DNA of 64,000 bases. It comes from Dehalococcoidia bacterium. GTDB taxonomy: Bacteria > Chloroflexota > Dehalococcoidia > Lucifugimonadales > Australimonadaceae. The position numbers and the translations under genes were made by a program. The notes beneath the pieces were generated by a model. The model was not told where the DNA came from, ran no database searches, and saw only the letters and a list, made by a program, of their open reading frames with translations. Below, piece by piece: positions 1 to 64,000 of the stretch. Position 1 is the first letter of the stretch; the number at the start of each line of letters is the position of its first letter. The stretch spans positions 73,244-137,243 of the forward strand of contig DAOUJX010000060.1 in the NCBI GenBank assembly GCA_034422075.1, in the 5' to 3' direction.

Positions 1-2
1 CG

Positions 3-1013
3 CACCTCGTCCATGACGCCGTCACCGACGAGGCGCTGTGGGCGTGTACGTCGTGCCGTGCCTGCGTCCAAGCGTGCCCCGCGGGCATCGAGCACATCGA
101 CACCATCGTAGACATGCGCCGCTTCTTGACGATGGAGGAGGCGTCGACGCCCAATACCGCGATGGAGGCGCTCCTGTCGATGGAACAGCGCGGCCATCCG
201 TGGCGCGGCACGCAGGCGACGCGCACCGATTGGATGGCGGATGCGGGCGCCGTTAGCATGGCCGACGACCCCGACCATGAGGTGCTGCTGTGGGTGGGCT
301 GCACCGCCGCGCTCGACGAGCGCGCGCAGCGCGTCGTCAAGGCGATGGCTTCCGTCCTCAAAGTCGCCGGAGTCAAGTACCGCGTCCTTGGTAACGAGGA
401 GGCCTGTACGGGCGACCCCGCACGGCGGCTGGGCAATGAGTACCTGTACGAGACGTTGGCGCGCCGCAACATCGAGACCCTCCAGCGCTACGGCGTGCAG
501 AAGGTGCTCACCCTTTGCCCCCACTGCTTCAACACCATGCGCAACGAATACCCCCAGTTCGGCGGCGATTTCGACGTGCAGCACTACACGCAGTACGTCG
601 CGCAGTTGGTAGCGGACGGGCGCATCAAGCCCCTTGCCCCCATCGAGCGCAGCGTGGCCTACCACGACTCGTGCTACCTTGGCCGTCACAACGACGTGTA
701 CGAGCCGCCGCGCGCGATAGCACGCGCCATTCCCGGCCTTCAACTGGTTGAGATGGGGGAGGGGCGGTGCCGCGAGCGCGGCTTCTGCTGCGGCGCCGGC
801 GGCGGGCGCATGTGGATGGAAGAGGAGGGGCAGCGCGTCAACCACATTCGCACCGACCACTTTCTCGAAACGCAGGCCGACACCGTGGGCGTCTCGTGTC
901 CCTTCTGCCTGCAGATGATGGAGGAGGGTATCAGCGCGAAGGGTGCCTCCGAGGCGAAGTCGGCCAAGGACCTGCTGGAACTGCTGGCCGAGAGCCTGGA
1001 GGAGAAGGGCTAG
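3..1013 (+). CDS. (Fe-S)-binding oxidoreductase, 5'-truncated at window edge (4Fe-4S motif plus cysteine-rich CCG domains; GlpC/GlcF/HdrD-like)
   Basis: Frame 3 is open from base 3. Bases 3-113 translate to ...CTSCRACVQACPAGIEHID (CxxCxxCxxxCP), upstream of tracked ORF 114..1013. Downstream CPHCFNTM, FCCGAGGG and CPFCLQMM are CCG-domain-like. Confidence 0.8.
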   Translation, partial: HLVHDAVTDEALWACTSCRACVQACPAGIEHIDTIVDMRRFLTMEEASTPNTAMEALLSMEQRGHPWRGTQATRTDWMADAGAVSMADDPDHEVLLWVGCTAALDERAQRVVKAMASVLKVAGVKYRVLGNEEACTGDPARRLGNEYLYETLARRNIETLQRYGVQKVLTLCPHCFNTMRNEYPQFGGDFDVQHYTQYVAQLVADGRIKPLAPIERSVAYHDSCYLGRHNDVYEPPRAIARAIPGLQLVEMGEGRCRERGFCCGAGGGRMWMEEEGQRVNHIRTDHFLETQADTVGVSCPFCLQMMEEGISAKGASEAKSAKDLLELLAESLEEKG

Positions 1014-1061
1014 CGCCAGATCCGCATAGCGCGGGCTGGGCGGCTGCGCTAGGCTTGCTCC

Positions 1062-3587
1062 ATGGCCAACGCCAACCCCACGGCCAAGTTGCGCGCGCTC
1101 CGCAATATCATTGCGCTTGAGCAGGCGAACGACTTCCAGGATCGCGCCGTCAGCGGCGGCCTCGACCGCTTCCTCGCAACGCTCAGCCACGACGCCCTGC
1201 ACCCCGCCGTCCGCTCGCTTGCCGAGCGCGGGATGCTACACGTCGACTACGGTGCGCTGGACGCCGAGCGGCGCCGGCGTTGGGCGGAAGAGGTGGAACG
1301 GCTACTGTCGGCCTTTGCGCCGACGCCAAGCACGCCGAAGCGCGCGCCGGCGCGACGCCCCCCTGCGCCCAAACGCCAACCCGCGCCACCGTCTATCGAC
1401 CTCGATTCGCCCGTTGTCGCGCTGCGCTCGGTGAACGCAACGCAGGCACAGCGGATGGCGGCGATAGGCGTGAAGACGGTACGCGACCTCGTCTGGCTCT
1501 TTCCCAATCGCCACCTCGACTACTCGCAGCGCTGCACCATCGCGGAGATGACGCCGGGCGTCGAGCAGACCATTGTCGTCGAACTGTGGGACGCCCACGA
1601 ACTAAGGCTCGGCTGGAAGGGCAAACTGCGCGCAACCGAAGCCGTGGTCGGCGACGACACCGGCAATCTGCACGTGATCTGGTTCGGCCAATGGTGGGTC
1701 GCCAATTCCCTCAAGAGCGCCTTAGCCCGGGCTCAGCGCGAGGCTAAGGGGAAGGCGCATCTCGTCCTCAGCGGCAAGATGACCGTCTTCAACGGCAGGC
1801 CGCAAATGGAGTCGCCTGAATGGGAGGTGATGGAGGACCCCGACACCGCTTCCGCAATCCACACGGGACGCCTCGTGCCCGTCTACCCCGGCGCCAAGGA
1901 GATCAGCACGCGAGCGATCCGGCGAATGGCGCGCGAGGCGCTCGACGCCATTTTCGGCTCGGAGGACGCCCGCCGCCCCAACCCCATCGACGAGCCCCTG
2001 CCAGACGACGTTCGAGGCCGCCACGGCCTCATGCCCATCGACCAAGCGCTCCTCCAGTCGCACTACCCCGACAGCTGGGCCACCAAGGAAGAGGCGCGGC
2101 ATCGGCTCGCGTTCGATGAGCTGCTGGTCTACATCATGTCGGGCGCAGCGCGGCGGCAGGTCCAAGGCAAGCCCAAGGGCGCAGTGCCCTTTCCGAGCCA
2201 CCGCGAGGTCGTCGAATCCTTCCTGCGCTCACTGCCATTCGAGTTGACCGGCGACCAGAAGCAGGCGCTCGAAGAGGCGATGGCGGACATGGGGCGATCG
2301 GAGCACGCCATGAGCCGCCTGCTCCAAGGTGACGTCGGCTCGGGCAAGACGGTGGTCGCGCTCGCGCTGCTGCTGCTAACCGTTGCCGGAGGCTACCAGG
2401 GCGCAATCATGGCGCCGACGGAGGTGCTGGCCGAGCAGCACTACCTGAGCGTGCAGCGCCTCTTAGGCGGGCTTACGCAACCGGCGCGCGAGTCGAACTG
2501 GTTCACCGTCTACGTCGACCCGCACCCGCAGCCCGTCAGCATCGGCCTGCTCACCGGATCCACGCGCACAAAGGCGCGGCGCGGACTCTACGAGCGCGTT
2601 CGGAACGGCACGCTCGACATCCTCATCGGCACGCATGCGCTGATACAGGAAGAGGTGGAAGTGCCGCGCCTGGCGCTGGCGGTAGTGGACGAGCAACACC
2701 GCTTCGGCGTAGCCCAGCGCGCCGCCCTGCGCTCCAAGGGCGCGTCGCCCGACGTCGAGCCGCACCAGCTCGTCATGTCGGCCACGCCCATCCCGCGCAC
2801 GCTCTCCCTCACGCTCTACGGTGACCTCGAGATGTCGACCATCCGCGAGATGCCCGCCGGACGCCGCCCCATCCAGACGCGCTTCGTTCCGCCGGAGCGG
2901 CGCGATGACGCAGAGCGCTTCTTGGTGACTCAGGCGCAGCACGGGCGCCAATCGTTCGTCGTCTGCCCCCTCATCGAAGAGTCGGAGGCGGTGCAGTCGC
3001 GCGCGGCGACGGAAGAGTACGAGCGCCTGCGCCAAGGGCCGCTGCGCTCACTTCGCGTGGGGCTGCTGCACGGGCGTATGCCCGTTGCCGAGAAGCAGTC
3101 GGTCATGGAGCAGTTTCGCGCGCACCAGCTCGACGTGCTGGTGGCGACCTCCGTCATCGAGGTGGGCATCGACGTGCCCAACGCCACGGTGATGCTCATC
3201 GAGGGCGCCGAGCGGTTCGGCCTCGCCCAGCTCCACCAGCTGCGCGGGCGCGTCGGGCGCGGTGCGCAGCAGTCCTTCTGCCTCCTTGCGCCGGAGTCGC
3301 TGAGCGACGACGCGCAACAGCGGCTTGAGGTCATCGTGCAGTCGAACGACGGCTTCGAGATAGCAGACGCAGACCTGCGGCAACGGGGCCCAGGCGACTT
3401 CTTCGGCACGCGCCAATCGGGGCTGCCGACCCTGCGGATGGCACGCCTCGACGACGGCGGCCTTCTACCCGGCGTCCGCGACGAGGCACGTGCCATTCTC
3501 GCCCGCGACCCCGAACTAGCCGACCACCCCCACCTCGCTGCCAGCGTTCGGCGCTACACCTCGCAGATAACCGATGAGCTAGGCTAG
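1062..3587 (+). CDS. recG: ATP-dependent DNA helicase RecG (with ~130-aa Pro/Ala-rich N-terminal extension)
   Basis: 841-aa ORF with SF2 helicase motifs GDVGSGKT, VVDEQHRFG, MSATPIPRTL and QLRGRVGRG. Confidence 0.9.
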   Translation: MANANPTAKLRALRNIIALEQANDFQDRAVSGGLDRFLATLSHDALHPAVRSLAERGMLHVDYGALDAERRRRWAEEVERLLSAFAPTPSTPKRAPARRPPAPKRQPAPPSIDLDSPVVALRSVNATQAQRMAAIGVKTVRDLVWLFPNRHLDYSQRCTIAEMTPGVEQTIVVELWDAHELRLGWKGKLRATEAVVGDDTGNLHVIWFGQWWVANSLKSALARAQREAKGKAHLVLSGKMTVFNGRPQMESPEWEVMEDPDTASAIHTGRLVPVYPGAKEISTRAIRRMAREALDAIFGSEDARRPNPIDEPLPDDVRGRHGLMPIDQALLQSHYPDSWATKEEARHRLAFDELLVYIMSGAARRQVQGKPKGAVPFPSHREVVESFLRSLPFELTGDQKQALEEAMADMGRSEHAMSRLLQGDVGSGKTVVALALLLLTVAGGYQGAIMAPTEVLAEQHYLSVQRLLGGLTQPARESNWFTVYVDPHPQPVSIGLLTGSTRTKARRGLYERVRNGTLDILIGTHALIQEEVEVPRLALAVVDEQHRFGVAQRAALRSKGASPDVEPHQLVMSATPIPRTLSLTLYGDLEMSTIREMPAGRRPIQTRFVPPERRDDAERFLVTQAQHGRQSFVVCPLIEESEAVQSRAATEEYERLRQGPLRSLRVGLLHGRMPVAEKQSVMEQFRAHQLDVLVATSVIEVGIDVPNATVMLIEGAERFGLAQLHQLRGRVGRGAQQSFCLLAPESLSDDAQQRLEVIVQSNDGFEIADADLRQRGPGDFFGTRQSGLPTLRMARLDDGGLLPGVRDEARAILARDPELADHPHLAASVRRYTSQITDELG

Positions 3588-3634
3588 CGGCCGGCGGCCC
3601 GGGGTAGAATGGGTTCCTGGGTGCTTGCAGAACG

Positions 3635-3985
3635 ATGGCTGACCAATTCACCCCCATCGCAAAGGTGGGCGATCTCGAGGACGGGCAGAGGCGGCTGGTG
3701 CGGCGCGGGTTTGAGCACATCTTTCTCGCCCGCGTCGAGGGGTGCTTCTACGCACTGGAGGAATTCTGCTCTCACGCAGGCGGCACGCTGAGCACCGGGA
3801 CGCTCGACGGCTACGAGGTCGTGTGCCCGCTCCACGGTGCGCGGTTCGATGTGCGCACCGGCAAGCAGAGCGTCGGGCCGGCGCTCGCCGACCAGCCCAC
3901 CTACCCAGTGCGCGTCGACGGTGACGACGTGCTGGCCGGACCCATGAGCGATGCATCGGGGCTGGGCGCGGCCTTTAGCGAGTAG
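3635..3985 (+). CDS. Rieske [2Fe-2S] ferredoxin-type protein
   Basis: 116 aa. CSHAGG...CPLHGARF supplies the CxH / CxxH Rieske ligands. Confidence 0.85.
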   Translation: MADQFTPIAKVGDLEDGQRRLVRRGFEHIFLARVEGCFYALEEFCSHAGGTLSTGTLDGYEVVCPLHGARFDVRTGKQSVGPALADQPTYPVRVDGDDVLAGPMSDASGLGAAFSE

Positions 3986-3987
3986 GG

Positions 3988-4521
3988 ATGCAGGCGCCCC
4001 GCTACCACGAGACGCAGCGCTTCGCAGCACACTGGCCCTACCTGCTTGTGGTGCTCGCGGTCGTCCTCGGGGCCGGCTTCTACACGTGGGGCATCATGCG
4101 CCAGCTCATTGCGGGCGTGCCGTTCGGCTCCAACCCCGCGCCCGATGGATTGCTCATCGTCATCGCCCTCATCATGTATCCCGTCGCCGCCTACTTCGTC
4201 GCCCAGTTTTTGTATGGCTACGTGGCGTTGGAGGTCCGCGGCGATGCCATCGCCTGGCGCTTTGCGCCCATCCACCGCACGTGGCGCAGCGTGGCCTTTG
4301 ACGACCTCGTCGCTTGGCACGTGCTGCGCTTCAACCCGCTACGCTACGGCGGATGGGGCCTGCGCCGCGACTTCATCAGCGACGGGTGGTGCTACACCGT
4401 TTGGGGCAGGCAGGGTCTGCTGCTTAGGACCAAGGATGGGCGGGAGCGCCTCATCGGTACGCGCCGCACACGCGAACTGGCCGCCGCGATGACTGCCGCC
4501 GCCGGGCCGGAGCCGGCCTAG
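3988..4521 (+). CDS. hypothetical membrane protein
   Basis: 177 aa. Hydrophobic helices (LLVVLAVVLGAGFY; LLIVIALIMYPVAAYFVAQFL) followed by a soluble C-terminal part. Starts 3 nt after the Rieske gene stop. No family recognised. Confidence 0.5.
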   Translation: MQAPRYHETQRFAAHWPYLLVVLAVVLGAGFYTWGIMRQLIAGVPFGSNPAPDGLLIVIALIMYPVAAYFVAQFLYGYVALEVRGDAIAWRFAPIHRTWRSVAFDDLVAWHVLRFNPLRYGGWGLRRDFISDGWCYTVWGRQGLLLRTKDGRERLIGTRRTRELAAAMTAAAGPEPA

Positions 4522-4522
4522 C

Positions 4523-5221
4523 GTGGCGGCGCTCCTTGCCAACGTCCGCGCCGTCCTGTTCGACCTCGACGACACCCTGCTCGACACCTACTCGGCGCGC
4601 ACGCGCGCCATCGCCAGCGCCTTCGCCGACGCCGGCATCACGGAGCCGAGGGCAGATGCGTTCATGGAGCGGTACAACGGCTTCGGCTTCGACAGCGTAC
4701 TGCTGGAGGTTGAGCGAGCGCATGGTGGAGGCCTCGGCCTGATGGAGGCGTACCGCCGCGCCTACGCGCTCCGGGAGGCATCACAGGTGCGCGCGTTTGA
4801 TGGCATCGCCGAATTGCTGGCGTTGCTTGCCGGAGCGGATCGGCAGCTCGGCGTCGTCACCTCGAAGGCGGGCTACCGCGACTTCGAGGGTGCGCGATTG
4901 GGCGCGACCTACGAATTGGAGGTAAGCGGCCTATTGCGCTACTTCGACGTCGTGGTCAGCGCGGACGACGTGACGCGCCTCAAGCCGGACGCCGAGCCGG
5001 TGGAACGCGCGCTGAAGAGCCTGGCCTGCGCACCCGCCGATGCCGTCATGGTGGGCGATTCAACGTCCGACTTCGGCGCAGGGCGCTCGGCGGGCGCGTG
5101 GGTATGCTACGCGCGCTGGGGCGGCCGTTCGCCAGGCCCCGAGTTTGAGGGCGCCGAGCCCCACTACGCGGTCGACACCCCCGCGCAACTTGCCGCGCTG
5201 CTCGGGGCGGGGGGCCGTTGA
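4523..5221 (+). CDS. HAD-superfamily hydrolase (subfamily IA phosphatase-like)
   Basis: HAD motifs [10 protein letters not shown] (DxDxT), VVTSK and VGDSTSD. GTG start at 4523. Confidence 0.8.
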
Positions 5222-5265
5222 CGGGCGGCGCGGGGCGCGGGGACAATCGGCGCACGGAGGTGGGT

Positions 5266-6450
5266 ATGCGCGAAGTCGTCATTATCGCGGGCGCTCGGAC
5301 GCCCATCGGCAAGTTCGGTGGCGCATTCGTAGAGATGGAGGCATCCGAGCTAGGCGCCGTTGCCATCCGCGCCGCCGTCGAACGCGCCGGGCTGACGCCG
5401 GAGGCCGTCGAGCAGGTCATCATGGGCCACGTCATCCAGGCGGGCGATTCTGGCTACATGGCGCGCAAGGCGGCGCTCGGCGCGGGCCTGCCGGAGACGA
5501 CGCCTGCGATGACCGTCAACCGCGCCTGTTCGTCAGGCCTCGAGGCCATCAACCTCGCCGCGAACGCCATCATGGTCGGAGATGCTGACGTCATCGTCGC
5601 TGGCGGTGCGGAGTCGATGAGCCGCGTGCCGCACCTCCTGCCCAACGCGCGCTTCACAGGCCTCCGCTACGGCGACGCGACGCTCATCGATGCGCTGACG
5701 CTCGGCCTGTCGTGCCCCATCTACGACTATCACATGGGCGTGACGGCGGAGAACGTTGCGGAGCGCTACGAGGTGAGCCGTGAGACGCAGGACCGGCTCG
5801 CGCTCGAGAGCCACCGCCGCGCCGTCGCCGCGCAGGAGGCGGGGTACTTCGAAGCGCAGATAGCCCCTGTCGAGGTAACGCCTGCGCGCGGCCCGGCGCA
5901 CGTGGTTGGGCGCGACGAGCATCCCCGCGCCGACACGAGCATGGAGAGGCTTGCGGCGCTCGCGCCCGCCTTTCGCCCCGGTGGCACGGTGACAGCGGGG
6001 AACGCCGCCGGCATGAACGACGCCGCAGCCGCCGTCGTCGTCACGTCCGCCGATTGGGCGCAGGCGCACGGCCTCAAGCCGCGCATGCGGTGGGTCGGAC
6101 GCGCCGTCGCGGGCGTTGACCCCGCCTACATGGGCACGGGGCCCGTGCCGGCGACGCGGCGCCTGCTGGAACGCACCGATGCCTCGCTGGCCGACATCGA
6201 CCTCATCGAACTGAACGAGGCGTTTGCCGCGCAGGCAGCCTACGTCATTCGCGAATTGGACTTGGATGAGGCCAAGACCAACGTCAACGGCAGCGGCATT
6301 TCGCTCGGCCACCCTCTCGGTGCGACCGGCGCAATCATGGCCGTCAAACTGATGGACGAATTGGAACGGACGGACGGGCAGCTCGGCCTCGCGACGCTGT
6401 GTGTCGGAGGCGGACAGGGCGTCGCCACCCTCTTCGAGCGCGCGAGCTAA
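5266..6450 (+). CDS. acetyl-CoA C-acetyltransferase (thiolase)
   Basis: [11 protein letters not shown] (active-site Cys) and C-terminal CVGGGQGVA. Start re-set to ATG 5266 ([19 protein letters not shown]), preceded by GGAGGTGGG. The tracked ORF starts at 5218. Confidence 0.9.
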
Positions 6451-6452
6451 CG

Positions 6453-7409
6453 ATGGCGGCTGATCGCCGTATCGTCGTCATCGCCAACCGTCCCCCGCAG
6501 TGGCTCGGCTCACCGCAGCTGGAACGGCTACGCGGCCTCGGCGACCTGGCGTTTTACGACGACGTACCAGGCGACTTGGGGGAGCAGATCGAGCGTGCCA
6601 TGGGTGCGGAGGTCGTCATCACCCCCGTTATCGTGCGTTGGACGGACGACGCCTTCGCCGCGCTACCCGACCTGCGGCTGATATGCCTCGTGGCCATCGG
6701 TACCGACTCGATCGACTTGGCCGCGGCAAGACGGCGTGGCGTACTTGTGGCCAACGTGCCGGGGCGCACCGCGGGGGTTGTCGCCGAGCATGCGCTCGCG
6801 CTGGTGCTGTCCGTCGCCCGGCGCACTGCCGAGGAGACGGCCGCCATCCGCCAAGGCGAATGGCGTCAAGGGCGCAACGTCTTCCTGCGCGGCAAGACGC
6901 TCGGCGTCGTCGGCACCGGCCATTCGGGCACGCAGATGGCACGGCTCGGGCGAGCCGTCGGGATGGACGTCATCGCATGGACGTTCAACCCCTCGCTAGA
7001 GCGTGCGCGGGAGCTCGGCGTGCGCTTCGTGGAGCTGGACGAACTGCTGGCTGAGGCGGACGTCGTCAGCCTGCACGTCCGCCTCAGCGATGCGACGCGC
7101 CACCTCATCGGCGAGCGCGAGCTGGGGCTGATGAAGCGCGATGCCATCCTCGTCAACGTCGCGCGAGGTGGCGTCGTCGACACGGACGCGCTCGTGCGCA
7201 CGCTGGAGGCGGGGCGGTTGATGGGCGCGGGCCTCGACGTATTCGAGCAAGAGCCGCTGCCGTTGGGGCACCCGCTGCTTCGCTTCGAGAACGTCGTTGC
7301 CACTCCGCACGCCGCCGACAACACGCCCGAGGGCATGGAGTTCCTCAACGAGGGCACCGTGGACAACGTCGGCGCCTACCTCTCCGGTGCACCCACGAAC
7401 CTGGTGTAG
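6453..7409 (+). CDS. D-isomer-specific 2-hydroxyacid dehydrogenase family protein
   Basis: NAD-binding GVVGTGHSG plus the RGGVVD...HAADNT catalytic region. ATG 6453 lies just after the thiolase stop. The tracked ORF begins at 6399, inside the thiolase gene. Confidence 0.8.
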   Translation: MAADRRIVVIANRPPQWLGSPQLERLRGLGDLAFYDDVPGDLGEQIERAMGAEVVITPVIVRWTDDAFAALPDLRLICLVAIGTDSIDLAAARRRGVLVANVPGRTAGVVAEHALALVLSVARRTAEETAAIRQGEWRQGRNVFLRGKTLGVVGTGHSGTQMARLGRAVGMDVIAWTFNPSLERARELGVRFVELDELLAEADVVSLHVRLSDATRHLIGERELGLMKRDAILVNVARGGVVDTDALVRTLEAGRLMGAGLDVFEQEPLPLGHPLLRFENVVATPHAADNTPEGMEFLNEGTVDNVGAYLSGAPTNLV

Positions 7410-7464
7410 TTGCCGCAGGGGAAGGGGTCGACTGAGGGGTATCCTATGCGCATGGCAGCGGGGC

Positions 7465-9399
7465 ATGGCGTTGCGTAGGGGCGGGCCGTCGACCCAGGTC
7501 ACCGGGTTCGCGAGCGCGCTGATGCTCGCAGTGCTTACGCTAGGCGCATGCTCCGCGCCTGCGACCGACTCCACACCCTCACCGGATATCGAAGCGACCG
7601 TTCGCGCGGTCGTCGACGAGGCGCTGCGCAATCAGCCGACGCCTCCACCAGCTGCGCCTCTTCCGAACATCGAAGCCACGGTGCAGGCGCTCGTCGATGA
7701 AGCGCTGCGCAACCAGCCGATACCTACCCCTACGCCCACTGCCACGCCGACGCCGCGGCCAACACCAACGCCAACGCCGACTCCCTCACCGACGCCGACC
7801 CCAAGGCCGACAGCCGCAGCATCGCCAACCCCCACTCCGCCGGTCGACATCCCGACGACGGCGGCGAGGGTGCGGCCAAGCGTCGTCAAAGTCACCGTCT
7901 CTTCGCGCCGGGGGTCCGGCGTCATCGTGGAGGTAGGGCCCGGCGACGGGGCCTTCGTCGTGGTCAGCGAGCACGTCATCCTTGACAGCGACGACGTGAC
8001 CATCCGAGTCGGTGATGACACCGACTACGAAGGGTTGGTACTGGGCCGCAGCGTTGCTAAGGACCTGGGCCTGGTGTGGATATGCTGCTCCAAGGATTTC
8101 GTCGCCGTACCGCTCGCCGACATCGCCGCCCTGCAGTCCGGTGCCTCCCTGTTCGCGATGGGCTACCCGTTGGGGGTCAGCCAGGCGACCATTACGCGCG
8201 GCGTCGTCTCGCGCACCTTCTACGACGAAGCGGACGGCGTGACCTACGTTCAGACCGATGCGCCCATCAACCCGGGGAACAGCGGCGGCCCGCTCTTCAA
8301 CCTTGCAGGCGAAGTTGTCGGCGTCAACACTGCCGTCATTAGACGCTCGCGGTCGGGCATATCGGTAGAGGGCGTTGGCTTCGCCATATCGGCGGAGACG
8401 GTCGCGGAGGTGCTGCCGCAGCTGAGGGCCGGCAGGGCCCGCTCTGGCGCGGTCGGCCCGGTGCGCGGTGCGTTGTCGCATGCCGCGGATACGGTCAGCA
8501 GCCTTCCTTTGGGCTTCTGGGGCGCCGATGTGGGTATGGCGGCAACGTTCAGGAACCCGCACCTCCCGTCGGAGGGCGGCTGGGACTACGGTTTCCGGTT
8601 CCGCGCCCTTGGAACCGAAGGCGCGCATGTCGTCGGCGTCACTTCGGCCGGCCGCTGGTTCCACTACCTCGAGGAAGCCGGGGGAAGCCGCCGTCTGCTG
8701 GCCGAGGGAGCGGCGCCCGGGATCCGCCTCGGCACCGGCCTCGGAGGTGCGCTAGCCGCGAACAGGCTGTTCCTCGTCGCATCACGGCACCAGGGATGGC
8801 TGTTTGTCGATGAGGTGCTGATTGCCGAGCTCGACCTCAGCGAAGGCTCTCCAACCGGCAGCGTCAGCGCTCTCGTCGGATACCTACCGGAGAATCGCTC
8901 GGAGGGCAGCTCAACGTCGGTGCATGAATTCAGGGCCGCGCCTCCCAATACCCCCACCGCAGGGTCCGAGATCATCAATAGCGGCGGTGCGGCGTTCGGC
9001 GGCCGTGCAAGGGACCTCGTCGCCCGTGTCACGCTCATAACCCCCGACACCAGCGGCCCGTGGGACTATGGCTTTGAGCTAGGCACGACGCAGCGCTTCG
9101 TTGTTGGCAGCGACGGCACCTGGCTCCACCTCGCCAGGGAGAGCACGTTCCCTTGGCAGGTGGTCACTTCCGGGCGCGTGGAGTTCGACCGATCTGCAGG
9201 AACCACCAACCACCTGCTCTTGGCGGTCGTCGGCAATTCGGCCCAGGTCTACCTGAACGGGAAGGCCGTCGCGCGCGTCGACCTCGGCACGGGGGCTGGC
9301 ACCCGCACCGTGTTCGTACGTAGCGGGATGCTCCCGGAGACCGCGGCGGCGGACTACAGGATCCGCTACCGCGACTTCCAGGTCTGGCCGCTCGGGTAG
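7465..9399 (+). CDS. lipoprotein trypsin-like (S1/HtrA-type) serine protease with repeat/linker region and two C-terminal jelly-roll-like repeats
   Basis: Signal peptide with lipobox (LAVLTLGAC). 27-aa tandem repeat and a Pro/Thr linker. Protease core with GNSGGPLFN. Duplicated C-terminal ~130-aa module (GWDYGFRF.../PWDYGFEL...). Start re-set from 7297 to ATG 7465. Confidence 0.75.
7588..7725 (+). repeat. in-frame 81-bp tandem duplication (27 aa; IEATV[R/Q]A[V/L]VDEALRNQP) inside the protease gene
   Basis: Copy 1 starts at 7588 and copy 2 at 7669 (81-nt offset). The first ~54 nt of each are clearly similar at DNA and protein level. Confidence 0.8.
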
Positions 9400-9444
9400 C
9401 GGCGCGCGCCACCCAAGCGCCTCCTCGCAAGACCAGGAGTAAGG

Positions 9445-10920
9445 CTACCCCAGGAAGCGGCGCAGCTGTGCAGCCTCTTCGATGTAGTGCGGCACATTGA
9501 CGGTGGCGGACTGCCTAAGGCCCGCCCATATCGCCGTCGTCAGGCCCTCGTGGACGCGGTCGCGCTCTTCCGCATAGCCGGACGCGATCTTGACGTACGG
9601 CTCGCCTAGGAGCTCGCGAATGCGCGACTCGTTGGCGTAGCGCAGCGCCGCAGCTAGGTCGTCGTCAAACGAGGGGTATACCTCGCGCACGAACGCCATG
9701 TCTTCGGCATCAAGCGCGGCGAGACCGAGAAGCTCCGGGGGCACACCGATGGAGTAGAGCGATGCGGCGAACCCGATGGCGCGCGGCAGCGTCACGTCAT
9801 CGCCGTTGCCGCCGAGCGAGCGCCCGTAGCCGAACAGGCCCACGTGCAGCTTGCGCTCTCGCCGCTTGGGTATCTGCGTGGACGCCTCCATGATGATGGG
9901 CGTCAACGCGCGCACCTGCGCCTGGTAGGCCGCGGACGTCTTGGCGATGATGGCCTGCGCACGCTCCTCATCGATCGGCTGCGCCTGGGTGCGCTCGCGC
10001 GCCATGATCCGGCTAATGGCCGCCGCCACTTGCTCCGACGGATGGTCGAACTTGAAGGCCGACTGGATGGTGAAGGTGTGCGCGCTGGGGTACTCGCGGA
10101 ATGCGCGCTCGACGTTCAGCGGGCTCAGGTGCCCCCGGAACGGCACCGCACCCGCCCCAATGATGGGGTAGAGCGGGATGCCCACCTCATCCTCCAGCCT
10201 GTCCAGCCGCGCCAGCCCTATCTTGAGCATCAGCTCGGCGGCCACCACGCCGAAGTTCAGCGCGGGGTCGCTGCGCGCTAGGAAGACGCGCTGGTACGGG
10301 ACGTCCGTCGTCTTCAAGAAGTCGCGCACGATCACGTCGCACGTCGTCATATGGTCAAGGTCCTCGATGAGCGGGATGACGCGGACGCGCTTGGGGAAGA
10401 ACTCGCCCACCCAGTCTTGCACCGTCGTGCTGCCGCGCAAGGGCTGGCGCTCCTGGCCGACGATGAAGGTCCGGTAGTAGGCGTCCACGAGCGCCAGCTC
10501 CTCCGCCGACGTCGTGAAGGGCAGGATGATCTCCTGGATGGGTGCGTCGATGTCATCGCCGTAGAACTCGTGCGCAACGTCCCACGCCTTGGGAACGCTC
10601 TGCAGCGCCTCCACCATCGACTTGCGCATCTCCAGTTCGATGCGCGGATTGGGCACGCGCAGCGTCAGGATGCAGTCCGTCCCCAAGCGGCGCTGGCGCT
10701 GGAAGAAGTTGGGGTGGCCGGTGAGGAGCTTCTGGACGACCTGGTTGTCGGCCTCCTTACCCTCCGAGTCCCACATCTGCTCGTCGCAGCCGAGGCTGAA
10801 GACCTCGACCGCCTCCATGATCTCGCCCTCGCCCTTCAGGACGCCACCGGACGAGTAGGAAGCGACAAAGGCGTTGTCGGGGTGCTGCGTGCTCATGCAC
10901 TTGGGGATGAGGGTAGTCAT
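9445..10920 (-). CDS. ppcA: phosphoenolpyruvate carboxylase, archaeal type
   Basis: 491 aa. The N-terminus MTTLIPKCMSTQHPDNA matches the archaeal-type PEPC signature, and the length is about half that of classical bacterial Ppc. Confidence 0.75.
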   Translation of the reverse strand: MTTLIPKCMSTQHPDNAFVASYSSGGVLKGEGEIMEAVEVFSLGCDEQMWDSEGKEADNQVVQKLLTGHPNFFQRQRRLGTDCILTLRVPNPRIELEMRKSMVEALQSVPKAWDVAHEFYGDDIDAPIQEIILPFTTSAEELALVDAYYRTFIVGQERQPLRGSTTVQDWVGEFFPKRVRVIPLIEDLDHMTTCDVIVRDFLKTTDVPYQRVFLARSDPALNFGVVAAELMLKIGLARLDRLEDEVGIPLYPIIGAGAVPFRGHLSPLNVERAFREYPSAHTFTIQSAFKFDHPSEQVAAAISRIMARERTQAQPIDEERAQAIIAKTSAAYQAQVRALTPIIMEASTQIPKRRERKLHVGLFGYGRSLGGNGDDVTLPRAIGFAASLYSIGVPPELLGLAALDAEDMAFVREVYPSFDDDLAAALRYANESRIRELLGEPYVKIASGYAEERDRVHEGLTTAIWAGLRQSATVNVPHYIEEAAQLRRFLG

Positions 10921-11016
10921 GGTGTCCTACTTGGCGCCGCGTCAATAATAGCGCGTGTTCGAATTGTGCGCTACGCAGGATTGCTGTTTTTCTGGCAATG
11001 CAGAATTCAACTATTC

Positions 11017-11043
11017 TTGACAACAAGAAATCCGGCATATAGC
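11017..11043 (+). promoter_or_regulatory. putative sigma70-type promoter of the parA cassette
   Basis: TTGACA (11017-11022), 15-nt spacer, TATAGC (11038-11043), within the only strongly A/T-rich intergenic tract (10921-11044). Confidence 0.3.
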
Positions 11044-11044
11044 C

Positions 11045-11854
11045 TTGCCACCGCATATCGGTGTGCCTATGCCAGACCCGCGGCAGCCAATGATACTCAC
11101 AGTCGCCAACCAGAAGGGCGGCGTTGCCAAGACGACCACCTCCGTCAACCTCGCCGCCTGCTTTGCCGAGCAGGGCAAGCGCACCCTCCTTGTCGACATG
11201 GACCCGCAAGGCGGCGACGCCGTCTGCCTCGGCATGGACACGACTGTCCTCGAACGCTCCATCTACGACGCGCTCGTCAAGCCCGGCGTTACGGTGGGCG
11301 ACGTGCTGGTCAGTACCAACTTCGGCTTCGACCTCGCCCCCGCCAACATCGACCTGGCCGGCGCGGAGATCGAACTGAAGCAGGCGCTCGCCGCCGAGAC
11401 GGTACTCCAGCGCCGCCTTAGGCCGCTGCACGAACAGTACGACGTCATCGTCATCGACACGCCCCCTTCCCTTGGCATCCTCACCGTCAACAGCCTGACC
11501 GCCGCCACCGAGATACTCATTCCCATCGCCTGCGAATACATGGCGCTGCGGGGGCTGCGGATGCTGCTCGACACGGTCGAGAGCGTCAAAGAGGTGACCA
11601 ACCCCAACCTGCACATCCTCGGCATCCTCGCCACGCGCTACGACGCGAGGACGGTAAATGGGCGCGAGGTCTACCAGTACCTAGGTGAGTTTGCGGAACG
11701 CGAGGGGCTTCGGCTCTTCCCCTATGTCATCCGCCAGTCCGTGCGCTTCATCGAGGCGCCCGGCTACCAGACGCCGCTCGTGCTGTGGCGTCAGAACGTC
11801 GACGGCGCCAAGCAGTACCGAAACGTCGCTAGGGAGATCATCAATGGCTACTAA
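11045..11854 (+). CDS. parA: ParA/Soj-family partition ATPase
   Basis: Deviant Walker A NQKGGVAKTT, LLVDMDPQG and VIIDTPPS. Start uncertain: TTG 11045, ATG 11069 or ATG 11090. Confidence 0.85.
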   Translation: MPPHIGVPMPDPRQPMILTVANQKGGVAKTTTSVNLAACFAEQGKRTLLVDMDPQGGDAVCLGMDTTVLERSIYDALVKPGVTVGDVLVSTNFGFDLAPANIDLAGAEIELKQALAAETVLQRRLRPLHEQYDVIVIDTPPSLGILTVNSLTAATEILIPIACEYMALRGLRMLLDTVESVKEVTNPNLHILGILATRYDARTVNGREVYQYLGEFAEREGLRLFPYVIRQSVRFIEAPGYQTPLVLWRQNVDGAKQYRNVAREIINGY

Positions 11855-12203
11855 GGGCAAGCGGCCAAGTTTTGCATTCCCCGAACTCGAGAGCCGCGGT
11901 CGCCGCACCATCCTGCGCTCCGCTGAGGAGGTGCAGGCCGAATTGGAGGCGCTCGACCGCACTGCCGTAGAGGTCGATGCCGCTCCAAAGCGCGTCAAGG
12001 TTACCTACCGCTTCCTGCCCGAGGCGGTCGAGGCGGTCGAGGACATCCGCCGCCTCTTGCGGCGCAACCACGGCGTCCGCAAGGTCAACCGCGAAGACAT
12101 CGCCCAGGCTGCCGTCCTCGAAGCGCTACGGCAGTTGGAGGAGTACGGCGCGGGCTGCTTCCTCGTTGACCAGTTCGGCGGCACCGAGGCCGACGACTCC
12201 TAA
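11844..12203 (+). CDS. small ParA partner protein, ribbon-helix-helix-like (ParG-type centromere-binding candidate)
   Basis: 119 aa from ATG 11844, overlapping the last 11 nt of parA. Basic N-terminal peptide MATKGKRPSF. The KVTYRFLPEAVEAVEDIRRLL...NREDIAQAAVLEALRQL pattern fits a beta-alpha-alpha (RHH) fold. The tracked ORF 11685..12203 starts inside parA. Confidence 0.5.
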   Translation: MATKGKRPSFAFPELESRGRRTILRSAEEVQAELEALDRTAVEVDAAPKRVKVTYRFLPEAVEAVEDIRRLLRRNHGVRKVNREDIAQAAVLEALRQLEEYGAGCFLVDQFGGTEADDS

Positions 12204-13084
12204 GACGTGCGCGGCGCGACGAACCCCGCCTTCCTGCGCCACTTGGGCGCGACCTTCACCCACAACTCCACGTACACCGGCCGTGCGAGCCGCTCCTCAA
12301 TGGCCGCCCGTGCCTCTACGCCCACTGTGCGCAGTGCCTGCCCGCCGCTCCCAATCAGCATCCGTTTCTGCGACTGCGCGTCAACGTAGATGACCGCGCG
12401 GACCAGGTCGCGCTCGTCCGCGCCGCGACGCACGTACTCCTCCACGTCCACCGCGACGTAGTAGGGAATCTCGTCGCGGTAGTGCTCAAAGACGCGCTCG
12501 CGGATGGCCTCGGCGATGAAGAATTCCTCCGGCCTGTCCGTCAGTGTCTCCGGCGCAAAGAGCGGCTCCTGCTCCGGCAGCGCGGCGGCCAGCTCGTCAG
12601 CCAAGGTGCCAACACCGTCGCCAGTGAGCGCGCTTAGCGGCACGATCTGCCGGAACGGGTGCGCTTCGGTGTAGGCCGCCATGATGGGCAGCAGCCGCGC
12701 CTTGGCCGTGGTGTCGACCTTGTTGAGCGCGAGCAGCGCCGGCGCGCGAGACTCGCGCAGCTGTTCCATGAACTGCCGCTCGACGTCGCCCGGCATGCGC
12801 GGCTCCGCGACGAGCACGGCAAGGTCAGCCTCGGCGAAGGCGGATGCCACCTGCCGCGCCATCGCCGCATCCAGCTCGTCTCGACCCTTGCGTAGGAAGC
12901 CCGGTGTGTCGAGCAGCGCGGCCTGAAAGCCCTCGCCGTGCAGCACGCCGAGCAGCTTGTGGCGCGTCGTGTGCGGCTTGGCGCTGACGATGGACAGCTT
13001 GTGTCCCACAAGCGCGTTCAGCAGCGACGACTTGCCCACGTTGGCGCGTCCGACGATGGCCACAAACCCGCTGCGAAAGGTCAT
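12200..13084 (-). CDS. era: GTPase Era
   Basis: GRANVGKSSLLN (G1), DTPG, NKVD, and a C-terminal KH-type region. Confidence 0.9.
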   Translation of the reverse strand: MTFRSGFVAIVGRANVGKSSLLNALVGHKLSIVSAKPHTTRHKLLGVLHGEGFQAALLDTPGFLRKGRDELDAAMARQVASAFAEADLAVLVAEPRMPGDVERQFMEQLRESRAPALLALNKVDTTAKARLLPIMAAYTEAHPFRQIVPLSALTGDGVGTLADELAAALPEQEPLFAPETLTDRPEEFFIAEAIRERVFEHYRDEIPYYVAVDVEEYVRRGADERDLVRAVIYVDAQSQKRMLIGSGGQALRTVGVEARAAIEERLARPVYVELWVKVAPKWRRKAGFVAPRTS

Positions 13085-13109
13085 GGGGCAATTATGGGGG
13101 ATGAGACGC

Positions 13110-13184
13110 TGGAGCGGGCGATGGGATTCGAACCCACGACAGCCTGCTTGGGAAGCAGGTACGCTACCACTGCGTCACGCCCGC
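13110..13184 (-). tRNA. tRNA-Gly (anticodon CCC)
   Basis: The reverse complement folds as a cloverleaf: GCGGGCG / ACGC-AGTGGTA-GCGT / CCTGC-TTCCCAA-GCAGG / GTGGG-TTCGAAT-CCCAT / CGCCCGC-T-CCA. 75 nt with encoded CCA. Confidence 0.9.
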
Positions 13185-13270
13185 ACCGCCGCCATTGTAG
13201 CCGCCGCTCTCCGACCCTGCCAGCCCGCGCGGTCGCCTGCGCGCCCATGCGGTAGACTAGTACGCACGCT

Positions 13271-14854
<1,584 letters not shown>

Positions 14855-14885
14855 GCGCGCGGGGCATTCTCAGCCCTCACCCCGG

Positions 14886-14909
14886 CCCTCTCCACCTCGT
14901 GGGAGAGGG
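14886..14909. terminator. hairpin between convergent cimA and FAD/Fe-S oxidoreductase genes
   Basis: CCCTCTCC (14886-14893), 8-nt loop, GGAGAGGG (14902-14909). No clear U-tract. Confidence 0.3.
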
Positions 14910-14916
14910 GACCTAC

Positions 14917-17847
14917 CTAATCCCGCAGCGCGTCGGCTAGGTATTCGGCCACGTGACGGGGGCGCTTGGAGGTGAAATGGCCGATCTGCTGGCGGCAGGA
15001 GATGCCGGAGACGGCTACGCGCCAGTCGCGCTTGTCGTCGGACTCGAGCGCGGGGAAGAGCTTGAACGCGCCCATCTGCTGCGATAGGTCGTAGTGCTCC
15101 TTCTCGAAGCCGAACGTGCCGGCCATCCCGCAGCAAGGCGAGTCGATAAGCTCCGCGGTGTAGCCGGGGACGGCATTCAGCGCAGACAGGGTCGGCGCGG
15201 CGCCGACGACAGCCTTTTGGTGGCAGTGGCCGTGGACCTGGATCGACGCCGATGCGCCGTCGGCGAATAAGGGCACGCCGTCGGCGTCCGCCGCCTCGTG
15301 ACGCTGCACCAGTTCGTCGAGCATCACCGCCTGGGATGCGACGACGGCGGCGGCCTCACTGCGCAGCAGGTCGGGGTACTCCTCTCGCAGAATGAGCAGG
15401 CACGAAGGCTCGGTACCGACGATCGGGACGCCCCGGTGCGCGTACGGCGCAAGCGCGGCGACGTTGGTCTCTGCCCAGCCCTTGGCCTTGGCGAGCAGCC
15501 CCTTGGAGATTGCGGGGCGTCCACAGCAACGACGCTGGCTTACGAGAGTGACCGAGTAGCCGAGCGCCTCCAGCACGCGCACCGCCGCCTGGCCGACCTC
15601 CGGGTGCATGTACTCGGTGAAGGTGTCGTTGAAGTAGACGGCCTCGCCGCGCGGCGCGTCCGCTCGAGTGCGGTGTCGCGCGAACCACGCGGAGAAGCGG
15701 CGTCGCGCGAAGCGGGGCAGCGGGCGCCGCCGCGAGACGCCGAGCATCCGCTCCACTAGCGCCCGCACGGGCGGCAGCGACGACAGCGCATTGGTAAGTG
15801 GCGCGAGCGCCTGCCCCGCGCGGCTGAGGCGAGCGATGTCGGCGAATGCGCGCACGCGCAGCGGGACGCGGCGCGTCTCCCAGCGCTTCGCCAGCACCTC
15901 CGCCTTGAGCTTGGCCATATCGACGTTGGAGGGACACTCCGCCTTGCACGCCTTGCACTCGACGCACAGGTCGAGCGCGGAATGGAGGCGGTCTCCCGTG
16001 AGGTCTTCAGCGGGAAGGCGTCCGGCCAAGACTGCGCGGAGCAGGTTTGCGCGGCCACGGGTCGAGTGCTCCTCCTCGCGCGTGACCATGAAGGAGGGGC
16101 ACATGCCGCCGTCGGTGCGCCGACACGCGCCCTGGCCGTTGCACAACTCGACGTGAGCGGCGAATCCCCCGTCCGTCGAGAAGTCCATGTAGGTGTCGAC
16201 CTCCATGTTGCGCGTCTCGGGACTGAGGCGCAGGTACTCGCGGATGCCGGGCGTCTCGATGATCTTGCCCGGGTTCATGATCCCATCGGGGTCGAACGCC
16301 TGCTTCAGCTCCCTAAAAGCGCCGTAGAGCTCAGGCCCGTACATCTTCTCCATGAACGCGCCGCGCACGATGCCGTCGCCATGCTCGCCGGAGAGAGAGC
16401 CCCCGAACTCGAGCACGAGGTCGGCCACCTCCGTAGCGATGCTCTCCAGCTTGTCGAGCCCCTCCTCCGTCTTGACGTTGACGATGGGGCGGATGTGCAG
16501 ACAGCCGGTGGAGGCGTGGCCGTAGTAGGCGGCCTCCGTGCCGTGGCGCCGGACGATCTCGTCGAAGCGCGCGACGTACTGGGGCAAGAGCTCGGGAGAG
16601 ACGGCGGTGTCCTCGACGTAGGGCAGCGGCTTGGCGTCTCCCTTGATGGCCATTGCAAGTCCGAGCCCCGCCTCGCGGAGCCCCCACATGTGCCGCTGCT
16701 GCGCGGGGTCGGAGGAGGTGACGATGGCGTAGCCGAGGCCGCGCCGTGTCAAGTCCTGCTTGACGCGCGCGAGCTTGGCGTCGATCTCCGCCAGCGTGTC
16801 GCCGTAGAACTCGATGAAGATGAGGTTCTGCGGCTCGCCCTCGACCCAGTCGAGGAGGTGGCGGAAGCCGGGGTTGATGCGGCAGTTGCGGATGATGAGC
16901 TCGCCTATCTGCTCCACGGCCGACGGCTCGTGCTCGAGTATCGCAACCGTCGCCTCCATCGCCTCGACGAGACCGTGGAAGTGGACGACGGCGGTGCCTC
17001 GCAGCTTGGGCACGGGCACGAGGCTCACCATGGCCTCGGTGACGACGGCGAGCGTCCCTTCCGATGCGCCGACCATGCGCGTGAGGTTCATGGGCGCATC
17101 ATTGACGAAGTCGTCGAGGTTGTAGCCGCTGACGCGCCGGAGGATCTTGGGGAAGCGCCGCTCCACGTCGTCACGGTGCTCGTAGGCGATGCGTCGCACC
17201 TCGCGGTAGACGCGGCCCTCAAGCGTGTCCTGCGACATCCGCCGCTCCAGCTCCGTGCCGCCTGCAGGGTCGAATCGCGCGCGGCTGCCGTCGGAGAGGA
17301 CGACCCTGACCTCGCGGATGTGGTCGAGCGTCTTGCCGTAGATGACGGAGTGCGCGCCGCACGAGTTGTTGCCGATACCACCGCCGACGGTGGCGCGTGC
17401 GCTGGTGACGGGGTCGGGCGCGTACATCAGGCCGTAGCGGCGCACGGCGGCGCTCAGGTGGTTGTTGACAATGCCCGGCTGCACGCGCGCCCAGCGCTCC
17501 TCCGGCTGCACCTCGAGCACCTGTCGCATGTACTTGGAGAAGTCAAGAACGAGCGCGTGGTTGGCAGTCTGGCCCGCGAGGCCGGTGCCGCCGCCGCGCG
17601 GAAGGACGGGAACGCCGTACTCGCGGGCGACCCGCACCGCCGCCTCGACGTCGTCCGCCGTCTGCGGCACGACGACGCCGACGGGCTCCATCTGGTACAT
17701 GGAGGCGTCGGTGGCGTAGAGCGCACGGTTGTAGCGGTCGACGCGGACGTCGCCGGCGACCTGGGGGCGCAGGCGCTCGGCGATCTCTTGCACATCTCGC
17801 TCCGGCAGCGTTGCCGCCTTGCGCGCACTCTCATACAACAACGGCAC
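14917..17847 (-). CDS. FAD-linked oxidase fused to Fe-S/CCG domains (GlcD-GlcF fusion, YdiJ-like)
   Basis: 976 aa. N-terminal FAD-binding PCMH-type domain (RGGGTGLAGQ), a central CxxCxxCxxxCP motif (CVECKACKAECP), and C-terminal CCG-type cysteine motifs (CCGRP, CCGMAG). Confidence 0.8.
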   Translation of the reverse strand: MPLLYESARKAATLPERDVQEIAERLRPQVAGDVRVDRYNRALYATDASMYQMEPVGVVVPQTADDVEAAVRVAREYGVPVLPRGGGTGLAGQTANHALVLDFSKYMRQVLEVQPEERWARVQPGIVNNHLSAAVRRYGLMYAPDPVTSARATVGGGIGNNSCGAHSVIYGKTLDHIREVRVVLSDGSRARFDPAGGTELERRMSQDTLEGRVYREVRRIAYEHRDDVERRFPKILRRVSGYNLDDFVNDAPMNLTRMVGASEGTLAVVTEAMVSLVPVPKLRGTAVVHFHGLVEAMEATVAILEHEPSAVEQIGELIIRNCRINPGFRHLLDWVEGEPQNLIFIEFYGDTLAEIDAKLARVKQDLTRRGLGYAIVTSSDPAQQRHMWGLREAGLGLAMAIKGDAKPLPYVEDTAVSPELLPQYVARFDEIVRRHGTEAAYYGHASTGCLHIRPIVNVKTEEGLDKLESIATEVADLVLEFGGSLSGEHGDGIVRGAFMEKMYGPELYGAFRELKQAFDPDGIMNPGKIIETPGIREYLRLSPETRNMEVDTYMDFSTDGGFAAHVELCNGQGACRRTDGGMCPSFMVTREEEHSTRGRANLLRAVLAGRLPAEDLTGDRLHSALDLCVECKACKAECPSNVDMAKLKAEVLAKRWETRRVPLRVRAFADIARLSRAGQALAPLTNALSSLPPVRALVERMLGVSRRRPLPRFARRRFSAWFARHRTRADAPRGEAVYFNDTFTEYMHPEVGQAAVRVLEALGYSVTLVSQRRCCGRPAISKGLLAKAKGWAETNVAALAPYAHRGVPIVGTEPSCLLILREEYPDLLRSEAAAVVASQAVMLDELVQRHEAADADGVPLFADGASASIQVHGHCHQKAVVGAAPTLSALNAVPGYTAELIDSPCCGMAGTFGFEKEHYDLSQQMGAFKLFPALESDDKRDWRVAVSGISCRQQIGHFTSKRPRHVAEYLADALRD

Positions 17848-17970
17848 CGGCGCTTACCTCCCTAGACGCGTGAGGGGGATTGTAGCGGATGGGGAGGGAG
17901 AGGCCCCACCCCCGACGATCTAACCCCTTGCGGCGATCCACATACGCGGGCTTAGCGCTACTCTATAGCC

Positions 17971-18594
17971 ATGTCTGACCAGTGCTCCCTCCTTCCCGAT
18001 GCACCCGACGGCACGCAGCAAGCGCCAGTGGCGGGCCTGCACTACCGGCCTTCCTTTCTCTCACCTGATGAGGAGGCTGCGTACATCAGACGCATCGACG
18101 CGAGCGAGGATGCGTGGCTCACCGACCTCAGCCGCCGCGTGCAACACTACGGCTGGCGGTACCACTATGCCCAGCGCACCATCACTGCCGACTTGCGTAT
18201 CGGCCCTTTGCCCGACTGGCTGCAGATGCTCGCTCAGCGCCTCTACGAGGAGACCGGCCTCTTCGAGCGTCCCCCCGAGCAGGTCATCGTCAACGAGTAC
18301 GAGCCAGGCCAGGGCATCGCTTTGCATACCGACCACCCGGGTTTTGGTCCAGCCGTCGCGACGATCTCGCTCGGCGACGAGTGGGAGATGGGCTTCTCGC
18401 GCCGTATCGGCAAGGACGAGGTGAAGGCGCGAAAGATGCTGGCGCGCGGTTCGGCCCTCATCCTGACGGGTGAGGCGCGGCGGCACTGGCGGCACGGCAT
18501 CGCCAAGCGCGCCACGGAGGGTGGCCGCCGCGGGCGCAAGCGCAGGCGGCGCCTGTCCCTCACCTTTCGCACGGTCATCCAACCGCTCTCCTAA
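17971..18594 (+). CDS. 2OG-Fe(II) oxygenase, AlkB-like
   Basis: VIVNEYEPGQGIALHTDH (HxD iron ligands), ...HGI..., and C-terminal RLSLTFR (2OG-binding Arg region). Confidence 0.7.
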   Translation: MSDQCSLLPDAPDGTQQAPVAGLHYRPSFLSPDEEAAYIRRIDASEDAWLTDLSRRVQHYGWRYHYAQRTITADLRIGPLPDWLQMLAQRLYEETGLFERPPEQVIVNEYEPGQGIALHTDHPGFGPAVATISLGDEWEMGFSRRIGKDEVKARKMLARGSALILTGEARRHWRHGIAKRATEGGRRGRKRRRRLSLTFRTVIQPLS

Positions 18595-18622
18595 CGCATT
18601 GCCGTGATGCTACCCTGTAGCG

Positions 18623-19966
18623 GTGTTTGAGACGCTGACCGATAAGCTCACGTCCGTCTTCACGCGCCTTGGCAATAAGGGGCGGCTGGGCGAGGCGGAC
18701 GTCGATGAGGCGCTGCGCGAGGTTCGGCTCGCGCTCCTTGAGGCCGACGTCAACTTCCGCGTCGCGCGCGAGGTCATCGAGCGCATCCGCGCCCAAGCCA
18801 CCGGCGAGGCGCTGCTGCGCGGCATCTCGCCCGGCCAGCAAGTCGTCAAGATCGTCCATGAGGCGCTCGTGGAGTTGCTCGGCGGCGAGAACCGCGACCT
18901 CGCGCCCATGTCGTCATCCAAGCCCAACGTCCTGATGCTCATCGGCCTGCAGGGGTCGGGGAAGACGACGACTGCGGCCAAACTCGCGCTGAACCTGCGC
19001 CGCCGCCAGCAGCGCGCGCTGCTCGTTGCAGCCGACCTGCGCCGCCCCGCCGCAATCGACCAGCTGGAAACGCTGGGCAAGCAGTTGGACGTGCCGGTCT
19101 ACCGCGAGAACGCCGCGCCCGACCAGGCGACGCGCGTCGCCGCCAACGGTCTGAAGCAAGCCGAGCGCATGGGCATGGCGTGGGCCATCGTCGACACCGG
19201 CGGGCGTCTCCATGCGGACGACGACCTGATGGCAGAGCTGGAGGAGATGAAGCGCCGCCTCGACCCTGCCGAGGTGCTGCTGGTCGTCGACGCGATGACG
19301 GGGCAGGACGCCGTGAACGCTGCGGAGGAGTTTCACGGGCGTATAGGGCTGACGGGCCTCATCCTCTCGAAGCTCGACGGCGATGCACGCGGGGGCGCTG
19401 CGCTCACGGTGGCGCACGTCACGGGCGTGCCCGTCAAGTTCGCTGGCACCGGCGAGAAGGCAGACGCGCTCGAGGCGTTCCACCCCGAGCGGATGGCATC
19501 GCGCATCCTGGGTATGGGCGACGTGGTAACCCTGGTCGAGCGCGTGCAGGAGCAGGTGAGCGCGGAGCAGGCGATGGAGCTGGAGCGCAAGGTGCGCCGC
19601 GCCCAATTCGACCTGGACGATTTCCTTCAGCAGCTGCGGCAGATACAGAACATGGGCTCGCTCGCGTCGCTGATGCAGATGGTGCCCGGATTCCGCGCGC
19701 TATCCTCGCGGATGTCGCCGGACGCCCTGGACGACGGGCGGCTCAAGCGTCTTGAGGCCATCATCTCGTCTATGACGCTTTGGGAGCGCCGCCACCCCGA
19801 CCAGTTGACGGGGAGCCGGCGCCGACGGGTTGCAGCCGGCTCCGGCACGACCCCTGCAGACGTCAATCAGCTGCTGGGACAGTTCAAGCAGATGCAAAAA
19901 GTGATGAAGCGCCTATCGTCCGGCAAGGTGCGCAGCCTCAGCGGGCTGGGCCTGGCGGGGGTGTAG
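18623..19966 (+). CDS. ffh: signal recognition particle protein Ffh
   Basis: GLQGSGKTTTAAKLA, DTGGR, SKLDGDARGGAAL, and a Met-rich M domain (MGSLASLMQMVPG). GTG start at 18623. Confidence 0.95.
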   Translation: MFETLTDKLTSVFTRLGNKGRLGEADVDEALREVRLALLEADVNFRVAREVIERIRAQATGEALLRGISPGQQVVKIVHEALVELLGGENRDLAPMSSSKPNVLMLIGLQGSGKTTTAAKLALNLRRRQQRALLVAADLRRPAAIDQLETLGKQLDVPVYRENAAPDQATRVAANGLKQAERMGMAWAIVDTGGRLHADDDLMAELEEMKRRLDPAEVLLVVDAMTGQDAVNAAEEFHGRIGLTGLILSKLDGDARGGAALTVAHVTGVPVKFAGTGEKADALEAFHPERMASRILGMGDVVTLVERVQEQVSAEQAMELERKVRRAQFDLDDFLQQLRQIQNMGSLASLMQMVPGFRALSSRMSPDALDDGRLKRLEAIISSMTLWERRHPDQLTGSRRRRVAAGSGTTPADVNQLLGQFKQMQKVMKRLSSGKVRSLSGLGLAGV

Positions 19967-19970
19967 CGAG
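19927..19970 (+). repeat. direct repeat copy 1 (attL-like), containing the functional ffh stop codon
   Basis: GGTGCGCAGCCTCAGCGGGCTGGGCCTG[G]CGGGGGTGTAGCGAG recurs at 20850-20893 with a single difference (G at 19955 versus C at 20878). Confidence 0.9.
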
Positions 19971-20050
19971 AGCTAGGGGTAGCCTGCGGCACCGGGCGAA
20001 GCTAATGGCGAGTCCCGCCCTCAAGGGTTAAGCTGCAAAGGACTGGACTG

Positions 20051-20812
20051 TCAGCGGGGCTGGTTCACCGAAAAGCAAGGGCGACATTGTGGCCTCCGAT
20101 AAGTCACCGCCCGAGGCTTGCCACACCGATGGCACTTCTTCTCTCGATAGTCCTGATTGGCATACTGGGCCCATTGCGGGTAGCAATTAAGGCATAGAGG
20201 CCGCTCAGGGTTCAGTTCGATTACTCCACCACAGCGAATACAGTGACCGGTGCCATTTGCGAGGGTATTGGCGGCGACAGCGGCTACTTCCTGGGTTAGT
20301 TTCCGAACTCCTTGCACAAGCTGATCTCGAGCCTTGGGCTTGGCTAGTACCCTGCCCCTGCCCAAGAGCCTAGTCTTCACGTAGTCCCGAACATGTTTCT
20401 GTTCGGGGATATCCAAATCAAAGGCGACCTCGTAGGAGTTCTTGGTGGAAAACTCGGTAAGGTTCATCGACCCCACCAACACACGGAACTCATTCAGGTA
20501 GGCCTTGGCGTGCAGGCCCTCCACAGCGACGACTTCGAAATCGTTATTCCGTAACCATCGTACTGCTTTGCCTCCTGTAATCTCGTTTTCATCCCGTGTT
20601 ATGACGCTGACAACGACTCCACGCTTAACGGCGTCTCGGAGTTCGTCCTGAAGGTGGCGCCACAAGTCCAGGTAAGGGGAGACTAGGGTGACTTGTTTTC
20701 GGGCATCGCGAACCAACTCGACAATCTGGTTGGCGATTTCTCCGTCTTGATGGAATCGGGGCATTTGGCGAAAACCATATCGTCGCCCTAGCGTGTTGAC
20801 AACGACAAGCAT
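20051..20812 (-). CDS. HKD (phospholipase-D family) nuclease-like domain fused to two C-terminal CxxC-x12-CxxC zinc ribbons
   Basis: HKD-like motif LHAKAYLNEFRVLVGSMNLT. C-terminal CIRC-x12-CLNC and CHRC-x12-CRPC. The likely true start is ATG 20764 (MPRFHQDG...), just downstream of the internal promoter. The maximal ORF starts at 20812. Confidence 0.7.
   Translation of the reverse strand: MLVVVNTLGRRYGFRQMPRFHQDGEIANQIVELVRDARKQVTLVSPYLDLWRHLQDELRDAVKRGVVVSVITRDENEITGGKAVRWLRNNDFEVVAVEGLHAKAYLNEFRVLVGSMNLTEFSTKNSYEVAFDLDIPEQKHVRDYVKTRLLGRGRVLAKPKARDQLVQGVRKLTQEVAAVAANTLANGTGHCIRCGGVIELNPERPLCLNCYPQWAQYANQDYREKKCHRCGKPRAVTYRRPQCRPCFSVNQPR
20774..20802 (-). promoter_or_regulatory. sigma70-like promoter of the HKD-nuclease gene
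   Basis: On the minus strand: TTGTCA (20802-20797), 17-nt spacer, TATGGT (20779-20774), then 9 nt to ATG 20764. This implies a leaderless or very short-leader mRNA. Confidence 0.5.
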
Positions 20813-20849
20813 CCGGCCACGCTCGGGCGCCCTGCCCCAATGAGAGCAC

Positions 20850-20893
20850 GGTGCGCAGCCTCAGCGGGCTGGGCCTGCCGGGGGTGTAGCGAG
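20850..20893 (+). repeat. direct repeat copy 2 (attR-like), a displaced duplicate of the ffh 3' end
   Basis: 43/44 identical to 19927-19970. It would encode ...LSGLGLPGV* if joined to ffh. Confidence 0.9.
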
Positions 20894-20924
20894 CGCAGCG
20901 CTACGTGGGCGGATGCCAAGAGTA

Positions 20925-20949
20925 GGGGCGGGCCGTAGCGGCCCGCCCC
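20925..20949. terminator. strong GC hairpin, a likely bidirectional terminator (native ffh terminator / Rieske oxygenase terminator)
   Basis: GGGGCGGGCCG-TAG-CGGCCCGCCCC (11-bp stem, 3-nt loop), followed by ACACTTTCG on the plus strand. Confidence 0.6.
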
Positions 20950-20975
20950 ACACTTTCGTCAAGAGATGCCGGCTC

Positions 20976-22340
20976 CTACCCGGCGGGGACGGTTTCGTCC
21001 TCGCGCTCAGAGGCAGGAGTGGACTTGGCTGCGCCATTCGACACGGCGCCGTTGGACTTCCCGCCCTGCAGCTTCCTGAAAAGTTCGGTGAGGGAGACCA
21101 TCGACATCGGCACCTCGTCCGCAGGCACGTTGTCGGGGTTGCGGAACCTGAAGGGCGCCTCGCGGCCGCCGAAGTGGCGCGTCACCACGAGCCGGCGCCA
21201 CTGCACGACCTCGGAGTCGGTGACGGACAGCGCCTCGGGCGCGCTGTAGCTCTGGTTGAGCATGACGCTGTTGTCCTGCATCGAGAAGTTCTGCTCGATG
21301 ATCCAGCGGTGGTAGGTGTAGTAGAGGAAGGTCTGCCACCAGCGCTGGATGCGGTTCTTGGGGTAGGTGCAGTGGTAGTAGAAGAGGCGCGTCTTGTTCT
21401 CCGCCACCGCCACGCACATGCGCGTGTAGAGGTCGTAGGCGAACTCGGTGCGGAACATGCCGGGCAGGTGGTGTCCGCCGCACCAGCGGGCGGTGCGCGG
21501 CGAGGGAACGTTGGCCTGCGCGCCCCTGACGTTCCACTTGAGCGCCCATGTCCAGAAGCGGCGCTTGCGGCTCTTGGGCCACTTAAAGCCCAGGCCGGGG
21601 TAGGTGTCTTGGATGGTGTTCTTATCGCCCCGCGCCATCATCCGAGAGGCCGTCACCTCGCCGCCGAAGCCGTTACCGACGAAGACGGGCGATTCGCCCT
21701 GGGCTCCGCGCGGCATGTACTCGCCCCGCAGCACGACCAGCGCGTTGCGGTGCAGGTAGTTGACGTGCGAGTCCATCGAGTTCTCCAGCGCAACCTCCCA
21801 GTTGCAGTCCCAGTAGGTGACACCGAAGGTGAGGAGCGCGTCCTTGTCGAAGAACTCCTCCGGCACGTCGTCCTCAATGGGGGCGGGCGCCTCGTTGCCG
21901 ACCCAGACGAACACCATTCCCTTAAGGGTCTGCGTCGGGTACTTGGTGGCTGCTGTGCCCGGCTTGCCGCAAATGGCGGCGTCGGGACCCTCCGACAGTA
22001 CAGCGACGTTGACGCCGTCGCCGTCAAACGTCCAGCCGTGGTAGGGGCAGGACACGTAGCCGGGCCAGTGGACGTCTCCCTCCGACAGCCGCGCACCGCG
22101 GTGCGGGCAGATGTCAGTTAGCGCGACGACCTCTCCCGCCTTGTCTCGGAAGACGACCAGATCGTCGCCGAGGAGCGAGATGCGGATGGCACGGCGCTTG
22201 GGGACGCGCTTGTCTTGGACGAGGGGGTACCAGTAGTTGCGCAGGCCCATCTTGGGGATGAGGTGCCGGATGTCTCCGCTGAGCGACGGCACCTTGCCGT
22301 TGGAGTCCTGCTCGGTGTCAGGTGTGGAGTTTACGACCAT
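20976..22340 (-). CDS. Rieske [2Fe-2S] non-heme-iron oxygenase, alpha-subunit-like
   Basis: CPHRGARL...CPYHGWTF Rieske motif. Mononuclear-iron motif NWEVALENSMDSHVNYLH. Start re-set to ATG 22340 (MVVNSTP), preceded by GGAGG. The tracked ORF extends to 22550. Confidence 0.8.
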   Translation of the reverse strand: MVVNSTPDTEQDSNGKVPSLSGDIRHLIPKMGLRNYWYPLVQDKRVPKRRAIRISLLGDDLVVFRDKAGEVVALTDICPHRGARLSEGDVHWPGYVSCPYHGWTFDGDGVNVAVLSEGPDAAICGKPGTAATKYPTQTLKGMVFVWVGNEAPAPIEDDVPEEFFDKDALLTFGVTYWDCNWEVALENSMDSHVNYLHRNALVVLRGEYMPRGAQGESPVFVGNGFGGEVTASRMMARGDKNTIQDTYPGLGFKWPKSRKRRFWTWALKWNVRGAQANVPSPRTARWCGGHHLPGMFRTEFAYDLYTRMCVAVAENKTRLFYYHCTYPKNRIQRWWQTFLYYTYHRWIIEQNFSMQDNSVMLNQSYSAPEALSVTDSEVVQWRRLVVTRHFGGREAPFRFRNPDNVPADEVPMSMVSLTELFRKLQGGKSNGAVSNGAAKSTPASEREDETVPAG

Positions 22341-22443
22341 AATGGCCTCCCGTACGAATGCTCTTCGTAAGTAACGGAGCATAGGGAAGCAGGAAGCGCG
22401 TGTCAAACCGCTGGTGCTACACTGATGATGTAGTCGAGGGAGG

Positions 22444-23709
22444 ATGATGAGCACGACAGACACGCGTAGCGCACTCGCCACACTAGACCCGCAGCTCGCC
22501 GACGCCATCGACCGAGAGGTCGAGCGGCAGCGGCGCAACATCGTCCTCATTGCCTCCGAAAACTACGTCAGCCGCGCCATTCTCGAGGCGCAGGGCTCCG
22601 CGCTGACCAACAAGTACGCCGAGGGCTATCCGGGCCGCCGCTACTACGGTGGCTGCGAGTACGTGGATGTAGCGGAGCAACTGGCTATCGACCGCGCGTG
22701 CGATCTCTTCGGCGCGGAGCATGCGAACGTTCAACCGCACGCCGGGGCCCCGGCCAACATGGCCGCCTACGCCGCCCTGCTGGAGCCGGGCGACACCGTT
22801 ATGGGCCTCCAGCTCGACCAGGGCGGCCACCTCACCCACGGCAGCCCCGTCAACTTCTCCAGCAAGATCTACCGCTTCGTCTCCTACGCGCTCGACCCCG
22901 AGACGGAGCAGCTGGACTACGACGTCATCGTGCGCGCAGCGCGAGAGCACCGTCCCAAGGTCATCGTCGCGGGCTATACCGCCTACTCGCGCACAATCGA
23001 CTTCGCTCGGTTCGGCCAGATAGCCGAGGACGTAGGCGCGGTGTTAATGGTGGACATGGCGCACATAGCTGGACTCATCGCGGGGGGCGCACACCCCTCG
23101 CCCGTGCCGTACGCCGGCGTCGTCACATCGACCACGCACAAGACGCTGCGCGGGCCGCGCGGAGCGCTCATCCTGAGCCAAGAGGCGTATCGCCGCAACA
23201 TCGACAGGGCCGTCTTCCCCTATGGACAGGGGGGGCCGCTGATGCACACCATTGCCGCCAAGGCCGTCTGTTTCGCCGAAGCGAGCACGCCGTCCTTCTC
23301 CGACTACGCCCATCAGGTGGTGCGCAACGCCAAGGCGATGGCGGAGGAGCTGGAGGCGGGAGGCTTGCGCATCGTCTCAGGCGGGACGGACAACCACCTG
23401 ATGCTGGTCGACCTGCGCCCGCTGGAGACGACGGGCCAGGAGGCCGAGGAGGCGTTGGGGCGCGTGAACATCACGGTGAACAAGAACGCCATCCCCAACG
23501 ACCCGCAGCCGCCGCGCGTCACCAGTGGCCTGCGCCTAGGCTCGCCCGCCATAACGAGCCGGGGCTTCGGCATGGAGGAATCGAAGCGGGTAGCGGCGCT
23601 GATCGTGCGAGCGCTCAACTATCGCGGCGATGAGCGCGTGGAAGCGGAGGTGCGCGACGCAGTCGCCGAACTGACTTCGCAGCACCCCGTCCCGGGCCTC
23701 GACTACTAG
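22444..23709 (+). CDS. glyA: serine hydroxymethyltransferase
   Basis: [18 protein letters not shown] (PLP lysine). 421 aa. Confidence 0.95.
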
Positions 23710-23725
23710 GGGCGCGCCCCGTCTC

Positions 23726-24583
23726 CTACGTCTGGAAGAACTCGAGGCAGACCCGGTCGAATTCCTCGCGGTACTCGACCTGCGCCCAGTGGCCACACTT
23801 GGAGATGACGTAGAGGCGAGCGTTCTGGAAGCGCTTGAGCATCAGCAGGCCCACCTCCAGCGCACCGCCCTTGTCCTCCTGCCCCCAGACAAGAAGCGTG
23901 GGAGCGGCATTCTGCTCGAGGAAGGGGTAGTAGTCGATGCGGTGCTGCTTGGCGCGGCGCGCAGCTTGCTCCAATGCCACAGGGTCTGTGGCGGCGTCGA
24001 ACCGCTCCTGGATGACGTCAGGGGTGAGTAGGCTGGAGTCGTAGACGAGGCTCTTTGCCAGGCGCTCCATCTTCTCGATGGTCGGGCCCTCTCCCTGGTA
24101 GAACTTGACGATGTTGTCCAGCGCCTCCTGAGGCGTGGGCTGGAAGAAGACGACGTTCGTGGGCTGAGAGCCGATCATGACCAGATGCTTGATGCGGTGG
24201 GGGTAGTGGACGGCAAGGCCGAGGCCGGCTTGCCCGCCCATGGAGTTGCCAATGATGTCGGCGCTCTCGATGCCGAGCGCCTCCATGAAGTCGTTGATAA
24301 CCTTGCCAATCCAGCCGATCCATTCGTGCTCGAGGGCTTCGTCCGGGTACTCGGAGCGCCCCCAGCCAGGCATGTCGAACATGATCATGCGGTTGTTGAG
24401 GGCGAGGTCCTGGATGTTGCCCTTGAAGTTGCTCCACGCGGTTGCGCCGGGGCCGCCGCCGTGAATGCAGATGATGGGATCGCCGGTGCCTACCTCGTTG
24501 TAGTGGATGCGGATGCCGCCGGCGACAACCTCCTTGCTGGTTGATTCGTCCGTGACTGCCTGAAGCTCCTGAACGGTAGCCAT
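23726..24583 (-). CDS. alpha/beta hydrolase (meta-cleavage-product hydrolase-like)
   Basis: HGGGPG oxyanion region, GNSMGG nucleophile elbow, C-terminal CGHWAQ. Confidence 0.8.
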   Translation of the reverse strand: MATVQELQAVTDESTSKEVVAGGIRIHYNEVGTGDPIICIHGGGPGATAWSNFKGNIQDLALNNRMIMFDMPGWGRSEYPDEALEHEWIGWIGKVINDFMEALGIESADIIGNSMGGQAGLGLAVHYPHRIKHLVMIGSQPTNVVFFQPTPQEALDNIVKFYQGEGPTIEKMERLAKSLVYDSSLLTPDVIQERFDAATDPVALEQAARRAKQHRIDYYPFLEQNAAPTLLVWGQEDKGGALEVGLLMLKRFQNARLYVISKCGHWAQVEYREEFDRVCLEFFQT

Positions 24584-24739
24584 TTGGTCGCCTCCTCCGA
24601 TAGAGCGTTGCGTCGCGCAGGATAGGCGCGGGTGCGCACGTGGTCAATCGGGGGTAAGTGCCCCGCCGGATTTTGCGGCGCGCGTCGGATTTGCGGTAAC
24701 CTAGAAGCAGCGGCGCGATGAGCGTCCCTGCGTGGAACG

Positions 24740-26596
24740 ATGGAAAACAACCGGCGTATCGGCAACACCTTCATCTACCTCATCATCGGCGTGGCAGTCA
24801 TCGCCATCCTGTTCACGCTGTTCACCTCCGGCGACAACGCGCAAGAGGTCAGCCTCACGCAGGTGCTGAGCATGGCCAAGAACCGCCAGATTGACCGCAT
24901 CACGGTCGACGGCGACCGCCTCCTCATCACGCAGGCCAACGCGCCCAATCAGCCGCTCGTCGCCACCAAGGAGCCCGGCACCAGCGTCTTTGCGCTGTTA
25001 GAGGCAGAGGGCATAAAGCCGGCCGAGTTGGGCATCCAGGTCGACGTAAAGAAGTCGAGCGGTCTCGGCAACTTCTTCGGCATCCTCATCCAGTTCCTGC
25101 CGCTCATCTTCTTCGGCGCCATCTTGCTGTTCATGATGCGTCAGGCGCAGGGGACGAACAATCAGGCGATGGGCTTCGGGCGCAGCCGCGCGCGGTTGCT
25201 CACCGCCAACCGGCCTACCGTCAACTTCGCTGACGTGGCTGGCGTCGAGGAGTCGAAGGCGGAGCTAGAGGAGATTGTCGAGTTCCTGAAGTTCCCCGAG
25301 CGCTTCCTGGCCCTGGGCGCGCACATCCCCAAGGGCGTGCTGATGGTCGGCCCGCCCGGCACGGGCAAGACGCTGCTCAGCCGCGCCGTCGCGGGGGAGG
25401 CAGGCGTGCCCTTCTTCTCCATCTCCGGCTCCGAGTTCGTCGAGATGTTCGTGGGCGTGGGCGCATCGAGGGTGCGCGACCTGTTCGACCAAGCCAAGCG
25501 CAACGCCCCAGCCATCGTGTTCGTCGACGAGATCGACGCCGTGGGACGGCACCGGGGCGCGGGGCTCGGCGGCGGCCACGACGAGCGCGAGCAGACGCTC
25601 AACCAGATCCTCGTCGAGATGGACGGCTTCGACACGGGGACGAACGTCATCGTCATCGCGGCAACCAACCGCCCCGATATCCTCGACCCCGCTTTGCTGC
25701 GCCCCGGCCGCTTCGACCGGCGCGTGGTGCTCGACCTGCCCGACATTCACGGCAGGGTCGCGATTCTGAACGTCCACGCGAAGGGCAAGCCCCTTGGCGC
25801 GGACTTCGACGTAGAGGCGATTGCGCGCGCAACGCCCGGATTCAGCGGCGCCGATCTCGAGAACCTGGTGAACGAGGCGGCGATACTGGCAGCGCGACGC
25901 TCCAAGAAGGCCATCGAATACGATGAGTTCGCCGAGGCGGTCGACCGCGTCATCATGGGCCCCGAGCGGCGCTCGCGCGTCATCTCGCACAAGGAGAAGG
26001 AGATCGTCGCCTACCACGAGGGCGGCCACGCGCTCGTCGGCCACGTACTTCCATACGCCGACCCCGTGCAGAAGATCACCATCGTCTCGCGCGGCATGGC
26101 GGCGGGCTACACGCGCTCCGTGCCGGAAGAGGACCGCATCTTCCTTTCGCGCGCGCAGTTCATGGACCGCATGGCGATGGCCCTGGGCGGACGCGTGGCT
26201 GAGGAGTTGGCGTTCGGCGAGGTGACCACCGGTGCAGGCAACGACCAGGAGCAGGTGACGCAGATGGCGCGCGCAATGGTCACGCGCTACGGCATGAGCA
26301 GCAAGCTCGGCCCGCGCACCTTCGGCAAGAAGGAGGAGCTGGTCTTCCTAGGCCGAGAGATTTCGGAGCAGCGCGACTACTCCGAGCGCGTGGCGCAAGA
26401 GATCGACGACGAAGTACAGGGGATAATCCTGCAGGCGTACACTCACGCGAGACAGGTGCTCTCAGACCACTACGCCAAGCTTGTGCAGATCGCGCGCTAC
26501 CTGATGAAGAACGAGACGGTGGAGGGCGATTCGCTGCGTGAGCTGTTCAACTCGGAGGCGCCTCCCGTCGAGGGCGCGCCCGTGGCCGCCGGCTAA
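24740..26596 (+). CDS. ftsH: ATP-dependent zinc metalloprotease FtsH
   Basis: N-terminal TM helix, AAA+ [15 protein letters not shown], and zinc motif HEGGHAL. Confidence 0.95.
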
Positions 26597-26602
26597 CGGA
26601 GC

Positions 26603-26890
26603 CTACGAGCCGCCTGCGCCACCGTTGGCCGACTCACCCTCGTCCCCCTCGTCGAGCGGGAGTTCGCGGTAATAGATGCCCCACTTCTGCATCATGGCGG
26701 CGATCCGCGGGTCGTCTAGCGACGTGACCTCGCGCAGGAAGCCGGCGAGCGCATGCGCGTGCAGCTGTTCCGGCGCCGCGACCCAGGAGCCTTCGCTGGG
26801 GACGGCATAGAGCAGGCCCGCCTGGTTCTGCGAACGAATCTCGACGCGCGTCCCTCCCGAATCGTGCGTCACCGTGATGCCGTAGGCCAT
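26603..26890 (-). CDS. hypothetical protein (95 aa, acidic/Gly-rich tail)
   Basis: ORF fills the gap between ftsH and the JAMM gene. No family recognised. Coding status rests only on ORF and context. Confidence 0.4.
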   Translation of the reverse strand: MAYGITVTHDSGGTRVEIRSQNQAGLLYAVPSEGSWVAAPEQLHAHALAGFLREVTSLDDPRIAAMMQKWGIYYRELPLDEGDEGESANGGAGGS

Positions 26891-26998
26891 CGCCCACCTC
26901 CGTCAAGCGTGCACACGCATTATACGTGGGCCGAGCGCGCGGTCGCCGGTGCATCGCAGCCGTGCGTTGCGCCTTTGGTAGACTACGTGCGCTTCCCC

Positions 26999-27424
26999 AT
27001 GACAGCCAGCGACGGAGCCCCCACGTTGAACCTACCCCGGAGCTACGCCGAGGCGATCATCCAGCACGCGCGCGAGGATTACCCGAACGAGTGCTGCGGC
27101 ATCCTCGCCTATGACGGCGACGAGGCCGTGAGGCACTACCGCATCACTAACGTCGAGCAGAGCCCCTACCGCTACAGCATGGACGGCAAGGAGCTGTTTG
27201 GCGTGTACCGAGAGATCGAGGACAACGGGTGGGAGTTGAAGGTCATCTACCACTCCCATACACACTCCGCCGCCTATCCCTCGGCGACGGACGTGAGGCT
27301 GGCCACGTGGCCAGACGCCTACTACATGCTGGTCTCGCTGATGGACCAGGATGCTCCCGACATCCGCAACTTCAGCATCGTCGACGGCGAGATCGAGGAA
27401 GTAGCGCTGACGATCAAGGACTAG
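26999..27424 (+). CDS. JAMM/MPN+ (Mov34) metalloprotease, Mec+-like
   Basis: ECCGIL (Glu motif) and HSHTHSAAYPSATD (HxHx7Sx2D). Start re-set to ATG 26999. The tracked ORF starts at 26753, antisense to the neighbouring gene. Confidence 0.8.
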   Translation: MTASDGAPTLNLPRSYAEAIIQHAREDYPNECCGILAYDGDEAVRHYRITNVEQSPYRYSMDGKELFGVYREIEDNGWELKVIYHSHTHSAAYPSATDVRLATWPDAYYMLVSLMDQDAPDIRNFSIVDGEIEEVALTIKD

Positions 27425-27430
27425 CGGCGC

Positions 27431-28798
27431 TTAGGCTGCGCCATAGAGGGCGAGCTGGCGGCGCTCCAGGCGCTCCTTTCCAACGTGATTGCGTATGGCC
27501 TCGAAGAGGTCGATGTCCCACTCGCCCAGGAAGGTGATGGCGGTGCCGGGACGACCCATGCGCGCCGTTCGTCCGATGCGGTGGATGTACTCCTCCACCG
27601 ACTCGGGGATGTCGTAGTTGACCACGTTCTCCACCGTCGGCACGTCGATGCCACGCGAGGTGAGGTTGGTGGAGACGAGCAGCTTGGCCTCGCCGCGGCG
27701 GAAGCGCTCCATGACCGCGTTGCGCTCGCTCTGGCGCATGCCGCCGTGGATGCCCTCGACCGAGTGCCCCTTGCGGCGCACGATGCGAACCGCGCGGTCG
27801 ACATCCCCTTGCGTCCGGCAAAAGACGAGCGTCTGCTCGCCCGGGTGCTCGCGCAGCACTTCATCCAGCGCCTCAGGCTTGTCGCGGCCCGCGACCTCGT
27901 AGTAGACCTGCTCGACCTCCTCGACGGGCCGCGACTCCTCGCCTACCTGGTACCACTGCGGCTCCCGCAGGTAGGAGTAGATGAGGCGGCGTATCTGCGT
28001 GGGTACCGTTGCGGTAAAGAGCGCGGTCTGCCGCGAGCGCGGCGTCGCACGCAGGATGCGTCGGATGTCGGGGAAGAAGCCTATGTCCAGCATCTGGTCG
28101 GCCTCGTCCAGCACGGCGATGCGCACCTTGTCGAGGCGCAGCGTGCCGCGCTCGAGGTGGTCGATGATGCGCCCCGGGGTGCCGACGACGATCTGCGCGC
28201 CCCCGGCCAGTTGCTCTATCTGGCGCTTGATGGGCGCGCCGCCGAAGACCGTTGCGATGCCGAGCGCGCGGTGCTTGGCGATGCGCCCCAACTCACTACT
28301 CACCTGCTGCGCCAGCTCACGCGTCGGCACGAGGACGACGGCCTGGACGTGCGGCTCCCGATCATCCGTCACCTCGGCGATGGGGATGCCGAATCCCGCC
28401 GTCTTGCCGGTGCCCGTCTGCGCCTGACCGACAATGTCTGTGCCCGAAAGCATCGGCTCGATGACGATGTCCTGTATGGGGGTGGGCTGCACGTAGCCGA
28501 TGTCGCGAAGCGCTCGCGCAAGCGGCGGCGATACGGCGATGGCGCCAAAGCGCTCAGTGCGCGGCTGCGGCCCCGTGATCGATGGCGTAGCGCGACGGTG
28601 GGCGGGGCGTTGCGGCACGGCCTGCTGCGCGTGAGGTTTGCTGCGCCCACGTCCTCCGCGCCGACGGCGACGGCGCGACGGGTCATCCGCCGTCGCTACT
28701 GGCGTTTCGTCGGTAGGTCGCTGGGCTTGAGGAGCGTCCGGCTCGCGCCGGTCTTCAGGCTTGGCGAGGATCTTGCGTACGATGCTTCCGAGCATCAA
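27431..28798 (-). CDS. DEAD-box ATP-dependent RNA helicase (basic N-terminal extension)
   Basis: Q-motif region, AQTGTGKT, VLDEAD, SAT-type FTAT, HRIGRTARMG. Confidence 0.9.
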   Translation of the reverse strand: MMLGSIVRKILAKPEDRREPDAPQAQRPTDETPVATADDPSRRRRRRGGRGRSKPHAQQAVPQRPAHRRATPSITGPQPRTERFGAIAVSPPLARALRDIGYVQPTPIQDIVIEPMLSGTDIVGQAQTGTGKTAGFGIPIAEVTDDREPHVQAVVLVPTRELAQQVSSELGRIAKHRALGIATVFGGAPIKRQIEQLAGGAQIVVGTPGRIIDHLERGTLRLDKVRIAVLDEADQMLDIGFFPDIRRILRATPRSRQTALFTATVPTQIRRLIYSYLREPQWYQVGEESRPVEEVEQVYYEVAGRDKPEALDEVLREHPGEQTLVFCRTQGDVDRAVRIVRRKGHSVEGIHGGMRQSERNAVMERFRRGEAKLLVSTNLTSRGIDVPTVENVVNYDIPESVEEYIHRIGRTARMGRPGTAITFLGEWDIDLFEAIRNHVGKERLERRQLALYGAA

Positions 28799-28893
28799 GG
28801 ACTATTGTAGCACGGGCGCCAACAGCCCATCCTGCCCCAGAATGCGGAACGCGCCTGCGCGGGTTATCCTGCGCGCGGAGTGGACGGCTGAGG

Positions 28894-30522
28894 ATGAGCA
28901 TGAGGCCAATTACAGAGGTCGCCACAAGCCTAGGGCTTGACCCTGCAGCCCTTATCCCGCAGGGGCACTTCAAGGCAAAGGTACCGTTGGAGGCCATCCG
29001 CGAGAATGGCAGGCGGGGCAAGATGGTGGTCGTGACGGGCATCACGCCGACGCCCGCCGGCGAGGGCAAGACGACGACGACCGTCGGGCTGGCGCAGGCA
29101 ATGGGGCGGATGGGGCTGAACGTGGCGGCGACGCTGCGCGAGCCTTCGATGGGGCCCATCTTCGGCATCAAGGGCGGCGGCACTGGCGGCGGTCTCTCGC
29201 TGGTGGAGCCGCAGGATGAGGTAAACGTCCACTTCACGGGCGACGCCCACGCCGTCGGCTCGGCGCACAATCTGCTAAGCGCGCTGACCGACAACGCAGC
29301 GCAGCGGGGGCAGGTGTCGGGCTTCCGGCCGGAGGGCATCACTTGGCGGCGGGTCATGGACGTCGAGGACCGCGCCCTACGGAACATCGTCGCTGGGCTC
29401 GGCGGGAGCGCGAACGCGCCGCTGCGCGAGACGGGCTTTGACATCGTGACCGCGTCGGAGATCATGGCCGTGCTGGCGCTGTCCCGCGACCTCAACGATC
29501 TGCGCGAGCGCCTGAGCCGCATCGTCGTGGGCTACCGGGGCGACGACTCGCCGGTCACTGCCGAGGAGGTGAATGCAGTCGGCTCGCTCATGGCACTGCT
29601 CCGATACGCCATTCTCCCGAACCTGGTGCAGACGACGGAGGGCCAGCCGGTCATCGTGCATGCGGGACCGTTCGGGAACATCGCGCACGGGTGCAGTTCC
29701 GTGGTCGGCGACCTGCTGGCGCTTGGCTACGCCGACTACGTGCTCTCCGAGGCTGGGTTCGGCGCAGACCTAGGGTTCGAGAAGTTCATGCACATTAAGG
29801 CGCGCTCCAACGGGCTGGAGCCGTGCGCGGCCGTGCTGGTGGCGACGGTGCGCGCAGTGAAGTACCACGGAGGAGTCGCCGTTCGTGAGCTTGAGGCGCC
29901 CGACAAGGACGCCGTACGGCGGGGCATGGAGAACCTGACGCACCTCATCGGCGTGGTGCGAGCGATGGGGCTGCCGGTGGTGGTAGCGGTCAACCACTTC
30001 CCCACCGACACGCAAGACGAGACGGAACTCGTGATGCGAGGATGCGAGGACGCAGGGGCCTTCGCCGCCGTCGAGAGCCGCGTCTTCTCCGAAGGCGGCG
30101 CAGGCGGCATGGAACTGGCCGAGGTGTTGGTGCAGGCGACGGAAGGCCCGCACCCGGAAATCTCCTACTTCTACCCGGAGGACGCCTCCATCCAGGACAA
30201 GGTGCTGTCACTCGCTCGCAAGGTCTACAACGCCAACGACGTCAACTGGAGCGCGGCATCGCTGCGGCAGTTGAGGAGGTTCGAGGCGAGCGGGTGGGGC
30301 ACCCTGCCGGTGTGCATGGCCAAGACGCACGCTTCCATCTCGCACCAGTCCTCGTTGAGGGGAAAGCCGTCGGGCTACACGTTTGAGATCAACGATGTGC
30401 GCGCATCGGTGGGGGCCGGCTTCATCTACCCCATCGCGGGCAGCATCGTCACGATGCCCGGCCTGCCATCGTCGCCCCGCACGCTGGACGTAGACGCGGC
30501 GGGGAACATACTAGACTTGTAG
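28894..30522 (+). CDS. fhs: formate--tetrahydrofolate ligase
   Basis: 542 aa. TPTPAGEGKTTTTVGL P-loop and typical FTHFS conservation throughout. Confidence 0.95.
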   Translation: MSMRPITEVATSLGLDPAALIPQGHFKAKVPLEAIRENGRRGKMVVVTGITPTPAGEGKTTTTVGLAQAMGRMGLNVAATLREPSMGPIFGIKGGGTGGGLSLVEPQDEVNVHFTGDAHAVGSAHNLLSALTDNAAQRGQVSGFRPEGITWRRVMDVEDRALRNIVAGLGGSANAPLRETGFDIVTASEIMAVLALSRDLNDLRERLSRIVVGYRGDDSPVTAEEVNAVGSLMALLRYAILPNLVQTTEGQPVIVHAGPFGNIAHGCSSVVGDLLALGYADYVLSEAGFGADLGFEKFMHIKARSNGLEPCAAVLVATVRAVKYHGGVAVRELEAPDKDAVRRGMENLTHLIGVVRAMGLPVVVAVNHFPTDTQDETELVMRGCEDAGAFAAVESRVFSEGGAGGMELAEVLVQATEGPHPEISYFYPEDASIQDKVLSLARKVYNANDVNWSAASLRQLRRFEASGWGTLPVCMAKTHASISHQSSLRGKPSGYTFEINDVRASVGAGFIYPIAGSIVTMPGLPSSPRTLDVDAAGNILDL

Positions 30523-30572
30523 GGCCGCCGCAGGCGGAGCGCGACGGCCTCAGGGGACGGAGAAGGAGCGAC

Positions 30573-31361
30573 ATGCACGTAACGAAGCATCAGCCGGGGA
30601 TGTTCAGCTGGGCGGACATGCCGGTGTTGGACATCGACTCGGCCCAGACCTTCTACACCAAGTTGCTAGGCCTGGAGGCCAACGCCACGCCCATCGGGCC
30701 AGGCATGACCTACGTCGCGCTGACCAAGGGAGGCCGGAGCTGCTGCGCTCTCTACAACATGGGAGAGAAGGATATGCAGGAGCGCGGCGGCCCGTGGTGG
30801 GTGAGCTACTTCACCGTGGAGGATGCGGACGCTACGGCGGAGCGGGTGAAGGAGTTGGGCGGCGCCGTTCTGTACGAGCCCTTCGACGTGTTCGAGGAGG
30901 GGCGGATGGGGATCGTTCAGGACTCCACGGGCGCGGTGTTCGCGATATGGCAGCCCAATCGGGGCATCGGCGCAGAGGTGTTCGGGGAGCCCGGTGCGCT
31001 GGCGTGGGCCGAGCTCTACACCAACGATGTGCAGGCGGCAGCCACGTTCTACAACGGCCTTTTCGGGTGGAACGCCAACCAAGTCACGATGCCGAACGGC
31101 GAGGAGTACACGTTTTTCGACCTCGACGGGCAGCCCGCAACGGGGATGATGGCAATCCGCGAGGAGTGGGGGGCGGTGCCTCCCAACTGGTCGATCTACC
31201 TCGCAGTGGAGGACCTAGACGATGCGCTGCGGCTGGTGGAGGAGTCGGGAGGCAGGGTCATCAACCCGCCCGTGGAAGTGGAAACCGTAGGGCGGTTCTC
31301 CTTCATCCAAGACCCTACCGGCGCGCACCTGTCGCTGATGCAGCTAGAGCAGGAGGGGTAG
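30573..31361 (+). CDS. VOC (glyoxalase/bleomycin-resistance/dioxygenase) family protein, two-domain
   Basis: Two tandem ~125-aa repeats with a similar pattern (FYxxLLG/FYNGLFGW ... FxDPxG). Confidence 0.7.
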   Translation: MHVTKHQPGMFSWADMPVLDIDSAQTFYTKLLGLEANATPIGPGMTYVALTKGGRSCCALYNMGEKDMQERGGPWWVSYFTVEDADATAERVKELGGAVLYEPFDVFEEGRMGIVQDSTGAVFAIWQPNRGIGAEVFGEPGALAWAELYTNDVQAAATFYNGLFGWNANQVTMPNGEEYTFFDLDGQPATGMMAIREEWGAVPPNWSIYLAVEDLDDALRLVEESGGRVINPPVEVETVGRFSFIQDPTGAHLSLMQLEQEG

Positions 31362-31366
31362 GCCTG

Positions 31367-31395
31367 GTTCGCCCTTCGAGCGCCTTCGGGCGAAC
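31367..31395. terminator. hairpin between the convergent VOC gene and the GIY-YIG gene
   Basis: GTTCGCCC (31367-31374), 13-nt loop, GGGCGAAC (31388-31395). Confidence 0.3.
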
Positions 31396-31430
31396 GGAGC
31401 CGTCGTTGCGGTTCACTCCGCCTCGGGGCG

Positions 31431-31805
31431 CTACCCAAACAACCTGGGCTGGTATTGCCCGTTGCTGGTTGCGTTGTGTCGCGGATTCCTTCCGCGGGCC
31501 GCTCGATAGGAGCGCAGTTTGGCAGATTCGACCCTCTCTGCAACCCGCCGCTCCAACGGCCTAGTTTCGACGACAAGCCTGTCCCCTCGCGACATCTTGC
31601 CGCTTTGGCGATGTTCCGCCGCTCGATAACGCGGATTGTTCGTGCCGCCAATGTACTTGACGTTGCCGCCTCGGTCGCGGATCGAGTACTGGACGGCCTT
31701 GTTCGACTTGACTTGGCCCCGGGGCTTAGGTGCGGACTTGCTGCCTCTACCCCTGTACCCGCCGCGCCGAGACCCGCCGTAACCTCTGTGCGCCATACGC
31801 CACAC
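31431..31805 (-). CDS. small GIY-YIG nuclease-domain protein with N-terminal Arg/Gly-rich (RGG) tail
   Basis: VQY-x10-YIGGTNNPRYRAAEH ... AERVESAKLRSY...NPRHN reproduces the GIY / YIG / R / H / E / N order of GIY-YIG domains. N-terminus is HRGYGGSRRGGYRGRGS. The start may be ATG 31796. Confidence 0.55.
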   Translation of the reverse strand: MWRMAHRGYGGSRRGGYRGRGSKSAPKPRGQVKSNKAVQYSIRDRGGNVKYIGGTNNPRYRAAEHRQSGKMSRGDRLVVETRPLERRVAERVESAKLRSYRAARGRNPRHNATSNGQYQPRLFG

Positions 31806-31828
31806 CCTCCTACGATCTAGCGTCTGGC

Positions 31829-32992
31829 CTATCCCGCTGCGGGGGCGGCGGCTTCCTCGGTCTCGGCGGAGACGGCGTCTACTTCTTCGAGGAGGGCGGT
31901 CATCATGTCCGCCTCTTCGACGACGCGGACCTTGCGGCCCTTGCGGAAGATGACGGCGCGGCCTGCGCCCGCAGCGATGCCGACGTCGGCGTCCTTCGCC
32001 TCACCGGGGCCGTTGACCTCGCAGCCCATGACGGCGACCTTGATCGAGGAGGTGCGCGACTTGAGCAGCTCATCGACGTCATTGGCGAGCTTGCGGATGT
32101 CGACGTCGGCGCGTCCGCAGGAGGGGCAGGCGACCATCTGCACGCCCTTCTTGCGCAGGTCGAGCGACTTCAGGATCTCCCAGCCGACCACCACCTCTTC
32201 CTTCGACTCGTCGGAGAGGGAGACGCGGATGGTGTCGCCGATGCCCTCGTAGAGCAGGACGCCGAGGCCGATGGCGCTGCGAATGGAGCCCCCCTTGGCC
32301 GTTCCCGCCTCGGTGATGCCGAGGTGGAAGGGGTACGGCACCATCTTCGCCAGCTTGCGGTAGGCCTCTACCGTCGTGTCGATGTCGTAGGCCTTGAGCG
32401 AGATCTTGATGAGGTCGAAGTCCAGTTCCTCCAGTAGGCCGATCTCCCAAAGCGCCGTGGCGACCATGTGGTCGACGACGGAGACCGTCTCGCCCTCTCC
32501 GGATGCATCGGAGCCCTTCGTCAGAAGGTTGACGCCGTCCCGGTGGCGGTGCTGTCCGCGCGTCTTGCCGATTGCGCCGACCGGCGGGAGAGAGCCAAAG
32601 TTGACGCCGATGCGAATGGGCACCTGGCGCGCCTTGGCCTCCGTGACGACCGTCTTCACCTTTTCGGCGTCACGGATGTTGCCGGGGTTGAGGCGCAGGC
32701 AGTCTACGCCCTGGTTGAGTGCCTCGAGGGCGAGCTGGTAGTGGAAGTGGATGTCGGCGACGAGCGGGATGTGGATGCGCTCCTTGATTGCGCCGAGGGC
32801 CTGCGCCGCCTCCATATCGGGCACGGCGCTGCGGATGATCTCGCATCCCGCCTCTTCCAGTTCGAGGATCTGCGCGACCGTGGCATCGACGTCGCGCGTG
32901 TCGGTCTTGGTCATGGACTGGACGGCGATGGGTGCATCTCCGCCTACTTGGACTCCGCCAACAAAAACGGGCTTGGTGACTCGGCGGCCCAT
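31829..32992 (-). CDS. ispG: 4-hydroxy-3-methylbut-2-en-1-yl diphosphate synthase
   Basis: GcpE family conservation (QSMTKTDT, RINPGN-type LRLNPGN, C-terminal CPSCGR Fe-S cysteines). Confidence 0.9.
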   Translation of the reverse strand: MGRRVTKPVFVGGVQVGGDAPIAVQSMTKTDTRDVDATVAQILELEEAGCEIIRSAVPDMEAAQALGAIKERIHIPLVADIHFHYQLALEALNQGVDCLRLNPGNIRDAEKVKTVVTEAKARQVPIRIGVNFGSLPPVGAIGKTRGQHRHRDGVNLLTKGSDASGEGETVSVVDHMVATALWEIGLLEELDFDLIKISLKAYDIDTTVEAYRKLAKMVPYPFHLGITEAGTAKGGSIRSAIGLGVLLYEGIGDTIRVSLSDESKEEVVVGWEILKSLDLRKKGVQMVACPSCGRADVDIRKLANDVDELLKSRTSSIKVAVMGCEVNGPGEAKDADVGIAAGAGRAVIFRKGRKVRVVEEADMMTALLEEVDAVSAETEEAAAPAAG

Positions 32993-33029
32993 ATCGCTTC
33001 CTTCCTCGCCTTAGCGATGCCTCGCGGCC

Positions 33030-34361
33030 CTAGCCTCCGAGGAGGCTGCCGCCGCTGAGGAGGCGACGTATGTCGTTGACGCTAATCATCACGGCGACGG
33101 CCATCAGCATTGCAAACCCGAGCATGTGCAACAGGCGCTCGCGCTCGGGCGCAAGGCGCTTTCCGCCACGTGCCAATTCTAACAAGACCAGCGCCATGCG
33201 GCCACCGTCCAGCGCGGGCAGCGGCAGCAGGTTGAAGATGGCGAGGTTGATGCTCAAGAGGGCCGTCCACGTAATGAGGGGGCCGAGCCCCGCATCGGCC
33301 ACCTCGCCCGTTATCTGGGCAATACCGACAGGGCCGGCCACTTCGAGGCGGCTCGCGCCGGCGAGTATGCGCGAGATTTCGTTGCGGAAGGCGAACATGA
33401 TGTCACCCAATTCGCGGAAGGCGTTGGGAAACGCAACCCAGAGCGGCTGGCTGCGGCTTTCCGTCGGCCGCTCGAGCAGCGCCGCGCCGGATAGGGCACG
33501 CGCATCGGCAAGCGGAAGCGCAACGATCGCACCGTCTCGCAGGATAACTGCCTGCGCTCCGACGCCGGGCACATCGGACAATGCAGCGGCAAGTGCCTCC
33601 TCAGCGCCTGCTTCGGTGAGCACCTGGTGCAGTCGCTGGGTAAGCACGCTCTCCGAGCGCAGTAGGAGCAGGCTATCGCCCTCGCGCAATCCTGCGCGTG
33701 CAGCCGCAGAGCCGGGCGCAACATCCGCGACGCTCACGCGCGCGTTGACGATGCGGATGCCCGTCGCGCCCTGTCCGGGCGGCGGGGCAATGCGCGGCTG
33801 GAGCGTGACGCTGAACCGCTCACTGCCGCGCTCCACCTCCCACGTAGAATCGGCGCCTAGACGCAGATGGATGGCCTCTTGGAGCACGGACGATCGGTCT
33901 ATCTCGCGCCCGTCGGCGACGCGGATGATATCGCCCGCGCGAACGCCAGCAACATGGGCGGGCGCGTCCTCGACGACCTCCGTTATCACGACATCAGAGG
34001 TCGTGACTTGGTGTGGGAGAGCGAGGACGGCCGTGAGCAGCACTATCGGCAGCAGCGCGTTGACGCCTGCGCCCGCGCCGAGGATCGCAAGCCGCGAATA
34101 GGGGCCCTTTCTTGAGAAGGCGCGCGGGTCCTTGGGCGTCGTCGCCTCGTCCTCGCCAAGCATCCGCACGAAACCGCCGAGGGGCAGCAGGTTGAGGCTG
34201 TAGACGGTGCCTCCGCGCTCGATGCCGAACACGCGCGGCGGCAGTCCGACACCGAACTCCAATACCTGCACGCCCCGTAGCCGCGCGACGACGTAGTGGC
34301 CCAGCTCGTGGGCGACGACGAGGAAGGCGAGAATGACGGCAAAGAGCAACAGCGCGGTCAT
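33030..34361 (-). CDS. rseP: RIP site-2 metalloprotease RseP (M50)
   Basis: HELGHYVVA zinc motif, PDZ-type middle region, and C-terminal NLLPLPALDGG. Confidence 0.85.
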   Translation of the reverse strand: MTALLLFAVILAFLVVAHELGHYVVARLRGVQVLEFGVGLPPRVFGIERGGTVYSLNLLPLGGFVRMLGEDEATTPKDPRAFSRKGPYSRLAILGAGAGVNALLPIVLLTAVLALPHQVTTSDVVITEVVEDAPAHVAGVRAGDIIRVADGREIDRSSVLQEAIHLRLGADSTWEVERGSERFSVTLQPRIAPPPGQGATGIRIVNARVSVADVAPGSAAARAGLREGDSLLLLRSESVLTQRLHQVLTEAGAEEALAAALSDVPGVGAQAVILRDGAIVALPLADARALSGAALLERPTESRSQPLWVAFPNAFRELGDIMFAFRNEISRILAGASRLEVAGPVGIAQITGEVADAGLGPLITWTALLSINLAIFNLLPLPALDGGRMALVLLELARGGKRLAPERERLLHMLGFAMLMAVAVMISVNDIRRLLSGGSLLGG

Positions 34362-34367
34362 GGGCGG

Positions 34368-35510
34368 CTAGCGCGATGCGGCCAGCGCGACTTCGCGCGC
34401 TGTGCGTCGCGCCCACTCGTCGGCGTCGAGTATCGACTCCAGCGTCGCGTCGCCGCTCCCCTCAAAGGCCGACAGCGTCTCGGCGACGACGCGGTGGATG
34501 CCGGTGAAGGGGATGCGCCCGTCAAGGAAGAGACGCACAGCCTCCTCGTCGGCGGCGCTGAGGACGGCGGGGTACGTGCCGCCCTGCTTACCCGCCTCCA
34601 GCGCCGTCACAAAGCAGGGGTAGCGCGCTCGGTCGAGCGGCTCGAAGGTCAGCGACGGGTAGGCGAGCGGGTCGTAGACCGGCAGCGCGTCGCTGGGCAG
34701 CCGCTCCGGGTAGGCCATGGCGTACTGAATAGGCAGCCGCATGTCGGGCGGCCCCATCTGCGCTTTCACCGACCGGTCGGCGAACTCGACCATCGAGTGG
34801 ACGACGCTCTGCGCGTGGACGACGACCTCGATTTGCTCAAACGGCACGTCGAAGAGCCAACGGCTCTCGATGACCTCGAATCCCTTGTTCATAAGCGTGG
34901 ACGAGTCGATGGTTATCTTCTTGCCCATCACCCAGGTAGGGTGCTTGAGGGCCTGCTCCGGCGTGACGGCGTCGAGTTCTCCGAGGGGTCGCGTGCGGAA
35001 GGGGCCGCCGGACGCGGTGATGATGAGGCGCTTGACCGGGAGCGCTTCGCCCCGGATGCACTGCCAAATCGCCGACGGCTCGCTATCGACGGGCAGGATG
35101 GGGCCGCCGTGCGCCGCAGCGGTCGCCATGACCAGCTCGCCGGCCATGATGATCACTTCCTTGTTGGAGAGCGCAACCTCCTTGCCCGCGCGTAGAGCGG
35201 CAAGCGTTGGCCCTAGTCCCACGCGCCCCGTCGTAGCCATCATCACCAGGTCGACATCGGACGCGGTGACCATCGACTCGAGGTCGGCCCATTCGGATGA
35301 GGGTGGCGCAGGGAAGCCTAAGGGGCCGGAGGCGCAGTTGTAGGTGCGCGGGGCGAACTCGGCGATTTGGCGCGACAGCAACTCGGTGTTACCGCCCGCC
35401 GCAAGCCCGACCACTTCAAAATGCTCCGGCAGCGCGCGCACGACATCGAGCGTCTGCGTGCCGATCGAGCCGGTCGAGCCCAGGACGACGATGCGCTTCA
35501 TGACGGCCAA
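34368..35510 (-). CDS. dxr: 1-deoxy-D-xylulose 5-phosphate reductoisomerase
   Basis: VLGSTGSIGTQTLDV NADPH site, LANKE-type LSNKE, HPTWVMG-type motif. Confidence 0.95.
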   Translation of the reverse strand: MAVMKRIVVLGSTGSIGTQTLDVVRALPEHFEVVGLAAGGNTELLSRQIAEFAPRTYNCASGPLGFPAPPSSEWADLESMVTASDVDLVMMATTGRVGLGPTLAALRAGKEVALSNKEVIIMAGELVMATAAAHGGPILPVDSEPSAIWQCIRGEALPVKRLIITASGGPFRTRPLGELDAVTPEQALKHPTWVMGKKITIDSSTLMNKGFEVIESRWLFDVPFEQIEVVVHAQSVVHSMVEFADRSVKAQMGPPDMRLPIQYAMAYPERLPSDALPVYDPLAYPSLTFEPLDRARYPCFVTALEAGKQGGTYPAVLSAADEEAVRLFLDGRIPFTGIHRVVAETLSAFEGSGDATLESILDADEWARRTAREVALAASR

Positions 35511-36187
35511 TCCTGCGCCACATAGTACACGAGGGGGAAGACGGGGAGCAGGCTGTCAAGGCGGTCGAGCAGGCCGCCATGGCCGGGGAAGAGCGCGCCG
35601 GAATCCTTCGCCCCCGCCATGCGCTTCAACTTCGACTCAGCCAAGTCGCCCGCCTGCGCCAGGACGGGCAGGGCGAGCGCTAGCCCGATGGCTGGGCCAA
35701 GCGCGAACGGCATTTCCAACAGCGCGATGAGGCCGAGCACGGCGCCCCCGCCGGCGAGCAGCCCACCGACCGCGCCCTCCCAAGTCTTGCCGGGGCTGAC
35801 GGACGGCGCCATCTTGGAGCGGCCGATCGCCCTGCCGACGGCGTAGGCCGCCGTATCTGTCGCAAAAGTGCCGAGGAAGGCGATGAGCACCCAATCCAGC
35901 CCAAACGGCTCGCCGCGCAGCAGCGCGAGCGCAAACAGCGCCAGCGTGACGTAGGCCGTCGCACCCAGCATCGCGAGGCCTGTCAGCGCAGAGTTGGATG
36001 CACGGCGCGCATTGCGTACGAGCGTCGTCGCCTCATACACGGCGACGACCGCCGCGATGGCCGCGGCGACGGCGACCCAGCGATTGCCCGCCCATACGAC
36101 GAGGAGCAGCAACGGTAGCGCAACGAGCGCGGTGAGTACGCGAACGGTGAGGCGTTGGGTAGGCGGTGGGCCGCTACGCCCCGCCAT
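35498..36187 (-). CDS. cdsA: phosphatidate cytidylyltransferase
   Basis: C-terminal signature ESKLKRMAGAKDSGALFPGHGGLLDRLDS. Start re-set to ATG 36187, overlapping the uppS stop (TAATG). The tracked ORF runs to 36511. Confidence 0.85.
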   Translation of the reverse strand: MAGRSGPPPTQRLTVRVLTALVALPLLLLVVWAGNRWVAVAAAIAAVVAVYEATTLVRNARRASNSALTGLAMLGATAYVTLALFALALLRGEPFGLDWVLIAFLGTFATDTAAYAVGRAIGRSKMAPSVSPGKTWEGAVGGLLAGGGAVLGLIALLEMPFALGPAIGLALALPVLAQAGDLAESKLKRMAGAKDSGALFPGHGGLLDRLDSLLPVFPLVYYVAQDWPS

Positions 36188-36930
36188 TACCCGCTCGCCG
36201 GGATCCTGCCGAATCGCCGCTGGCGGGTCGCGTAGTGCTCCAGCGCCAGGGCGACCTGCGCGGCGTCGAAGTCGGGCCACAGCACCGGCGTGAAGTAGAG
36301 CTCGGTGTAGGCCGTCTGCCACAGTAAGAAGTTGCTGAGCCGCTGCTCGCCGCCGGTGCGAATGAGCAAGTCGGGCTCCGGCACTCCAGGCAGGTAGAGG
36401 CGTTGCGCAATGTCCGCTTCCGTGATGTCCTCGGGCGCGAGGCCGTCGGCGACGACACCGCGCACAGCTTCCACTATCTCGCGCCGTCCTCCGTAATCGA
36501 AACCAACGCAAAGGGTCAGCCCATCGTTGTCGGCAGTCAGCGCGATGGCGCGTTCGATGGCCTGCGCGAGGTCGTGCGGCAGCCGCTCGCGCGAGCCGAG
36601 ATGGAGGATGCGCACGTTTCGCCGATGTAGCGCCGCCGCTTCGTCGTCGATGACCTCATCTAGGATCTGCAGCAGCCCCGACACCTCTTCCTCTGGACGC
36701 CCCCAATTCTCCGTTGAGAAGGCGTAGAGGGTGGCATAGGCAACTCCGCTCTCGGCGAGCGATTGGAGCGCGGGGCGGATGTTCTCCGTGCCGGTGCGGT
36801 GACCGTCGAGACGGGGGAGGCCGCGCTGCTCCGCCCAGCGCCCGTTGCCGTCCATGATGATTGCAACATGGCGCGGTACGGGGGCGGCATCGGACGAGGG
36901 GGCACTCCCATTGTGGTCCGCAGACGCCAT
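36187..36930 (-). CDS. uppS: isoprenyl transferase (undecaprenyl-diphosphate synthase family)
   Basis: HVAIIMDGNGRWA, FSTENWGRP, RTGGEQRLSNFLLWQ. Confidence 0.9.
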   Translation of the reverse strand: MASADHNGSAPSSDAAPVPRHVAIIMDGNGRWAEQRGLPRLDGHRTGTENIRPALQSLAESGVAYATLYAFSTENWGRPEEEVSGLLQILDEVIDDEAAALHRRNVRILHLGSRERLPHDLAQAIERAIALTADNDGLTLCVGFDYGGRREIVEAVRGVVADGLAPEDITEADIAQRLYLPGVPEPDLLIRTGGEQRLSNFLLWQTAYTELYFTPVLWPDFDAAQVALALEHYATRQRRFGRIPASG

Positions 36931-37502
36931 CAGACCTCCATCAGTTCCTGCTCCTTGTGCGAGCTAACCTTATCGGCGTTCTGAATGGCCGCGTCCGTCG
37001 TCCTTTGCAGGCGGTCCTGGCCGCGGCGCAACTCGTCCTCCGATATCTCCTTGTCCCTCTCCGACTTGCGCAAGAACTCGAGCACATCGCGGCGGACGTT
37101 GCGTATGGCGACGTGCGTCTCCTCCAGCGTGCGGCGCAAGCGCTTGACCATCTCCTGCCGGCGCTCCTGCGTCATAGCGGGGATTGGCAGGCGGATGACC
37201 TGTCCGTCGTTGCCGGGTGTGAGGCCGAGGTCCGACTCCATGATGGCGCGCTCAATGGCCCGAATCTGGGTCCGGTCCCATGGCTGTATCTGTATTAGGC
37301 GCGCGTCCGGCGTCGAGATGGTCGCCATCTGATTGAGCAGTGTCGGCGCGCCGTAGTAGTCGACGCTGATGCGGTCGACCAGCGCGGTGTTGGCCCGGCC
37401 CGTACGGATGGACGCTATCTCGTCCTCGAAGTGCGCCACGGAGCGCGCCATACGCCGTTCCGCATCGGCTATCGCTTCGTCAATGAGCGTCTGATCGGTC
37501 AT
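36930..37502 (-). CDS. frr: ribosome recycling factor
   Basis: 190 aa from ATG 37502 (MTDQTLIDEA...). Typical RRF conservation (IRTGRAN, QIQPWD). Stop overlaps the uppS start (TGATG). Confidence 0.9.
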   Translation of the reverse strand: MTDQTLIDEAIADAERRMARSVAHFEDEIASIRTGRANTALVDRISVDYYGAPTLLNQMATISTPDARLIQIQPWDRTQIRAIERAIMESDLGLTPGNDGQVIRLPIPAMTQERRQEMVKRLRRTLEETHVAIRNVRRDVLEFLRKSERDKEISEDELRRGQDRLQRTTDAAIQNADKVSSHKEQELMEV

Positions 37503-37519
37503 CCCTTTCCCTCTACTGC

Positions 37520-38839
<1,320 letters not shown>

Positions 38840-38847
<8 letters not shown>

Positions 38848-39697
38848 TCGCCGCCGCGACTACTTCGCCCGCCTCGAATGCCTCGATGTTCTCCAGCGGC
38901 TCCGGCTCGCGGTCGTCCTCGCCCGCGCTGTAGCCTGCGCGAGTGTTCAGCCACTCGCCGTGGCCCTCCAGCGCCGAGTTGGCAATTTGCTGCGCGATCA
39001 GCCGGATGGAGCGAATGGCGTCGTCGTTCCCGGGAATCGCCCAGTCGGCCACGTTGGGGTCGCAGTCGGTGTCGACAAGGGCGACGATGGGGATGCCGGC
39101 GCGGTGCGCCTCCGCCGCCGCGATGTCCTCGCGGCCGACATCGACGACGAAGAGGGCGCCGGGCAACTCGGTCATTTCCTTGAATCCACCGAAGTAGCGG
39201 TTCATCTTGTGGACGCGGTTGTTGAGGCGCAGCGCTTCCTTCTTGGGCAGGTGCAGCCACTCGCCGCGCGCCTGCTGTTCCTCCAAGCGCACGAGGTAGT
39301 CGATGCGCGACTGGATGGTCGTGAAGTTGGTGATGGTGCCGCCGAGCCAGCGCTGGTTGACGAAGAACTGGCCGGAACGCACCGCCTCTTCGCGGACGGC
39401 ATCCTGGGCCTGCTTCTTAGTGCCGACCATGAGCAGCTTCTTGCCGCCCGCCGTGACCTGGCGTGCGAAGTCGCACGCCTGCTGAAGCAAGTCCATGGTC
39501 TGCTGGAGGTCGATGATATGGATGCCGTTGCGCTCAGCGAAGATATAGGGGCGCATCTTTGGGTGCCATCGGTGCGTCTGGTGGCCGAAATGCACCCCGG
39601 CCTCCAGCAAGGCCTTCATACTCAACGGCTCGAACTGCCCGGACTCGTCCGCGCCGCCGACCTCCGCCTCCGAGGCGGTCGTTGCCTCTTGTACCAT
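38840..39697 (-). CDS. rpsB: 30S ribosomal protein S2
   Basis: LLEAGVHFGHQT, GGTITN, VVDVGREDIA. Confidence 0.95.
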
Positions 39698-39718
39698 TCG
39701 CTACTCTTCGCTTCCTGG

Positions 39719-39750
39719 GGCGGCACGCCGAATCCCCACAGGCGTGCGCC
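39719..39750 (-). promoter_or_regulatory. hairpin in the rpsB 5' leader (candidate S2 autoregulatory structure)
   Basis: On the minus strand: GGCGCACGCC, 11-nt loop, GGCGTGC(C)GCC, between a TATTCT -10-like element and the AGGAAG RBS of rpsB. Confidence 0.3.
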
Positions 39751-39852
39751 TTGCGCCAAATCCCGAAGAGAATAGCATAGGCGGCGGTGCGTGTACAGCG
39801 GAGGGTGGCCACCTTGCGGGCGGCGCTCTACCCGCTCCGGCCCTTGGCGGGG

Positions 39853-40926
39853 CTACGAACGCATGTCCAAGGGCAACTGGAGCAGATTCGCGCGGCGGCC
39901 CGTCGAGGACTCTCCATGCGGCGTGAACGCGCTCATCGAGATGACCCGATCATCATCGCTTAGCTCGGTCATCACCCTAACTCCCTCAGCGGCGCGTCCC
40001 TGGATAGGCCATTCGGCGATGCGCGTACGGAGGACCGCCGCCTTGGCGGAGCCGGCGATGACCTCCTCATTGCCGTAGTCGGCCACAACTGCGGCGGCTA
40101 CCTGGCCAGTCTTGTCGTTGACGGTGTGGGCAATCACGCCCATGGCATCGCGATCGGTGACGGGGAACTTGCTTGCTTCGGTGCGCTTGCCGTAGCCCCT
40201 GCGCGTGAGGAGCAGCAGCCGGTCCTTCGGTCGGGCAACGTCCATGCCGACGACCTCGTCTCCGACCTCGAGGCGGACGCCGCGCACGCCGCCCGCACCG
40301 CGCGTAACGCGCGGGCGCACAGCGCTGAGGGCGAAGCGCACCGCCTTGCCCTCGCGCGTAACGATGATAGTGCTCATGTCGTCGTCAGCGAGGCGCGCAA
40401 GCAACACCTCATCGTCATCGCGAAGGCTCATCGCCGCGAGCCCGTTTGCGCGGATGTTGACGAACTTGCCAAGGGGCATCCGCTTCACGCTCCCTTTGCG
40501 CGTGGCCATAATGATGGACTTGTTCGCATAGGGGTCTCGAATAGGGGTCATGGCGGTCACCCGCTCGGTCGGCATGATGGAGATGGTGCCTGCCGCAGCG
40601 CCGCCGGGATTCCACCACGAGCCATCCGCCGACAGGGACACGACTCGCTGGCGGTAGACGCGGCCCTTGTTGGTGAAGCAGTAGAGCCAGTCCTGCGTGT
40701 CGGCAACGACGAGCTGCCGCACGTTGCCGCCCTCGCGCGTCAGCTGACCCTGCACGCCCTTGCCGCCGCGACGTTGGGGACGGAAGGCCTCGAGGGGCTG
40801 CGCCTTGAGGTAGCCCGCATCGCTCAACGAAATGAGCAGGCTGGCATAGGGAGCAGCGGCCTGCCGTTTAGAGCCGTCGTCAGCTGTCTTGCGCGCTGCC
40901 ATCGGAGAACCTCGCAGGGTGTGCAT
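39853..40926 (-). CDS. stand-alone DNA gyrase subunit A C-terminal (beta-pinwheel) domain protein
   Basis: 357 aa. GYLKAQPLEAFRPQRRGGKGVQG contains the GyrA-box QRRGGKG, followed by repeated blade patterns (T..G...R, D.V...). No GyrA N-terminal (breakage-reunion) region precedes it, because the udg stop lies only 45 nt upstream. Confidence 0.75.
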   Translation of the reverse strand: MHTLRGSPMAARKTADDGSKRQAAAPYASLLISLSDAGYLKAQPLEAFRPQRRGGKGVQGQLTREGGNVRQLVVADTQDWLYCFTNKGRVYRQRVVSLSADGSWWNPGGAAAGTISIMPTERVTAMTPIRDPYANKSIIMATRKGSVKRMPLGKFVNIRANGLAAMSLRDDDEVLLARLADDDMSTIIVTREGKAVRFALSAVRPRVTRGAGGVRGVRLEVGDEVVGMDVARPKDRLLLLTRRGYGKRTEASKFPVTDRDAMGVIAHTVNDKTGQVAAAVVADYGNEEVIAGSAKAAVLRTRIAEWPIQGRAAEGVRVMTELSDDDRVISMSAFTPHGESSTGRRANLLQLPLDMRS

Positions 40927-40971
40927 GTTGCACCATTACGCTGCGGAAGTCATGCCCCACCATTGGATCCC

Positions 40972-41703
40972 CTACGCCTCCACCCAGGCGCGCACGTCCG
41001 CTAGCACGACATCAAGCGAGGCGGCGCTGAGGCGTCCCGTGTTGACGTTGCGCGGACTCGGGTGGTACGCGGCAAAGAGCGCCGGTAGGCCCGGGCCAAG
41101 GTCGTAGCGGGCGCCGTGGCGAAAATCGTGGCGGTGGCGGGCTCCCGTGCGCTCGCTCATCGCGCGTAGGTAGCCGTCGAATGCCACGCGTCCGAACGCT
41201 ACCACCGCCCGCGCATCTGGCAGCAGGCCCAGCTCTTCAACGAGGTAGGGGCGGCACGTGCGCTGTTCCGCAGGCGTCGAGCGGTCTTGCGGCGGCACGC
41301 AGCGCACCACCGTCGTGAGGTACGCATCGATGAGCATCAATCTGTCGGTGCGGTGACGCGACGTGGGCTGCGATGCGAATCCCGCGCGGTGCAGCGCCGC
41401 CGCAAGAAAGTCGGACGACTTATCACCGGTGAAGAGCCGCCCTGTACGGTTAGCCCCGTGCGCGGCGGGAGCAAGTCCGACGAGTAGGACGCGGCCCTGC
41501 GGGTCTCCGTGGCTTGGGACGGGCGCGCCCCAGTAGTCGTCATCGCGGTAGGCAGCGCGCTTCTGCTGCGCAACGAACTCGCGGTGCGCGACAAGGCGCG
41601 GACAAGCGCGGCATGCAACGATGCGCTGCATCAGCTGCCCAAGCGCCCCATCCAGCGGCCCCTCGTACAATTGCGATGTGGCGGCGGTGTTCATTGGATG
41701 CAT
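40972..41703 (-). CDS. uracil-DNA glycosylase, family 4/5 (Fe-S type)
   Basis: CRACPRL cluster cysteines. LVGLAPAAHGANRTGRLFTGD resembles the family-5 (UdgB) motif. C-terminal HPSPRN. Confidence 0.8.
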   Translation of the reverse strand: MHPMNTAATSQLYEGPLDGALGQLMQRIVACRACPRLVAHREFVAQQKRAAYRDDDYWGAPVPSHGDPQGRVLLVGLAPAAHGANRTGRLFTGDKSSDFLAAALHRAGFASQPTSRHRTDRLMLIDAYLTTVVRCVPPQDRSTPAEQRTCRPYLVEELGLLPDARAVVAFGRVAFDGYLRAMSERTGARHRHDFRHGARYDLGPGLPALFAAYHPSPRNVNTGRLSAASLDVVLADVRAWVEA

Positions 41704-41737
41704 GATGCAACAAATGGGCGCGGTATAGTGACCGGGT

Positions 41738-42823
41738 ATGCGGATGCGGCGCTTTGGGGCTGGCCGGTGGCTTCTGCTTGGTGCAATGGGGCTGGCGGTG
41801 CTCGGCCTGGCAGCCGGTTGCGGCGGTGACCCTCCTCCATCGCCGCCGCCCCACGGCCTGCCGCCGCTTGCGCTGCCCGACGACGAGGCCCCTCACGACT
41901 TTCGGACGGAATGGTGGTATTTCAATCTCCATGCGGGCGAGGAGGGCGGATCGCGGCGCTTCGCGCTCCACTACGTCCTCTTCCAGGTGAGGGAGCAGGT
42001 TTCGGGGCGGACGCTCTATGTCGCGCAAGCCGGGCTGACGGAGGCCACCGGCGGCACACACCAGAAGGCGGAACGCTTCCGGACGACGGAGCAGCCGATC
42101 CCGGGGCGCGAGAACGGCTTCGACTTCACCATTGGAGATTGGCAATTTGCGGGCGAAGGCGGCGAGTCGTTCACCTTGCGCGGCGGCGTCGAGGGCTCAC
42201 GCTTCGACCTCGATCTCACCGGCGGCGGCGTGCTGCTGCATGACGATGACGGCCTCGTCGATTTCAAGGAGGCGGGCGTCACGTACTACTTCTCGCGACC
42301 ACGCCTCGGCGTGCGAGGGGTTGTCACGCTGCCGAGCGGCCCTGTCGACGTGAGCGGCCTTGCCTGGTACGACAAACAGTGGGGGGACTTCCAGCCCGTC
42401 GCCGTCTCGTGGGACTGGGCGAGCATACAGCTCGACGACGGGCGCAACCTGATGCTGACGCGCCTGTTCGACGGGTCAGGCGCATCGATCGACGTCTATG
42501 GCACGCTCCAGCAGCGCGGCGGGCAGGTCGCGCGCCTTTCCGAGGACGACTTTTCATTCGAGCCTGCTCCCGACTCGGCGTGGACCAGCCCCCATACCGG
42601 CGCCTCGTACGATGCGCGGTGGCGTGTGCGCGTTCCATCGGAGGACCTCGACGCCGAGCTTGTCCCCATCGCCGACGCGCTGGCATCGCAGGCCGAGTTC
42701 CGCTCCAACGCCTTGGGCGTCGTCTATTGGGAGGCGGGCGTCGACGTGCTCACATCCGACGGAGCACGCATCGGGCAGGGGTTCGTCGAGCTGGCAGGGC
42801 GGACGGGGTTGGTGGTGCGCTAG
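41738..42823 (+). CDS. lipoprotein, CrtC/AttH-like (carotenoid 1,2-hydratase-type lipocalin domain)
   Basis: Lipobox LAAGC. The DFRTEWWYFNLH...ALHYVLFQV pattern is typical of AttH/CrtC N-terminal domains. Confidence 0.6.
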   Translation: MRMRRFGAGRWLLLGAMGLAVLGLAAGCGGDPPPSPPPHGLPPLALPDDEAPHDFRTEWWYFNLHAGEEGGSRRFALHYVLFQVREQVSGRTLYVAQAGLTEATGGTHQKAERFRTTEQPIPGRENGFDFTIGDWQFAGEGGESFTLRGGVEGSRFDLDLTGGGVLLHDDDGLVDFKEAGVTYYFSRPRLGVRGVVTLPSGPVDVSGLAWYDKQWGDFQPVAVSWDWASIQLDDGRNLMLTRLFDGSGASIDVYGTLQQRGGQVARLSEDDFSFEPAPDSAWTSPHTGASYDARWRVRVPSEDLDAELVPIADALASQAEFRSNALGVVYWEAGVDVLTSDGARIGQGFVELAGRTGLVVR

Positions 42824-43827
42824 CTGCGCGCCAGCCCCTCGGCGATGTCTGCGACGACGCGAGGGCCCTCATAGACGAGCGCGGTGTACAGTTGCACCGT
42901 GTCGGCGCCTGCGTCGAGCGCGGCGCGCGCATCGTCGGCGCTCGCTATGCCCCCGCACGCGTTCAGCGCGAGGTCGGGGCCCAGCGCTTGGCGAACCTCC
43001 GGTAGCGCCGCAAGCAGCGATGCGAAGAGCGGACGCCCGCTCAGCCCGCCTGTGCCCATGGCTAGATCCACATCCGGCTCGGGACGGGTGTTGGCGTAGG
43101 TCAGGCCGTCCGCGCCGGCCTCACGGCAGACGCGTACGAGTGCCAGCACGCCGTCGCGGGTCGCGTCGGACTCGAACGGTGGCAATTTGACGAACAGCGG
43201 CTTGGTGCGTCGCGCGTTGAGGATACCAAGCAACCGTCGCAACGCCTCCGGCTCCTGATACTCGCGAACGCCTGCCGTATTGGGGGAACTCACGTTGAGC
43301 TCGAATCCATCCACCACGTCCTGCAGCCGGTCGATGCACGCCGCGGTGTCGTCGTCGCCCAGGGCCGCGATGCTTGCCAGCACGGGCGCGCCCGGCCCGG
43401 CTCGCGTCAGCCGCTGCCGCGCCTTTTCGACGCCGTCGTTCGGGAAGCCCATCGCGTTGAGCAGCGCGCCCTCTCGGGTGCGGCGCAGCAGGCGCGGGCG
43501 CGGATTGCCCTTGCGCGGCGCGCGCGTCACCGTCCCCACGGTCACATACCCGAAGCCCCAGTCGCGCAGGGACGCGACGTAGCGGCAGTTCTTGTCAAGA
43601 CCGGCGGCAAGGCCGACGCGGTTGCGCAACGGGATATCCGCAATGCTGGCAGGCTGCGCGAACCGCTTCATGTCGAGGGCGAATGCATGCGCGCGCCACA
43701 GCGGCCGCACCGCGAAGGCGGCGTCGGCCCATTGCAGCGCACGCTCCGGCTGCAAACCAAAGAGGAGCGGCCTCACGACCGCTCGATAGACAGGGATGCG
43801 GGTAACGCGCCTGAGTGCGCGGCGCAT
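42820..43827 (-). CDS. pyrD: dihydroorotate dehydrogenase (quinone), class 2
   Basis: NRVGLAAGLDKN, GFGYVTVGTVT..PRKGNPRPR, NVSSPNT, GGLSG. Confidence 0.9.
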   Translation of the reverse strand: MRRALRRVTRIPVYRAVVRPLLFGLQPERALQWADAAFAVRPLWRAHAFALDMKRFAQPASIADIPLRNRVGLAAGLDKNCRYVASLRDWGFGYVTVGTVTRAPRKGNPRPRLLRRTREGALLNAMGFPNDGVEKARQRLTRAGPGAPVLASIAALGDDDTAACIDRLQDVVDGFELNVSSPNTAGVREYQEPEALRRLLGILNARRTKPLFVKLPPFESDATRDGVLALVRVCREAGADGLTYANTRPEPDVDLAMGTGGLSGRPLFASLLAALPEVRQALGPDLALNACGGIASADDARAALDAGADTVQLYTALVYEGPRVVADIAEGLARS

Positions 43828-44633
43828 TACGCGTCGACCGACAATACGCGGTAGCGGCGCTCGCCTGCGGGCGTCTGTATCGTTGCCTCATCGCCCTTGC
43901 GCAGACCGACTATTGCTTTGCCGACGGGCGAGTCGGCAGACAGCTTACCGCCGAGGGGGTCGGACTCTGCGGCGCTCACAAGGGTGTATTCGAGGCGCTT
44001 GCCGCTGATGGTGTCCTCCAGGCCGACCTTGACACCAACTCGGATGCCCCCTGCCCTCTCCTCGCCATTCGGCGCGACGACAACTGCTAGGCGCAGCGTC
44101 TCTTCTAGGCTGCGAATGCGCGCCTCCGTCTGCCCTTGATGTTCGCGGGCGGCGTCGAGCGGCGAGTTTTCCGAGACGTCGCCGTTGGCGCGCGCGCTGC
44201 GTATGGCTTGGACGATTGAGCCGCGCTTGCCCTTCAGCGCCTCCAGCTCGGAGACAAGAGCGTCCCGGCCTTCTTGCGTTAGCTCGATGGCTTCGCGGTC
44301 GGTCGGCGGCGCGTCCAGCTTGGCGGTAGCAGCGGCGCGCGCTGCAGCCCGCGGTATCTTCACGTGCGGCGCGAGCGAGTGGGTCAACTTGTACTGCTTC
44401 TTCAGGAAGGCGAGAAAGTCCTTGACCGGGGACAGCCGCGCATGGACATCGCCGCCCGCGCTCACTACCTCCTGCGCGTAGTCGGCAACCTGGGGTGGGA
44501 GGATGCCCTCGACGTTTCTATCCCTTCCGATGGCGCTGGCGAAGCGGTTGATTTCCTCTGCAGCGCGTCCCTCGACCTGCCTCTTCGTCGATGTCAGGTA
44601 TCGCGTGAGCGCGTTGGACAGCGTAACGCTCAA
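43827..44633 (-). CDS. greA: transcription elongation factor GreA with ~110-aa N-terminal extra domain
   Basis: Residues ~112-268 are GreA-like (coiled-coil with GDVSENSPLDAAREHQ, C-terminal SADSPVGKAIVGLRKGD). The N-terminal 110 aa are unrelated to GreA. TTG start at 44633 preceded by GAGGGAGGGG. Stop overlaps the pyrD start (TAATG). Confidence 0.75.
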   Translation of the reverse strand: MSVTLSNALTRYLTSTKRQVEGRAAEEINRFASAIGRDRNVEGILPPQVADYAQEVVSAGGDVHARLSPVKDFLAFLKKQYKLTHSLAPHVKIPRAAARAAATAKLDAPPTDREAIELTQEGRDALVSELEALKGKRGSIVQAIRSARANGDVSENSPLDAAREHQGQTEARIRSLEETLRLAVVVAPNGEERAGGIRVGVKVGLEDTISGKRLEYTLVSAAESDPLGGKLSADSPVGKAIVGLRKGDEATIQTPAGERRYRVLSVDA

Positions 44634-44660
44634 ACCTGCGGCCCCTCCCTCATACAGCCG

Positions 44661-44689
44661 ATTCTAGGCAAGGCATGACGGCGCGTCAA
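44661..44689 (-). promoter_or_regulatory. sigma70-like promoter of the greA-pyrD unit
   Basis: On the minus strand: TTGACG (44689-44684), 17-nt spacer, TAGAAT (44666-44661), about 28 nt upstream of the TTG start. An ACGAAG-9nt-CTTCGT hairpin (44689-44709) ending pepA lies immediately upstream. Confidence 0.45.
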
Positions 44690-44723
44690 CGAAGGGACGG
44701 GAGCTTCGTCCTAGCCCCCTCCC

Positions 44724-46241
44724 TTATCCCGCCAGATCCTCGGCGAGGCGGACGAGGGTGCGGACGGGAACGCCGGTGGCACCCTTGACGAGGTGGCCTT
44801 TGTCCTTCTCCGTCATGTTGGTGCCGGCGATGTCGAGGTGGCACCAGTCGGCGCCGTCGGCGAACTCCGCGATGAAGAGCGCCGCCGTGATGCTCCCCGC
44901 CGTCCGTCCGCCGGTGTTCTTCATGTCCGCCCAACTCGAGCGGATCAGCTCCTTGTACTCGTCATGAAGCGGCAGCTGCCACATCTTCTCGCCCACCGCC
45001 CCCGACGCCGACAGCACCGCATCCACCAGCGATTGCGACGTGCCCATCACGCCCGTCGTCACGTTGCCAAGGGCGACAACCATTGCGCCGGTGAGCGTGG
45101 CGACGTCGACGACGCGCTTGGCGCCCTTTTCGGCGATGACGTAGGAAATGGCGTCGGCCAGAATCAGCCGCCCCTCAGCATCGGTGTTGTCCACCTCGAT
45201 TGACTTGCCGTTCATCGCGACGACGATGTCACCCGGGCGCTGCGCGGTCCCGCTGGGCATGTTCTCGACGGCCGGCACGATGCCGAAAACGTTGATGCGC
45301 GGCTTCAGCCGCGCGATGGCCTGCATCGCGCCGATTATGGACGCGCCGCCCGACATGTCGCCCTTCATCGCGCCCATCCCCTGAGCCTGCTTGAGCGATA
45401 TGCCGCCCGTGTCGAACGTGACGCCCTTGCCGACGATGGCGATGTTGTTGCCGGGGTGCTCGGGATCGCCGCGGTACTCCATGACGATGAGCTTCGGCTC
45501 ATTGGCGCTGCCCTGAGCGACGCCGAGCAGCGCGCCCATCCCGCGCGACTCCATCTCTTCGCGGCCCAGCACGTCGACGCCAAGCCCTACCGTGGCGCAC
45601 GTCTCCTCCGCGATGGCGGCCATGCGCGAAGGGCTCATGACGTTGGCCGGCTCGTTCACCATGTCGCGGCAGAGGTTGACCGCCTCCGCCAGCATCGCAC
45701 CGTGTGCGACGCCGTCCTGGAGCGCCTCCAACTTGGCGCTGTCCTGCTCCACGATGGTCAACGCCTCCAGCTGCTTGCCGTCGTCGTCGCCGTTGCTCCT
45801 CGACTTGTACTGGGCGAATTCGTAGAGGCCGAGGTGCGTGCCCTCGGCAACTGCCGCCCCCGACTCCCAGGGCGAGAGGCCGCCAATGCCGGCGCCGTGG
45901 GCGAGCGTGGCTGCGCTCTTCACCCCGATGCGCCGCAGGTAACGCGCAAGGCCGCCGGAGACGGAGCGTGCGGCAAGCGCGTCGAACCGCTCGCGCTTGC
46001 CAAGCCCTGCGACGACTACGCGTTTGGCTGGCAATCGTCCGTTGGTGTGGATGCGCGCGAACTGCCCCTCCTTCCCCGTGATCTCGCCATCGGCGATGAG
46101 CGCGCGCACCGCACCGTCTAGCGCTGCGTCGACCGCGCCCGTGCCGCCGTCCGGCTCCGTCACGCCCTCGAACAGGTTGACGACGATGGCATCTGCGTGC
46201 GCCTCGGTAATGTCTCCGCTAGTCACCTCGATAGTGGTCAT
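44724..46241 (-). CDS. pepA: leucyl aminopeptidase (M17)
   Basis: VGKGVTFDTGG, NTDAEGRL, LTGA. Confidence 0.9.
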   Translation of the reverse strand: MTTIEVTSGDITEAHADAIVVNLFEGVTEPDGGTGAVDAALDGAVRALIADGEITGKEGQFARIHTNGRLPAKRVVVAGLGKRERFDALAARSVSGGLARYLRRIGVKSAATLAHGAGIGGLSPWESGAAVAEGTHLGLYEFAQYKSRSNGDDDGKQLEALTIVEQDSAKLEALQDGVAHGAMLAEAVNLCRDMVNEPANVMSPSRMAAIAEETCATVGLGVDVLGREEMESRGMGALLGVAQGSANEPKLIVMEYRGDPEHPGNNIAIVGKGVTFDTGGISLKQAQGMGAMKGDMSGGASIIGAMQAIARLKPRINVFGIVPAVENMPSGTAQRPGDIVVAMNGKSIEVDNTDAEGRLILADAISYVIAEKGAKRVVDVATLTGAMVVALGNVTTGVMGTSQSLVDAVLSASGAVGEKMWQLPLHDEYKELIRSSWADMKNTGGRTAGSITAALFIAEFADGADWCHLDIAGTNMTEKDKGHLVKGATGVPVRTLVRLAEDLAG

Positions 46242-46301
46242 GGCTCGCGCTCCTTAGTCCCGGTGTACGAGGCGGAGTGTCGCACAAGCGGCCTACCGCC
46301 G

Positions 46302-47171
46302 CTACGGGGTGTCCAAGGGGTGCAGGGCGCAACCAACGAGGCCCGGGCCGGTGTGGGCGCCTATGACGGGGGTGAAGTCGCTTACGAAGAGCTCCGCAGG
46401 GGAGAGGTCGCGCTCCAAGCGTTCGGCCATCGCCGCGGCGTCCGCGGGCGCGTTGGCGTGAGCGACAGCGATGCGCGCATCGCGCCCCTCCAGTCGTTCG
46501 CCGACCAGCGCCGCAACGCGTTCCGTGGCACGCGCCTTGCTGCGCGGACGTTCGATGGCGCCGATGCGGCCGGCGCGCAGCTCCAGCACAGGCTTGAAGT
46601 TGAGCAGGTTGCCAATCCACCAGCCTGCGCGGGGCAGCCGCCCACCCCTCCACAGGTAATAGAGCGTGTCGAAGTAGCCGACGAACCACGTGTCCTCGAT
46701 GCGGCGGCGCACGACCCCCATCACGTCGTCGAGCGATGCTCCGTTCGCGGCGGCACGCGCCGCTTCGAGCGCGACCAGCCCCTCCGCAGTGCCTGCCATC
46801 CGGCTATCGACGACGCTAACCACGGCTTTCGGCATCTCGTGCTTCGCCGCTTCCTGCGCGACCAGCGCGGTCCGGTGCGCCGCGCTCAACTCGCTTGACA
46901 ACGTCAAACAGACAATCGTCTCGGCGTGCGCTGCCGCTTCACGGTAGGCTTCCAAGAAGGCTCCTGCCCGTGGAGAGGAGGTGGTCGGTAGGGGCTCGCC
47001 TTGCGCCTGGAGCGCGTAGAAATCCCCCGGCGTGATGTCGCGCCCGTCGTAGTAGACGTCCTGCCCGTGGTGTATCTCGAACGGGACGATGTAGAGCGGG
47101 AGGCCGTCGACTAGCGTGGCTGGAAGCGACGTCGTGGAATCGGCGACGATGGCGATGGGGCCGCCAGGCAT
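46302..47171 (-). CDS. DegV family fatty-acid-binding protein
   Basis: N-terminal IAIVADSTTSLP and the overall DegV length/pattern (289 aa). Confidence 0.85.
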   Translation of the reverse strand: MPGGPIAIVADSTTSLPATLVDGLPLYIVPFEIHHGQDVYYDGRDITPGDFYALQAQGEPLPTTSSPRAGAFLEAYREAAAHAETIVCLTLSSELSAAHRTALVAQEAAKHEMPKAVVSVVDSRMAGTAEGLVALEAARAAANGASLDDVMGVVRRRIEDTWFVGYFDTLYYLWRGGRLPRAGWWIGNLLNFKPVLELRAGRIGAIERPRSKARATERVAALVGERLEGRDARIAVAHANAPADAAAMAERLERDLSPAELFVSDFTPVIGAHTGPGLVGCALHPLDTP

Positions 47172-47174
47172 CGG

Positions 47175-48146
47175 CTAGGAGGTCGCGTCTCGGCGCCTCA
47201 ACCGCAGGCTCGCCCGATCCACAGGGTCGAGCAGTACGGGGCTCACTAAGAGCACCGCGGTCAGCACAATCGCACCGACCACCGTCGCAAGATCCGCCGC
47301 CGCGTGGTACTTCAGCGTAGCGACTGCAGCAAGCGGCGGGACGAGGGCGAGGATGAGGACTAGCCTCCATGAGCGCCGCCCAATACGCATGAAGAGCGCG
47401 GTGAAGCCTGCGAGCGCCAGAAACACCATCGCCGTCACCGTGTCCATCTCCAGTGCGCGCACGCGGTCGGGGATCAGGACGCCTCCCTGCCAGTGGAGCA
47501 TGAAGAGCCAGGCGGACAAGAACGGCAACGGCAGGCTCGCCAGCGATATCGCCAGCCAGTCGTACGAGAGCGTGCGCCGGGCAATCGTCAGGATGATGAT
47601 CGTTGCGACGGGGATCCACATCGCCACGGCGACGTACATTGCCAGCGACAGCGGTGGCGTCCCGCCGCTGACGAACGCCCATGCCCCATAGCCGACCACC
47701 ACGGCAGCAACCACCCACGTCATCGCTGGCAGAACGAGCGCATAGCCCAACCATGGGGCCGTCCAGTTCGGCAACCCGCGCCTCCAGGCTGCGGTCGCCG
47801 TCGCAACGGCTATGGAGACGGCAACCGCCACCCAGAACAGCTCCACCCACAGGTGGAAGCGGAACATGGCGGCGATGCCGATGTGCGGGAGGACGGCGAA
47901 TAGCGTGTCGCGCCCTTGCGTCGTCGCGTGAACCGAGTAGTAGGCTTGTGCGATTTCGCGCGGGTCACCGAAGTCAGCTAGCGCCTGGTGCTCGGCGGCC
48001 TCAGCGGGAACCCCCTCGTGGGCAAGCTCGCGCGTGCGCTCTTCGAGGTGGCCGTATGCCTCGTACAGCACGTCGGAGCGCGTCCGGGGGTTGACGTGCA
48101 GTGACCCCCACAGCGCTGCGAAATACCTGAAGGTCGCGTCGCCCAT
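47175..48146 (-). CDS. integral membrane protein coupled to PadR (N-terminal soluble helical domain plus multiple TM helices)
   Basis: Starts 8 nt downstream of the padR stop. The N-terminal ~75 aa are hydrophilic, followed by about 7 hydrophobic segments. Confidence 0.55.
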   Translation of the reverse strand: MGDATFRYFAALWGSLHVNPRTRSDVLYEAYGHLEERTRELAHEGVPAEAAEHQALADFGDPREIAQAYYSVHATTQGRDTLFAVLPHIGIAAMFRFHLWVELFWVAVAVSIAVATATAAWRRGLPNWTAPWLGYALVLPAMTWVVAAVVVGYGAWAFVSGGTPPLSLAMYVAVAMWIPVATIIILTIARRTLSYDWLAISLASLPLPFLSAWLFMLHWQGGVLIPDRVRALEMDTVTAMVFLALAGFTALFMRIGRRSWRLVLILALVPPLAAVATLKYHAAADLATVVGAIVLTAVLLVSPVLLDPVDRASLRLRRRDATS

Positions 48147-48153
48147 GGCCCCT

Positions 48154-48483
48154 CTACGAGCCCGGCTCCATAACCAGGCTCACCGCCTTCGAGAACGACT
48201 GCCACTCCCGGTGCCTTGCCTCAAGCGCACGCTTACCAGCCGCCGTAATGGCGTAGTAGCGCCGCTGCTGCCCCGTCGCGGAGTCTGCCCAGCTGCCGAC
48301 GACGAGCTTCGCCTTCTCCAGCCGGTGAAGAGCCGGGTACAGGGTGCCCTCCTTGAAGCGGAAGTAGCCCTCTGAGCGCCGCTCCATCTCCCTGACGATC
48401 TGGTAGCCGTACATTGCCTCGCCGTCCAGCAAGGCAAGCAGGAGCGCCTCCGTACTCCCCTTCAGCAACTCGTTCTGGTACAC
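48154..48483 (-). CDS. PadR family transcriptional regulator
   Basis: LLKGSTEALLLALLDGEAMYGYQIVREM...GTLYPALHRLEKAKLV winged-helix pattern. Start re-set to GTG 48483, preceded by GGAGAA. The tracked ORF runs to 48681. Confidence 0.8.
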   Translation of the reverse strand: MYQNELLKGSTEALLLALLDGEAMYGYQIVREMERRSEGYFRFKEGTLYPALHRLEKAKLVVGSWADSATGQQRRYYAITAAGKRALEARHREWQSFSKAVSLVMEPGS

Positions 48484-48642
48484 GCGTTCTCCTCGCCCGA
48501 ACCCCAGCGTCTGTCGCGACAATTGTGCGTCGCCGCAGGCCTGCACGTCAACCTCCACGGCTACCACCTTCGTGTCCACGCACAATGACGGGAGGGTCCG
48601 GCAAACTCCCAACGACAATTCCCACGCGTCCTTAGCAGATGA

Positions 48643-50004
<1,362 letters not shown>

Positions 50005-50089
50005 AGTAGCTCCTGTAGCGCCAGTCCCACACTTGGCCAGCGAAAGAGCCCTGTCGTATACGATGGGCAGCGGAGGTGGCGAGGCGTCG

Positions 50090-50722
50090 ATGCGCAGGGG
50101 GCTCTTGGGCGGCACGTTCGACCCCATCCATAACGGTCACCTCGCGCTGGCGAGCGCCGCGCTCGCCCAGTTGCGGTTGGACGGCGTGTGGCTGCTGCCG
50201 ACCGGCGTGCCGTGGATGAAGCGCGACGCCCCTCGCTCGCCGAATGCCGACCGCTTGCGCATGGTGGAGCTGGCCATCGACGGCATCGACCGGCTCCACG
50301 TCCTCACCGCAGAGCTGGAGCGCCCGGGCGACACCTACACCGTCGATACGCTTGAGGGACTGCGCGCAGGAAAGATGGCCGGTGACGACCTCTACTTCGT
50401 CGTTGGCGCAGATGCGCTGGCCTCGATGCACCGCTGGAAGGAGCCTTCGAGGCTCCTGGAGATGGCGCGGCTAGCCGTGGCTGCGCGGGGAAGTGGGGTG
50501 CCGCCGCTCGAGCAACTGGAGGCCGTCGCCCCCGGCGCCCGCGGGCGCGTCATCGAATTGCGAATGGAGCCTGTCGACGTGAGTGCGACCGACCTGCGCC
50601 GCCGGGTCCGCGCAGGCGAGCCTATCCGCGGGGACGTGCCTGACGCGGTGGCCGACTACATTGACGAACAGGGGCTGTACACTGCGCCCCAGTGGGCGAA
50701 CGAGAGCGGGGAGGCACAATGA
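50090..50722 (+). CDS. nadD: nicotinate-nucleotide adenylyltransferase
   Basis: GGTFDPIHNGH. Start at ATG 50090 (or 50063), preceded by GGAGGTGG. The tracked ORF starts inside obg. Confidence 0.9.
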   Translation: MRRGLLGGTFDPIHNGHLALASAALAQLRLDGVWLLPTGVPWMKRDAPRSPNADRLRMVELAIDGIDRLHVLTAELERPGDTYTVDTLEGLRAGKMAGDDLYFVVGADALASMHRWKEPSRLLEMARLAVAARGSGVPPLEQLEAVAPGARGRVIELRMEPVDVSATDLRRRVRAGEPIRGDVPDAVADYIDEQGLYTAPQWANESGEAQ

Positions 50723-51315
50723 CGCAATCGACGACACGGAGCGAGCTGGCAGGCCGGATCCTCGATGTTGCATTGGCGCAGGGGGCGCTGATGTTCGGCG
50801 ATTTCGCCCTCGCGTCCGGCGGGCGCTCTACCTACTACTTCGACGGGCGGTTGCTGACGCTCTCGGCTGAGGGTGCGGACCTGGTCGGGCGCGCACTGCT
50901 ACCGCTGGTGCGCGGATCTGGCGCGGTGGCTGTCGGCGGCCCGACGCTCGGCGCGGATCCCATGGCGACGGCGGTGTCCATGCTGAGCTTGCGCGATGGC
51001 GACCAGCCTTTGCCGGCCTTCATAGTCCGCAAGGGCGAGAAGGACCATGGCACGGCGAAGCTCATCGAGGGGCCGCTGCCAGAGGGCGCGGCCGTCGCCG
51101 TTCTCGACGATGCCTGCTCGACTGGCGGCAGCCTTATCCACGCGGTGAATGCGGTGGAGGCGGCGGGCTGCCGCGTGACGCTGGTTGCCTGCATCCTAGA
51201 CCGCCATCAGGGCGGCGGCGACTACTTCCTCGAACGTGGCTACCGCTTTGCGTCGCTGCTGGAGGCGGATACCCAGGGCCATATCCGCGTGAGCGAAGCA
51301 CCAGGCCCGCGATGA
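50719..51315 (+). CDS. pyrE: orotate phosphoribosyltransferase
   Basis: PRPP motif VAVLDDACSTGGS. ATG 50719 overlaps the nadD stop (ATGA). Confidence 0.9.
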   Translation: MTQSTTRSELAGRILDVALAQGALMFGDFALASGGRSTYYFDGRLLTLSAEGADLVGRALLPLVRGSGAVAVGGPTLGADPMATAVSMLSLRDGDQPLPAFIVRKGEKDHGTAKLIEGPLPEGAAVAVLDDACSTGGSLIHAVNAVEAAGCRVTLVACILDRHQGGGDYFLERGYRFASLLEADTQGHIRVSEAPGPR

Positions 51316-51848
51316 CGGGTGCGCGGCGGACGGAGGCATCGCCGGAGGCGGTGCGCCGCGCGACGGGGCGGACGCCCGACGAGTGGTTTGCACTGCTCGA
51401 TGCCGTCGGCGCCGAGCGGTTGGCGCACCGCGACATCGCGCGCTGGCTAGGGTCGGAGCACGACGTTTCGGCGTGGTGGTGCCAGCAGATCACGGTCGAG
51501 TACGAGCGAGCGCGCGGCTTCCAGGTTAGCGTGAGCAAGACGCTGAATGCTCCGCTGGCGTCGCTCTACGCCGCGGTCGCCGACGCCGGGCTGCGCGGTA
51601 GGTGGCTGCCCGGCGCCCCGCTTACGCTCCGCCGCGATACGCCGCAAAAGTCGACCCGGCTGGCGTGGGCAGAGGAGGGCGGCGCGTCCAACGTGGAATT
51701 TGGCTACTACGCAAGCGGGCCGGGACGCAGCCGCATCACCATCCAGCACTCGCGCCTAACGAGCGCAGACGAGGTGGAGAAGCACCGCGCGTACTGGAAG
51801 GCGGCGCTGGAACGGCTCGCAGAGGTCATTTCTTCGTACAACATCTAG
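51312..51848 (+). CDS. hypothetical protein (DUF4287-like N-terminus plus SRPBCC/AHSA1-like C-terminus)
   Basis: ATGA overlap with the pyrE stop. N-terminal TPDEWFALLD...WWCQQITVEYERARG pattern. Family assignment is tentative. Confidence 0.5.
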   Translation: MTGARRTEASPEAVRRATGRTPDEWFALLDAVGAERLAHRDIARWLGSEHDVSAWWCQQITVEYERARGFQVSVSKTLNAPLASLYAAVADAGLRGRWLPGAPLTLRRDTPQKSTRLAWAEEGGASNVEFGYYASGPGRSRITIQHSRLTSADEVEKHRAYWKAALERLAEVISSYNI

Positions 51849-51970
51849 CATTCGTACTAAAAGGCACCCAAAAATCAGGTGCATTTACGCCGGTAGGCGT
51901 GTATGGTACAGGCGTAGCGGCAGCGGGCGGCGCAACCCCGTAGGCAAACCCGCGCCCAGGAGCGAATAGC

Positions 51971-54385
51971 ATGGCGATGGCCACATCGCAGCAGACCGAG
52001 TACACCGCCTCCGACATCCAGGTCCTCGAGGGGCTAGAGGCCGTCCGCAAGCGGCCCGGCATGTACATCGGCTCAACCGACCACCGGGGCCTTCACCACC
52101 TGGTCTACGAGATCGTCGACAACGCCATCGACGAGGCAATGGCGGGGCACTGCGACGCCGTCGTCGTCGAGCTACTGAGCGGCGACCTGATTCGCATTAG
52201 CGACAACGGGCGCGGCATCCCGATCGACAAGCACGAGGGCACCGGCAAGTCGGGTCTTGAGACCATCATGACCACCCTGCATGCCGGCGGCAAGTTCGGC
52301 GGCGGAGCGTACAAGGTGTCCGGGGGGCTGCACGGCGTCGGCGCTTCCGTCGTCAACGCGCTCGCTGAGTGGATGCGGGTCGAGGTGCACCGCGATGGGC
52401 GCACCCACTCGCAGGAGTACCACCGTGGCGAGCCCGACGCCGATGTCGTTGACGAGGGGGCGCTGCCGGAGGGCGAGGAGGAGAGGACCGGCACCACGGT
52501 CACCTTCCTGCCCGATACCGAGATTTTCTCCGTCGTCGCGCCGGAGCGCGAGACGCTTCTCCAGCGCTTCCGCGAGATGGCCTTTTTGAACAAGGGAGTG
52601 TCCATATCGCTCCGGAGCGAGGAGCACCCGGAGGAGGACAAGACGTTCTACTTCGAAGGGGGCATCGCCTCCTTCGTACGCCACCTCAACCACAACCGCG
52701 AGGTGCTTCAGCCCGACCCGTTGTACGTGGAGAAGGACATCGAAGGCACCCGCGTCGAGGTTGCGCTCCAGTACAACGGCGGCTTCTACGAGTCCACCCT
52801 CGCCTTCGCCAACTGCATCAACACGGTTGACGGCGGGACGCACCTCGTGGGCTTCCGCGCAGCGCTCACGCGCGCCATCAACTCCTATGCGCGCAAGAGC
52901 AAGCTGGTCCGCGACGATGCACCCAACCTCTCCGGCGACGACGTGCGTGAGGGCCTGACGGCGATTGTGAGCGTACGGCTCGAAAACCCGCAATTCGAGG
53001 GTCAGACCAAGGGCAAGCTGGGCAACGCAGAGACCAAGGGCCACGTCGAGCAGGTCGTCGCGCAGGCCCTCGAGTTCTACCTGGAGGAGCACCCTCGCGA
53101 GGCGCAGCGTATCGTGGAGAAGTGCACAACGGCGCAGCGAGCGCGTGAGGCGGCGCGCAAGGCGCGCGACCTCGTCATCCGCAAGAACGCAATGGGCGGC
53201 GGCTCGCTCCCGGGCAAGCTCGCCGACTGCTCCGAACGCAACCCCGAGTTCTCTGAGCTGTTCGTCGTCGAGGGTGAGTCGGCCGGCGGTTCGGCCAAGA
53301 TGGGGCGCGATAGGCGGACGCAGGCGATTCTTCCGCTGCGGGGCAAGATCCTCAACGTGGAGAAGGCGCGCCCTGACCAGATGCTCGGCCACGACTCCAT
53401 CCGCACGCTCATCACGGCGATAGGCGCAGGGCTGGGCGAGGACTTCAACCTGGAAAAGCTGCGCTACCACAAGGTCATCATCATGACGGATGCGGATGTG
53501 GATGGTGCGCACATCATGACGCTGCTGCTCACCTTCTTCTTCCGCAACATGCGCCCGCTCATCGACCACGGCCACCTCTACATCGCCCAGCCGCCGCTCT
53601 ACCGCACGGCCAAGGGGCGCCGCGTGCGCTACCAGTTCGACGAGGCGGCCAAGGATGCGTGGCTTGCGAAGCAGCTCTACAGCAACATCGGCGTCGCCTC
53701 CACCGATGGCAAGGTCTCCGGGGGCGGAGCCGACCTGCAGGCGCTCATTCAGAACCTGCGCGGCTTCCAGTCGTTCGCCTCGCAATTGGAGATCCTCGGC
53801 GTGGGGCCCACACTTGTGGGCGACATCATGCGGGGCGCCGAGGGCCGCCGCTATCGGCTCCAATTCGAGGGGGTTGTCTCGTTGCAGAAACTCCAGGCGT
53901 GGCTGGAGTCGCGGGGCTACACCTGCGAGGCGCGCGTCAACGAAAAGAAGGGCATCTACGAGCTGACGATCGAGGGCCACGGCAAGATCGACGTGCGCCG
54001 CCTGTTCGAGGCTCCGGCGGCTGCGCGCGCCCGCAGCGCCTTCTCGCCCGTCGCGAGCTGGGTGAACGGCCACACCTTCGCCATCACGCGCCGCGACAAC
54101 CGCGTCGCTGAGGGGCTGGCGTGGAACGAACTGGCCGGGGCGTTGGAGCGCCAAGCCGAGCGTCAAGGCGTCTCCATCCAGCGCTACAAGGGACTCGGCG
54201 AGATGAACGCCGAGCAGCTGTGGGAGACGACGATGAACCCGGAGATGCGTACGCTTCTACAGGTCAGCGTCGACGACGCGGCGCTGGCGGACGAGACGTT
54301 CAACATGCTGATGGGCGACGTCGTCGCGCCCCGCCGCGACTTCATCACGTCCCACTCCCGCCAAGTCAAGAACCTCGACGTCTAG
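51971..54385 (+). CDS. gyrB: DNA gyrase subunit B (long form with ~170-aa insertion in the TOPRIM region)
   Basis: GLEAVRKRPGMYIGS, GGLHGVGASVVNALS-type motif, EGESAGGSAK, PLRGKILNVE, MTDADVDGAHI, QRYKGLGEMN. Confidence 0.95.
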   Translation: MAMATSQQTEYTASDIQVLEGLEAVRKRPGMYIGSTDHRGLHHLVYEIVDNAIDEAMAGHCDAVVVELLSGDLIRISDNGRGIPIDKHEGTGKSGLETIMTTLHAGGKFGGGAYKVSGGLHGVGASVVNALAEWMRVEVHRDGRTHSQEYHRGEPDADVVDEGALPEGEEERTGTTVTFLPDTEIFSVVAPERETLLQRFREMAFLNKGVSISLRSEEHPEEDKTFYFEGGIASFVRHLNHNREVLQPDPLYVEKDIEGTRVEVALQYNGGFYESTLAFANCINTVDGGTHLVGFRAALTRAINSYARKSKLVRDDAPNLSGDDVREGLTAIVSVRLENPQFEGQTKGKLGNAETKGHVEQVVAQALEFYLEEHPREAQRIVEKCTTAQRAREAARKARDLVIRKNAMGGGSLPGKLADCSERNPEFSELFVVEGESAGGSAKMGRDRRTQAILPLRGKILNVEKARPDQMLGHDSIRTLITAIGAGLGEDFNLEKLRYHKVIIMTDADVDGAHIMTLLLTFFFRNMRPLIDHGHLYIAQPPLYRTAKGRRVRYQFDEAAKDAWLAKQLYSNIGVASTDGKVSGGGADLQALIQNLRGFQSFASQLEILGVGPTLVGDIMRGAEGRRYRLQFEGVVSLQKLQAWLESRGYTCEARVNEKKGIYELTIEGHGKIDVRRLFEAPAAARARSAFSPVASWVNGHTFAITRRDNRVAEGLAWNELAGALERQAERQGVSIQRYKGLGEMNAEQLWETTMNPEMRTLLQVSVDDAALADETFNMLMGDVVAPRRDFITSHSRQVKNLDV

Positions 54386-54565
54386 CGGCCGCGCTCCTAC
54401 CGCTCCGTTTCTACCCACCACGGCGCGCCGTCTGTACGCAGGGTGACGTCGCCTGACTGGGCGGTGGTGACGAGGCTGATCCGGTAGAGGGCTCGCTGAA
54501 GGGGCGTCACGTCGCGCGAGCATATGGCGCGCGCGTAGGGCGACGCAAACGGCCGGTGCGTTCCG

Positions 54566-55486
54566 CTACACCAGCGGCGCTACCGCTTCCGCAAGGTACG
54601 TCAGCTTCGCGATGTCCGGTTCGGGCAGGCCGAGCATCGGAGTCTGACAGCCCGCCTCTCGAAACGCGCGTATCACTCCTGCAATTTCGTCCGCGGCGCC
54701 GGCTGCGAGCGTCTGGCGCATCCCCATCTCCTCACCGTAGTACGCGACGGTATGGCGGCGTACCTGTGCCTCCGCCTCTGCGCGGTCTCCGCCGGGGTTG
54801 ACGTAGAGCAACTTGCCGGAGGTCAGCACGCTCGGATCGCGCCCGGAGGCGGCGCACGATTCCTGCACGAGCGACCACGCGGCGCGGTACTCCGATACCG
54901 TACCCGCGCCGCCCTGAACCCAGCCGTCGCCGAGCATGCCTGCGCGACGCAGCGCAGCATCCGCCCGTGCGCCGAATGGGACGGCAATCGGGTGCGCCGG
55001 GCGGGGCCGCAAGCTGACGCCGCGCAGCGTGAAGTGCCGGCCCTCGAAGGTGACCTGCTCCTCGCTCCACAGGCGGCGCATGACCTCCAACCCCTCGACG
55101 AACCGGCTCACGCGGTGACGCGCGTCGACGCCAAGCGCCGCGTACTCGTAGTCGCGGCCGCCCAGCCCTACGCCGAGTGTCAGCCGCCCCTCCGAGAGCG
55201 TGTCGAGCGTTGCGGCCAACTGCGCTGTCTCGATGGGGTTGCGCACGCCGGTAATAGCCACTGCGGTGCCTAGCCCTACGCGCTTGGTGACGGACGCCGC
55301 CACCGCAAGCGTCACGAGCGGGTGCGGCATCGCGACCGACGGATGGAACACCCTGTCCGGCACCCATATCGAGCCGAAGCCCAGCTCTTCGGCCACGCGA
55401 AAGAACGCACCCAATTCCCCAGCAGAGTACGTCCGCCCGCTCCAGAGGACGGGGGCAAGGACGCCGAAGTCGGCGGGCGATGCCAT
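54566..55486 (-). CDS. LLM-class (luciferase-like) flavin/F420-dependent oxidoreductase
   Basis: The pattern of AEELGFGSIWVPDRVF, then LGVGLGG, fits LLM proteins. Start re-set to ATG 55486. Confidence 0.75.
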   Translation of the reverse strand: MASPADFGVLAPVLWSGRTYSAGELGAFFRVAEELGFGSIWVPDRVFHPSVAMPHPLVTLAVAASVTKRVGLGTAVAITGVRNPIETAQLAATLDTLSEGRLTLGVGLGGRDYEYAALGVDARHRVSRFVEGLEVMRRLWSEEQVTFEGRHFTLRGVSLRPRPAHPIAVPFGARADAALRRAGMLGDGWVQGGAGTVSEYRAAWSLVQESCAASGRDPSVLTSGKLLYVNPGGDRAEAEAQVRRHTVAYYGEEMGMRQTLAAGAADEIAGVIRAFREAGCQTPMLGLPEPDIAKLTYLAEAVAPLV

Positions 55487-55623
55487 GCGGGGATTGTAAC
55501 GGGGCGGGAGGGGCGACGGCGGGCGAGGCCTTCCGTCGCGCAGCGACACCTGGGGGTTTGTGGGGTGTAGGCGCCCTGATATACTGCGGTCGAGGCCGCC
55601 CTGGGGCGGCAGGGAGTGCAGAG

Positions 55624-56007
55624 TTGCGGCGATACGAGTTGATGCTGGTGCTCCACCCTGAGGTGGACGAAGAGCGGCGGCAAGCCGTCATGGAGCGCGT
55701 ACGGCGCGCCGTCTCCGAGGGCGGAGGCGAGATTACGGCCGAGGATGCTTGGGGGCGGCGCAGGCTGGCTTTCAAGATGGCCGGTCACGCGGAGGCGTAC
55801 TACCACATCGTTCACCTACGCACCGACGGACAGGCAACGTCGGCGCTGGAGAATGCGCTCAACCTGGCCGAGGACGTGCTGCGGCACCTGCTCGTGCGCC
55901 AGGAGGATGTGCCCCACGCAGAAGAGGCATCGTCCGACGATGAAGCCGCGCTGCCAGCCGAGGACGCCGCTGGGGATGCGCCTGAACCCGTCGAGGTGGT
56001 TCCGTAA
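55624..56007 (+). CDS. rpsF: 30S ribosomal protein S6
   Basis: (L/M)RRYELMLVLHPEVDEE...WGRRRLAFKM...YYHIV. TTG start at 55624. Acidic C-terminal tail. Confidence 0.85.
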   Translation: MRRYELMLVLHPEVDEERRQAVMERVRRAVSEGGGEITAEDAWGRRRLAFKMAGHAEAYYHIVHLRTDGQATSALENALNLAEDVLRHLLVRQEDVPHAEEASSDDEAALPAEDAAGDAPEPVEVVP

Positions 56008-56050
56008 GCAACACGCATGGATAGCCGAAACGGAAGAGAGGTACGCTGAT

Positions 56051-56476
56051 ATGAATGGACTGAACAAGATCATGGTAATCGGCAACGTAGGGACCGACCC
56101 GGAGATGCGCTACACGCCCAACGGACACCCGGTCACCTCGTTCAGAATTGCGACGAGCCGGACGTACAACACGCAAGACGGCGAGCGCAGGCAAGAGACG
56201 GAGTGGTTCACCGTCGTCACGTGGAATAATCTTGCCGAGCAGGTGAACCAGTACTTGAGCAAGGGACGTCGGGCCTATGCGGAAGGGCGATTGCACTCTC
56301 ATTCCTACCAGGGCTCCGACGGGCAGACGCGGTGGCGCAACGAGATTGTGGCCGACCGCGTCCTGTTCCTCGATCGACCCGGGGATGGCCAGTCCGACGG
56401 CGGGTACGGCAGCGCAGCCGACCTCGAGCCCGCCGGCGTTGGCACCGGCACGTCCCCAGACGACCTGCCCTTCTAG
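56051..56476 (+). CDS. ssb: single-stranded DNA-binding protein
   Basis: MNGLNKIMVIGNVGTDPEMRYTPNG OB-fold N-terminus, Gly-rich linker, and C-terminal acidic tip DDLPF. Confidence 0.9.
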   Translation: MNGLNKIMVIGNVGTDPEMRYTPNGHPVTSFRIATSRTYNTQDGERRQETEWFTVVTWNNLAEQVNQYLSKGRRAYAEGRLHSHSYQGSDGQTRWRNEIVADRVLFLDRPGDGQSDGGYGSAADLEPAGVGTGTSPDDLPF

Positions 56477-56555
56477 GGCGGCTTAGGGCCGCTCCCCTGC
56501 AGGCAAATCCCATAACCGCCTTGCAGGGCCCAGGGCTAAGGGAGAGAGAACGACT

Positions 56556-57089
56556 ATGACCACTCGCTCCGGCGGCGCGCGCCGCCGTGACGGACGCCGC
56601 TTTTTCCCGCGGCGCAAGGTCTGCTCCTTCTGCGTCGACAAGATAGAGGCCATCGACTACAAGGACGCGCAGCGCCTTCGCCGCTACATCTCCGACTGGG
56701 CCAAGATCGAATCGCGCCGCAAGACGGGCACGTGCGCTCCGCACCAGCGGATGCTCTCGACCGCCATCAAGCGTGCGCGCTACGTTGGACTCTTGCCGTA
56801 TACGGGCAGCCACAGCCATATGGACCTGACGCTGCGCGACGGCCCGCGGGCCGACCGCTTCCGCCGCGACCGCGAGCGCCGTGCTGAACGCGATGCCGAA
56901 CGCGAGCGTGACCGCTCGCCTGAACGGGCGGAGGCGGCCCAGACGGCAGGCGAGGTCGATGAGGCCGCTCCCGCCGATGAGGCCGTGGAGACAGCTGCGG
57001 AGCCGGTAGAGGCCGCCGACGCTGAAGAAGCCCCTGGCGACGAGGCCGCTGCTACAGAAGACGCGCCCAGCGACAAGGCGGCGACGTAA
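56556..57089 (+). CDS. rpsR: 30S ribosomal protein S18 with ~95-aa charged C-terminal extension
   Basis: [10 protein letters not shown]...IDYKD...LRRYIS...[16 protein letters not shown]...[13 protein letters not shown] is canonical S18. The ORF continues for ~95 aa of [16 protein letters not shown] and Ala/Glu/Asp-rich sequence. Confidence 0.85.
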
Positions 57090-57152
57090 GGGCGTTTACC
57101 CCTCGGCCCCTCTTTCTCTGAGAGCGGGGATTGAAGAGAAGAAGAGACAGGC

Positions 57153-58160
57153 ATGCGACAGCGCAGGCGAGCACAGCGCGGCCATTTCGACGCGCCGCGC
57201 TCCGTTGCTACCATCGACCGGCGCTCTACCGAGCGGCGAAACCAGCGCGTCGTCCTCGGTCTCGGCCTTGCCGCCGTTGCGATTGCGCTTATCGTTGTGG
57301 CCGCGGGCTTCTACATCTCGCGCGTCCGCACGCCGAGCCACGTCGTCGCGCAGGTCGGCCAGACGGAGATCGAGCTGCGCGAACTGATTCCCTTCGCGCG
57401 CATCGTGGTCGGCACGACCGCCGCCACGGGCAGTAGCGTCGCTATATCGCCCGACAACATATTCGACCTTGCCGTGGGCAACGAGGTGCTGCGCCAGATG
57501 GGGATGAGTGGCCTCAATGTGGAGGTGACGGAAGAGGAAGTCGACCTCGAATTGGCCGCGCAGTTCGACCCCGAGAGCACGGACGGGACGCTGTCGGAGG
57601 CGGCCCAGGAGGCGTACGACGGAGTGCTGGAGGCGTTCCGCGTGAGCGATGAGGAGTACCGGGCCTATGTCGCCGGTGAGATGCTGCGCCGAGAGGTATC
57701 GGAGTTCTTCCAGAGCATCACGCCGCGCGAGGCGGAGGCGATGCTGATCGACTGGATCGTGGCGCGTGACTCCGGCGCCGCGCAGGCGGCGTTCGAGCGC
57801 ATCCAAGCGGGCACGGCGTTTGCCGACGTAGCCGCCGAGGCGAACATCGAAAGGGTGCTGGCCGACGAGAGCGGGCGCGTGGGGTGGGTGCCGCGCGGCG
57901 CATTCCCCGAATTCGAGGAGACCGTGTTCGGCGCGATGCCCGGCGACCTGCTCGGCCCGATTGACGGCACCTCGTTTGGCAGCGTCATCATCCAGGTGGT
58001 CGACGGGCCGATGGAGGCGACGATAGACGAGGACGTTCACACGGTTGTGGCGGCCAACGACGCCGATTCGTGGTTCCGTGAGCAGTACCTGGCCATCGTC
58101 GAAGATGTGGACTTCGGGCAGGCGCAGCGTGAGTGGCTATTGGATAACATCGGTGGGTAA
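57153..58160 (+). CDS. membrane-anchored peptidyl-prolyl isomerase (parvulin/PpiC-type, SurA/PrsA-like)
   Basis: N-terminal TM helix (VVLGLGLAAVAIALIVVAAGFYI). C-terminal parvulin-like GWVPRGAFPEFEETVF...GPIDGTSFGSVIIQV. Confidence 0.7.
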   Translation: MRQRRRAQRGHFDAPRSVATIDRRSTERRNQRVVLGLGLAAVAIALIVVAAGFYISRVRTPSHVVAQVGQTEIELRELIPFARIVVGTTAATGSSVAISPDNIFDLAVGNEVLRQMGMSGLNVEVTEEEVDLELAAQFDPESTDGTLSEAAQEAYDGVLEAFRVSDEEYRAYVAGEMLRREVSEFFQSITPREAEAMLIDWIVARDSGAAQAAFERIQAGTAFADVAAEANIERVLADESGRVGWVPRGAFPEFEETVFGAMPGDLLGPIDGTSFGSVIIQVVDGPMEATIDEDVHTVVAANDADSWFREQYLAIVEDVDFGQAQREWLLDNIGG

Positions 58161-58162
58161 TC

Positions 58163-59458
58163 GTGGATGAGCCAATTCGCGTGGGTTTGATGGGGCTTGG
58201 CACCGTCGGGCTGGGTGTCGCGCAGGCGCTCGCCGAAAAGGGCGATGAGATCGCCTCGCGCGTCGGGCGTCCAGTCGTCCTTCAACGCGCCCTCGTGCGC
58301 GACCTCTCCAAGGCGCGCGACGGCGCGGAAGGCGTTTCGCTCACCGCCTCTCCCGACGATGTGACGGGCGAGGACATCGACGTAGTGGTGGAGGTGATCG
58401 GCGGCGAGACGCCCGCACTGGAGCTGGTCCAGCGCGCGCTTCATCGCGGCAAGCACGTCGTCACTGCCAACAAGGAGCTGATGGCCAAGCACGGGCCCGA
58501 TCTGCTCGCCCATGCGGCCGAGCACGGCGTTGGGCTGCGGTTTGAGGCCAGCGTCGGCGGGGGCATCCCCATCATCGCGCCTCTTCTGCGCGACCTTTTG
58601 GCCAACCGCCTGACGACCGTTCACGCCATCATCAACGGGACGACCAACTTCATGCTCACGCGCATGGCGCGCGAGGGTCAAGACTACGAGAGCGTGCTGG
58701 CGGAGGCGCAGCGCCTCGGCTACGCCGAGCCCGATCCTGCCGCCGACGTTGACGGCATCGACGCCGCCTACAAGCTGGCGGTGCTGGCGTCGTTGGCATT
58801 CCATACCGTCGTGCGCGCCGACCAGGTGTACCACGAGGGCATTCGGCGCTTGACGACGGCCGACTTCCGCTACGCTGCCGAGCTAGGCTACGAGATACGC
58901 CTGCTCGCCATTGGGCGCCTGATCGACGGGGCGGTGCAGGCGCGCGTCCACCCCGCGTTCATTCCCGTCGATAGGCCGCTCGCCAAGGTCGAGGGCGTGC
59001 TGAACGCCGTCGAGCTGGAGGGCGATCTGGTGGGCTGGACGATGTTCGTTGGGCCGGGCGCCGGCCCGCGCCCTACCTCCAGCGCCGTCGTGGGCGACAT
59101 CGTGGAGATAGCGCGGGCGATGGCTTCGGGCTCACGCGCGTTTGATGCGCCGCCGCTCGACCGCGGGTTGCGCATCGCAACCATCGATGAGGTCGAGACG
59201 CAGTACTACATCCGGTTGCGGGCCATTGACCGTCCCGGCGTCATGGCGACGGTGGCCGGCGTGCTCGGCGAACTCGACGTGAGCTTGGCGTCCGTGATCC
59301 AAAAGGAGCCGGCGCAACACGACGGATCCGCCGAAATCGTCGCGACGACCCACATTGCCAAGGAGTCGGCGGTGCGCCAAGCCGTGGAGCGCATCGCGGA
59401 GCTGGAAGTGGTGAGCGAGGTGTCGAACGTGGTGCGGATAGAAGAGGGGAAGGGGTAG
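58163..59458 (+). CDS. hom: homoserine dehydrogenase
   Basis: GLMGLGTVG NAD site, ANKEL-type TANKEL, GIINGTTN-type AIINGTTNFML, and a C-terminal ACT domain. GTG start. Confidence 0.9.
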   Translation: MDEPIRVGLMGLGTVGLGVAQALAEKGDEIASRVGRPVVLQRALVRDLSKARDGAEGVSLTASPDDVTGEDIDVVVEVIGGETPALELVQRALHRGKHVVTANKELMAKHGPDLLAHAAEHGVGLRFEASVGGGIPIIAPLLRDLLANRLTTVHAIINGTTNFMLTRMAREGQDYESVLAEAQRLGYAEPDPAADVDGIDAAYKLAVLASLAFHTVVRADQVYHEGIRRLTTADFRYAAELGYEIRLLAIGRLIDGAVQARVHPAFIPVDRPLAKVEGVLNAVELEGDLVGWTMFVGPGAGPRPTSSAVVGDIVEIARAMASGSRAFDAPPLDRGLRIATIDEVETQYYIRLRAIDRPGVMATVAGVLGELDVSLASVIQKEPAQHDGSAEIVATTHIAKESAVRQAVERIAELEVVSEVSNVVRIEEGKG

Positions 59459-59462
59459 GCCG

Positions 59463-60524
59463 ATGCCGCGCGGTGTGATAGAGGCGTACCGCGAGCGGCT
59501 GCCGGTCAGCGCGCTGACGCCGACCCTGACGCTGGGGGAGGGGGGTACGCCGTTGGTGCGCTCGCGCGCAATTGAGCAGCAGGCGGGCGTTGGGCGGCTG
59601 TTCTTCAAGCTGGAGGGCTGCAACCCCACGGGCTCCTTCAAGGACCGCGGCATGGTCGTGGCAGTCGCCAAAGCGCTGGAGGCAGGCCACGAGACCGTTC
59701 TTTGTGCCTCGACCGGCAACACCTCGGCCGCCGCCGCCGCCTACGCAGCAGCAGCAGGGCTGCGTAGCATCGTCCTCGTGCCGCAAGGCGACATTGCGCT
59801 CGGCAAGCTGAGTCAGGCGATGGCCTACGGCGCGCACATCGTGAGCGTGCGCGGCAAGTTCGACCGCGCCCTTGCCATCGCGCGCCAGATCGCCGACACG
59901 TACCCCATAAGCCTCGTCAACTCCGTCAATCCGCACCGCATAGAGGGGCAGAAGACGGCGGCGTTCGAGGTAGTCGACGAGCTGGGCGACGCTCCCGACT
60001 ACCTGTGCATCCCCGTGGGCAACGCCGGCAACATCACGGCGTACTGGCGCGGCTTCGTCGAGTACGCAGCCGACGGGCCCGCGAGCCGCAGGCCCCGCAT
60101 GATGGGCTTTGAGGCGGAGGGTGCCGCGCCCATCGCCACCGGCAAGCCCGTCGCCGAGCCCACCACCGTCGCGTCCGCCATCCGGATCGGCGATCCTGCG
60201 AGCTGGACGGGTGCGGTGGCCGCGCGCGATGAGTCGGACGGCGCCATTGAGACGGTGAGCGACGGCGAAATCGTCGAGGCGTTCCGACTGCTTGCGCGCG
60301 GCGAGGGGCTGTTCTGCGAGCCTGCCTCCGCTGCGTCCGTGGCAGGACTGCTCAAACTCGCTGCGTCCTCCGATAGGTTCGCGGGGCGAGACGTAGTATG
60401 TGTGTTGACGGGCACGGGCCTCAAAGACCCCGAGTTCGCCATGGACGCCGCCCGCATCGAGCCAGAGGAGGCGAACGCCGAATTCGAGGCGGTCGCCGCT
60501 CTGTTGGGCCTGCGGGCGGGGTAG
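59463..60524 (+). CDS. thrC: threonine synthase
   Basis: FKLEGCNPTGSFKDRG (PLP lysine), ASTGNTSAA. Confidence 0.9.
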   Translation: MPRGVIEAYRERLPVSALTPTLTLGEGGTPLVRSRAIEQQAGVGRLFFKLEGCNPTGSFKDRGMVVAVAKALEAGHETVLCASTGNTSAAAAAYAAAAGLRSIVLVPQGDIALGKLSQAMAYGAHIVSVRGKFDRALAIARQIADTYPISLVNSVNPHRIEGQKTAAFEVVDELGDAPDYLCIPVGNAGNITAYWRGFVEYAADGPASRRPRMMGFEAEGAAPIATGKPVAEPTTVASAIRIGDPASWTGAVAARDESDGAIETVSDGEIVEAFRLLARGEGLFCEPASAASVAGLLKLAASSDRFAGRDVVCVLTGTGLKDPEFAMDAARIEPEEANAEFEAVAALLGLRAG

Positions 60525-60601
60525 CCTCGATGGCCAGCGCATCCAATCGTGCGATGCCCGAGGCCGACGATAAGGGGGCATAATGCACCGAACGGAGTCC
60601 T

Positions 60602-61570
60602 ATGACCTGCGTCGTTAGCACGGCCACTTTTGCGTCCCTCCAATCGCAGTGGGAAGCGCTTGCGGGGCGCCAGACACACGCCTCCATCTTTCTCACGCCG
60701 CTCTGGCAATGCGCGTGGTGGGACTCCTTCGGCCAAGGCAGGGAACTGCGGCTCTTGCCGATAGGCGGCGAGGCCGCGCCATCGGCCATCGCCCCCATGA
60801 TGCTCTGCGGCGACACGCTGGCCTTTCTCGGCGGCAGCGACCTCTTCGACTACCACGACGTCATCCTGGGCAACGGCGCCGATGCACTGGACGAGGTTGC
60901 GCGCTGCATCCTCGCTGAGGAGTGGAAGCGCCTCGAGCTGCTGTCGCTGCGGGACGGGTCGCATGCGCTTGAGGCGTTGCCGGAACGCTTGAGCCGCGCG
61001 GGATGCGAGGTCAGCATCGAGCAGGAGGGCGTATCGCCCGGCATTGTGCTGCCGGCAACCTGGGACGACTACCTTGCGGCGCTTCGAAAGAAGGACCGCC
61101 ATGAGCTGCGGCGCAAGTTGCGCCGCCTCGATGCTGCCGGCCCATGGCGAGTTGTTGCCGCGACGCCGCAATCGCTCGACGAGGACATTGCCCTGTTCTT
61201 GGAGCTGATGCGCGAGAGCCGTGATGAGAAGCGCATTTTCATGGCGCCCGAGCGGGAAGCGTTCTTCCGGACCATACTGCGGCGCACCTCGGAGGCTGGG
61301 TACTTGCGGCTCATGTTCTTGGAAGTAGCGGGAGAGCGCGCGGCGGGCGTGGTGTGCTTTGACTACGCGGGCCGCAGGCACCTTTACAACAGCGGCTATC
61401 GCTTGGACTACGGCGCGCTCAGCGTGGGATTGTTGCTCAAGGCCCTGACCCTGCGTGAGGCCATTGAGCAAGGGCTGACATACTACGACCTCCTGCGGGG
61501 CGCGGAGCCCTACAAGCACCATTTGGGCGCGCGCGACGTTGCACTGTACACGCTGCGCGCCAGTCGCTAG
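60602..61570 (+). CDS. GNAT-fold acetyltransferase, CelD/BioF2-like family
   Basis: N-terminal WEALAGRQTHASIFLTPLWQCAWWDSFG and C-terminal YNSGY...LLKALTLREAIEQGLTYYDLLRG fit the CelD-like (Acetyltransf_6) pattern. Confidence 0.6.
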   Translation: MTCVVSTATFASLQSQWEALAGRQTHASIFLTPLWQCAWWDSFGQGRELRLLPIGGEAAPSAIAPMMLCGDTLAFLGGSDLFDYHDVILGNGADALDEVARCILAEEWKRLELLSLRDGSHALEALPERLSRAGCEVSIEQEGVSPGIVLPATWDDYLAALRKKDRHELRRKLRRLDAAGPWRVVAATPQSLDEDIALFLELMRESRDEKRIFMAPEREAFFRTILRRTSEAGYLRLMFLEVAGERAAGVVCFDYAGRRHLYNSGYRLDYGALSVGLLLKALTLREAIEQGLTYYDLLRGAEPYKHHLGARDVALYTLRASR

Positions 61571-61578
61571 GGCCGGGC

Positions 61579-62775
61579 ATGGCCGCCGTGCAGCGCGTCG
61601 CCGTTGTCTCCGTCCACGGCAGCCCGCTAGCGACGCCTGGCGCGCGCTCAGCAGGCGGCATGAGCGTCTACCTGCGCCACCTGCCGCTCGCCCTCGGCGA
61701 ATTGGGCGTGGCAGTCGACGTCTTTACGCGCGCACACGACGCCTCCGAGCCGCAGGAGGTATCGCTCGGCCCGCGTACGCGCGTCATCCACGTTCATGGC
61801 TGCCCGCTCGAACTGCCGAAAGAATGGGTGCCCGCCCACCTTCCTGCCGTGCTGGCGGGTATCCGCGACTTCGTCGTACGCGGTGGAGCGGCCTACGACC
61901 TCGTACACAGCCACTACTGGCTCTCGGGATGGGTCGGGAGCGAGGTCGCACGCGGTCTCGGCGTGCCGCACGCCGTCACCTTCCACACGCACGGCGCGAC
62001 CAAGGAGGCTGCGTTCGGCGACAAGGAGCCGCCGGAGCGCCATGCGATGGAAGCGCAGATGGCGCAGTCGGCATCGCGCATCATGGCCTTCACGCCCGAC
62101 GAGGCGGATGCCCTGCAGCGGCGTTACGGCCTGCCGCCTGAGCGAATCGCCGTCGTACCTGCAGGCGTCGACTGCCGCCTATTCGCGCCTGGTGACAAGC
62201 ACGCGGCACGGCATGCGCTCGGCCTGCCGCTCGAGCCGCCCCTGGTGCTGTACGCGGGCAGGCTGGAAGCGTACAAGGCGCCCGACATCGCAGTCCGAGC
62301 GCTCGCGCATTTGCCGGGGGTGCAGCTGGTCGTCGTTGGCGGCGATCCTGCCGACGCGGGCAGGGCGTGGCTCAGCGAGGTAGCGGCCCGTGCCGGAGTA
62401 GCCGAGCGCGTCCACTGGCACGATGCCGTGCCGCACGAGCGCCTGCGCGACTACTACGTGGCTGCCGACCTCCTGGCGGCGCCGTCGTACCATGAGAGCT
62501 TCGGGCTGGCGGTGCTTGAGGCGATGGGGTGCGGTGTGCCGGTAGTCGCCGCCAACGTCGGTGGCTTGCGCGGCATTGTCGCGGACGGCGAGACGGGCAT
62601 CCTCGTCGAATCGCGCGAGCCAGGCGCGTACGCCGCGCACATCCAAGCACTCCTGCGCGACGCCGAGCGCATCGCAGCGATGTCGCGTGCTGCGGTGTCC
62701 GCGGCAGCGGGCTACACCTGGGGCGCAGTAGCGGAGCGCATGCTTGCGGAATACGAATGCGCGGTGACGGCCTAG
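61579..62775 (+). CDS. glycosyltransferase family 4 (MshA/BshA-like retaining GT-B)
   Basis: RVAVVSVHGSPLATPGARSAGGMSVY and YDLVHSHYWLSG closely resemble MshA-type N-terminal motifs. C-terminal E-x7-E region (SYHESFGLAVLEAMGCG). Confidence 0.8.
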   Translation: MAAVQRVAVVSVHGSPLATPGARSAGGMSVYLRHLPLALGELGVAVDVFTRAHDASEPQEVSLGPRTRVIHVHGCPLELPKEWVPAHLPAVLAGIRDFVVRGGAAYDLVHSHYWLSGWVGSEVARGLGVPHAVTFHTHGATKEAAFGDKEPPERHAMEAQMAQSASRIMAFTPDEADALQRRYGLPPERIAVVPAGVDCRLFAPGDKHAARHALGLPLEPPLVLYAGRLEAYKAPDIAVRALAHLPGVQLVVVGGDPADAGRAWLSEVAARAGVAERVHWHDAVPHERLRDYYVAADLLAAPSYHESFGLAVLEAMGCGVPVVAANVGGLRGIVADGETGILVESREPGAYAAHIQALLRDAERIAAMSRAAVSAAAGYTWGAVAERMLAEYECAVTA

Positions 62776-63341
62776 GCCAGTACGAGCCGGCGGAACACCG
62801 CCAGGATGACGCGGGGGATGATGCGCAAGGCCCAGATGAGCGCCCAAGCCAAGATGGAGGCGACGATGCCGATGGCCGCGCCGGCGAGTACGTCGGTCGG
62901 GTAGTGGACGCCGGCGTAGACGCGCCCGAACGCCCAGAGGAACGCCAACGCATAGCAGATAAGCCCCAGGGGCCGGTGCTTCACGAAGACCGCCGTCGCC
63001 ATCGCAAAGCCCGTTGCGGCGCTGTTGGAGGGGAAGGAGGAGTCGGTCGGTTCGTAGAAGGCAATGAGGATGTCATGCTCAGCGAAGGGGCGCAGGCGTG
63101 AGACGTGGACGTTGAGGAGGGAGACCGCGAGGTTGGCGAACCCCAGGCCGCTAATCGCTGCCACGGTCGTTAGCTGGTTCTGATAGAGCTGCACGCCCCT
63201 GCCCCAGAACCAGAGCGCGATCAGCAGGAGAGACCCCAGCACGGGCACGAAGTAGTCGCTCATCAAGAGCTCCATGAGCCTGTCGAAGGGGCCGAACTTG
63301 CCGACGGCCGCGTTGAGCCACTCGACGATTGCGGCGTCCAT
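62772..63341 (-). CDS. PAP2-family phosphatase (undecaprenyl-diphosphatase-like)
   Basis: Acid-phosphatase motifs SFPSNSAA and RVYAGVHYPTDV, with multiple TM helices. Confidence 0.8.
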   Translation of the reverse strand: MDAAIVEWLNAAVGKFGPFDRLMELLMSDYFVPVLGSLLLIALWFWGRGVQLYQNQLTTVAAISGLGFANLAVSLLNVHVSRLRPFAEHDILIAFYEPTDSSFPSNSAATGFAMATAVFVKHRPLGLICYALAFLWAFGRVYAGVHYPTDVLAGAAIGIVASILAWALIWALRIIPRVILAVFRRLVLA

Positions 63342-63763
63342 CAGCCGGACTTATCCCAAAAGCGCAGGCCCGAGAGCAACGCGCGCGCAAAGGTCGTCGT
63401 GCGCAGCGCCTCCAGACCCTTGCCTCCGTCGTGCGTTGCGTCGCGCGCCCAGCGCTCGTTAACGACCGAGGTAAGCGCGAAGATTGCTGCAATCGTGAGG
63501 CCGGCGCTCGTAGCGAAGAGCCGCCCTTGCGTCACGCCGTCGAGGCCTGCGACGGAGTCGGGCAGGTTGCGCTCGCCGCTTCCGAAGAAGAACCAGATGA
63601 AGACGCCGACGATCGCAGAGGCGGCGGCGACCTCCGTTGCGCGCGGCCAGCGTCGGAGGAGAAGGATGCCCTCAAGGCCGTTGCGGGCCGCCGCAATCTG
63701 GACGACACCTGCCGTGCTGACCGCGACAAGGACCAAGTAGTCGAACGTGAATTCGGTTGCCAT
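63341..63763 (-). CDS. hypothetical membrane protein
   Basis: 140 aa with about 4 hydrophobic segments. Its stop overlaps the start of the PAP2 gene. No family recognised. Confidence 0.45.
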   Translation of the reverse strand: MATEFTFDYLVLVAVSTAGVVQIAAARNGLEGILLLRRWPRATEVAAASAIVGVFIWFFFGSGERNLPDSVAGLDGVTQGRLFATSAGLTIAAIFALTSVVNERWARDATHDGGKGLEALRTTTFARALLSGLRFWDKSG

Positions 63764-63797
63764 GCGCCGCCGCAGGCGCTATGCGGGCGCCACCGCC

Positions 63798-64000
63798 CTA
63801 GCCTGCCGTGACCTGCGGCATCGCGGTGGTGCACATGTGCGCATAGAGCTCGTTATTGCCGCGAACGATGTCGAAGTAGATCTCCTGTAGGCGGCGCGTT
63901 ATCGGCCCCGCTCCACCGCTACCCACCAAGCGGTGGTCGACGGAGCCGACTGCCTGGATGTGCGCTGCCGTCCCCGTCAGGAAAACCTCGTCTGCGGTGT
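63798..64000 (-). CDS. ilvE: branched-chain amino acid aminotransferase, C-terminal fragment (5' end beyond window)
   Basis: Minus-strand translation from the window edge gives TADEVFLTGTAAHIQAVGSVDHRLVGSGGAGPITRRLQEIYFDIVRG...*, with the stop at 63800-63798. Not in the ORF track because no start codon lies in the window. Confidence 0.8.
   Translation of the reverse strand, partial: TADEVFLTGTAAHIQAVGSVDHRLVGSGGAGPITRRLQEIYFDIVRGNNELYAHMCTTAMPQVTAG

Follow-up and report, generated by a model that had tools for sequence, protein, structure and literature searches.

A single-gene nuclease islet between direct repeats at the 3′ end of ffh in a Dehalococcoidia bacterium: how does it move?

When genomic islands and prophages occupy the 3′ ends of tRNA, tmRNA or protein-coding genes, the repeat that bounds them corresponds to the gene end up to its stop, the gene is kept intact and the displaced copy of its end decays, and a tyrosine or serine integrase is encoded beside one of the att sites. 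The CIMEs of the streptococcal ICE and IME families, a recognised class of att-flanked elements without recombination genes, also carry attL/attR-like repeats at the 3′ ends of housekeeping genes, lack genes for recombination or transfer, and presumably depend for their movement on a recombinase acting in trans (PMC6323972, PMC5704250). They measure kilobases to tens of kilobases, and their att sites are common to them and to known ICEs or IMEs of the same species. Integron cassettes, which are minimal or promoter-poor, span about 1 kb and contain one gene; lacking a recombinase, they are moved as small circles by an enzyme encoded elsewhere. IMEXs, which are recombinase-less and placed between direct repeats, use the Xer recombinases of the host at the chromosomal dif site. 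Additionally, insertion sequences and transposons produce a short duplication of fixed length, and homing endonuclease genes split their own site without duplicating the target.

The islet that we describe here lies in a 64-kb window (the whole stretch of Dehalococcoidia DNA that was analysed, 64,000 nucleotides) and consists of one unit, with ffh on one side and a Rieske-type oxygenase gene on the other, among housekeeping neighbours. As in CIMEs, it is bounded by direct repeats at the 3′ end of a housekeeping gene and contains no recombination or transfer gene; unlike them, it measures 0.92 kb, holds a single gene and has no parent or helper element that could be found at this or related sites. 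Its repeat is a gene end up to the stop, as in islands and prophages, but no integrase accompanies it. Although it resembles integron cassettes in being a minimal one-gene unit of about 1 kb without a recombinase, it has no attC-like imperfect palindrome (RYYYAAC...GTTRRRY), intI, attI or array, and insertion at a gene end with a 44-nt duplication of host sequence is not an integron product. It is also recombinase-less and bounded by direct repeats like the IMEXs, in which the enzyme is that of the host. However, its repeat is the tail of ffh, which matches 8 of the 11 bases of the E. coli XerC arm and has no similarity to the XerD arm; as only the first 8 nt of the repeat resemble the XerC arm, a dif/Xer site was rejected. 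By contrast with the short fixed-length duplications of insertion sequences, those observed here and at two related loci measure 44, 48 and 39 nt, and the target, instead of being split as by homing endonuclease genes, is duplicated intact on both sides; to our knowledge, the phospholipase D (PLD) fold of the islet protein is not that of any homing-endonuclease family.

The target gene, ffh (18623-19966, plus strand), is essential and codes for the signal recognition particle protein (447 aa; Pfam SRP54_N, SRP54 and SRP_SPB), which shares 97% amino acid identity with the Ffh of a relative, L001. Its functional end is in the first copy of the repeat, at the left junction (19927-19970, plus strand), which contains 37 coding nucleotides of ffh (and not 38, as a previous sequence-only reading of this DNA had counted), the TAG (19964-19966) and four further nucleotides, in the register V R S L S G L G L A G V *. 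The second copy, at the right junction (20850-20893, plus strand), has no function; it is the duplicated ffh end, now displaced, and it runs on into the DNA that originally lay downstream. Alignment of both copies in the window bore out the 43 identities in 44 positions that had been reported, with G at 19955 and C at 20878. When one mismatch per side is allowed, the repeat grows to 51 nt (19923-19973 and 20846-20896), and short near-matches (GCA, then GC) are present at both junctions, each one base past the 44 nt. Neither half of the repeat occurs again in the 64-kb window, a third copy is absent from it, and it contains no other repeat-bounded islets or comparable direct repeats; a chance match of this kind was obtained in 0 of 100 shuffles.

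The mismatch at 19955 (plus strand) is private to the window, where G gives Ala, while C (Pro) is found in two public assemblies of the same sample and in the two relatives that have an empty site (see below). It is the sole difference between the window and the public scaffold ERZ23495174 scaffold_304 over 7,365 aligned bases, and the independent Logan assembly of SRR13587046 also reads C at this position. Consequently, the direct-repeat pair is identical at 44 of 44 positions in both public assemblies, and the public Ffh C-terminus is ...LPGV. At position 44 of the repeat, both copies have G where both empty-site relatives (L001 and L172) have A, and three more variants relative to L001 are common to the two copies. 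A host-derived duplication fits these variants at least as well as an imported copy of an att site.

The interior of the islet (19971-20849, 879 bp, or 923 bp for the unit of interior plus one repeat) has a foreign composition and is, as had been noticed from the letters alone, richer in A/T than its flanks. G+C is 0.53-0.57 in the islet and 0.64-0.71 in the flanks, the bin at 20001-21000 has the lowest G+C of the 64 bins across the window, and the GC3 of the inner gene is 0.59, versus 0.83-0.90 in five neighbouring genes. The same reading had placed one minus-strand gene in the interior, which is indeed occupied by a single minus-strand ORF (20051-20812), with no other of at least 75 aa except overlap artefacts, leaving a non-coding remainder of about 120-165 nt (about 80 plus 37-85). 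This interior is missing from L001 and L172, in which the ffh stop is directly followed by a hairpin and then by the Rieske gene, and thus the empty site that had been predicted exists in two relatives. The flanks of the islet align with positions 1-7344 and 7301-13341 of L001, with an overlap of exactly 44 nt, and they are collinear with the empty sites at 95.4% and 96.7% identity. The hairpin (20925-20949) lies between the convergent ffh and Rieske-type oxygenase genes, the latter (20976-22340, minus strand) being the right host flank. It had been described as terminator-like; its perfect 11-bp stem is real, but, as it has no T-run, the terminator scan does not call it. Since the repeat is confirmed, the interior is AT-rich and the site is empty in L001 and L172, the islet is a recent insertion that rebuilt the end of ffh and kept the gene intact, in agreement with the sequence-only reading. 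The insertion is younger than the split from relatives with approximately 96% nucleotide identity.

Nuc-type members of the PLD superfamily have one HKD motif, HxK(x)4D/N...GSxN, in a fold of approximately 150 residues, and form a single active site as dimers; they are metal-independent and use a phosphohistidine intermediate. The sole gene of the islet (20051-20812, minus strand) codes for a single-HKD PLD-fold (Nuc-type) nuclease domain followed by a C-terminal double zinc ribbon. This identity of the cargo was not part of the sequence-only reading, and neither was the family-level pattern described below. The longest ORF of the gene has 253 aa, and the alignment of homologues suggests that the true start is M17 (ATG at 20764); just upstream of this probable start, there is a match to the sigma-70-like promoter consensus, and to the consensus only (TTGTCA-17-TATGGT; 20774-20802, minus strand). 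The protein matches PLDc_2 with E=1.8e-10 and 41 bits (cut-off 27), its matches to DrmC, DpdK and NucT in PADLOC and NCBIfam are below the cut-off, and a profile search of the PDB returned NucT, Zucchini and BfiI. Its AF2 model (pLDDT 87) has its best fold match in Nuc (1byr; E=7e-11, TM 0.73). No fold match was found in the PDB for the double zinc ribbon, the CxxC pairs of which are conserved in the family alignment (A2). The protein contains the motif LHAKAYLNE...GSMNLT, and H101, K103, N117 and S115 are invariant in 26 homologues. Judging from this motif and from the modelled fold, the islet protein is a Nuc-type PLD nuclease with an intact HKD motif and predicted activity.

Proteins with similar organisation have been described. 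For instance, END nucleases, SauUSI, BfiI-like proteins and Nuc/NucT resemble the islet protein in having an N-terminal single-HKD PLD domain and a C-terminal domain to which the choice of substrate is attributed. Defence nucleases encoded by one gene, in which an N-terminal PLD domain is joined to a C-terminal sensor that varies, have been reported, and PLD defence nucleases are, like the islet gene, solo genes with a patchy distribution (PMC12191111). In the END type, the sensor is an inactivated EndoIII-like domain and the nuclease protects against phage (PMC12191111). The islet protein differs in its C-terminal domain, where a double zinc ribbon takes the place of the EndoIII-like, EVE, helicase or pseudobarrel domains. 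By analogy, it may work like the END-type modular class, but it is not a member of it. We infer that the cargo is most likely a stand-alone restriction-like or defence nuclease, in which the N-terminal PLD domain would be catalytic and the C-terminal zinc ribbons would serve as a DNA sensor.

The family of the islet protein comprises at least 886 clusters at E<=1e-30, which are uncharacterised and are now annotated as 'cardiolipin synthase-like'. A family member is usually a low-GC solo gene amid housekeeping genes, with a G+C nearly always below that of its surroundings, and the zinc-ribbon domain is invariably fused and conserved. Toxin-antitoxin and restriction genes are found among the neighbours of the family loci. 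The clusters are tiny (1-4 sequences on 1-2 contigs), unlike those of insertion sequences. Only one of 72,556 plasmid records, from a Hymenobacter plasmid, contained the family, and none was found in phages or in viral contigs. PLD genes with approximately 80% DNA identity are present in unrelated contexts, as is also seen at the protein level; the homology between related copies stops at the ORF, no more than about 4 nt from the stop codon, and the flanks are unrelated (tblastx). Distant PLD-only homologues were also observed in integron cassette arrays (L157, L158 and L153).

A flanking-repeat test applied to 47 family loci was positive for the window (z=26), L083 (z=11; 48 nt) and L144 (z=6; 39 nt), and the other 44 have no flanking repeat. 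In all three, the PLD gene is alone between the repeat copies, and the repeat is the tail of the upstream ORF, ending between -2 and +4 nt from the end of the stop codon. These three members are highly diverged (26-47% amino acid identity) and occupy three different targets. The downstream copy has decayed in L083, chiefly by G-to-A changes, and is down to 15 nt in L169, a locus related to L083, as would be expected for a displaced, dead gene end. L169 has SNase and PemK at the same hot spot. On account of its synonymous-looking differences, the downstream copy of L083 was also considered as an imported gene end; this reading is weakened, since L169 implies that the ancestral stop was probably TAG and most of the changes are G-to-A, like those of neutral decay.

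The sequence-only reading had taken the repeats for the attL and attR of a site-specific recombinase. The repeats are at most putative att sites, as there is no integrase in the islet or within about 10 kb, 80 further ffh loci have neither an element nor an integrase at the end of ffh, and no integrase or transposase family recurs among 150 neighbour ORFs of 35 family loci. Its statement that the islet has no mobility gene inside holds, as the single ORF is not a recognisable recombinase; no transposase of a known class (DDE, HUH, Ser, Tyr, DEDD or Cas1) was detected in the islet, for which Pfam, NCBIfam and PADLOC give PLD-type matches only. The core of the repeat is absent from viral contigs. 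Regarding end structures, the islet has neither terminal inverted repeats nor shared end motifs, its non-coding ends do not fold better than shuffles (z from -0.03 to 1.0), unlike an attC-like palindrome, and no Rfam match was found in 19700-21100. The gene ffh was also considered as a SaPI attachment site, but in the papers searched only ffs is documented as one (PMC12540744).

We tentatively favour, at somewhat less than an even chance, the explanation that the islet is a non-autonomous one-gene cassette, probably of the defence type, integrated in a Campbell-style manner by recombination in trans, since it encodes no recognisable recombinase. According to this model, a small circle in which the final 44-51 nt of ffh are also present would recombine once with the chromosomal ffh end, and this single Campbell-type crossover would duplicate the ffh tail and leave ffh intact; the recombination might be provided by an unlinked site-specific recombinase or by the homologous recombination of the host. 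Selection would preserve a gene end carried by the element as far as the stop codon, and repeats that finish there are what this model predicts. The recurrence of the architecture in two other lineages argues that the one-gene unit itself moves, rather than being the wreck of a larger element. On the other hand, the absence of a helper in the islet, the surrounding 10 kb or so, the 80 ffh loci, the 35 family loci and the viral contigs counts against this explanation, as does the fact that the family is nearly missing from plasmids and missing from phages. Additionally, the unrelated contexts of PLD genes with about 80% identity sit uneasily with a cassette that depends on a single att site.

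The choice that the sequence-only reading had left, between a remnant and a module mobilised in trans, can be narrowed, as the remnant is the weaker of the two. A larger integrative element bearing an integrase would, in that case, have lost its interior by a deletion that spared one cargo gene and the two att sites. Integrative elements are classically recognised by direct repeats at a gene's 3′ end, and deletion derivatives of this kind (CIMEs) are documented (PMC5704250). However, the repeats are perfect and the insertion postdates the split from the relatives with about 96% identity, an intact gene and only about 120-165 non-coding nucleotides are left, the same one-gene layout is found in two other lineages, and no parent element was seen at ffh (80 loci) or beside family members, so that this origin appears decidedly improbable. 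Foreign DNA could also have been captured once, by an illegitimate event at a staggered break or through template switching, with the duplication arising by fill-in and no dedicated mobility system. Such an event would agree with the identity of the copies, in which G at position 44 and the three variants with respect to L001 look host-derived, with the short near-matches at both junctions and with the failure to find a recombinase. Nevertheless, we consider it quite unlikely, as the same architecture and gene family appear in two unrelated lineages, all three repeats finish at a stop codon and, as far as we know, duplications this long are not a regular product of bacterial end joining. As the integrated order rests on one metagenome scaffold, it might even be argued that the chromosomal site is empty and that the assembler threaded in a 923-bp circle or another locus with the 44-mer. 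The Logan contig L085 (953 bp) consists of one unit plus a 30-nt (k-1) end overlap, which is compatible with a circle, and it runs from the interior into the repeat without a break at the ffh-side branch. However, the integrated form would yield L085 and L087 just as well, because a graph with k=31 collapses a perfect 44-nt repeat. The Logan contigs are short here through coverage (L088 ends inside ffh), the scaffold, of 174,610 bp, is collinear with L001 on both sides, and a 923-bp circle would have no replication gene; an assembly artefact is therefore extremely improbable. L085 was also considered as proof of a circle, since its left junction has C and not the G of the window, and was rejected, as the public scaffold also has C and the 44-mer collapses at k=31.

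A different possibility is that the islet is an autonomous one-gene mobile element, in which the PLD-zinc-ribbon protein would itself be the mobility enzyme, cutting and rejoining DNA through a covalent phosphohistidine and generating a duplication of 39-51 nt at gene ends. It has in its favour that three independent, diverged members are each the sole gene between repeats at three targets, that other mobility genes were not seen near any locus, that the homology of related copies stops at the ORF while their flanks are unrelated, that the G+C of the gene nearly always falls below that of the DNA around it and that the zinc ribbon is always fused and conserved. Moreover, PLD nucleases such as BfiI react through a covalent intermediate and are capable of transesterification (PMC2475615, PMC2853115). 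By contrast, the defence roles of PLD nucleases are well documented (PMC12191111). Copy numbers differ from those of insertion sequences, 44 of the 47 loci have no flanking repeat, terminal inverted repeats and common end motifs are missing from the islet, and the duplication left by a staggered cut does not predict a repeat boundary anchored at the stop. We know of no recombinase or transposase with a PLD fold, and a literature search did not reveal one either. On balance, self-mobilisation seems unlikely to us, and it is likewise unlikely that PLD-double-zinc-ribbon proteins are DNA-mobilising enzymes defining a new class of one-gene elements of approximately 0.8-0.9 kb that insert at gene ends and duplicate the last 40-50 nt of a gene up to its stop.

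If the cassette is moved in trans, it would be the smallest repeat-bounded integrative unit known to us, and single defence-type genes would travel as sub-kilobase circles that repair the gene in which they land. This would help to explain the solitary genes of foreign composition that are found amid housekeeping genes in streamlined genomes, such as those of Dehalococcoidia. If, instead, the nuclease moves itself, it would represent a sixth or seventh chemistry among the enzymes of DNA transposition and recombination, based on phosphohistidine, which is used by no known transposase or recombinase, and a function would be provided for the whole 'cardiolipin synthase-like' family of at least 886 clusters. 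In either case, three unrelated lineages in which the repeat finishes at a stop codon offer a regularity concrete enough to test.

The 44-nt direct repeat that bounds the islet (19927-19970 and 20850-20893) lies where the sequence-only reading had placed it, and its copies are identical at 43 positions, with G at 19955 and C at 20878. It had been said to include 38 coding nucleotides of ffh; the actual number is 37, followed, as described, by the TAG stop codon (19964-19966) and 4 nt. If one mismatch is allowed per side, the repeat extends to 51 nt. Each of its halves is found once in the 64 kb, no match was obtained in 100 shuffled sequences, and there is no further direct repeat of comparable quality elsewhere in the 64-kb window. 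The 879-bp interior (19971-20849) is indeed richer in A/T than its flanks (G+C of 0.53-0.57 vs. 0.64-0.71 outside); the islet is the lowest-G+C bin among the 64 one-kilobase bins, and the GC3 of its gene is 0.59, compared with 0.83-0.90 in five host genes. The hairpin at 20925-20949 is also real, with a perfect 11-bp stem, and it lacks a T-run.

As had been predicted, relatives with an empty site exist. The complete Dehalococcoidia MAG chromosome OZ220670.1 (L001), whose Ffh is 97% identical to that of the window, aligns in two blocks (window 12612-19966 with 1-7344, 95.4% identity; window 20846-26889 with 7301-13341, 96.7% identity) that share exactly 44 nt, and the 879 bp of the islet are absent from it. 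The Tara scaffold L172, which matches the repeat at 43 of 44 positions, is likewise empty, and the conserved hairpin and then the Rieske gene (20976-22340, minus strand, in the window) come directly after the end of ffh in L001 and L172 alike. The islet is therefore a recent insertion, younger than the split of these ~96%-identical genomes. At repeat position 44, both window copies have G, whereas L001 and L172 have A, and three further variants common to both window copies differ from L001 only; such shared variants fit the duplication of host sequence no less well than the import of an att copy.

Two ffh loci outside the window showed additional features. In L172 (1-1260; ERZ28653860 scaffold_138464), ffh homology starts only at about codon 283; it is preceded by ~270 bp of AT-rich sequence, in which a TGCAACGCG...TTGCAA-like motif recurs several times, and by a Fic/DOC gene on the minus strand. 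The contig may be chimeric, or this DNA may mark the right-hand junction of a larger ffh insertion with a ~500-nt duplication. In Oceanobacillus saliphilus (L032, 7343-7497), a perfect 29-nt direct repeat, with its partner ~130 bp away, is located just 3′ of the ffh stop; it bears no relation to the repeat in the window and probably represents a small repeat of the intergenic region.

The islet region is also present in a public scaffold (ENA ERZ23495174, NGUY21-1_SAMN17524325_METAG-scaffold_304, 174,610 bp), and the single difference from the window in 7,365 aligned bases lies inside the repeat, at 19955 (G in the window, C in the scaffold). Since the independent Logan assembly of SRR13587046 has C as well, the public repeat is perfect (44/44) and the public Ffh ends in ...LPGV; C is also found in both empty-site relatives, which share this C-terminus, while that of the window is ...LAGV. 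The two ends of the Logan contig L085 (953 bp) overlap by 30 nt, leaving a single unit of 923 bp. The contig passes from the interior into the repeat with no break at the branch expected on the ffh side, which could be explained by low-coverage tip clipping or by additional copies in circular or tandem form. Another contig, L087, begins with the final 30 nt of the repeat. Both are the expected k=31 graph output for a perfect 44-nt repeat, equally consistent with an integrated islet and with a circle plus an empty site. The integrated order is based on one long scaffold that carries the islet and is collinear with L001, and we consider an artefact highly improbable.

The single ORF of the islet (20051-20812, minus strand) encodes an N-terminal single-HKD phospholipase D (PLD) domain. 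As homologues begin near M17, its actual start is probably the ATG at 20764, just upstream of which there is a promoter-like TTGTCA-17-TATGGT. The protein matches PLDc_2 (E=1.8e-10) and, more weakly, the PLD components DrmC, DpdK and NucT, all under the family cut-offs. A profile search of PDB sequences retrieved NucT, Zucchini, a bacterial PLD and BfiI, and the top fold match of the AlphaFold model (pLDDT 87) was Salmonella Nuc (1byr, TM 0.73), followed by NucT, Zucchini, SauUSI and BfiI. The C-terminal ~65 residues form a conserved double zinc ribbon, CIRCG..RPLC..CY..WAEY.N..Y.E.FCHxCG...KPLCxxCY (20054-20263, residues ~184-253, modelled at pLDDT 88). Its only family match is a weak one to DZR_2, and no PDB fold matches it significantly; the domain may represent a small DNA-binding module that has yet to be described.

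The closest relative of the islet protein is only 48% identical, and clusters are small, with 1-4 sequences on 1-2 contigs. When 1.84 billion representatives were searched with a profile, 886 clusters were obtained at E<=1e-30, nearly all of them 225-270 aa long and sharing the two-domain layout. The family was detected in no viral contig or phage genome and on one of 72,556 plasmids. In contigs with context, its members are solo genes amid housekeeping genes, usually with a G+C 0.03-0.19 below that of their flanks. For four pairs with ~80% DNA identity (L103/L110, L122/L125, L125/L131 and L096/L099), no similarity of context was detectable, even by tblastx, and homology stops a few nt from the stop codon. 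No family of integrases or transposases appeared more than once among the 150 ORFs that neighbour 35 of these genes; there were three PIN toxins, two ResIII and one type I restriction subunit. Separately, contigs L158 (500-7800), L157 and L153 contain single ORFs arrayed in the same orientation, and after each ORF comes a 125-140-nt repeat that forms an imperfect palindrome (AACAACTGGATCAACCTGACAATGC ... GCATTGCAGGTTATCCAAATGTT). They look like integron-type cassette arrays, with a distant homologue that has the PLD domain only in one cassette.

When upstream and downstream flanks were scored against each other at 47 family loci (~44 distinct), repeats were evident at three: the window reached z=26, L083 z=11 and L144 z=6, and the fourth-ranking locus 1.9. 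A flanking repeat is lacking at the other 44. In L083, a Chloroflexota-type contig (G+C ~0.68), the segment 1403-1450, made up of the final 45 nt of a CocE/NonD peptidase gene and its stop codon, reappears with 77% identity at 2213-2260, directly 3′ of the PLD gene, which is alone in the 762-bp interior. In L144, from a low-G+C organism, a small ORF has a good ribosome-binding site, and a 39-nt repeat (18 nt of it perfect) reaches as far as the first base of its stop codon; the second copy of the repeat lies 5 nt past the PLD stop. At each of the three loci, the tail of the upstream ORF makes up the repeat, which ends -2 to +4 nt from the end of the stop codon; the PLD gene is opposite to the target in the window and in the same orientation in L083 and L144. 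The peptidase of the genome from which L169 comes and that of L083 share 91% identity, but the PLD genes found at this position only 47%; in L169, the variable site (4282-6408) retains 15 nt of the downstream repeat copy, followed by a staphylococcal-nuclease-like (SNase) gene and a toxin-antitoxin pair (PemK with a small upstream ORF). Because L083 and L169 hold different content there, the site after the peptidase gene acts as a hot spot.

Two details of these islets are recorded here. The L083 PLD gene shifts frame in a GGGAAAAACCC run (2085-2095), with the zinc ribbon continuing in the +1 frame up to 2190; the shift is either an error of sequencing or a genuine loss of function. Immediately after repeat copy 1, the window (19971-19976) and L083 (1451-1456) both have the hexamer AGCTAG, despite the opposite orientations of their PLD genes relative to the target; it is absent in L144, and the coincidence may be due to chance.

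The initial observation is confirmed and its interpretation supported in part: an insertion rebuilt the end of ffh and empty sites exist, but no integrase was found in the islet or within ~10 kb of it. That a one-gene unit was inserted recently by horizontal transfer, with ffh preserved through its duplicated end, is a robust conclusion. The mobile unit would carry a copy of the coding tail of its target gene, which selection would keep only as far as the stop codon, and a boundary at this codon is therefore expected. A single Campbell-type recombination with the end of the gene in the chromosome would integrate it, and the displaced copy would then decay; decayed displaced copies are observed in L083 and L169. 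A remnant of a larger element or a one-off accident are both unlikely, because the same one-gene repeat-bounded layout recurs in three unrelated lineages.

As the unit encodes nothing recombinase-like, the simplest reading is that it would be mobilised in trans, with the nuclease as restriction-like cargo. However, no helper was visible at the ffh loci, in viral contigs, among family neighbours or around the islet, the family is scarce on plasmids and absent from phages, close relatives of the PLD gene sit at unrelated sites, and the G at position 44 in both copies does not favour an imported att copy over a host-derived duplication. In view of these points, the PLD-zinc-ribbon protein might mobilise itself, for which we know of no precedent. 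The chemistry is possible, since PLD nucleases form a covalent phosphohistidine intermediate capable of transesterification (BfiI; PMC2475615, PMC2853115), but copy numbers are low, no terminal inverted repeats were found at the islet and most family loci lack repeats, so that we regard self-mobilisation as rather unlikely.

Mobilisation in trans agrees with two recognised classes: solo PLD defence nucleases, which are documented as modular (PMC12191111), and cis-mobilizable elements (CIMEs), which are flanked by att sites and, like the islet, have no recombination genes (PMC6323972, PMC5704250). The islet is a new, extremely small form of recombinase-less integrative element with an uncharacterised PLD-zinc-ribbon nuclease, and stop-codon-anchored duplications are a family-level regularity worth systematic attention.

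Follow-up and report, generated by a model that had tools for sequence, protein, structure and literature searches.

A one-gene insertion at the 3′ end of ffh in a Dehalococcoidia bacterium carries a single-HKD PLD nuclease with a tandem zinc module, a candidate selfish or defensive unit

Nuc, NucT, and Zucchini are nucleases that work as dimers of single-HKD chains and need no metal; Nuc and NucT, which act non-specifically, are secreted or periplasmic proteins, and Zucchini is an RNA nuclease of eukaryotic mitochondria. Among restriction enzymes, BfiI dimerizes to form one metal-independent active site (PMC2853115) and carries out transesterification (PMC2475615), and the Type IV enzyme SauUSI cuts with a nuclease domain of the PLD family (PMC3141236). 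A stand-alone N-terminal PLD domain combined with a variable C-terminal sensor has been described as a single-gene defence in the END nucleases (PMC12191111). Insertion with long target duplication, without any other mobile element, has been described for restriction genes of Types I–IV, including genes of unrelated nuclease folds and methyltransferase-less Type IV cases, although most published cases carry both R and M genes (PMC2853133). Among the tabulated cases cited here from that study, the duplications measure 238–423 bp with 93–98% identity, and 30 bp is the minimum criterion (PMC2853133).

Here, we analyzed a stretch of 64,000 nt from a Dehalococcoidia bacterium (the window), in which a gene encoding a PLD nuclease domain fused to a zinc module (PLD-Zn) lies at the 3′ end of ffh. 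On balance, we consider the chance somewhat better than even that PLD-Zn is a PLD endonuclease that acts on its own, restriction-like or selfish in character, and that it forms a one-gene selfish or defensive unit. The maximal PLD-Zn ORF lies on the minus strand (20051..20812) and encodes 253 aa, including the catalytic motif and four CxxC pairs, as a preliminary description of this DNA had reported. Its true start is probably ATG 20764, giving 237 aa, because homologues in the family alignments start near residue 13–17 of the maximal ORF. A sigma-70-like promoter match, TTGTCA-17-TATGGT (20802..20774, minus strand), ends 9 nt upstream of this ATG; identified by its consensus match alone, it was the sole match in 19900–21000, where 0.3 would be expected by chance. 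This element had been called near-consensus, a generous label for a sequence that is present where described but agrees with the consensus at 9 of 12 positions.

The target gene, ffh, encodes an SRP54-type signal recognition particle GTPase (18623..19966, plus strand; Pfam SRP54, SRP_SPB, and SRP54_N) that shares 97% identity with Ffh from a Dehalococcoidia relative (locus L010). The PLD-Zn gene is bracketed by a 51-nt direct repeat. The left copy (19923..19973) is the functional ffh 3′ end; it contains the last 14 codons and the stop codon of ffh, intact, and encodes a terminus ending in GKVRSLSGLGLAGV and the stop, followed by 7 nt. The right copy (20846..20896) duplicates the ffh 3′ end at a displaced position where it is non-functional, and native downstream DNA follows it. 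The two copies are 94% identical with a spacing of 923 and share an exact core of 28 nt, which is present two times in the window against an expectation of 0. The insertion measures 923 nt, and its unique segment of 872 nt holds one ORF. A 77-nt non-coding tail (19974..20050, minus strand) separates the left repeat from the stop codon of the nuclease gene; this tail has no counterpart in L010 and showed neither a significant RNA fold (z = +0.9) nor an Rfam match. GC content dips between the repeat copies, with values of 0.53–0.57 in the insert DNA against 0.67–0.70 in the flanks, in agreement with the earlier impression of foreign-looking DNA. According to the ORF list and Pfam, the inserted segment contains no methyltransferase or second gene, and the adjoining genes are ffh and a Rieske oxygenase. 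The earlier view of a self-contained unit on foreign DNA without a methyltransferase was thus upheld, whereas the term cargo gene had to be dropped: PLD-Zn is the sole gene of the 923-nt insertion and not part of a larger island.

Locus L010 is a clean empty site. Its single copy of the repeat (7301–7347) aligns to both 19923–19969 and 20846–20892 of the window, and the flanks are collinear with L010 on both sides (95.4% and 96.7% identity), the right-hand collinearity extending from 20846 over L010 7301–13341 at 96.7%. Judged against L010, the repeat mismatches are native in the left copy at position 4 and in the right copy at position 33, and both window copies share four lineage-specific bases. 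Among the 80 ffh loci fetched, none carried a PLD-Zn gene at the ffh 3′ end. The preliminary description made no mention of the bracketing 51-nt repeat, of a duplicated target, or of an empty site in a relative. A Logan contig (L001) closes into a cycle of 923 nt with a hybrid repeat; the junction of a circle or tandem array of the 923-nt unit corresponds to the right repeat joined to AGAGCTAGGGG. This cycle was not accepted as proof of an excised circle, since by de Bruijn logic a tandem copy or a strain variant gives an identical contig. The strain variant able to yield it would have a left repeat with C at 19955, where the chromosomal left junction has G. An exact-Ffh look-up meant to tell the circle, the tandem copy, and the strain variant apart returned nothing.

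The PLD-fold nuclease domain spans approximately aa 20–157 (20342..20755, minus strand) and is supported by Pfam PLDc_2 (E = 1.8e-10, aa 31–134) and Foldseek. Using an AF2 model with a mean pLDDT of 81.9, Foldseek returned Nuc 1byr as the best match (E = 1.6e-10, TM (target) 0.76), followed by NucT 6ehi (1.6e-8), Zucchini 4ggj (8.6e-8), BfiI 2c1l (8.8e-7), and SauUSI. Profile matches in the PDB were Zucchini (9.6e-6) and NucT (2.8e-4), with Nuc and BfiI also present, and the HMM matches of the protein included Zucchini, NucT, DrmC, and DpdK. Each chain has one HKD motif. The catalytic motif, LHAKAYLNEFRVLVGSMNLT (aa 100–119; 20456..20515, minus strand), has the arrangement H101-x-K103-x4-E108 ... 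S115-x-N117; its residues, H101-A-K103-AYLN-E108 ... G-S115-M-N117, conform to the pattern HxK(x)4D/E ... (G/S)SxN. Across 47 family sequences, H101, K103, and N117 were invariant, and S115 and E128 were nearly so; E128 follows shortly after the motif. When aligned to the Zucchini motif HHKFAIVD...SLN...RE, E108 takes the D position, and D/E variation at this position is known in PLD3/4 (PMC10690185). Sequence and model together identify the domain as a PLD nuclease of the Nuc/NucT/Zucchini/BfiI type that has one HKD motif, and the catalytic motif is intact. The earlier assignment to Nuc/BfiI-type nucleases rather than lipid enzymes agrees with the top Foldseek matches, and profile searches did not place the protein in a lipid PLD or cardiolipin synthase family.

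The C-terminal 67 aa (aa 187–253; 20054..20254, minus strand) form a tandem zinc module of two CxxC-x12-CxxC units, with cysteine pairs at C191/194, C207/210, C227/230, and C243/246 that are invariant or nearly so in the family alignment. The module was modelled separately (pLDDT 88.7), and each unit consisted of a beta-hairpin plus a helix. The two units arose as a tandem duplication, as seen in repeat D18 of locus L012. A separate C-terminal module with two Cys4 units had been proposed and is present, but its description as topoisomerase-like could not be maintained: PF01396 (zf-C4_Topoisom) was absent from the hmmscan of the C-terminal domain even at E ≤ 10, and the module model had no fold match in the PDB (best E 6.2), so that topoisomerase zinc ribbons were unmatched. 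The hmmscan returned weak matches alone (DZR_2, NMD3, and DUF7685), all below cutoff. The spacing of the zinc units weakly resembles that of ribosomal protein S14 (E about 0.05).

An exhaustive profile search recovered 928 family representatives at E ≤ 1e-30, and the best 150 of these match nearly full-length. The family comprises over 900 clusters at 50% identity, its hosts range from about 27% to 70% GC, and archaeal marker genes occur among its neighbours. A word-indexed protein search had returned 14 homologues, and the impression of a rare family that it gave was overturned by the 928 representatives. Back-translated scans used alignment A1, since the broad alignment A3 was too divergent. 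Family members had dN/dS values of 0.02–0.44, and by this sequence comparison the family is under purifying selection. The GC content of the gene lay a median of 4.4 points under that of its flanks, compared with +0.2 for control ORFs (p = 5e-9). Genes that are 85–92% identical in DNA occupy unrelated flanks, and the similarity between loci L201 and L207 coincides with the segment between the repeats of L201. Family size and recurrent single-gene mobility were absent from the preliminary description.

Tight bracketing repeats were found in 5 of 73 other loci compared with 1 of 929 controls (p = 1e-5); this criterion replaced a loose test for repeats within 1 kb, by which 1.7% of controls were positive at E ≤ 1e-7. 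The repeats in relatives measure 39–539 nt with 77–94% identity, and 92% of the family loci have no bracketing repeats. With the window included, there are six repeat-bracketed units, in unrelated targets and hosts, each with the PLD-Zn gene alone. The edges of these units are ragged, no end motif is conserved among the six, and neither terminal inverted repeats nor structured RNA were found in the unit ends. No tRNA or other RNA gene lay at the duplicated target of any repeat-bracketed locus; the two tRNA genes in L223 are away from the duplicated target. Three further repeats were discounted, that of L218 as a tandem low-complexity array, the 51-nt repeat of L002/L004 as lying inside flanking coding genes, and that of L210 as lying 528 nt away from the gene.

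No neighbour was conserved across the 86 family neighbours, and no methyltransferase occurred among the 25 most frequent Pfam families listed for them. Approximately 10% of the neighbour genes are related to defence or mobility, and most are housekeeping genes; enrichment of the family in defence islands is not supported by this proportion. One clade (P0008, P0009, P0011, P0013, and P0014) is syntenic, resembles its hosts in GC, and gives the impression of a resident gene. The homologues are nevertheless not uniformly core-genome genes without a mobile link. Phage, plasmid, and viral collections contained no full-length PLD-Zn member, and a phage or plasmid origin of the family is therefore unsupported; the relatives in these collections have the PLD domain only (Nuc-like plasmid genes and inovirus-sized Vibrio phage genes).

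In the mechanism that we propose, two chains would pair, and their single HxK motifs would build one metal-independent active site by analogy with Nuc and BfiI. Nucleic acid would be cut through a covalent phospho-histidine intermediate, as in related enzymes, and holding or selecting the substrate would fall to the two zinc units at the C terminus of each chain. DNA is the presumed substrate, and RNA could take its place, because Zucchini, among the closest PLD relatives, cuts RNA. The 923-nt foreign DNA was inserted at the ffh stop codon with duplication of 51 nt of the target, which left ffh intact and corresponds to the insertion with long target duplication known from restriction genes. 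Because no methyltransferase came along and the host tolerates the gene, the host DNA is most likely spared by the enzyme itself, which may need a feature missing in the host, such as base modifications or a specific form of DNA, or may be inactive until triggered. A requirement for modified DNA would parallel that of SauUSI and other Type IV enzymes or that of the END nucleases. To our knowledge, a zinc module is not known as a reader of modified DNA. The gene would then be maintained and disseminated as a one-gene unit that is selfish, defensive, or both. In assigning our probability to this reading, we counted against it the approximately 10% of defence or mobile neighbours, the 92% of loci without repeats, the lack of full-length phage or plasmid members, the resident-like clade, the missing precedent for zinc modules as readers of modified DNA, and the RNA substrate of Zucchini.

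A non-autonomous integrative element or deletion remnant (CIME-like), with an integrase acting in trans, the repeats as attL and attR, and the nuclease as passive cargo, is in our judgement fairly unlikely. The insertion occupies the 3′ terminus of an essential, conserved gene and rebuilds its coding end, a pattern typical of integrase targets; the repeat mismatches (native at position 4 on the left and 33 on the right when compared with L010) fit hybrid sites, and the 923-nt cycle of contig L001 with its hybrid repeat could be an excised circle. However, the 872-nt unique segment contains no integrase or recombinase, and the six independent single-gene units have repeats of 39–539 nt at unrelated, non-tRNA targets; because all six hold the PLD-Zn gene alone, repeated deletions leaving exactly this gene are unlikely. 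The ragged unit edges, with no conserved core or end motif among the six, also argue against such an element, as do the four lineage-specific bases common to both repeat copies, which are expected if the lineage's own sequence was duplicated. The existence of the 923-nt cycle with a hybrid repeat, together with a solo gene that is repeat-bracketed in six unrelated hosts without other mobility genes, would also fit a PLD-Zn protein that inserts and excises its own gene, whether as a PLD-family strand-transferase that cuts and rejoins through phospho-histidine or through widely staggered target nicks. PLD chemistry permits transesterification, as BfiI does (PMC2475615), and a poxvirus PLD-family "nicking-joining enzyme" (30ie_B) was among the weak PDB matches (E = 0.076). 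We regard this possibility as highly improbable, since the unit edges are ragged without conserved terminal sequences, the duplication lengths differ more than 10-fold, and most loci have no repeats. Moreover, restriction genes of unrelated nuclease folds show an equal insertion pattern (PMC2853133), and breakage followed by host repair is therefore favoured over a dedicated recombinase.

The patchy distribution of the family, including its absence from the relative L010 with a 97% identical Ffh, is difficult to reconcile with an ordinary cellular nuclease for RNA or ssDNA processing or repair that is often transferred and is neither defensive nor selfish. Gene GC systematically under that of the flanks, the occurrence of the single gene in unrelated contexts, and bracketing target duplications typical of restriction genes point in the same direction, and we consider such a role improbable, even though the neighbours are mostly housekeeping genes, one clade is syntenic with host-like GC, the RNA nuclease Zucchini is among the closest solved relatives, and the zinc-unit spacing carries the weak S14 resemblance (E about 0.05). 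For a lipid-metabolizing PLD of the cardiolipin or phosphatidylserine synthase type, the probability is close to negligible. JGI names one homologue "phosphatidylserine/.../cardiolipin synthase-like enzyme," which is an automatic annotation, and phosphatidylserine synthase 3hsi matches part of the N-terminal region (E = 3.4e-5) over only about 50 residues. In contrast, the chain has one HKD motif of approximately 140 aa instead of two, nucleases account for all of the best matches in fold and profile, NCBIfam ClsB and Pss scored 14–19 bits against cutoffs of 281–314, and no membrane segment was predicted in the model. The reading of PLD-Zn as a restriction-like or selfish endonuclease is thus the one that we retain.

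An emerging class of single-gene defence enzymes consists of stand-alone PLD nucleases whose C-terminal sensors can be swapped; the PLD-Zn family would contribute to it a tandem zinc module and a very small size (about 237 aa). The family is widespread yet above cutoff in no curated family or defence model searched, and within a partial coverage of the literature, no paper on it, on a PLD and zinc fusion, or on a PLD-family recombinase was found. A sub-kilobase, one-gene unit with a defined empty site offers a tractable test of insertion with long target duplication, the mechanism of which has been open since 2000, and such a test could include whether the nuclease itself is required for insertion. 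Should the protein move its own gene after all, the unit would be a sub-kilobase, one-gene autonomous element, a PLD-family enzyme would join the known transposase and recombinase classes, and the long-unsolved insertion with long target duplication would be accounted for.

In comparison with known systems, the best domain-level matches in PADLOC and NCBIfam were DrmC (6.8e-11) and DpdK (3.4e-7). DrmC of DISARM scored 28.1 bits against an NCBIfam cutoff of 133, and DpdK of Dpd scored 26.2 bits against a cutoff of 100; both lack the zinc module, and no drm or dpd partner genes were found near the PLD-Zn gene in the ORF list and Pfam results. The preliminary description had assigned the gene to no described defence system, and these domain-level, below-cutoff matches leave that position unchanged. 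Nuc (pKM101/Salmonella), NucT (H. pylori), and Zucchini/MitoPLD are the closest to PLD-Zn in fold and motif, but they are about 150–200 aa long and have no zinc C-terminal module. Similar to SauUSI and the END nucleases, PLD-Zn is a single gene with an N-terminal PLD domain and a C-terminal module, has no methyltransferase, and is undetected by PADLOC. The sensor consists of a helicase plus 5mC reader in SauUSI and of an inactivated EndoIII/OGG-like domain in END, whereas PLD-Zn has a zinc module and is far smaller (237 aa); the list in PMC12191111 contains no zinc-module variant.

BfiI/NgoAVII-type Type IIS enzymes likewise combine an N-terminal single-HKD PLD domain with a separate C-terminal module. 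BfiI recognizes DNA through a B3-like pseudobarrel at its C terminus, whereas PLD-Zn carries two Cys4 zinc units in tandem there; a cognate methyltransferase accompanies BfiI but not PLD-Zn, and the sequence identity is only about 19%. With regard to the mode of insertion, the PLD-Zn unit differs from the published cases with long target duplication in consisting of one gene, in being shorter than 1 kb, and in its Dehalococcoidia (Chloroflexota) host. The insert has no M gene, and its nuclease fold is common to the BfiI and SauUSI domains, with a restriction role that is putative. Like those cases, it is a small nuclease-gene insert with long imperfect direct repeats that are single copy in the empty site, and it contains no integrase, transposase, or other mobile-element gene. 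The features by which Furuta et al. (2010) defined such insertions are present in the PLD-Zn unit, namely a duplication of more than 30 bp (51 nt here), an insert of less than 20 kb, and an empty site.

The PLD-Zn gene, encoding a single-HKD PLD nuclease domain with two C-terminal zinc units, lies between the copies of a direct repeat of 51 nt (19923-19973 and 20846-20896; 3 mismatches, spacing 923 nt), a feature absent from the preliminary description. The exact 28-nt core of this repeat occurs twice in the window, compared with 0 expected occurrences. The gene ffh (18623-19966; SRP54 domains in Pfam) ends in the left copy, which comprises its 3′ end together with the stop codon. Ffh was scanned against species-representative genomes, and the Ffh of a complete Dehalococcoidia MAG chromosome (L010) was 97% identical to that of the window. 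Window 12623-19969 was collinear with L010 12-7347 (95.4%), window 20846-26889 was collinear with L010 7301-13341 (96.7%), and both repeat copies aligned to the single L010 segment 7301-7347. Therefore, L010 represents the empty site. The 923-nt insertion comprises one repeat copy and 872 nt of unique sequence, placed exactly at the ffh stop codon, and ffh is still intact (the protein ends in ...LAGV in the window and ...LPGV in L010). PLD-Zn is the sole ORF of the unique segment and thus makes up the whole island; the earlier reading of a cargo gene was not upheld, as there is no larger island, and that of a self-contained foreign unit was borne out. The ffh/insert region lies between genes for a 2OG-Fe(II) oxygenase of the AlkB-like superfamily (17971-18594 (+)) and a Rieske-type ring-hydroxylating oxygenase (20976-22550 (-)), both present and collinear in L010.

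The GC content was 0.53-0.57 across the insert region versus 0.67-0.70 in its surroundings, confirming the foreign-looking composition noted previously. In all 80 ffh loci that were fetched, the 3′ end of ffh lacked an adjacent PLD-Zn gene, and the insert is low in GC; the insertion was therefore a gain in the lineage of the window. The ORF (20051-20812 (-)) has a maximal product of 253 aa. In the family alignment, homologues start at approximately residue 13-17 of this maximal ORF, indicating that ATG 20764, which gives 237 aa, is the likelier start, in agreement with the start proposed in the preliminary description. A promoter-like sequence, TTGTCA-17-TATGGT, spans 20802..20774, with ATG 20764 a further 9 nt on, and is the sole such match in 19900-21000 (0.3 expected by chance). 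The site and its spacing were thus as described, whereas the term near-consensus was too generous, since only 9/12 positions agree with the consensus.

The catalytic motif LHAKAYLNEFRVLVGSMNLT and four CxxC pairs, the latter within the last 65 residues, were found in the ORF as previously observed. Pfam PLDc_2 matched residues 31-134 (E=1.8e-10), and the family profile matched solved structures of Zucchini/MitoPLD (9.6e-6) and NucT (2.8e-4) and also Nuc and BfiI. In the alignment to these structures, E108 occupies the HKD motif's D position. Modeling of PLD-Zn with AlphaFold gave a confident structure (pLDDT 81.9), for which the best PDB match was Nuc (1byr; E=1.6e-10, TM 0.76 on target), followed by NucT, Zucchini, BfiI (8.8e-7), and SauUSI, a Type IV enzyme matched through its PLD domain. 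Among 47 family members, H101, K103, and N117 were invariant, and S115 and E128 were nearly so. Searches with PADLOC and NCBIfam returned DrmC, DpdK, and NucT at the domain level only, far under the curated cutoffs. Thus, the proposed PLD nuclease identity holds, and the N-terminal half is a single-HKD PLD nuclease domain with an intact catalytic motif. By analogy with Nuc and BfiI (PMC2853115), the protein is expected to dimerize, with both chains contributing to one metal-independent active site.

Two CxxC-x12-CxxC units make up the C-terminal 67 residues; in a separate, confident model (pLDDT 88.7), each folds as a β-hairpin followed by a helix. The module matched only generic double-zinc-ribbon models, weakly and under the cutoff. 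The topoisomerase finger PF01396 was not matched even at E<=10, and no PDB relative was found in Foldseek (best E 6.2); consequently, the topoisomerase-like assignment was not supported. The two units are a tandem duplication, which is visible as a DNA repeat in a second Dehalococcoidia genome (L012). A few family members have three or four units; P0015, P0020, P0041, and P0055 (313-377 aa) contain 6-8 CxxC pairs, indicating that the module expands by unit duplication.

A word-indexed protein search returned 14 homologues with identity <=45%, and an exhaustive profile search at E<=1e-30 returned 928 cluster representatives. Of these, the 150 listed were near full-length matches, mostly of 200-300 aa, and most of them kept the catalytic motif and the four CxxC pairs. 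Full-length members were absent from the phage, plasmid, and viral-contig collections, in which PLD-only relatives were found. PLD-only relatives occur in viral contigs (L092-L144) and in many inovirus-sized Vibrio phages (H1-H7, vB_Vipa26, etc.; ~10 kb), where they are annotated as "DNA repair protein," are 26-27% identical over residues 16-141, and do not contain the zinc module. A metagenome scan yielded 80 loci with full-length relatives. No conserved partner gene was found among 86 proteins at the ±2 neighbor positions of the metagenome loci, and no methyltransferase family was among the 25 most frequent neighbor Pfam families listed. Most neighbors were housekeeping genes, among them archaeal Nop and OapC; a smaller share were related to defense or mobility (ThsB-TIR, SLFN-type helicase, McrBC, RmrA, and DUF3987).

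L012 (DAOUKL010000008.1; Ffh 70% identical) carries an independent PLD-Zn copy (9274-10047; 36% identical) ~2 kb downstream of ffh, in a GC dip (0.56-0.60 vs 0.68-0.72) and with no bracketing repeats; its position may reflect chance or a regional hot spot. In a syntenic clade (L002 and L004), the order Lactamase_B - PLD-Zn - adh_short is kept at host-like GC. A GC-rich 51-nt direct repeat (76-80% identical) lies inside both flanking genes (L002 9550-9600 / 11452-11502; L004 5410-5460 / 7286-7336); it is conserved between the two loci and may be compositional. The immediate neighbors of these copies are constant, and variable defense-type genes, namely GmrSD, AAA_15 + DUF4276, an N6_N4 methyltransferase, and a BrnT toxin, lie a few kb away (L002 5173-6951, 18629-20376; L004 839-3069).

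Across the family, gene GC was a median of 4.4 points lower than that of the flanks (20/44 loci more than 5 points lower, 0 more than 5 higher), compared with a median of +0.2 for similar-sized other ORFs in the same loci (Mann-Whitney p=5e-9). Five copies of one PLD-Zn lineage on metagenome contigs (L201, L207, L230, L233, and L241) were 85-92% identical in DNA and had unrelated flanks, with the similarity extending no more than tens of nt beyond the ORF; these copies have ~33% GC in flanks of 35-52% GC. The similarity between L201 and L207 spans 973-1907, approximately the segment between the bracketing repeats of L201 (971-1915), a duplication of 539 nt at 92% identity. Tight bracketing, defined as direct repeats with E<=1e-5 and both gaps <=250 nt, was found at 5/73 loci beyond the window (L180, L187, L201, L206, and L220) versus 1/929 controls (Fisher p=1e-5). 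The repeats at these loci were 39-539 nt long and 77-94% identical, with units of 898-1481 nt. The duplicated targets were not tRNA or known RNA genes, and that of L220 was intergenic DNA after ilvD. Unit edges were ragged, and no shared terminal motif or structure was found. The dN/dS values of 0.02-0.44 (16 pairs) show purifying selection and indicate that the protein was kept functional during spread. The L238 copy (GC 0.30 vs 0.45-0.49) lies between 41-nt inverted repeats of ACGC(A/G)GAT units, of which a third copy occurs further downstream (7868-7914, 8695-8735, and 9169-9209 in all); they may be host REP-like repeats or correspond to the inverted-repeat arrangement described for certain restriction genes.

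The insertion pattern described above matches what Kobayashi's group defined for restriction genes as insertion with long target duplication, in which long, variable, imperfect direct repeats are single-copy in the empty site of a related genome and, in the cases described, no other mobile-element gene is present (PMC2853133). The pattern is reported there for restriction Types I, II, III, and IV, with repeats of 238-423 bp at 93-98% identity in tabulated cases and a minimum criterion of 30 bp; the authors propose that double-strand breakage, common to restriction enzymes, underlies it, and they note that long flanking repeats allow a unit to be amplified (PMC2853133). The sole other assembly with an identical PLD-Zn protein was a 953-nt Logan contig (L001; SRR13587046_296580) corresponding to window 19941-20893. 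A 30-nt overlap of its two ends, exactly k-1 for k=31, closes it into a cycle of 923 nt, the same length as the repeat spacing. The repeat in this cycle is hybrid, in that the right-repeat variant (C at the 19955 position) is joined to the left end of the insert, a junction not in the chromosome of the window. Excision as a circle, amplification in tandem, and a strain with C in the left repeat would explain this cycle equally well; the assembly graph yields the same contig in each case, and an exact-Ffh look-up intended to tell them apart gave no match. The first two are predicted by the Kobayashi life-cycle idea.

On balance, we lean toward the explanation that PLD-Zn is a PLD endonuclease that acts as a dimer and needs no metal, that its zinc modules would bind or select the substrate, and that the gene may persist as a restriction-like and/or selfish inserted gene. 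The host would be spared if the enzyme needs a feature missing in host DNA or is held inactive. The analysis establishes the fold, the catalytic motif, the insertion and its recurrence in the family, the foreign composition, and the purifying selection, whereas the substrate, the dimer, the way the host is spared, a role in defense, and the mechanism of insertion are inferred. If an integrase had acted in trans at att sites, or if the unit were what remains of a larger element, the target at a gene 3′ end and the hybrid-like mismatch pattern of the repeats would be accounted for, but six independent one-gene units, with widely differing repeat lengths and no common core, make this doubtful. 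Recombination by the PLD-Zn protein itself is chemically conceivable, as BfiI performs transesterification (PMC2475615); given the ragged unit ends and the same pattern seen with unrelated nuclease folds, we regard it as quite improbable. A role as a housekeeping nuclease is unlikely, and a lipid enzyme, for which there were marginal matches only, is very improbable indeed.

Known defense enzymes include PLD nucleases that act alone, have a variable C-terminal sensor, and lack a methyltransferase, as exemplified by SauUSI (PMC3141236) and the END nucleases (PMC12191111). No description of a PLD and zinc fusion or of a PLD-family recombinase was found in the literature searched, and a zinc-module version is not listed among the END nucleases (PMC12191111). 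The interest of the family lies in its size and scant annotation, and it offers a minimal, well-delimited system for testing restriction-like gene insertion. Compared with these systems, the C-terminal module on a stand-alone PLD nuclease is new, whereas the kind of enzyme and its insertion mode are known.
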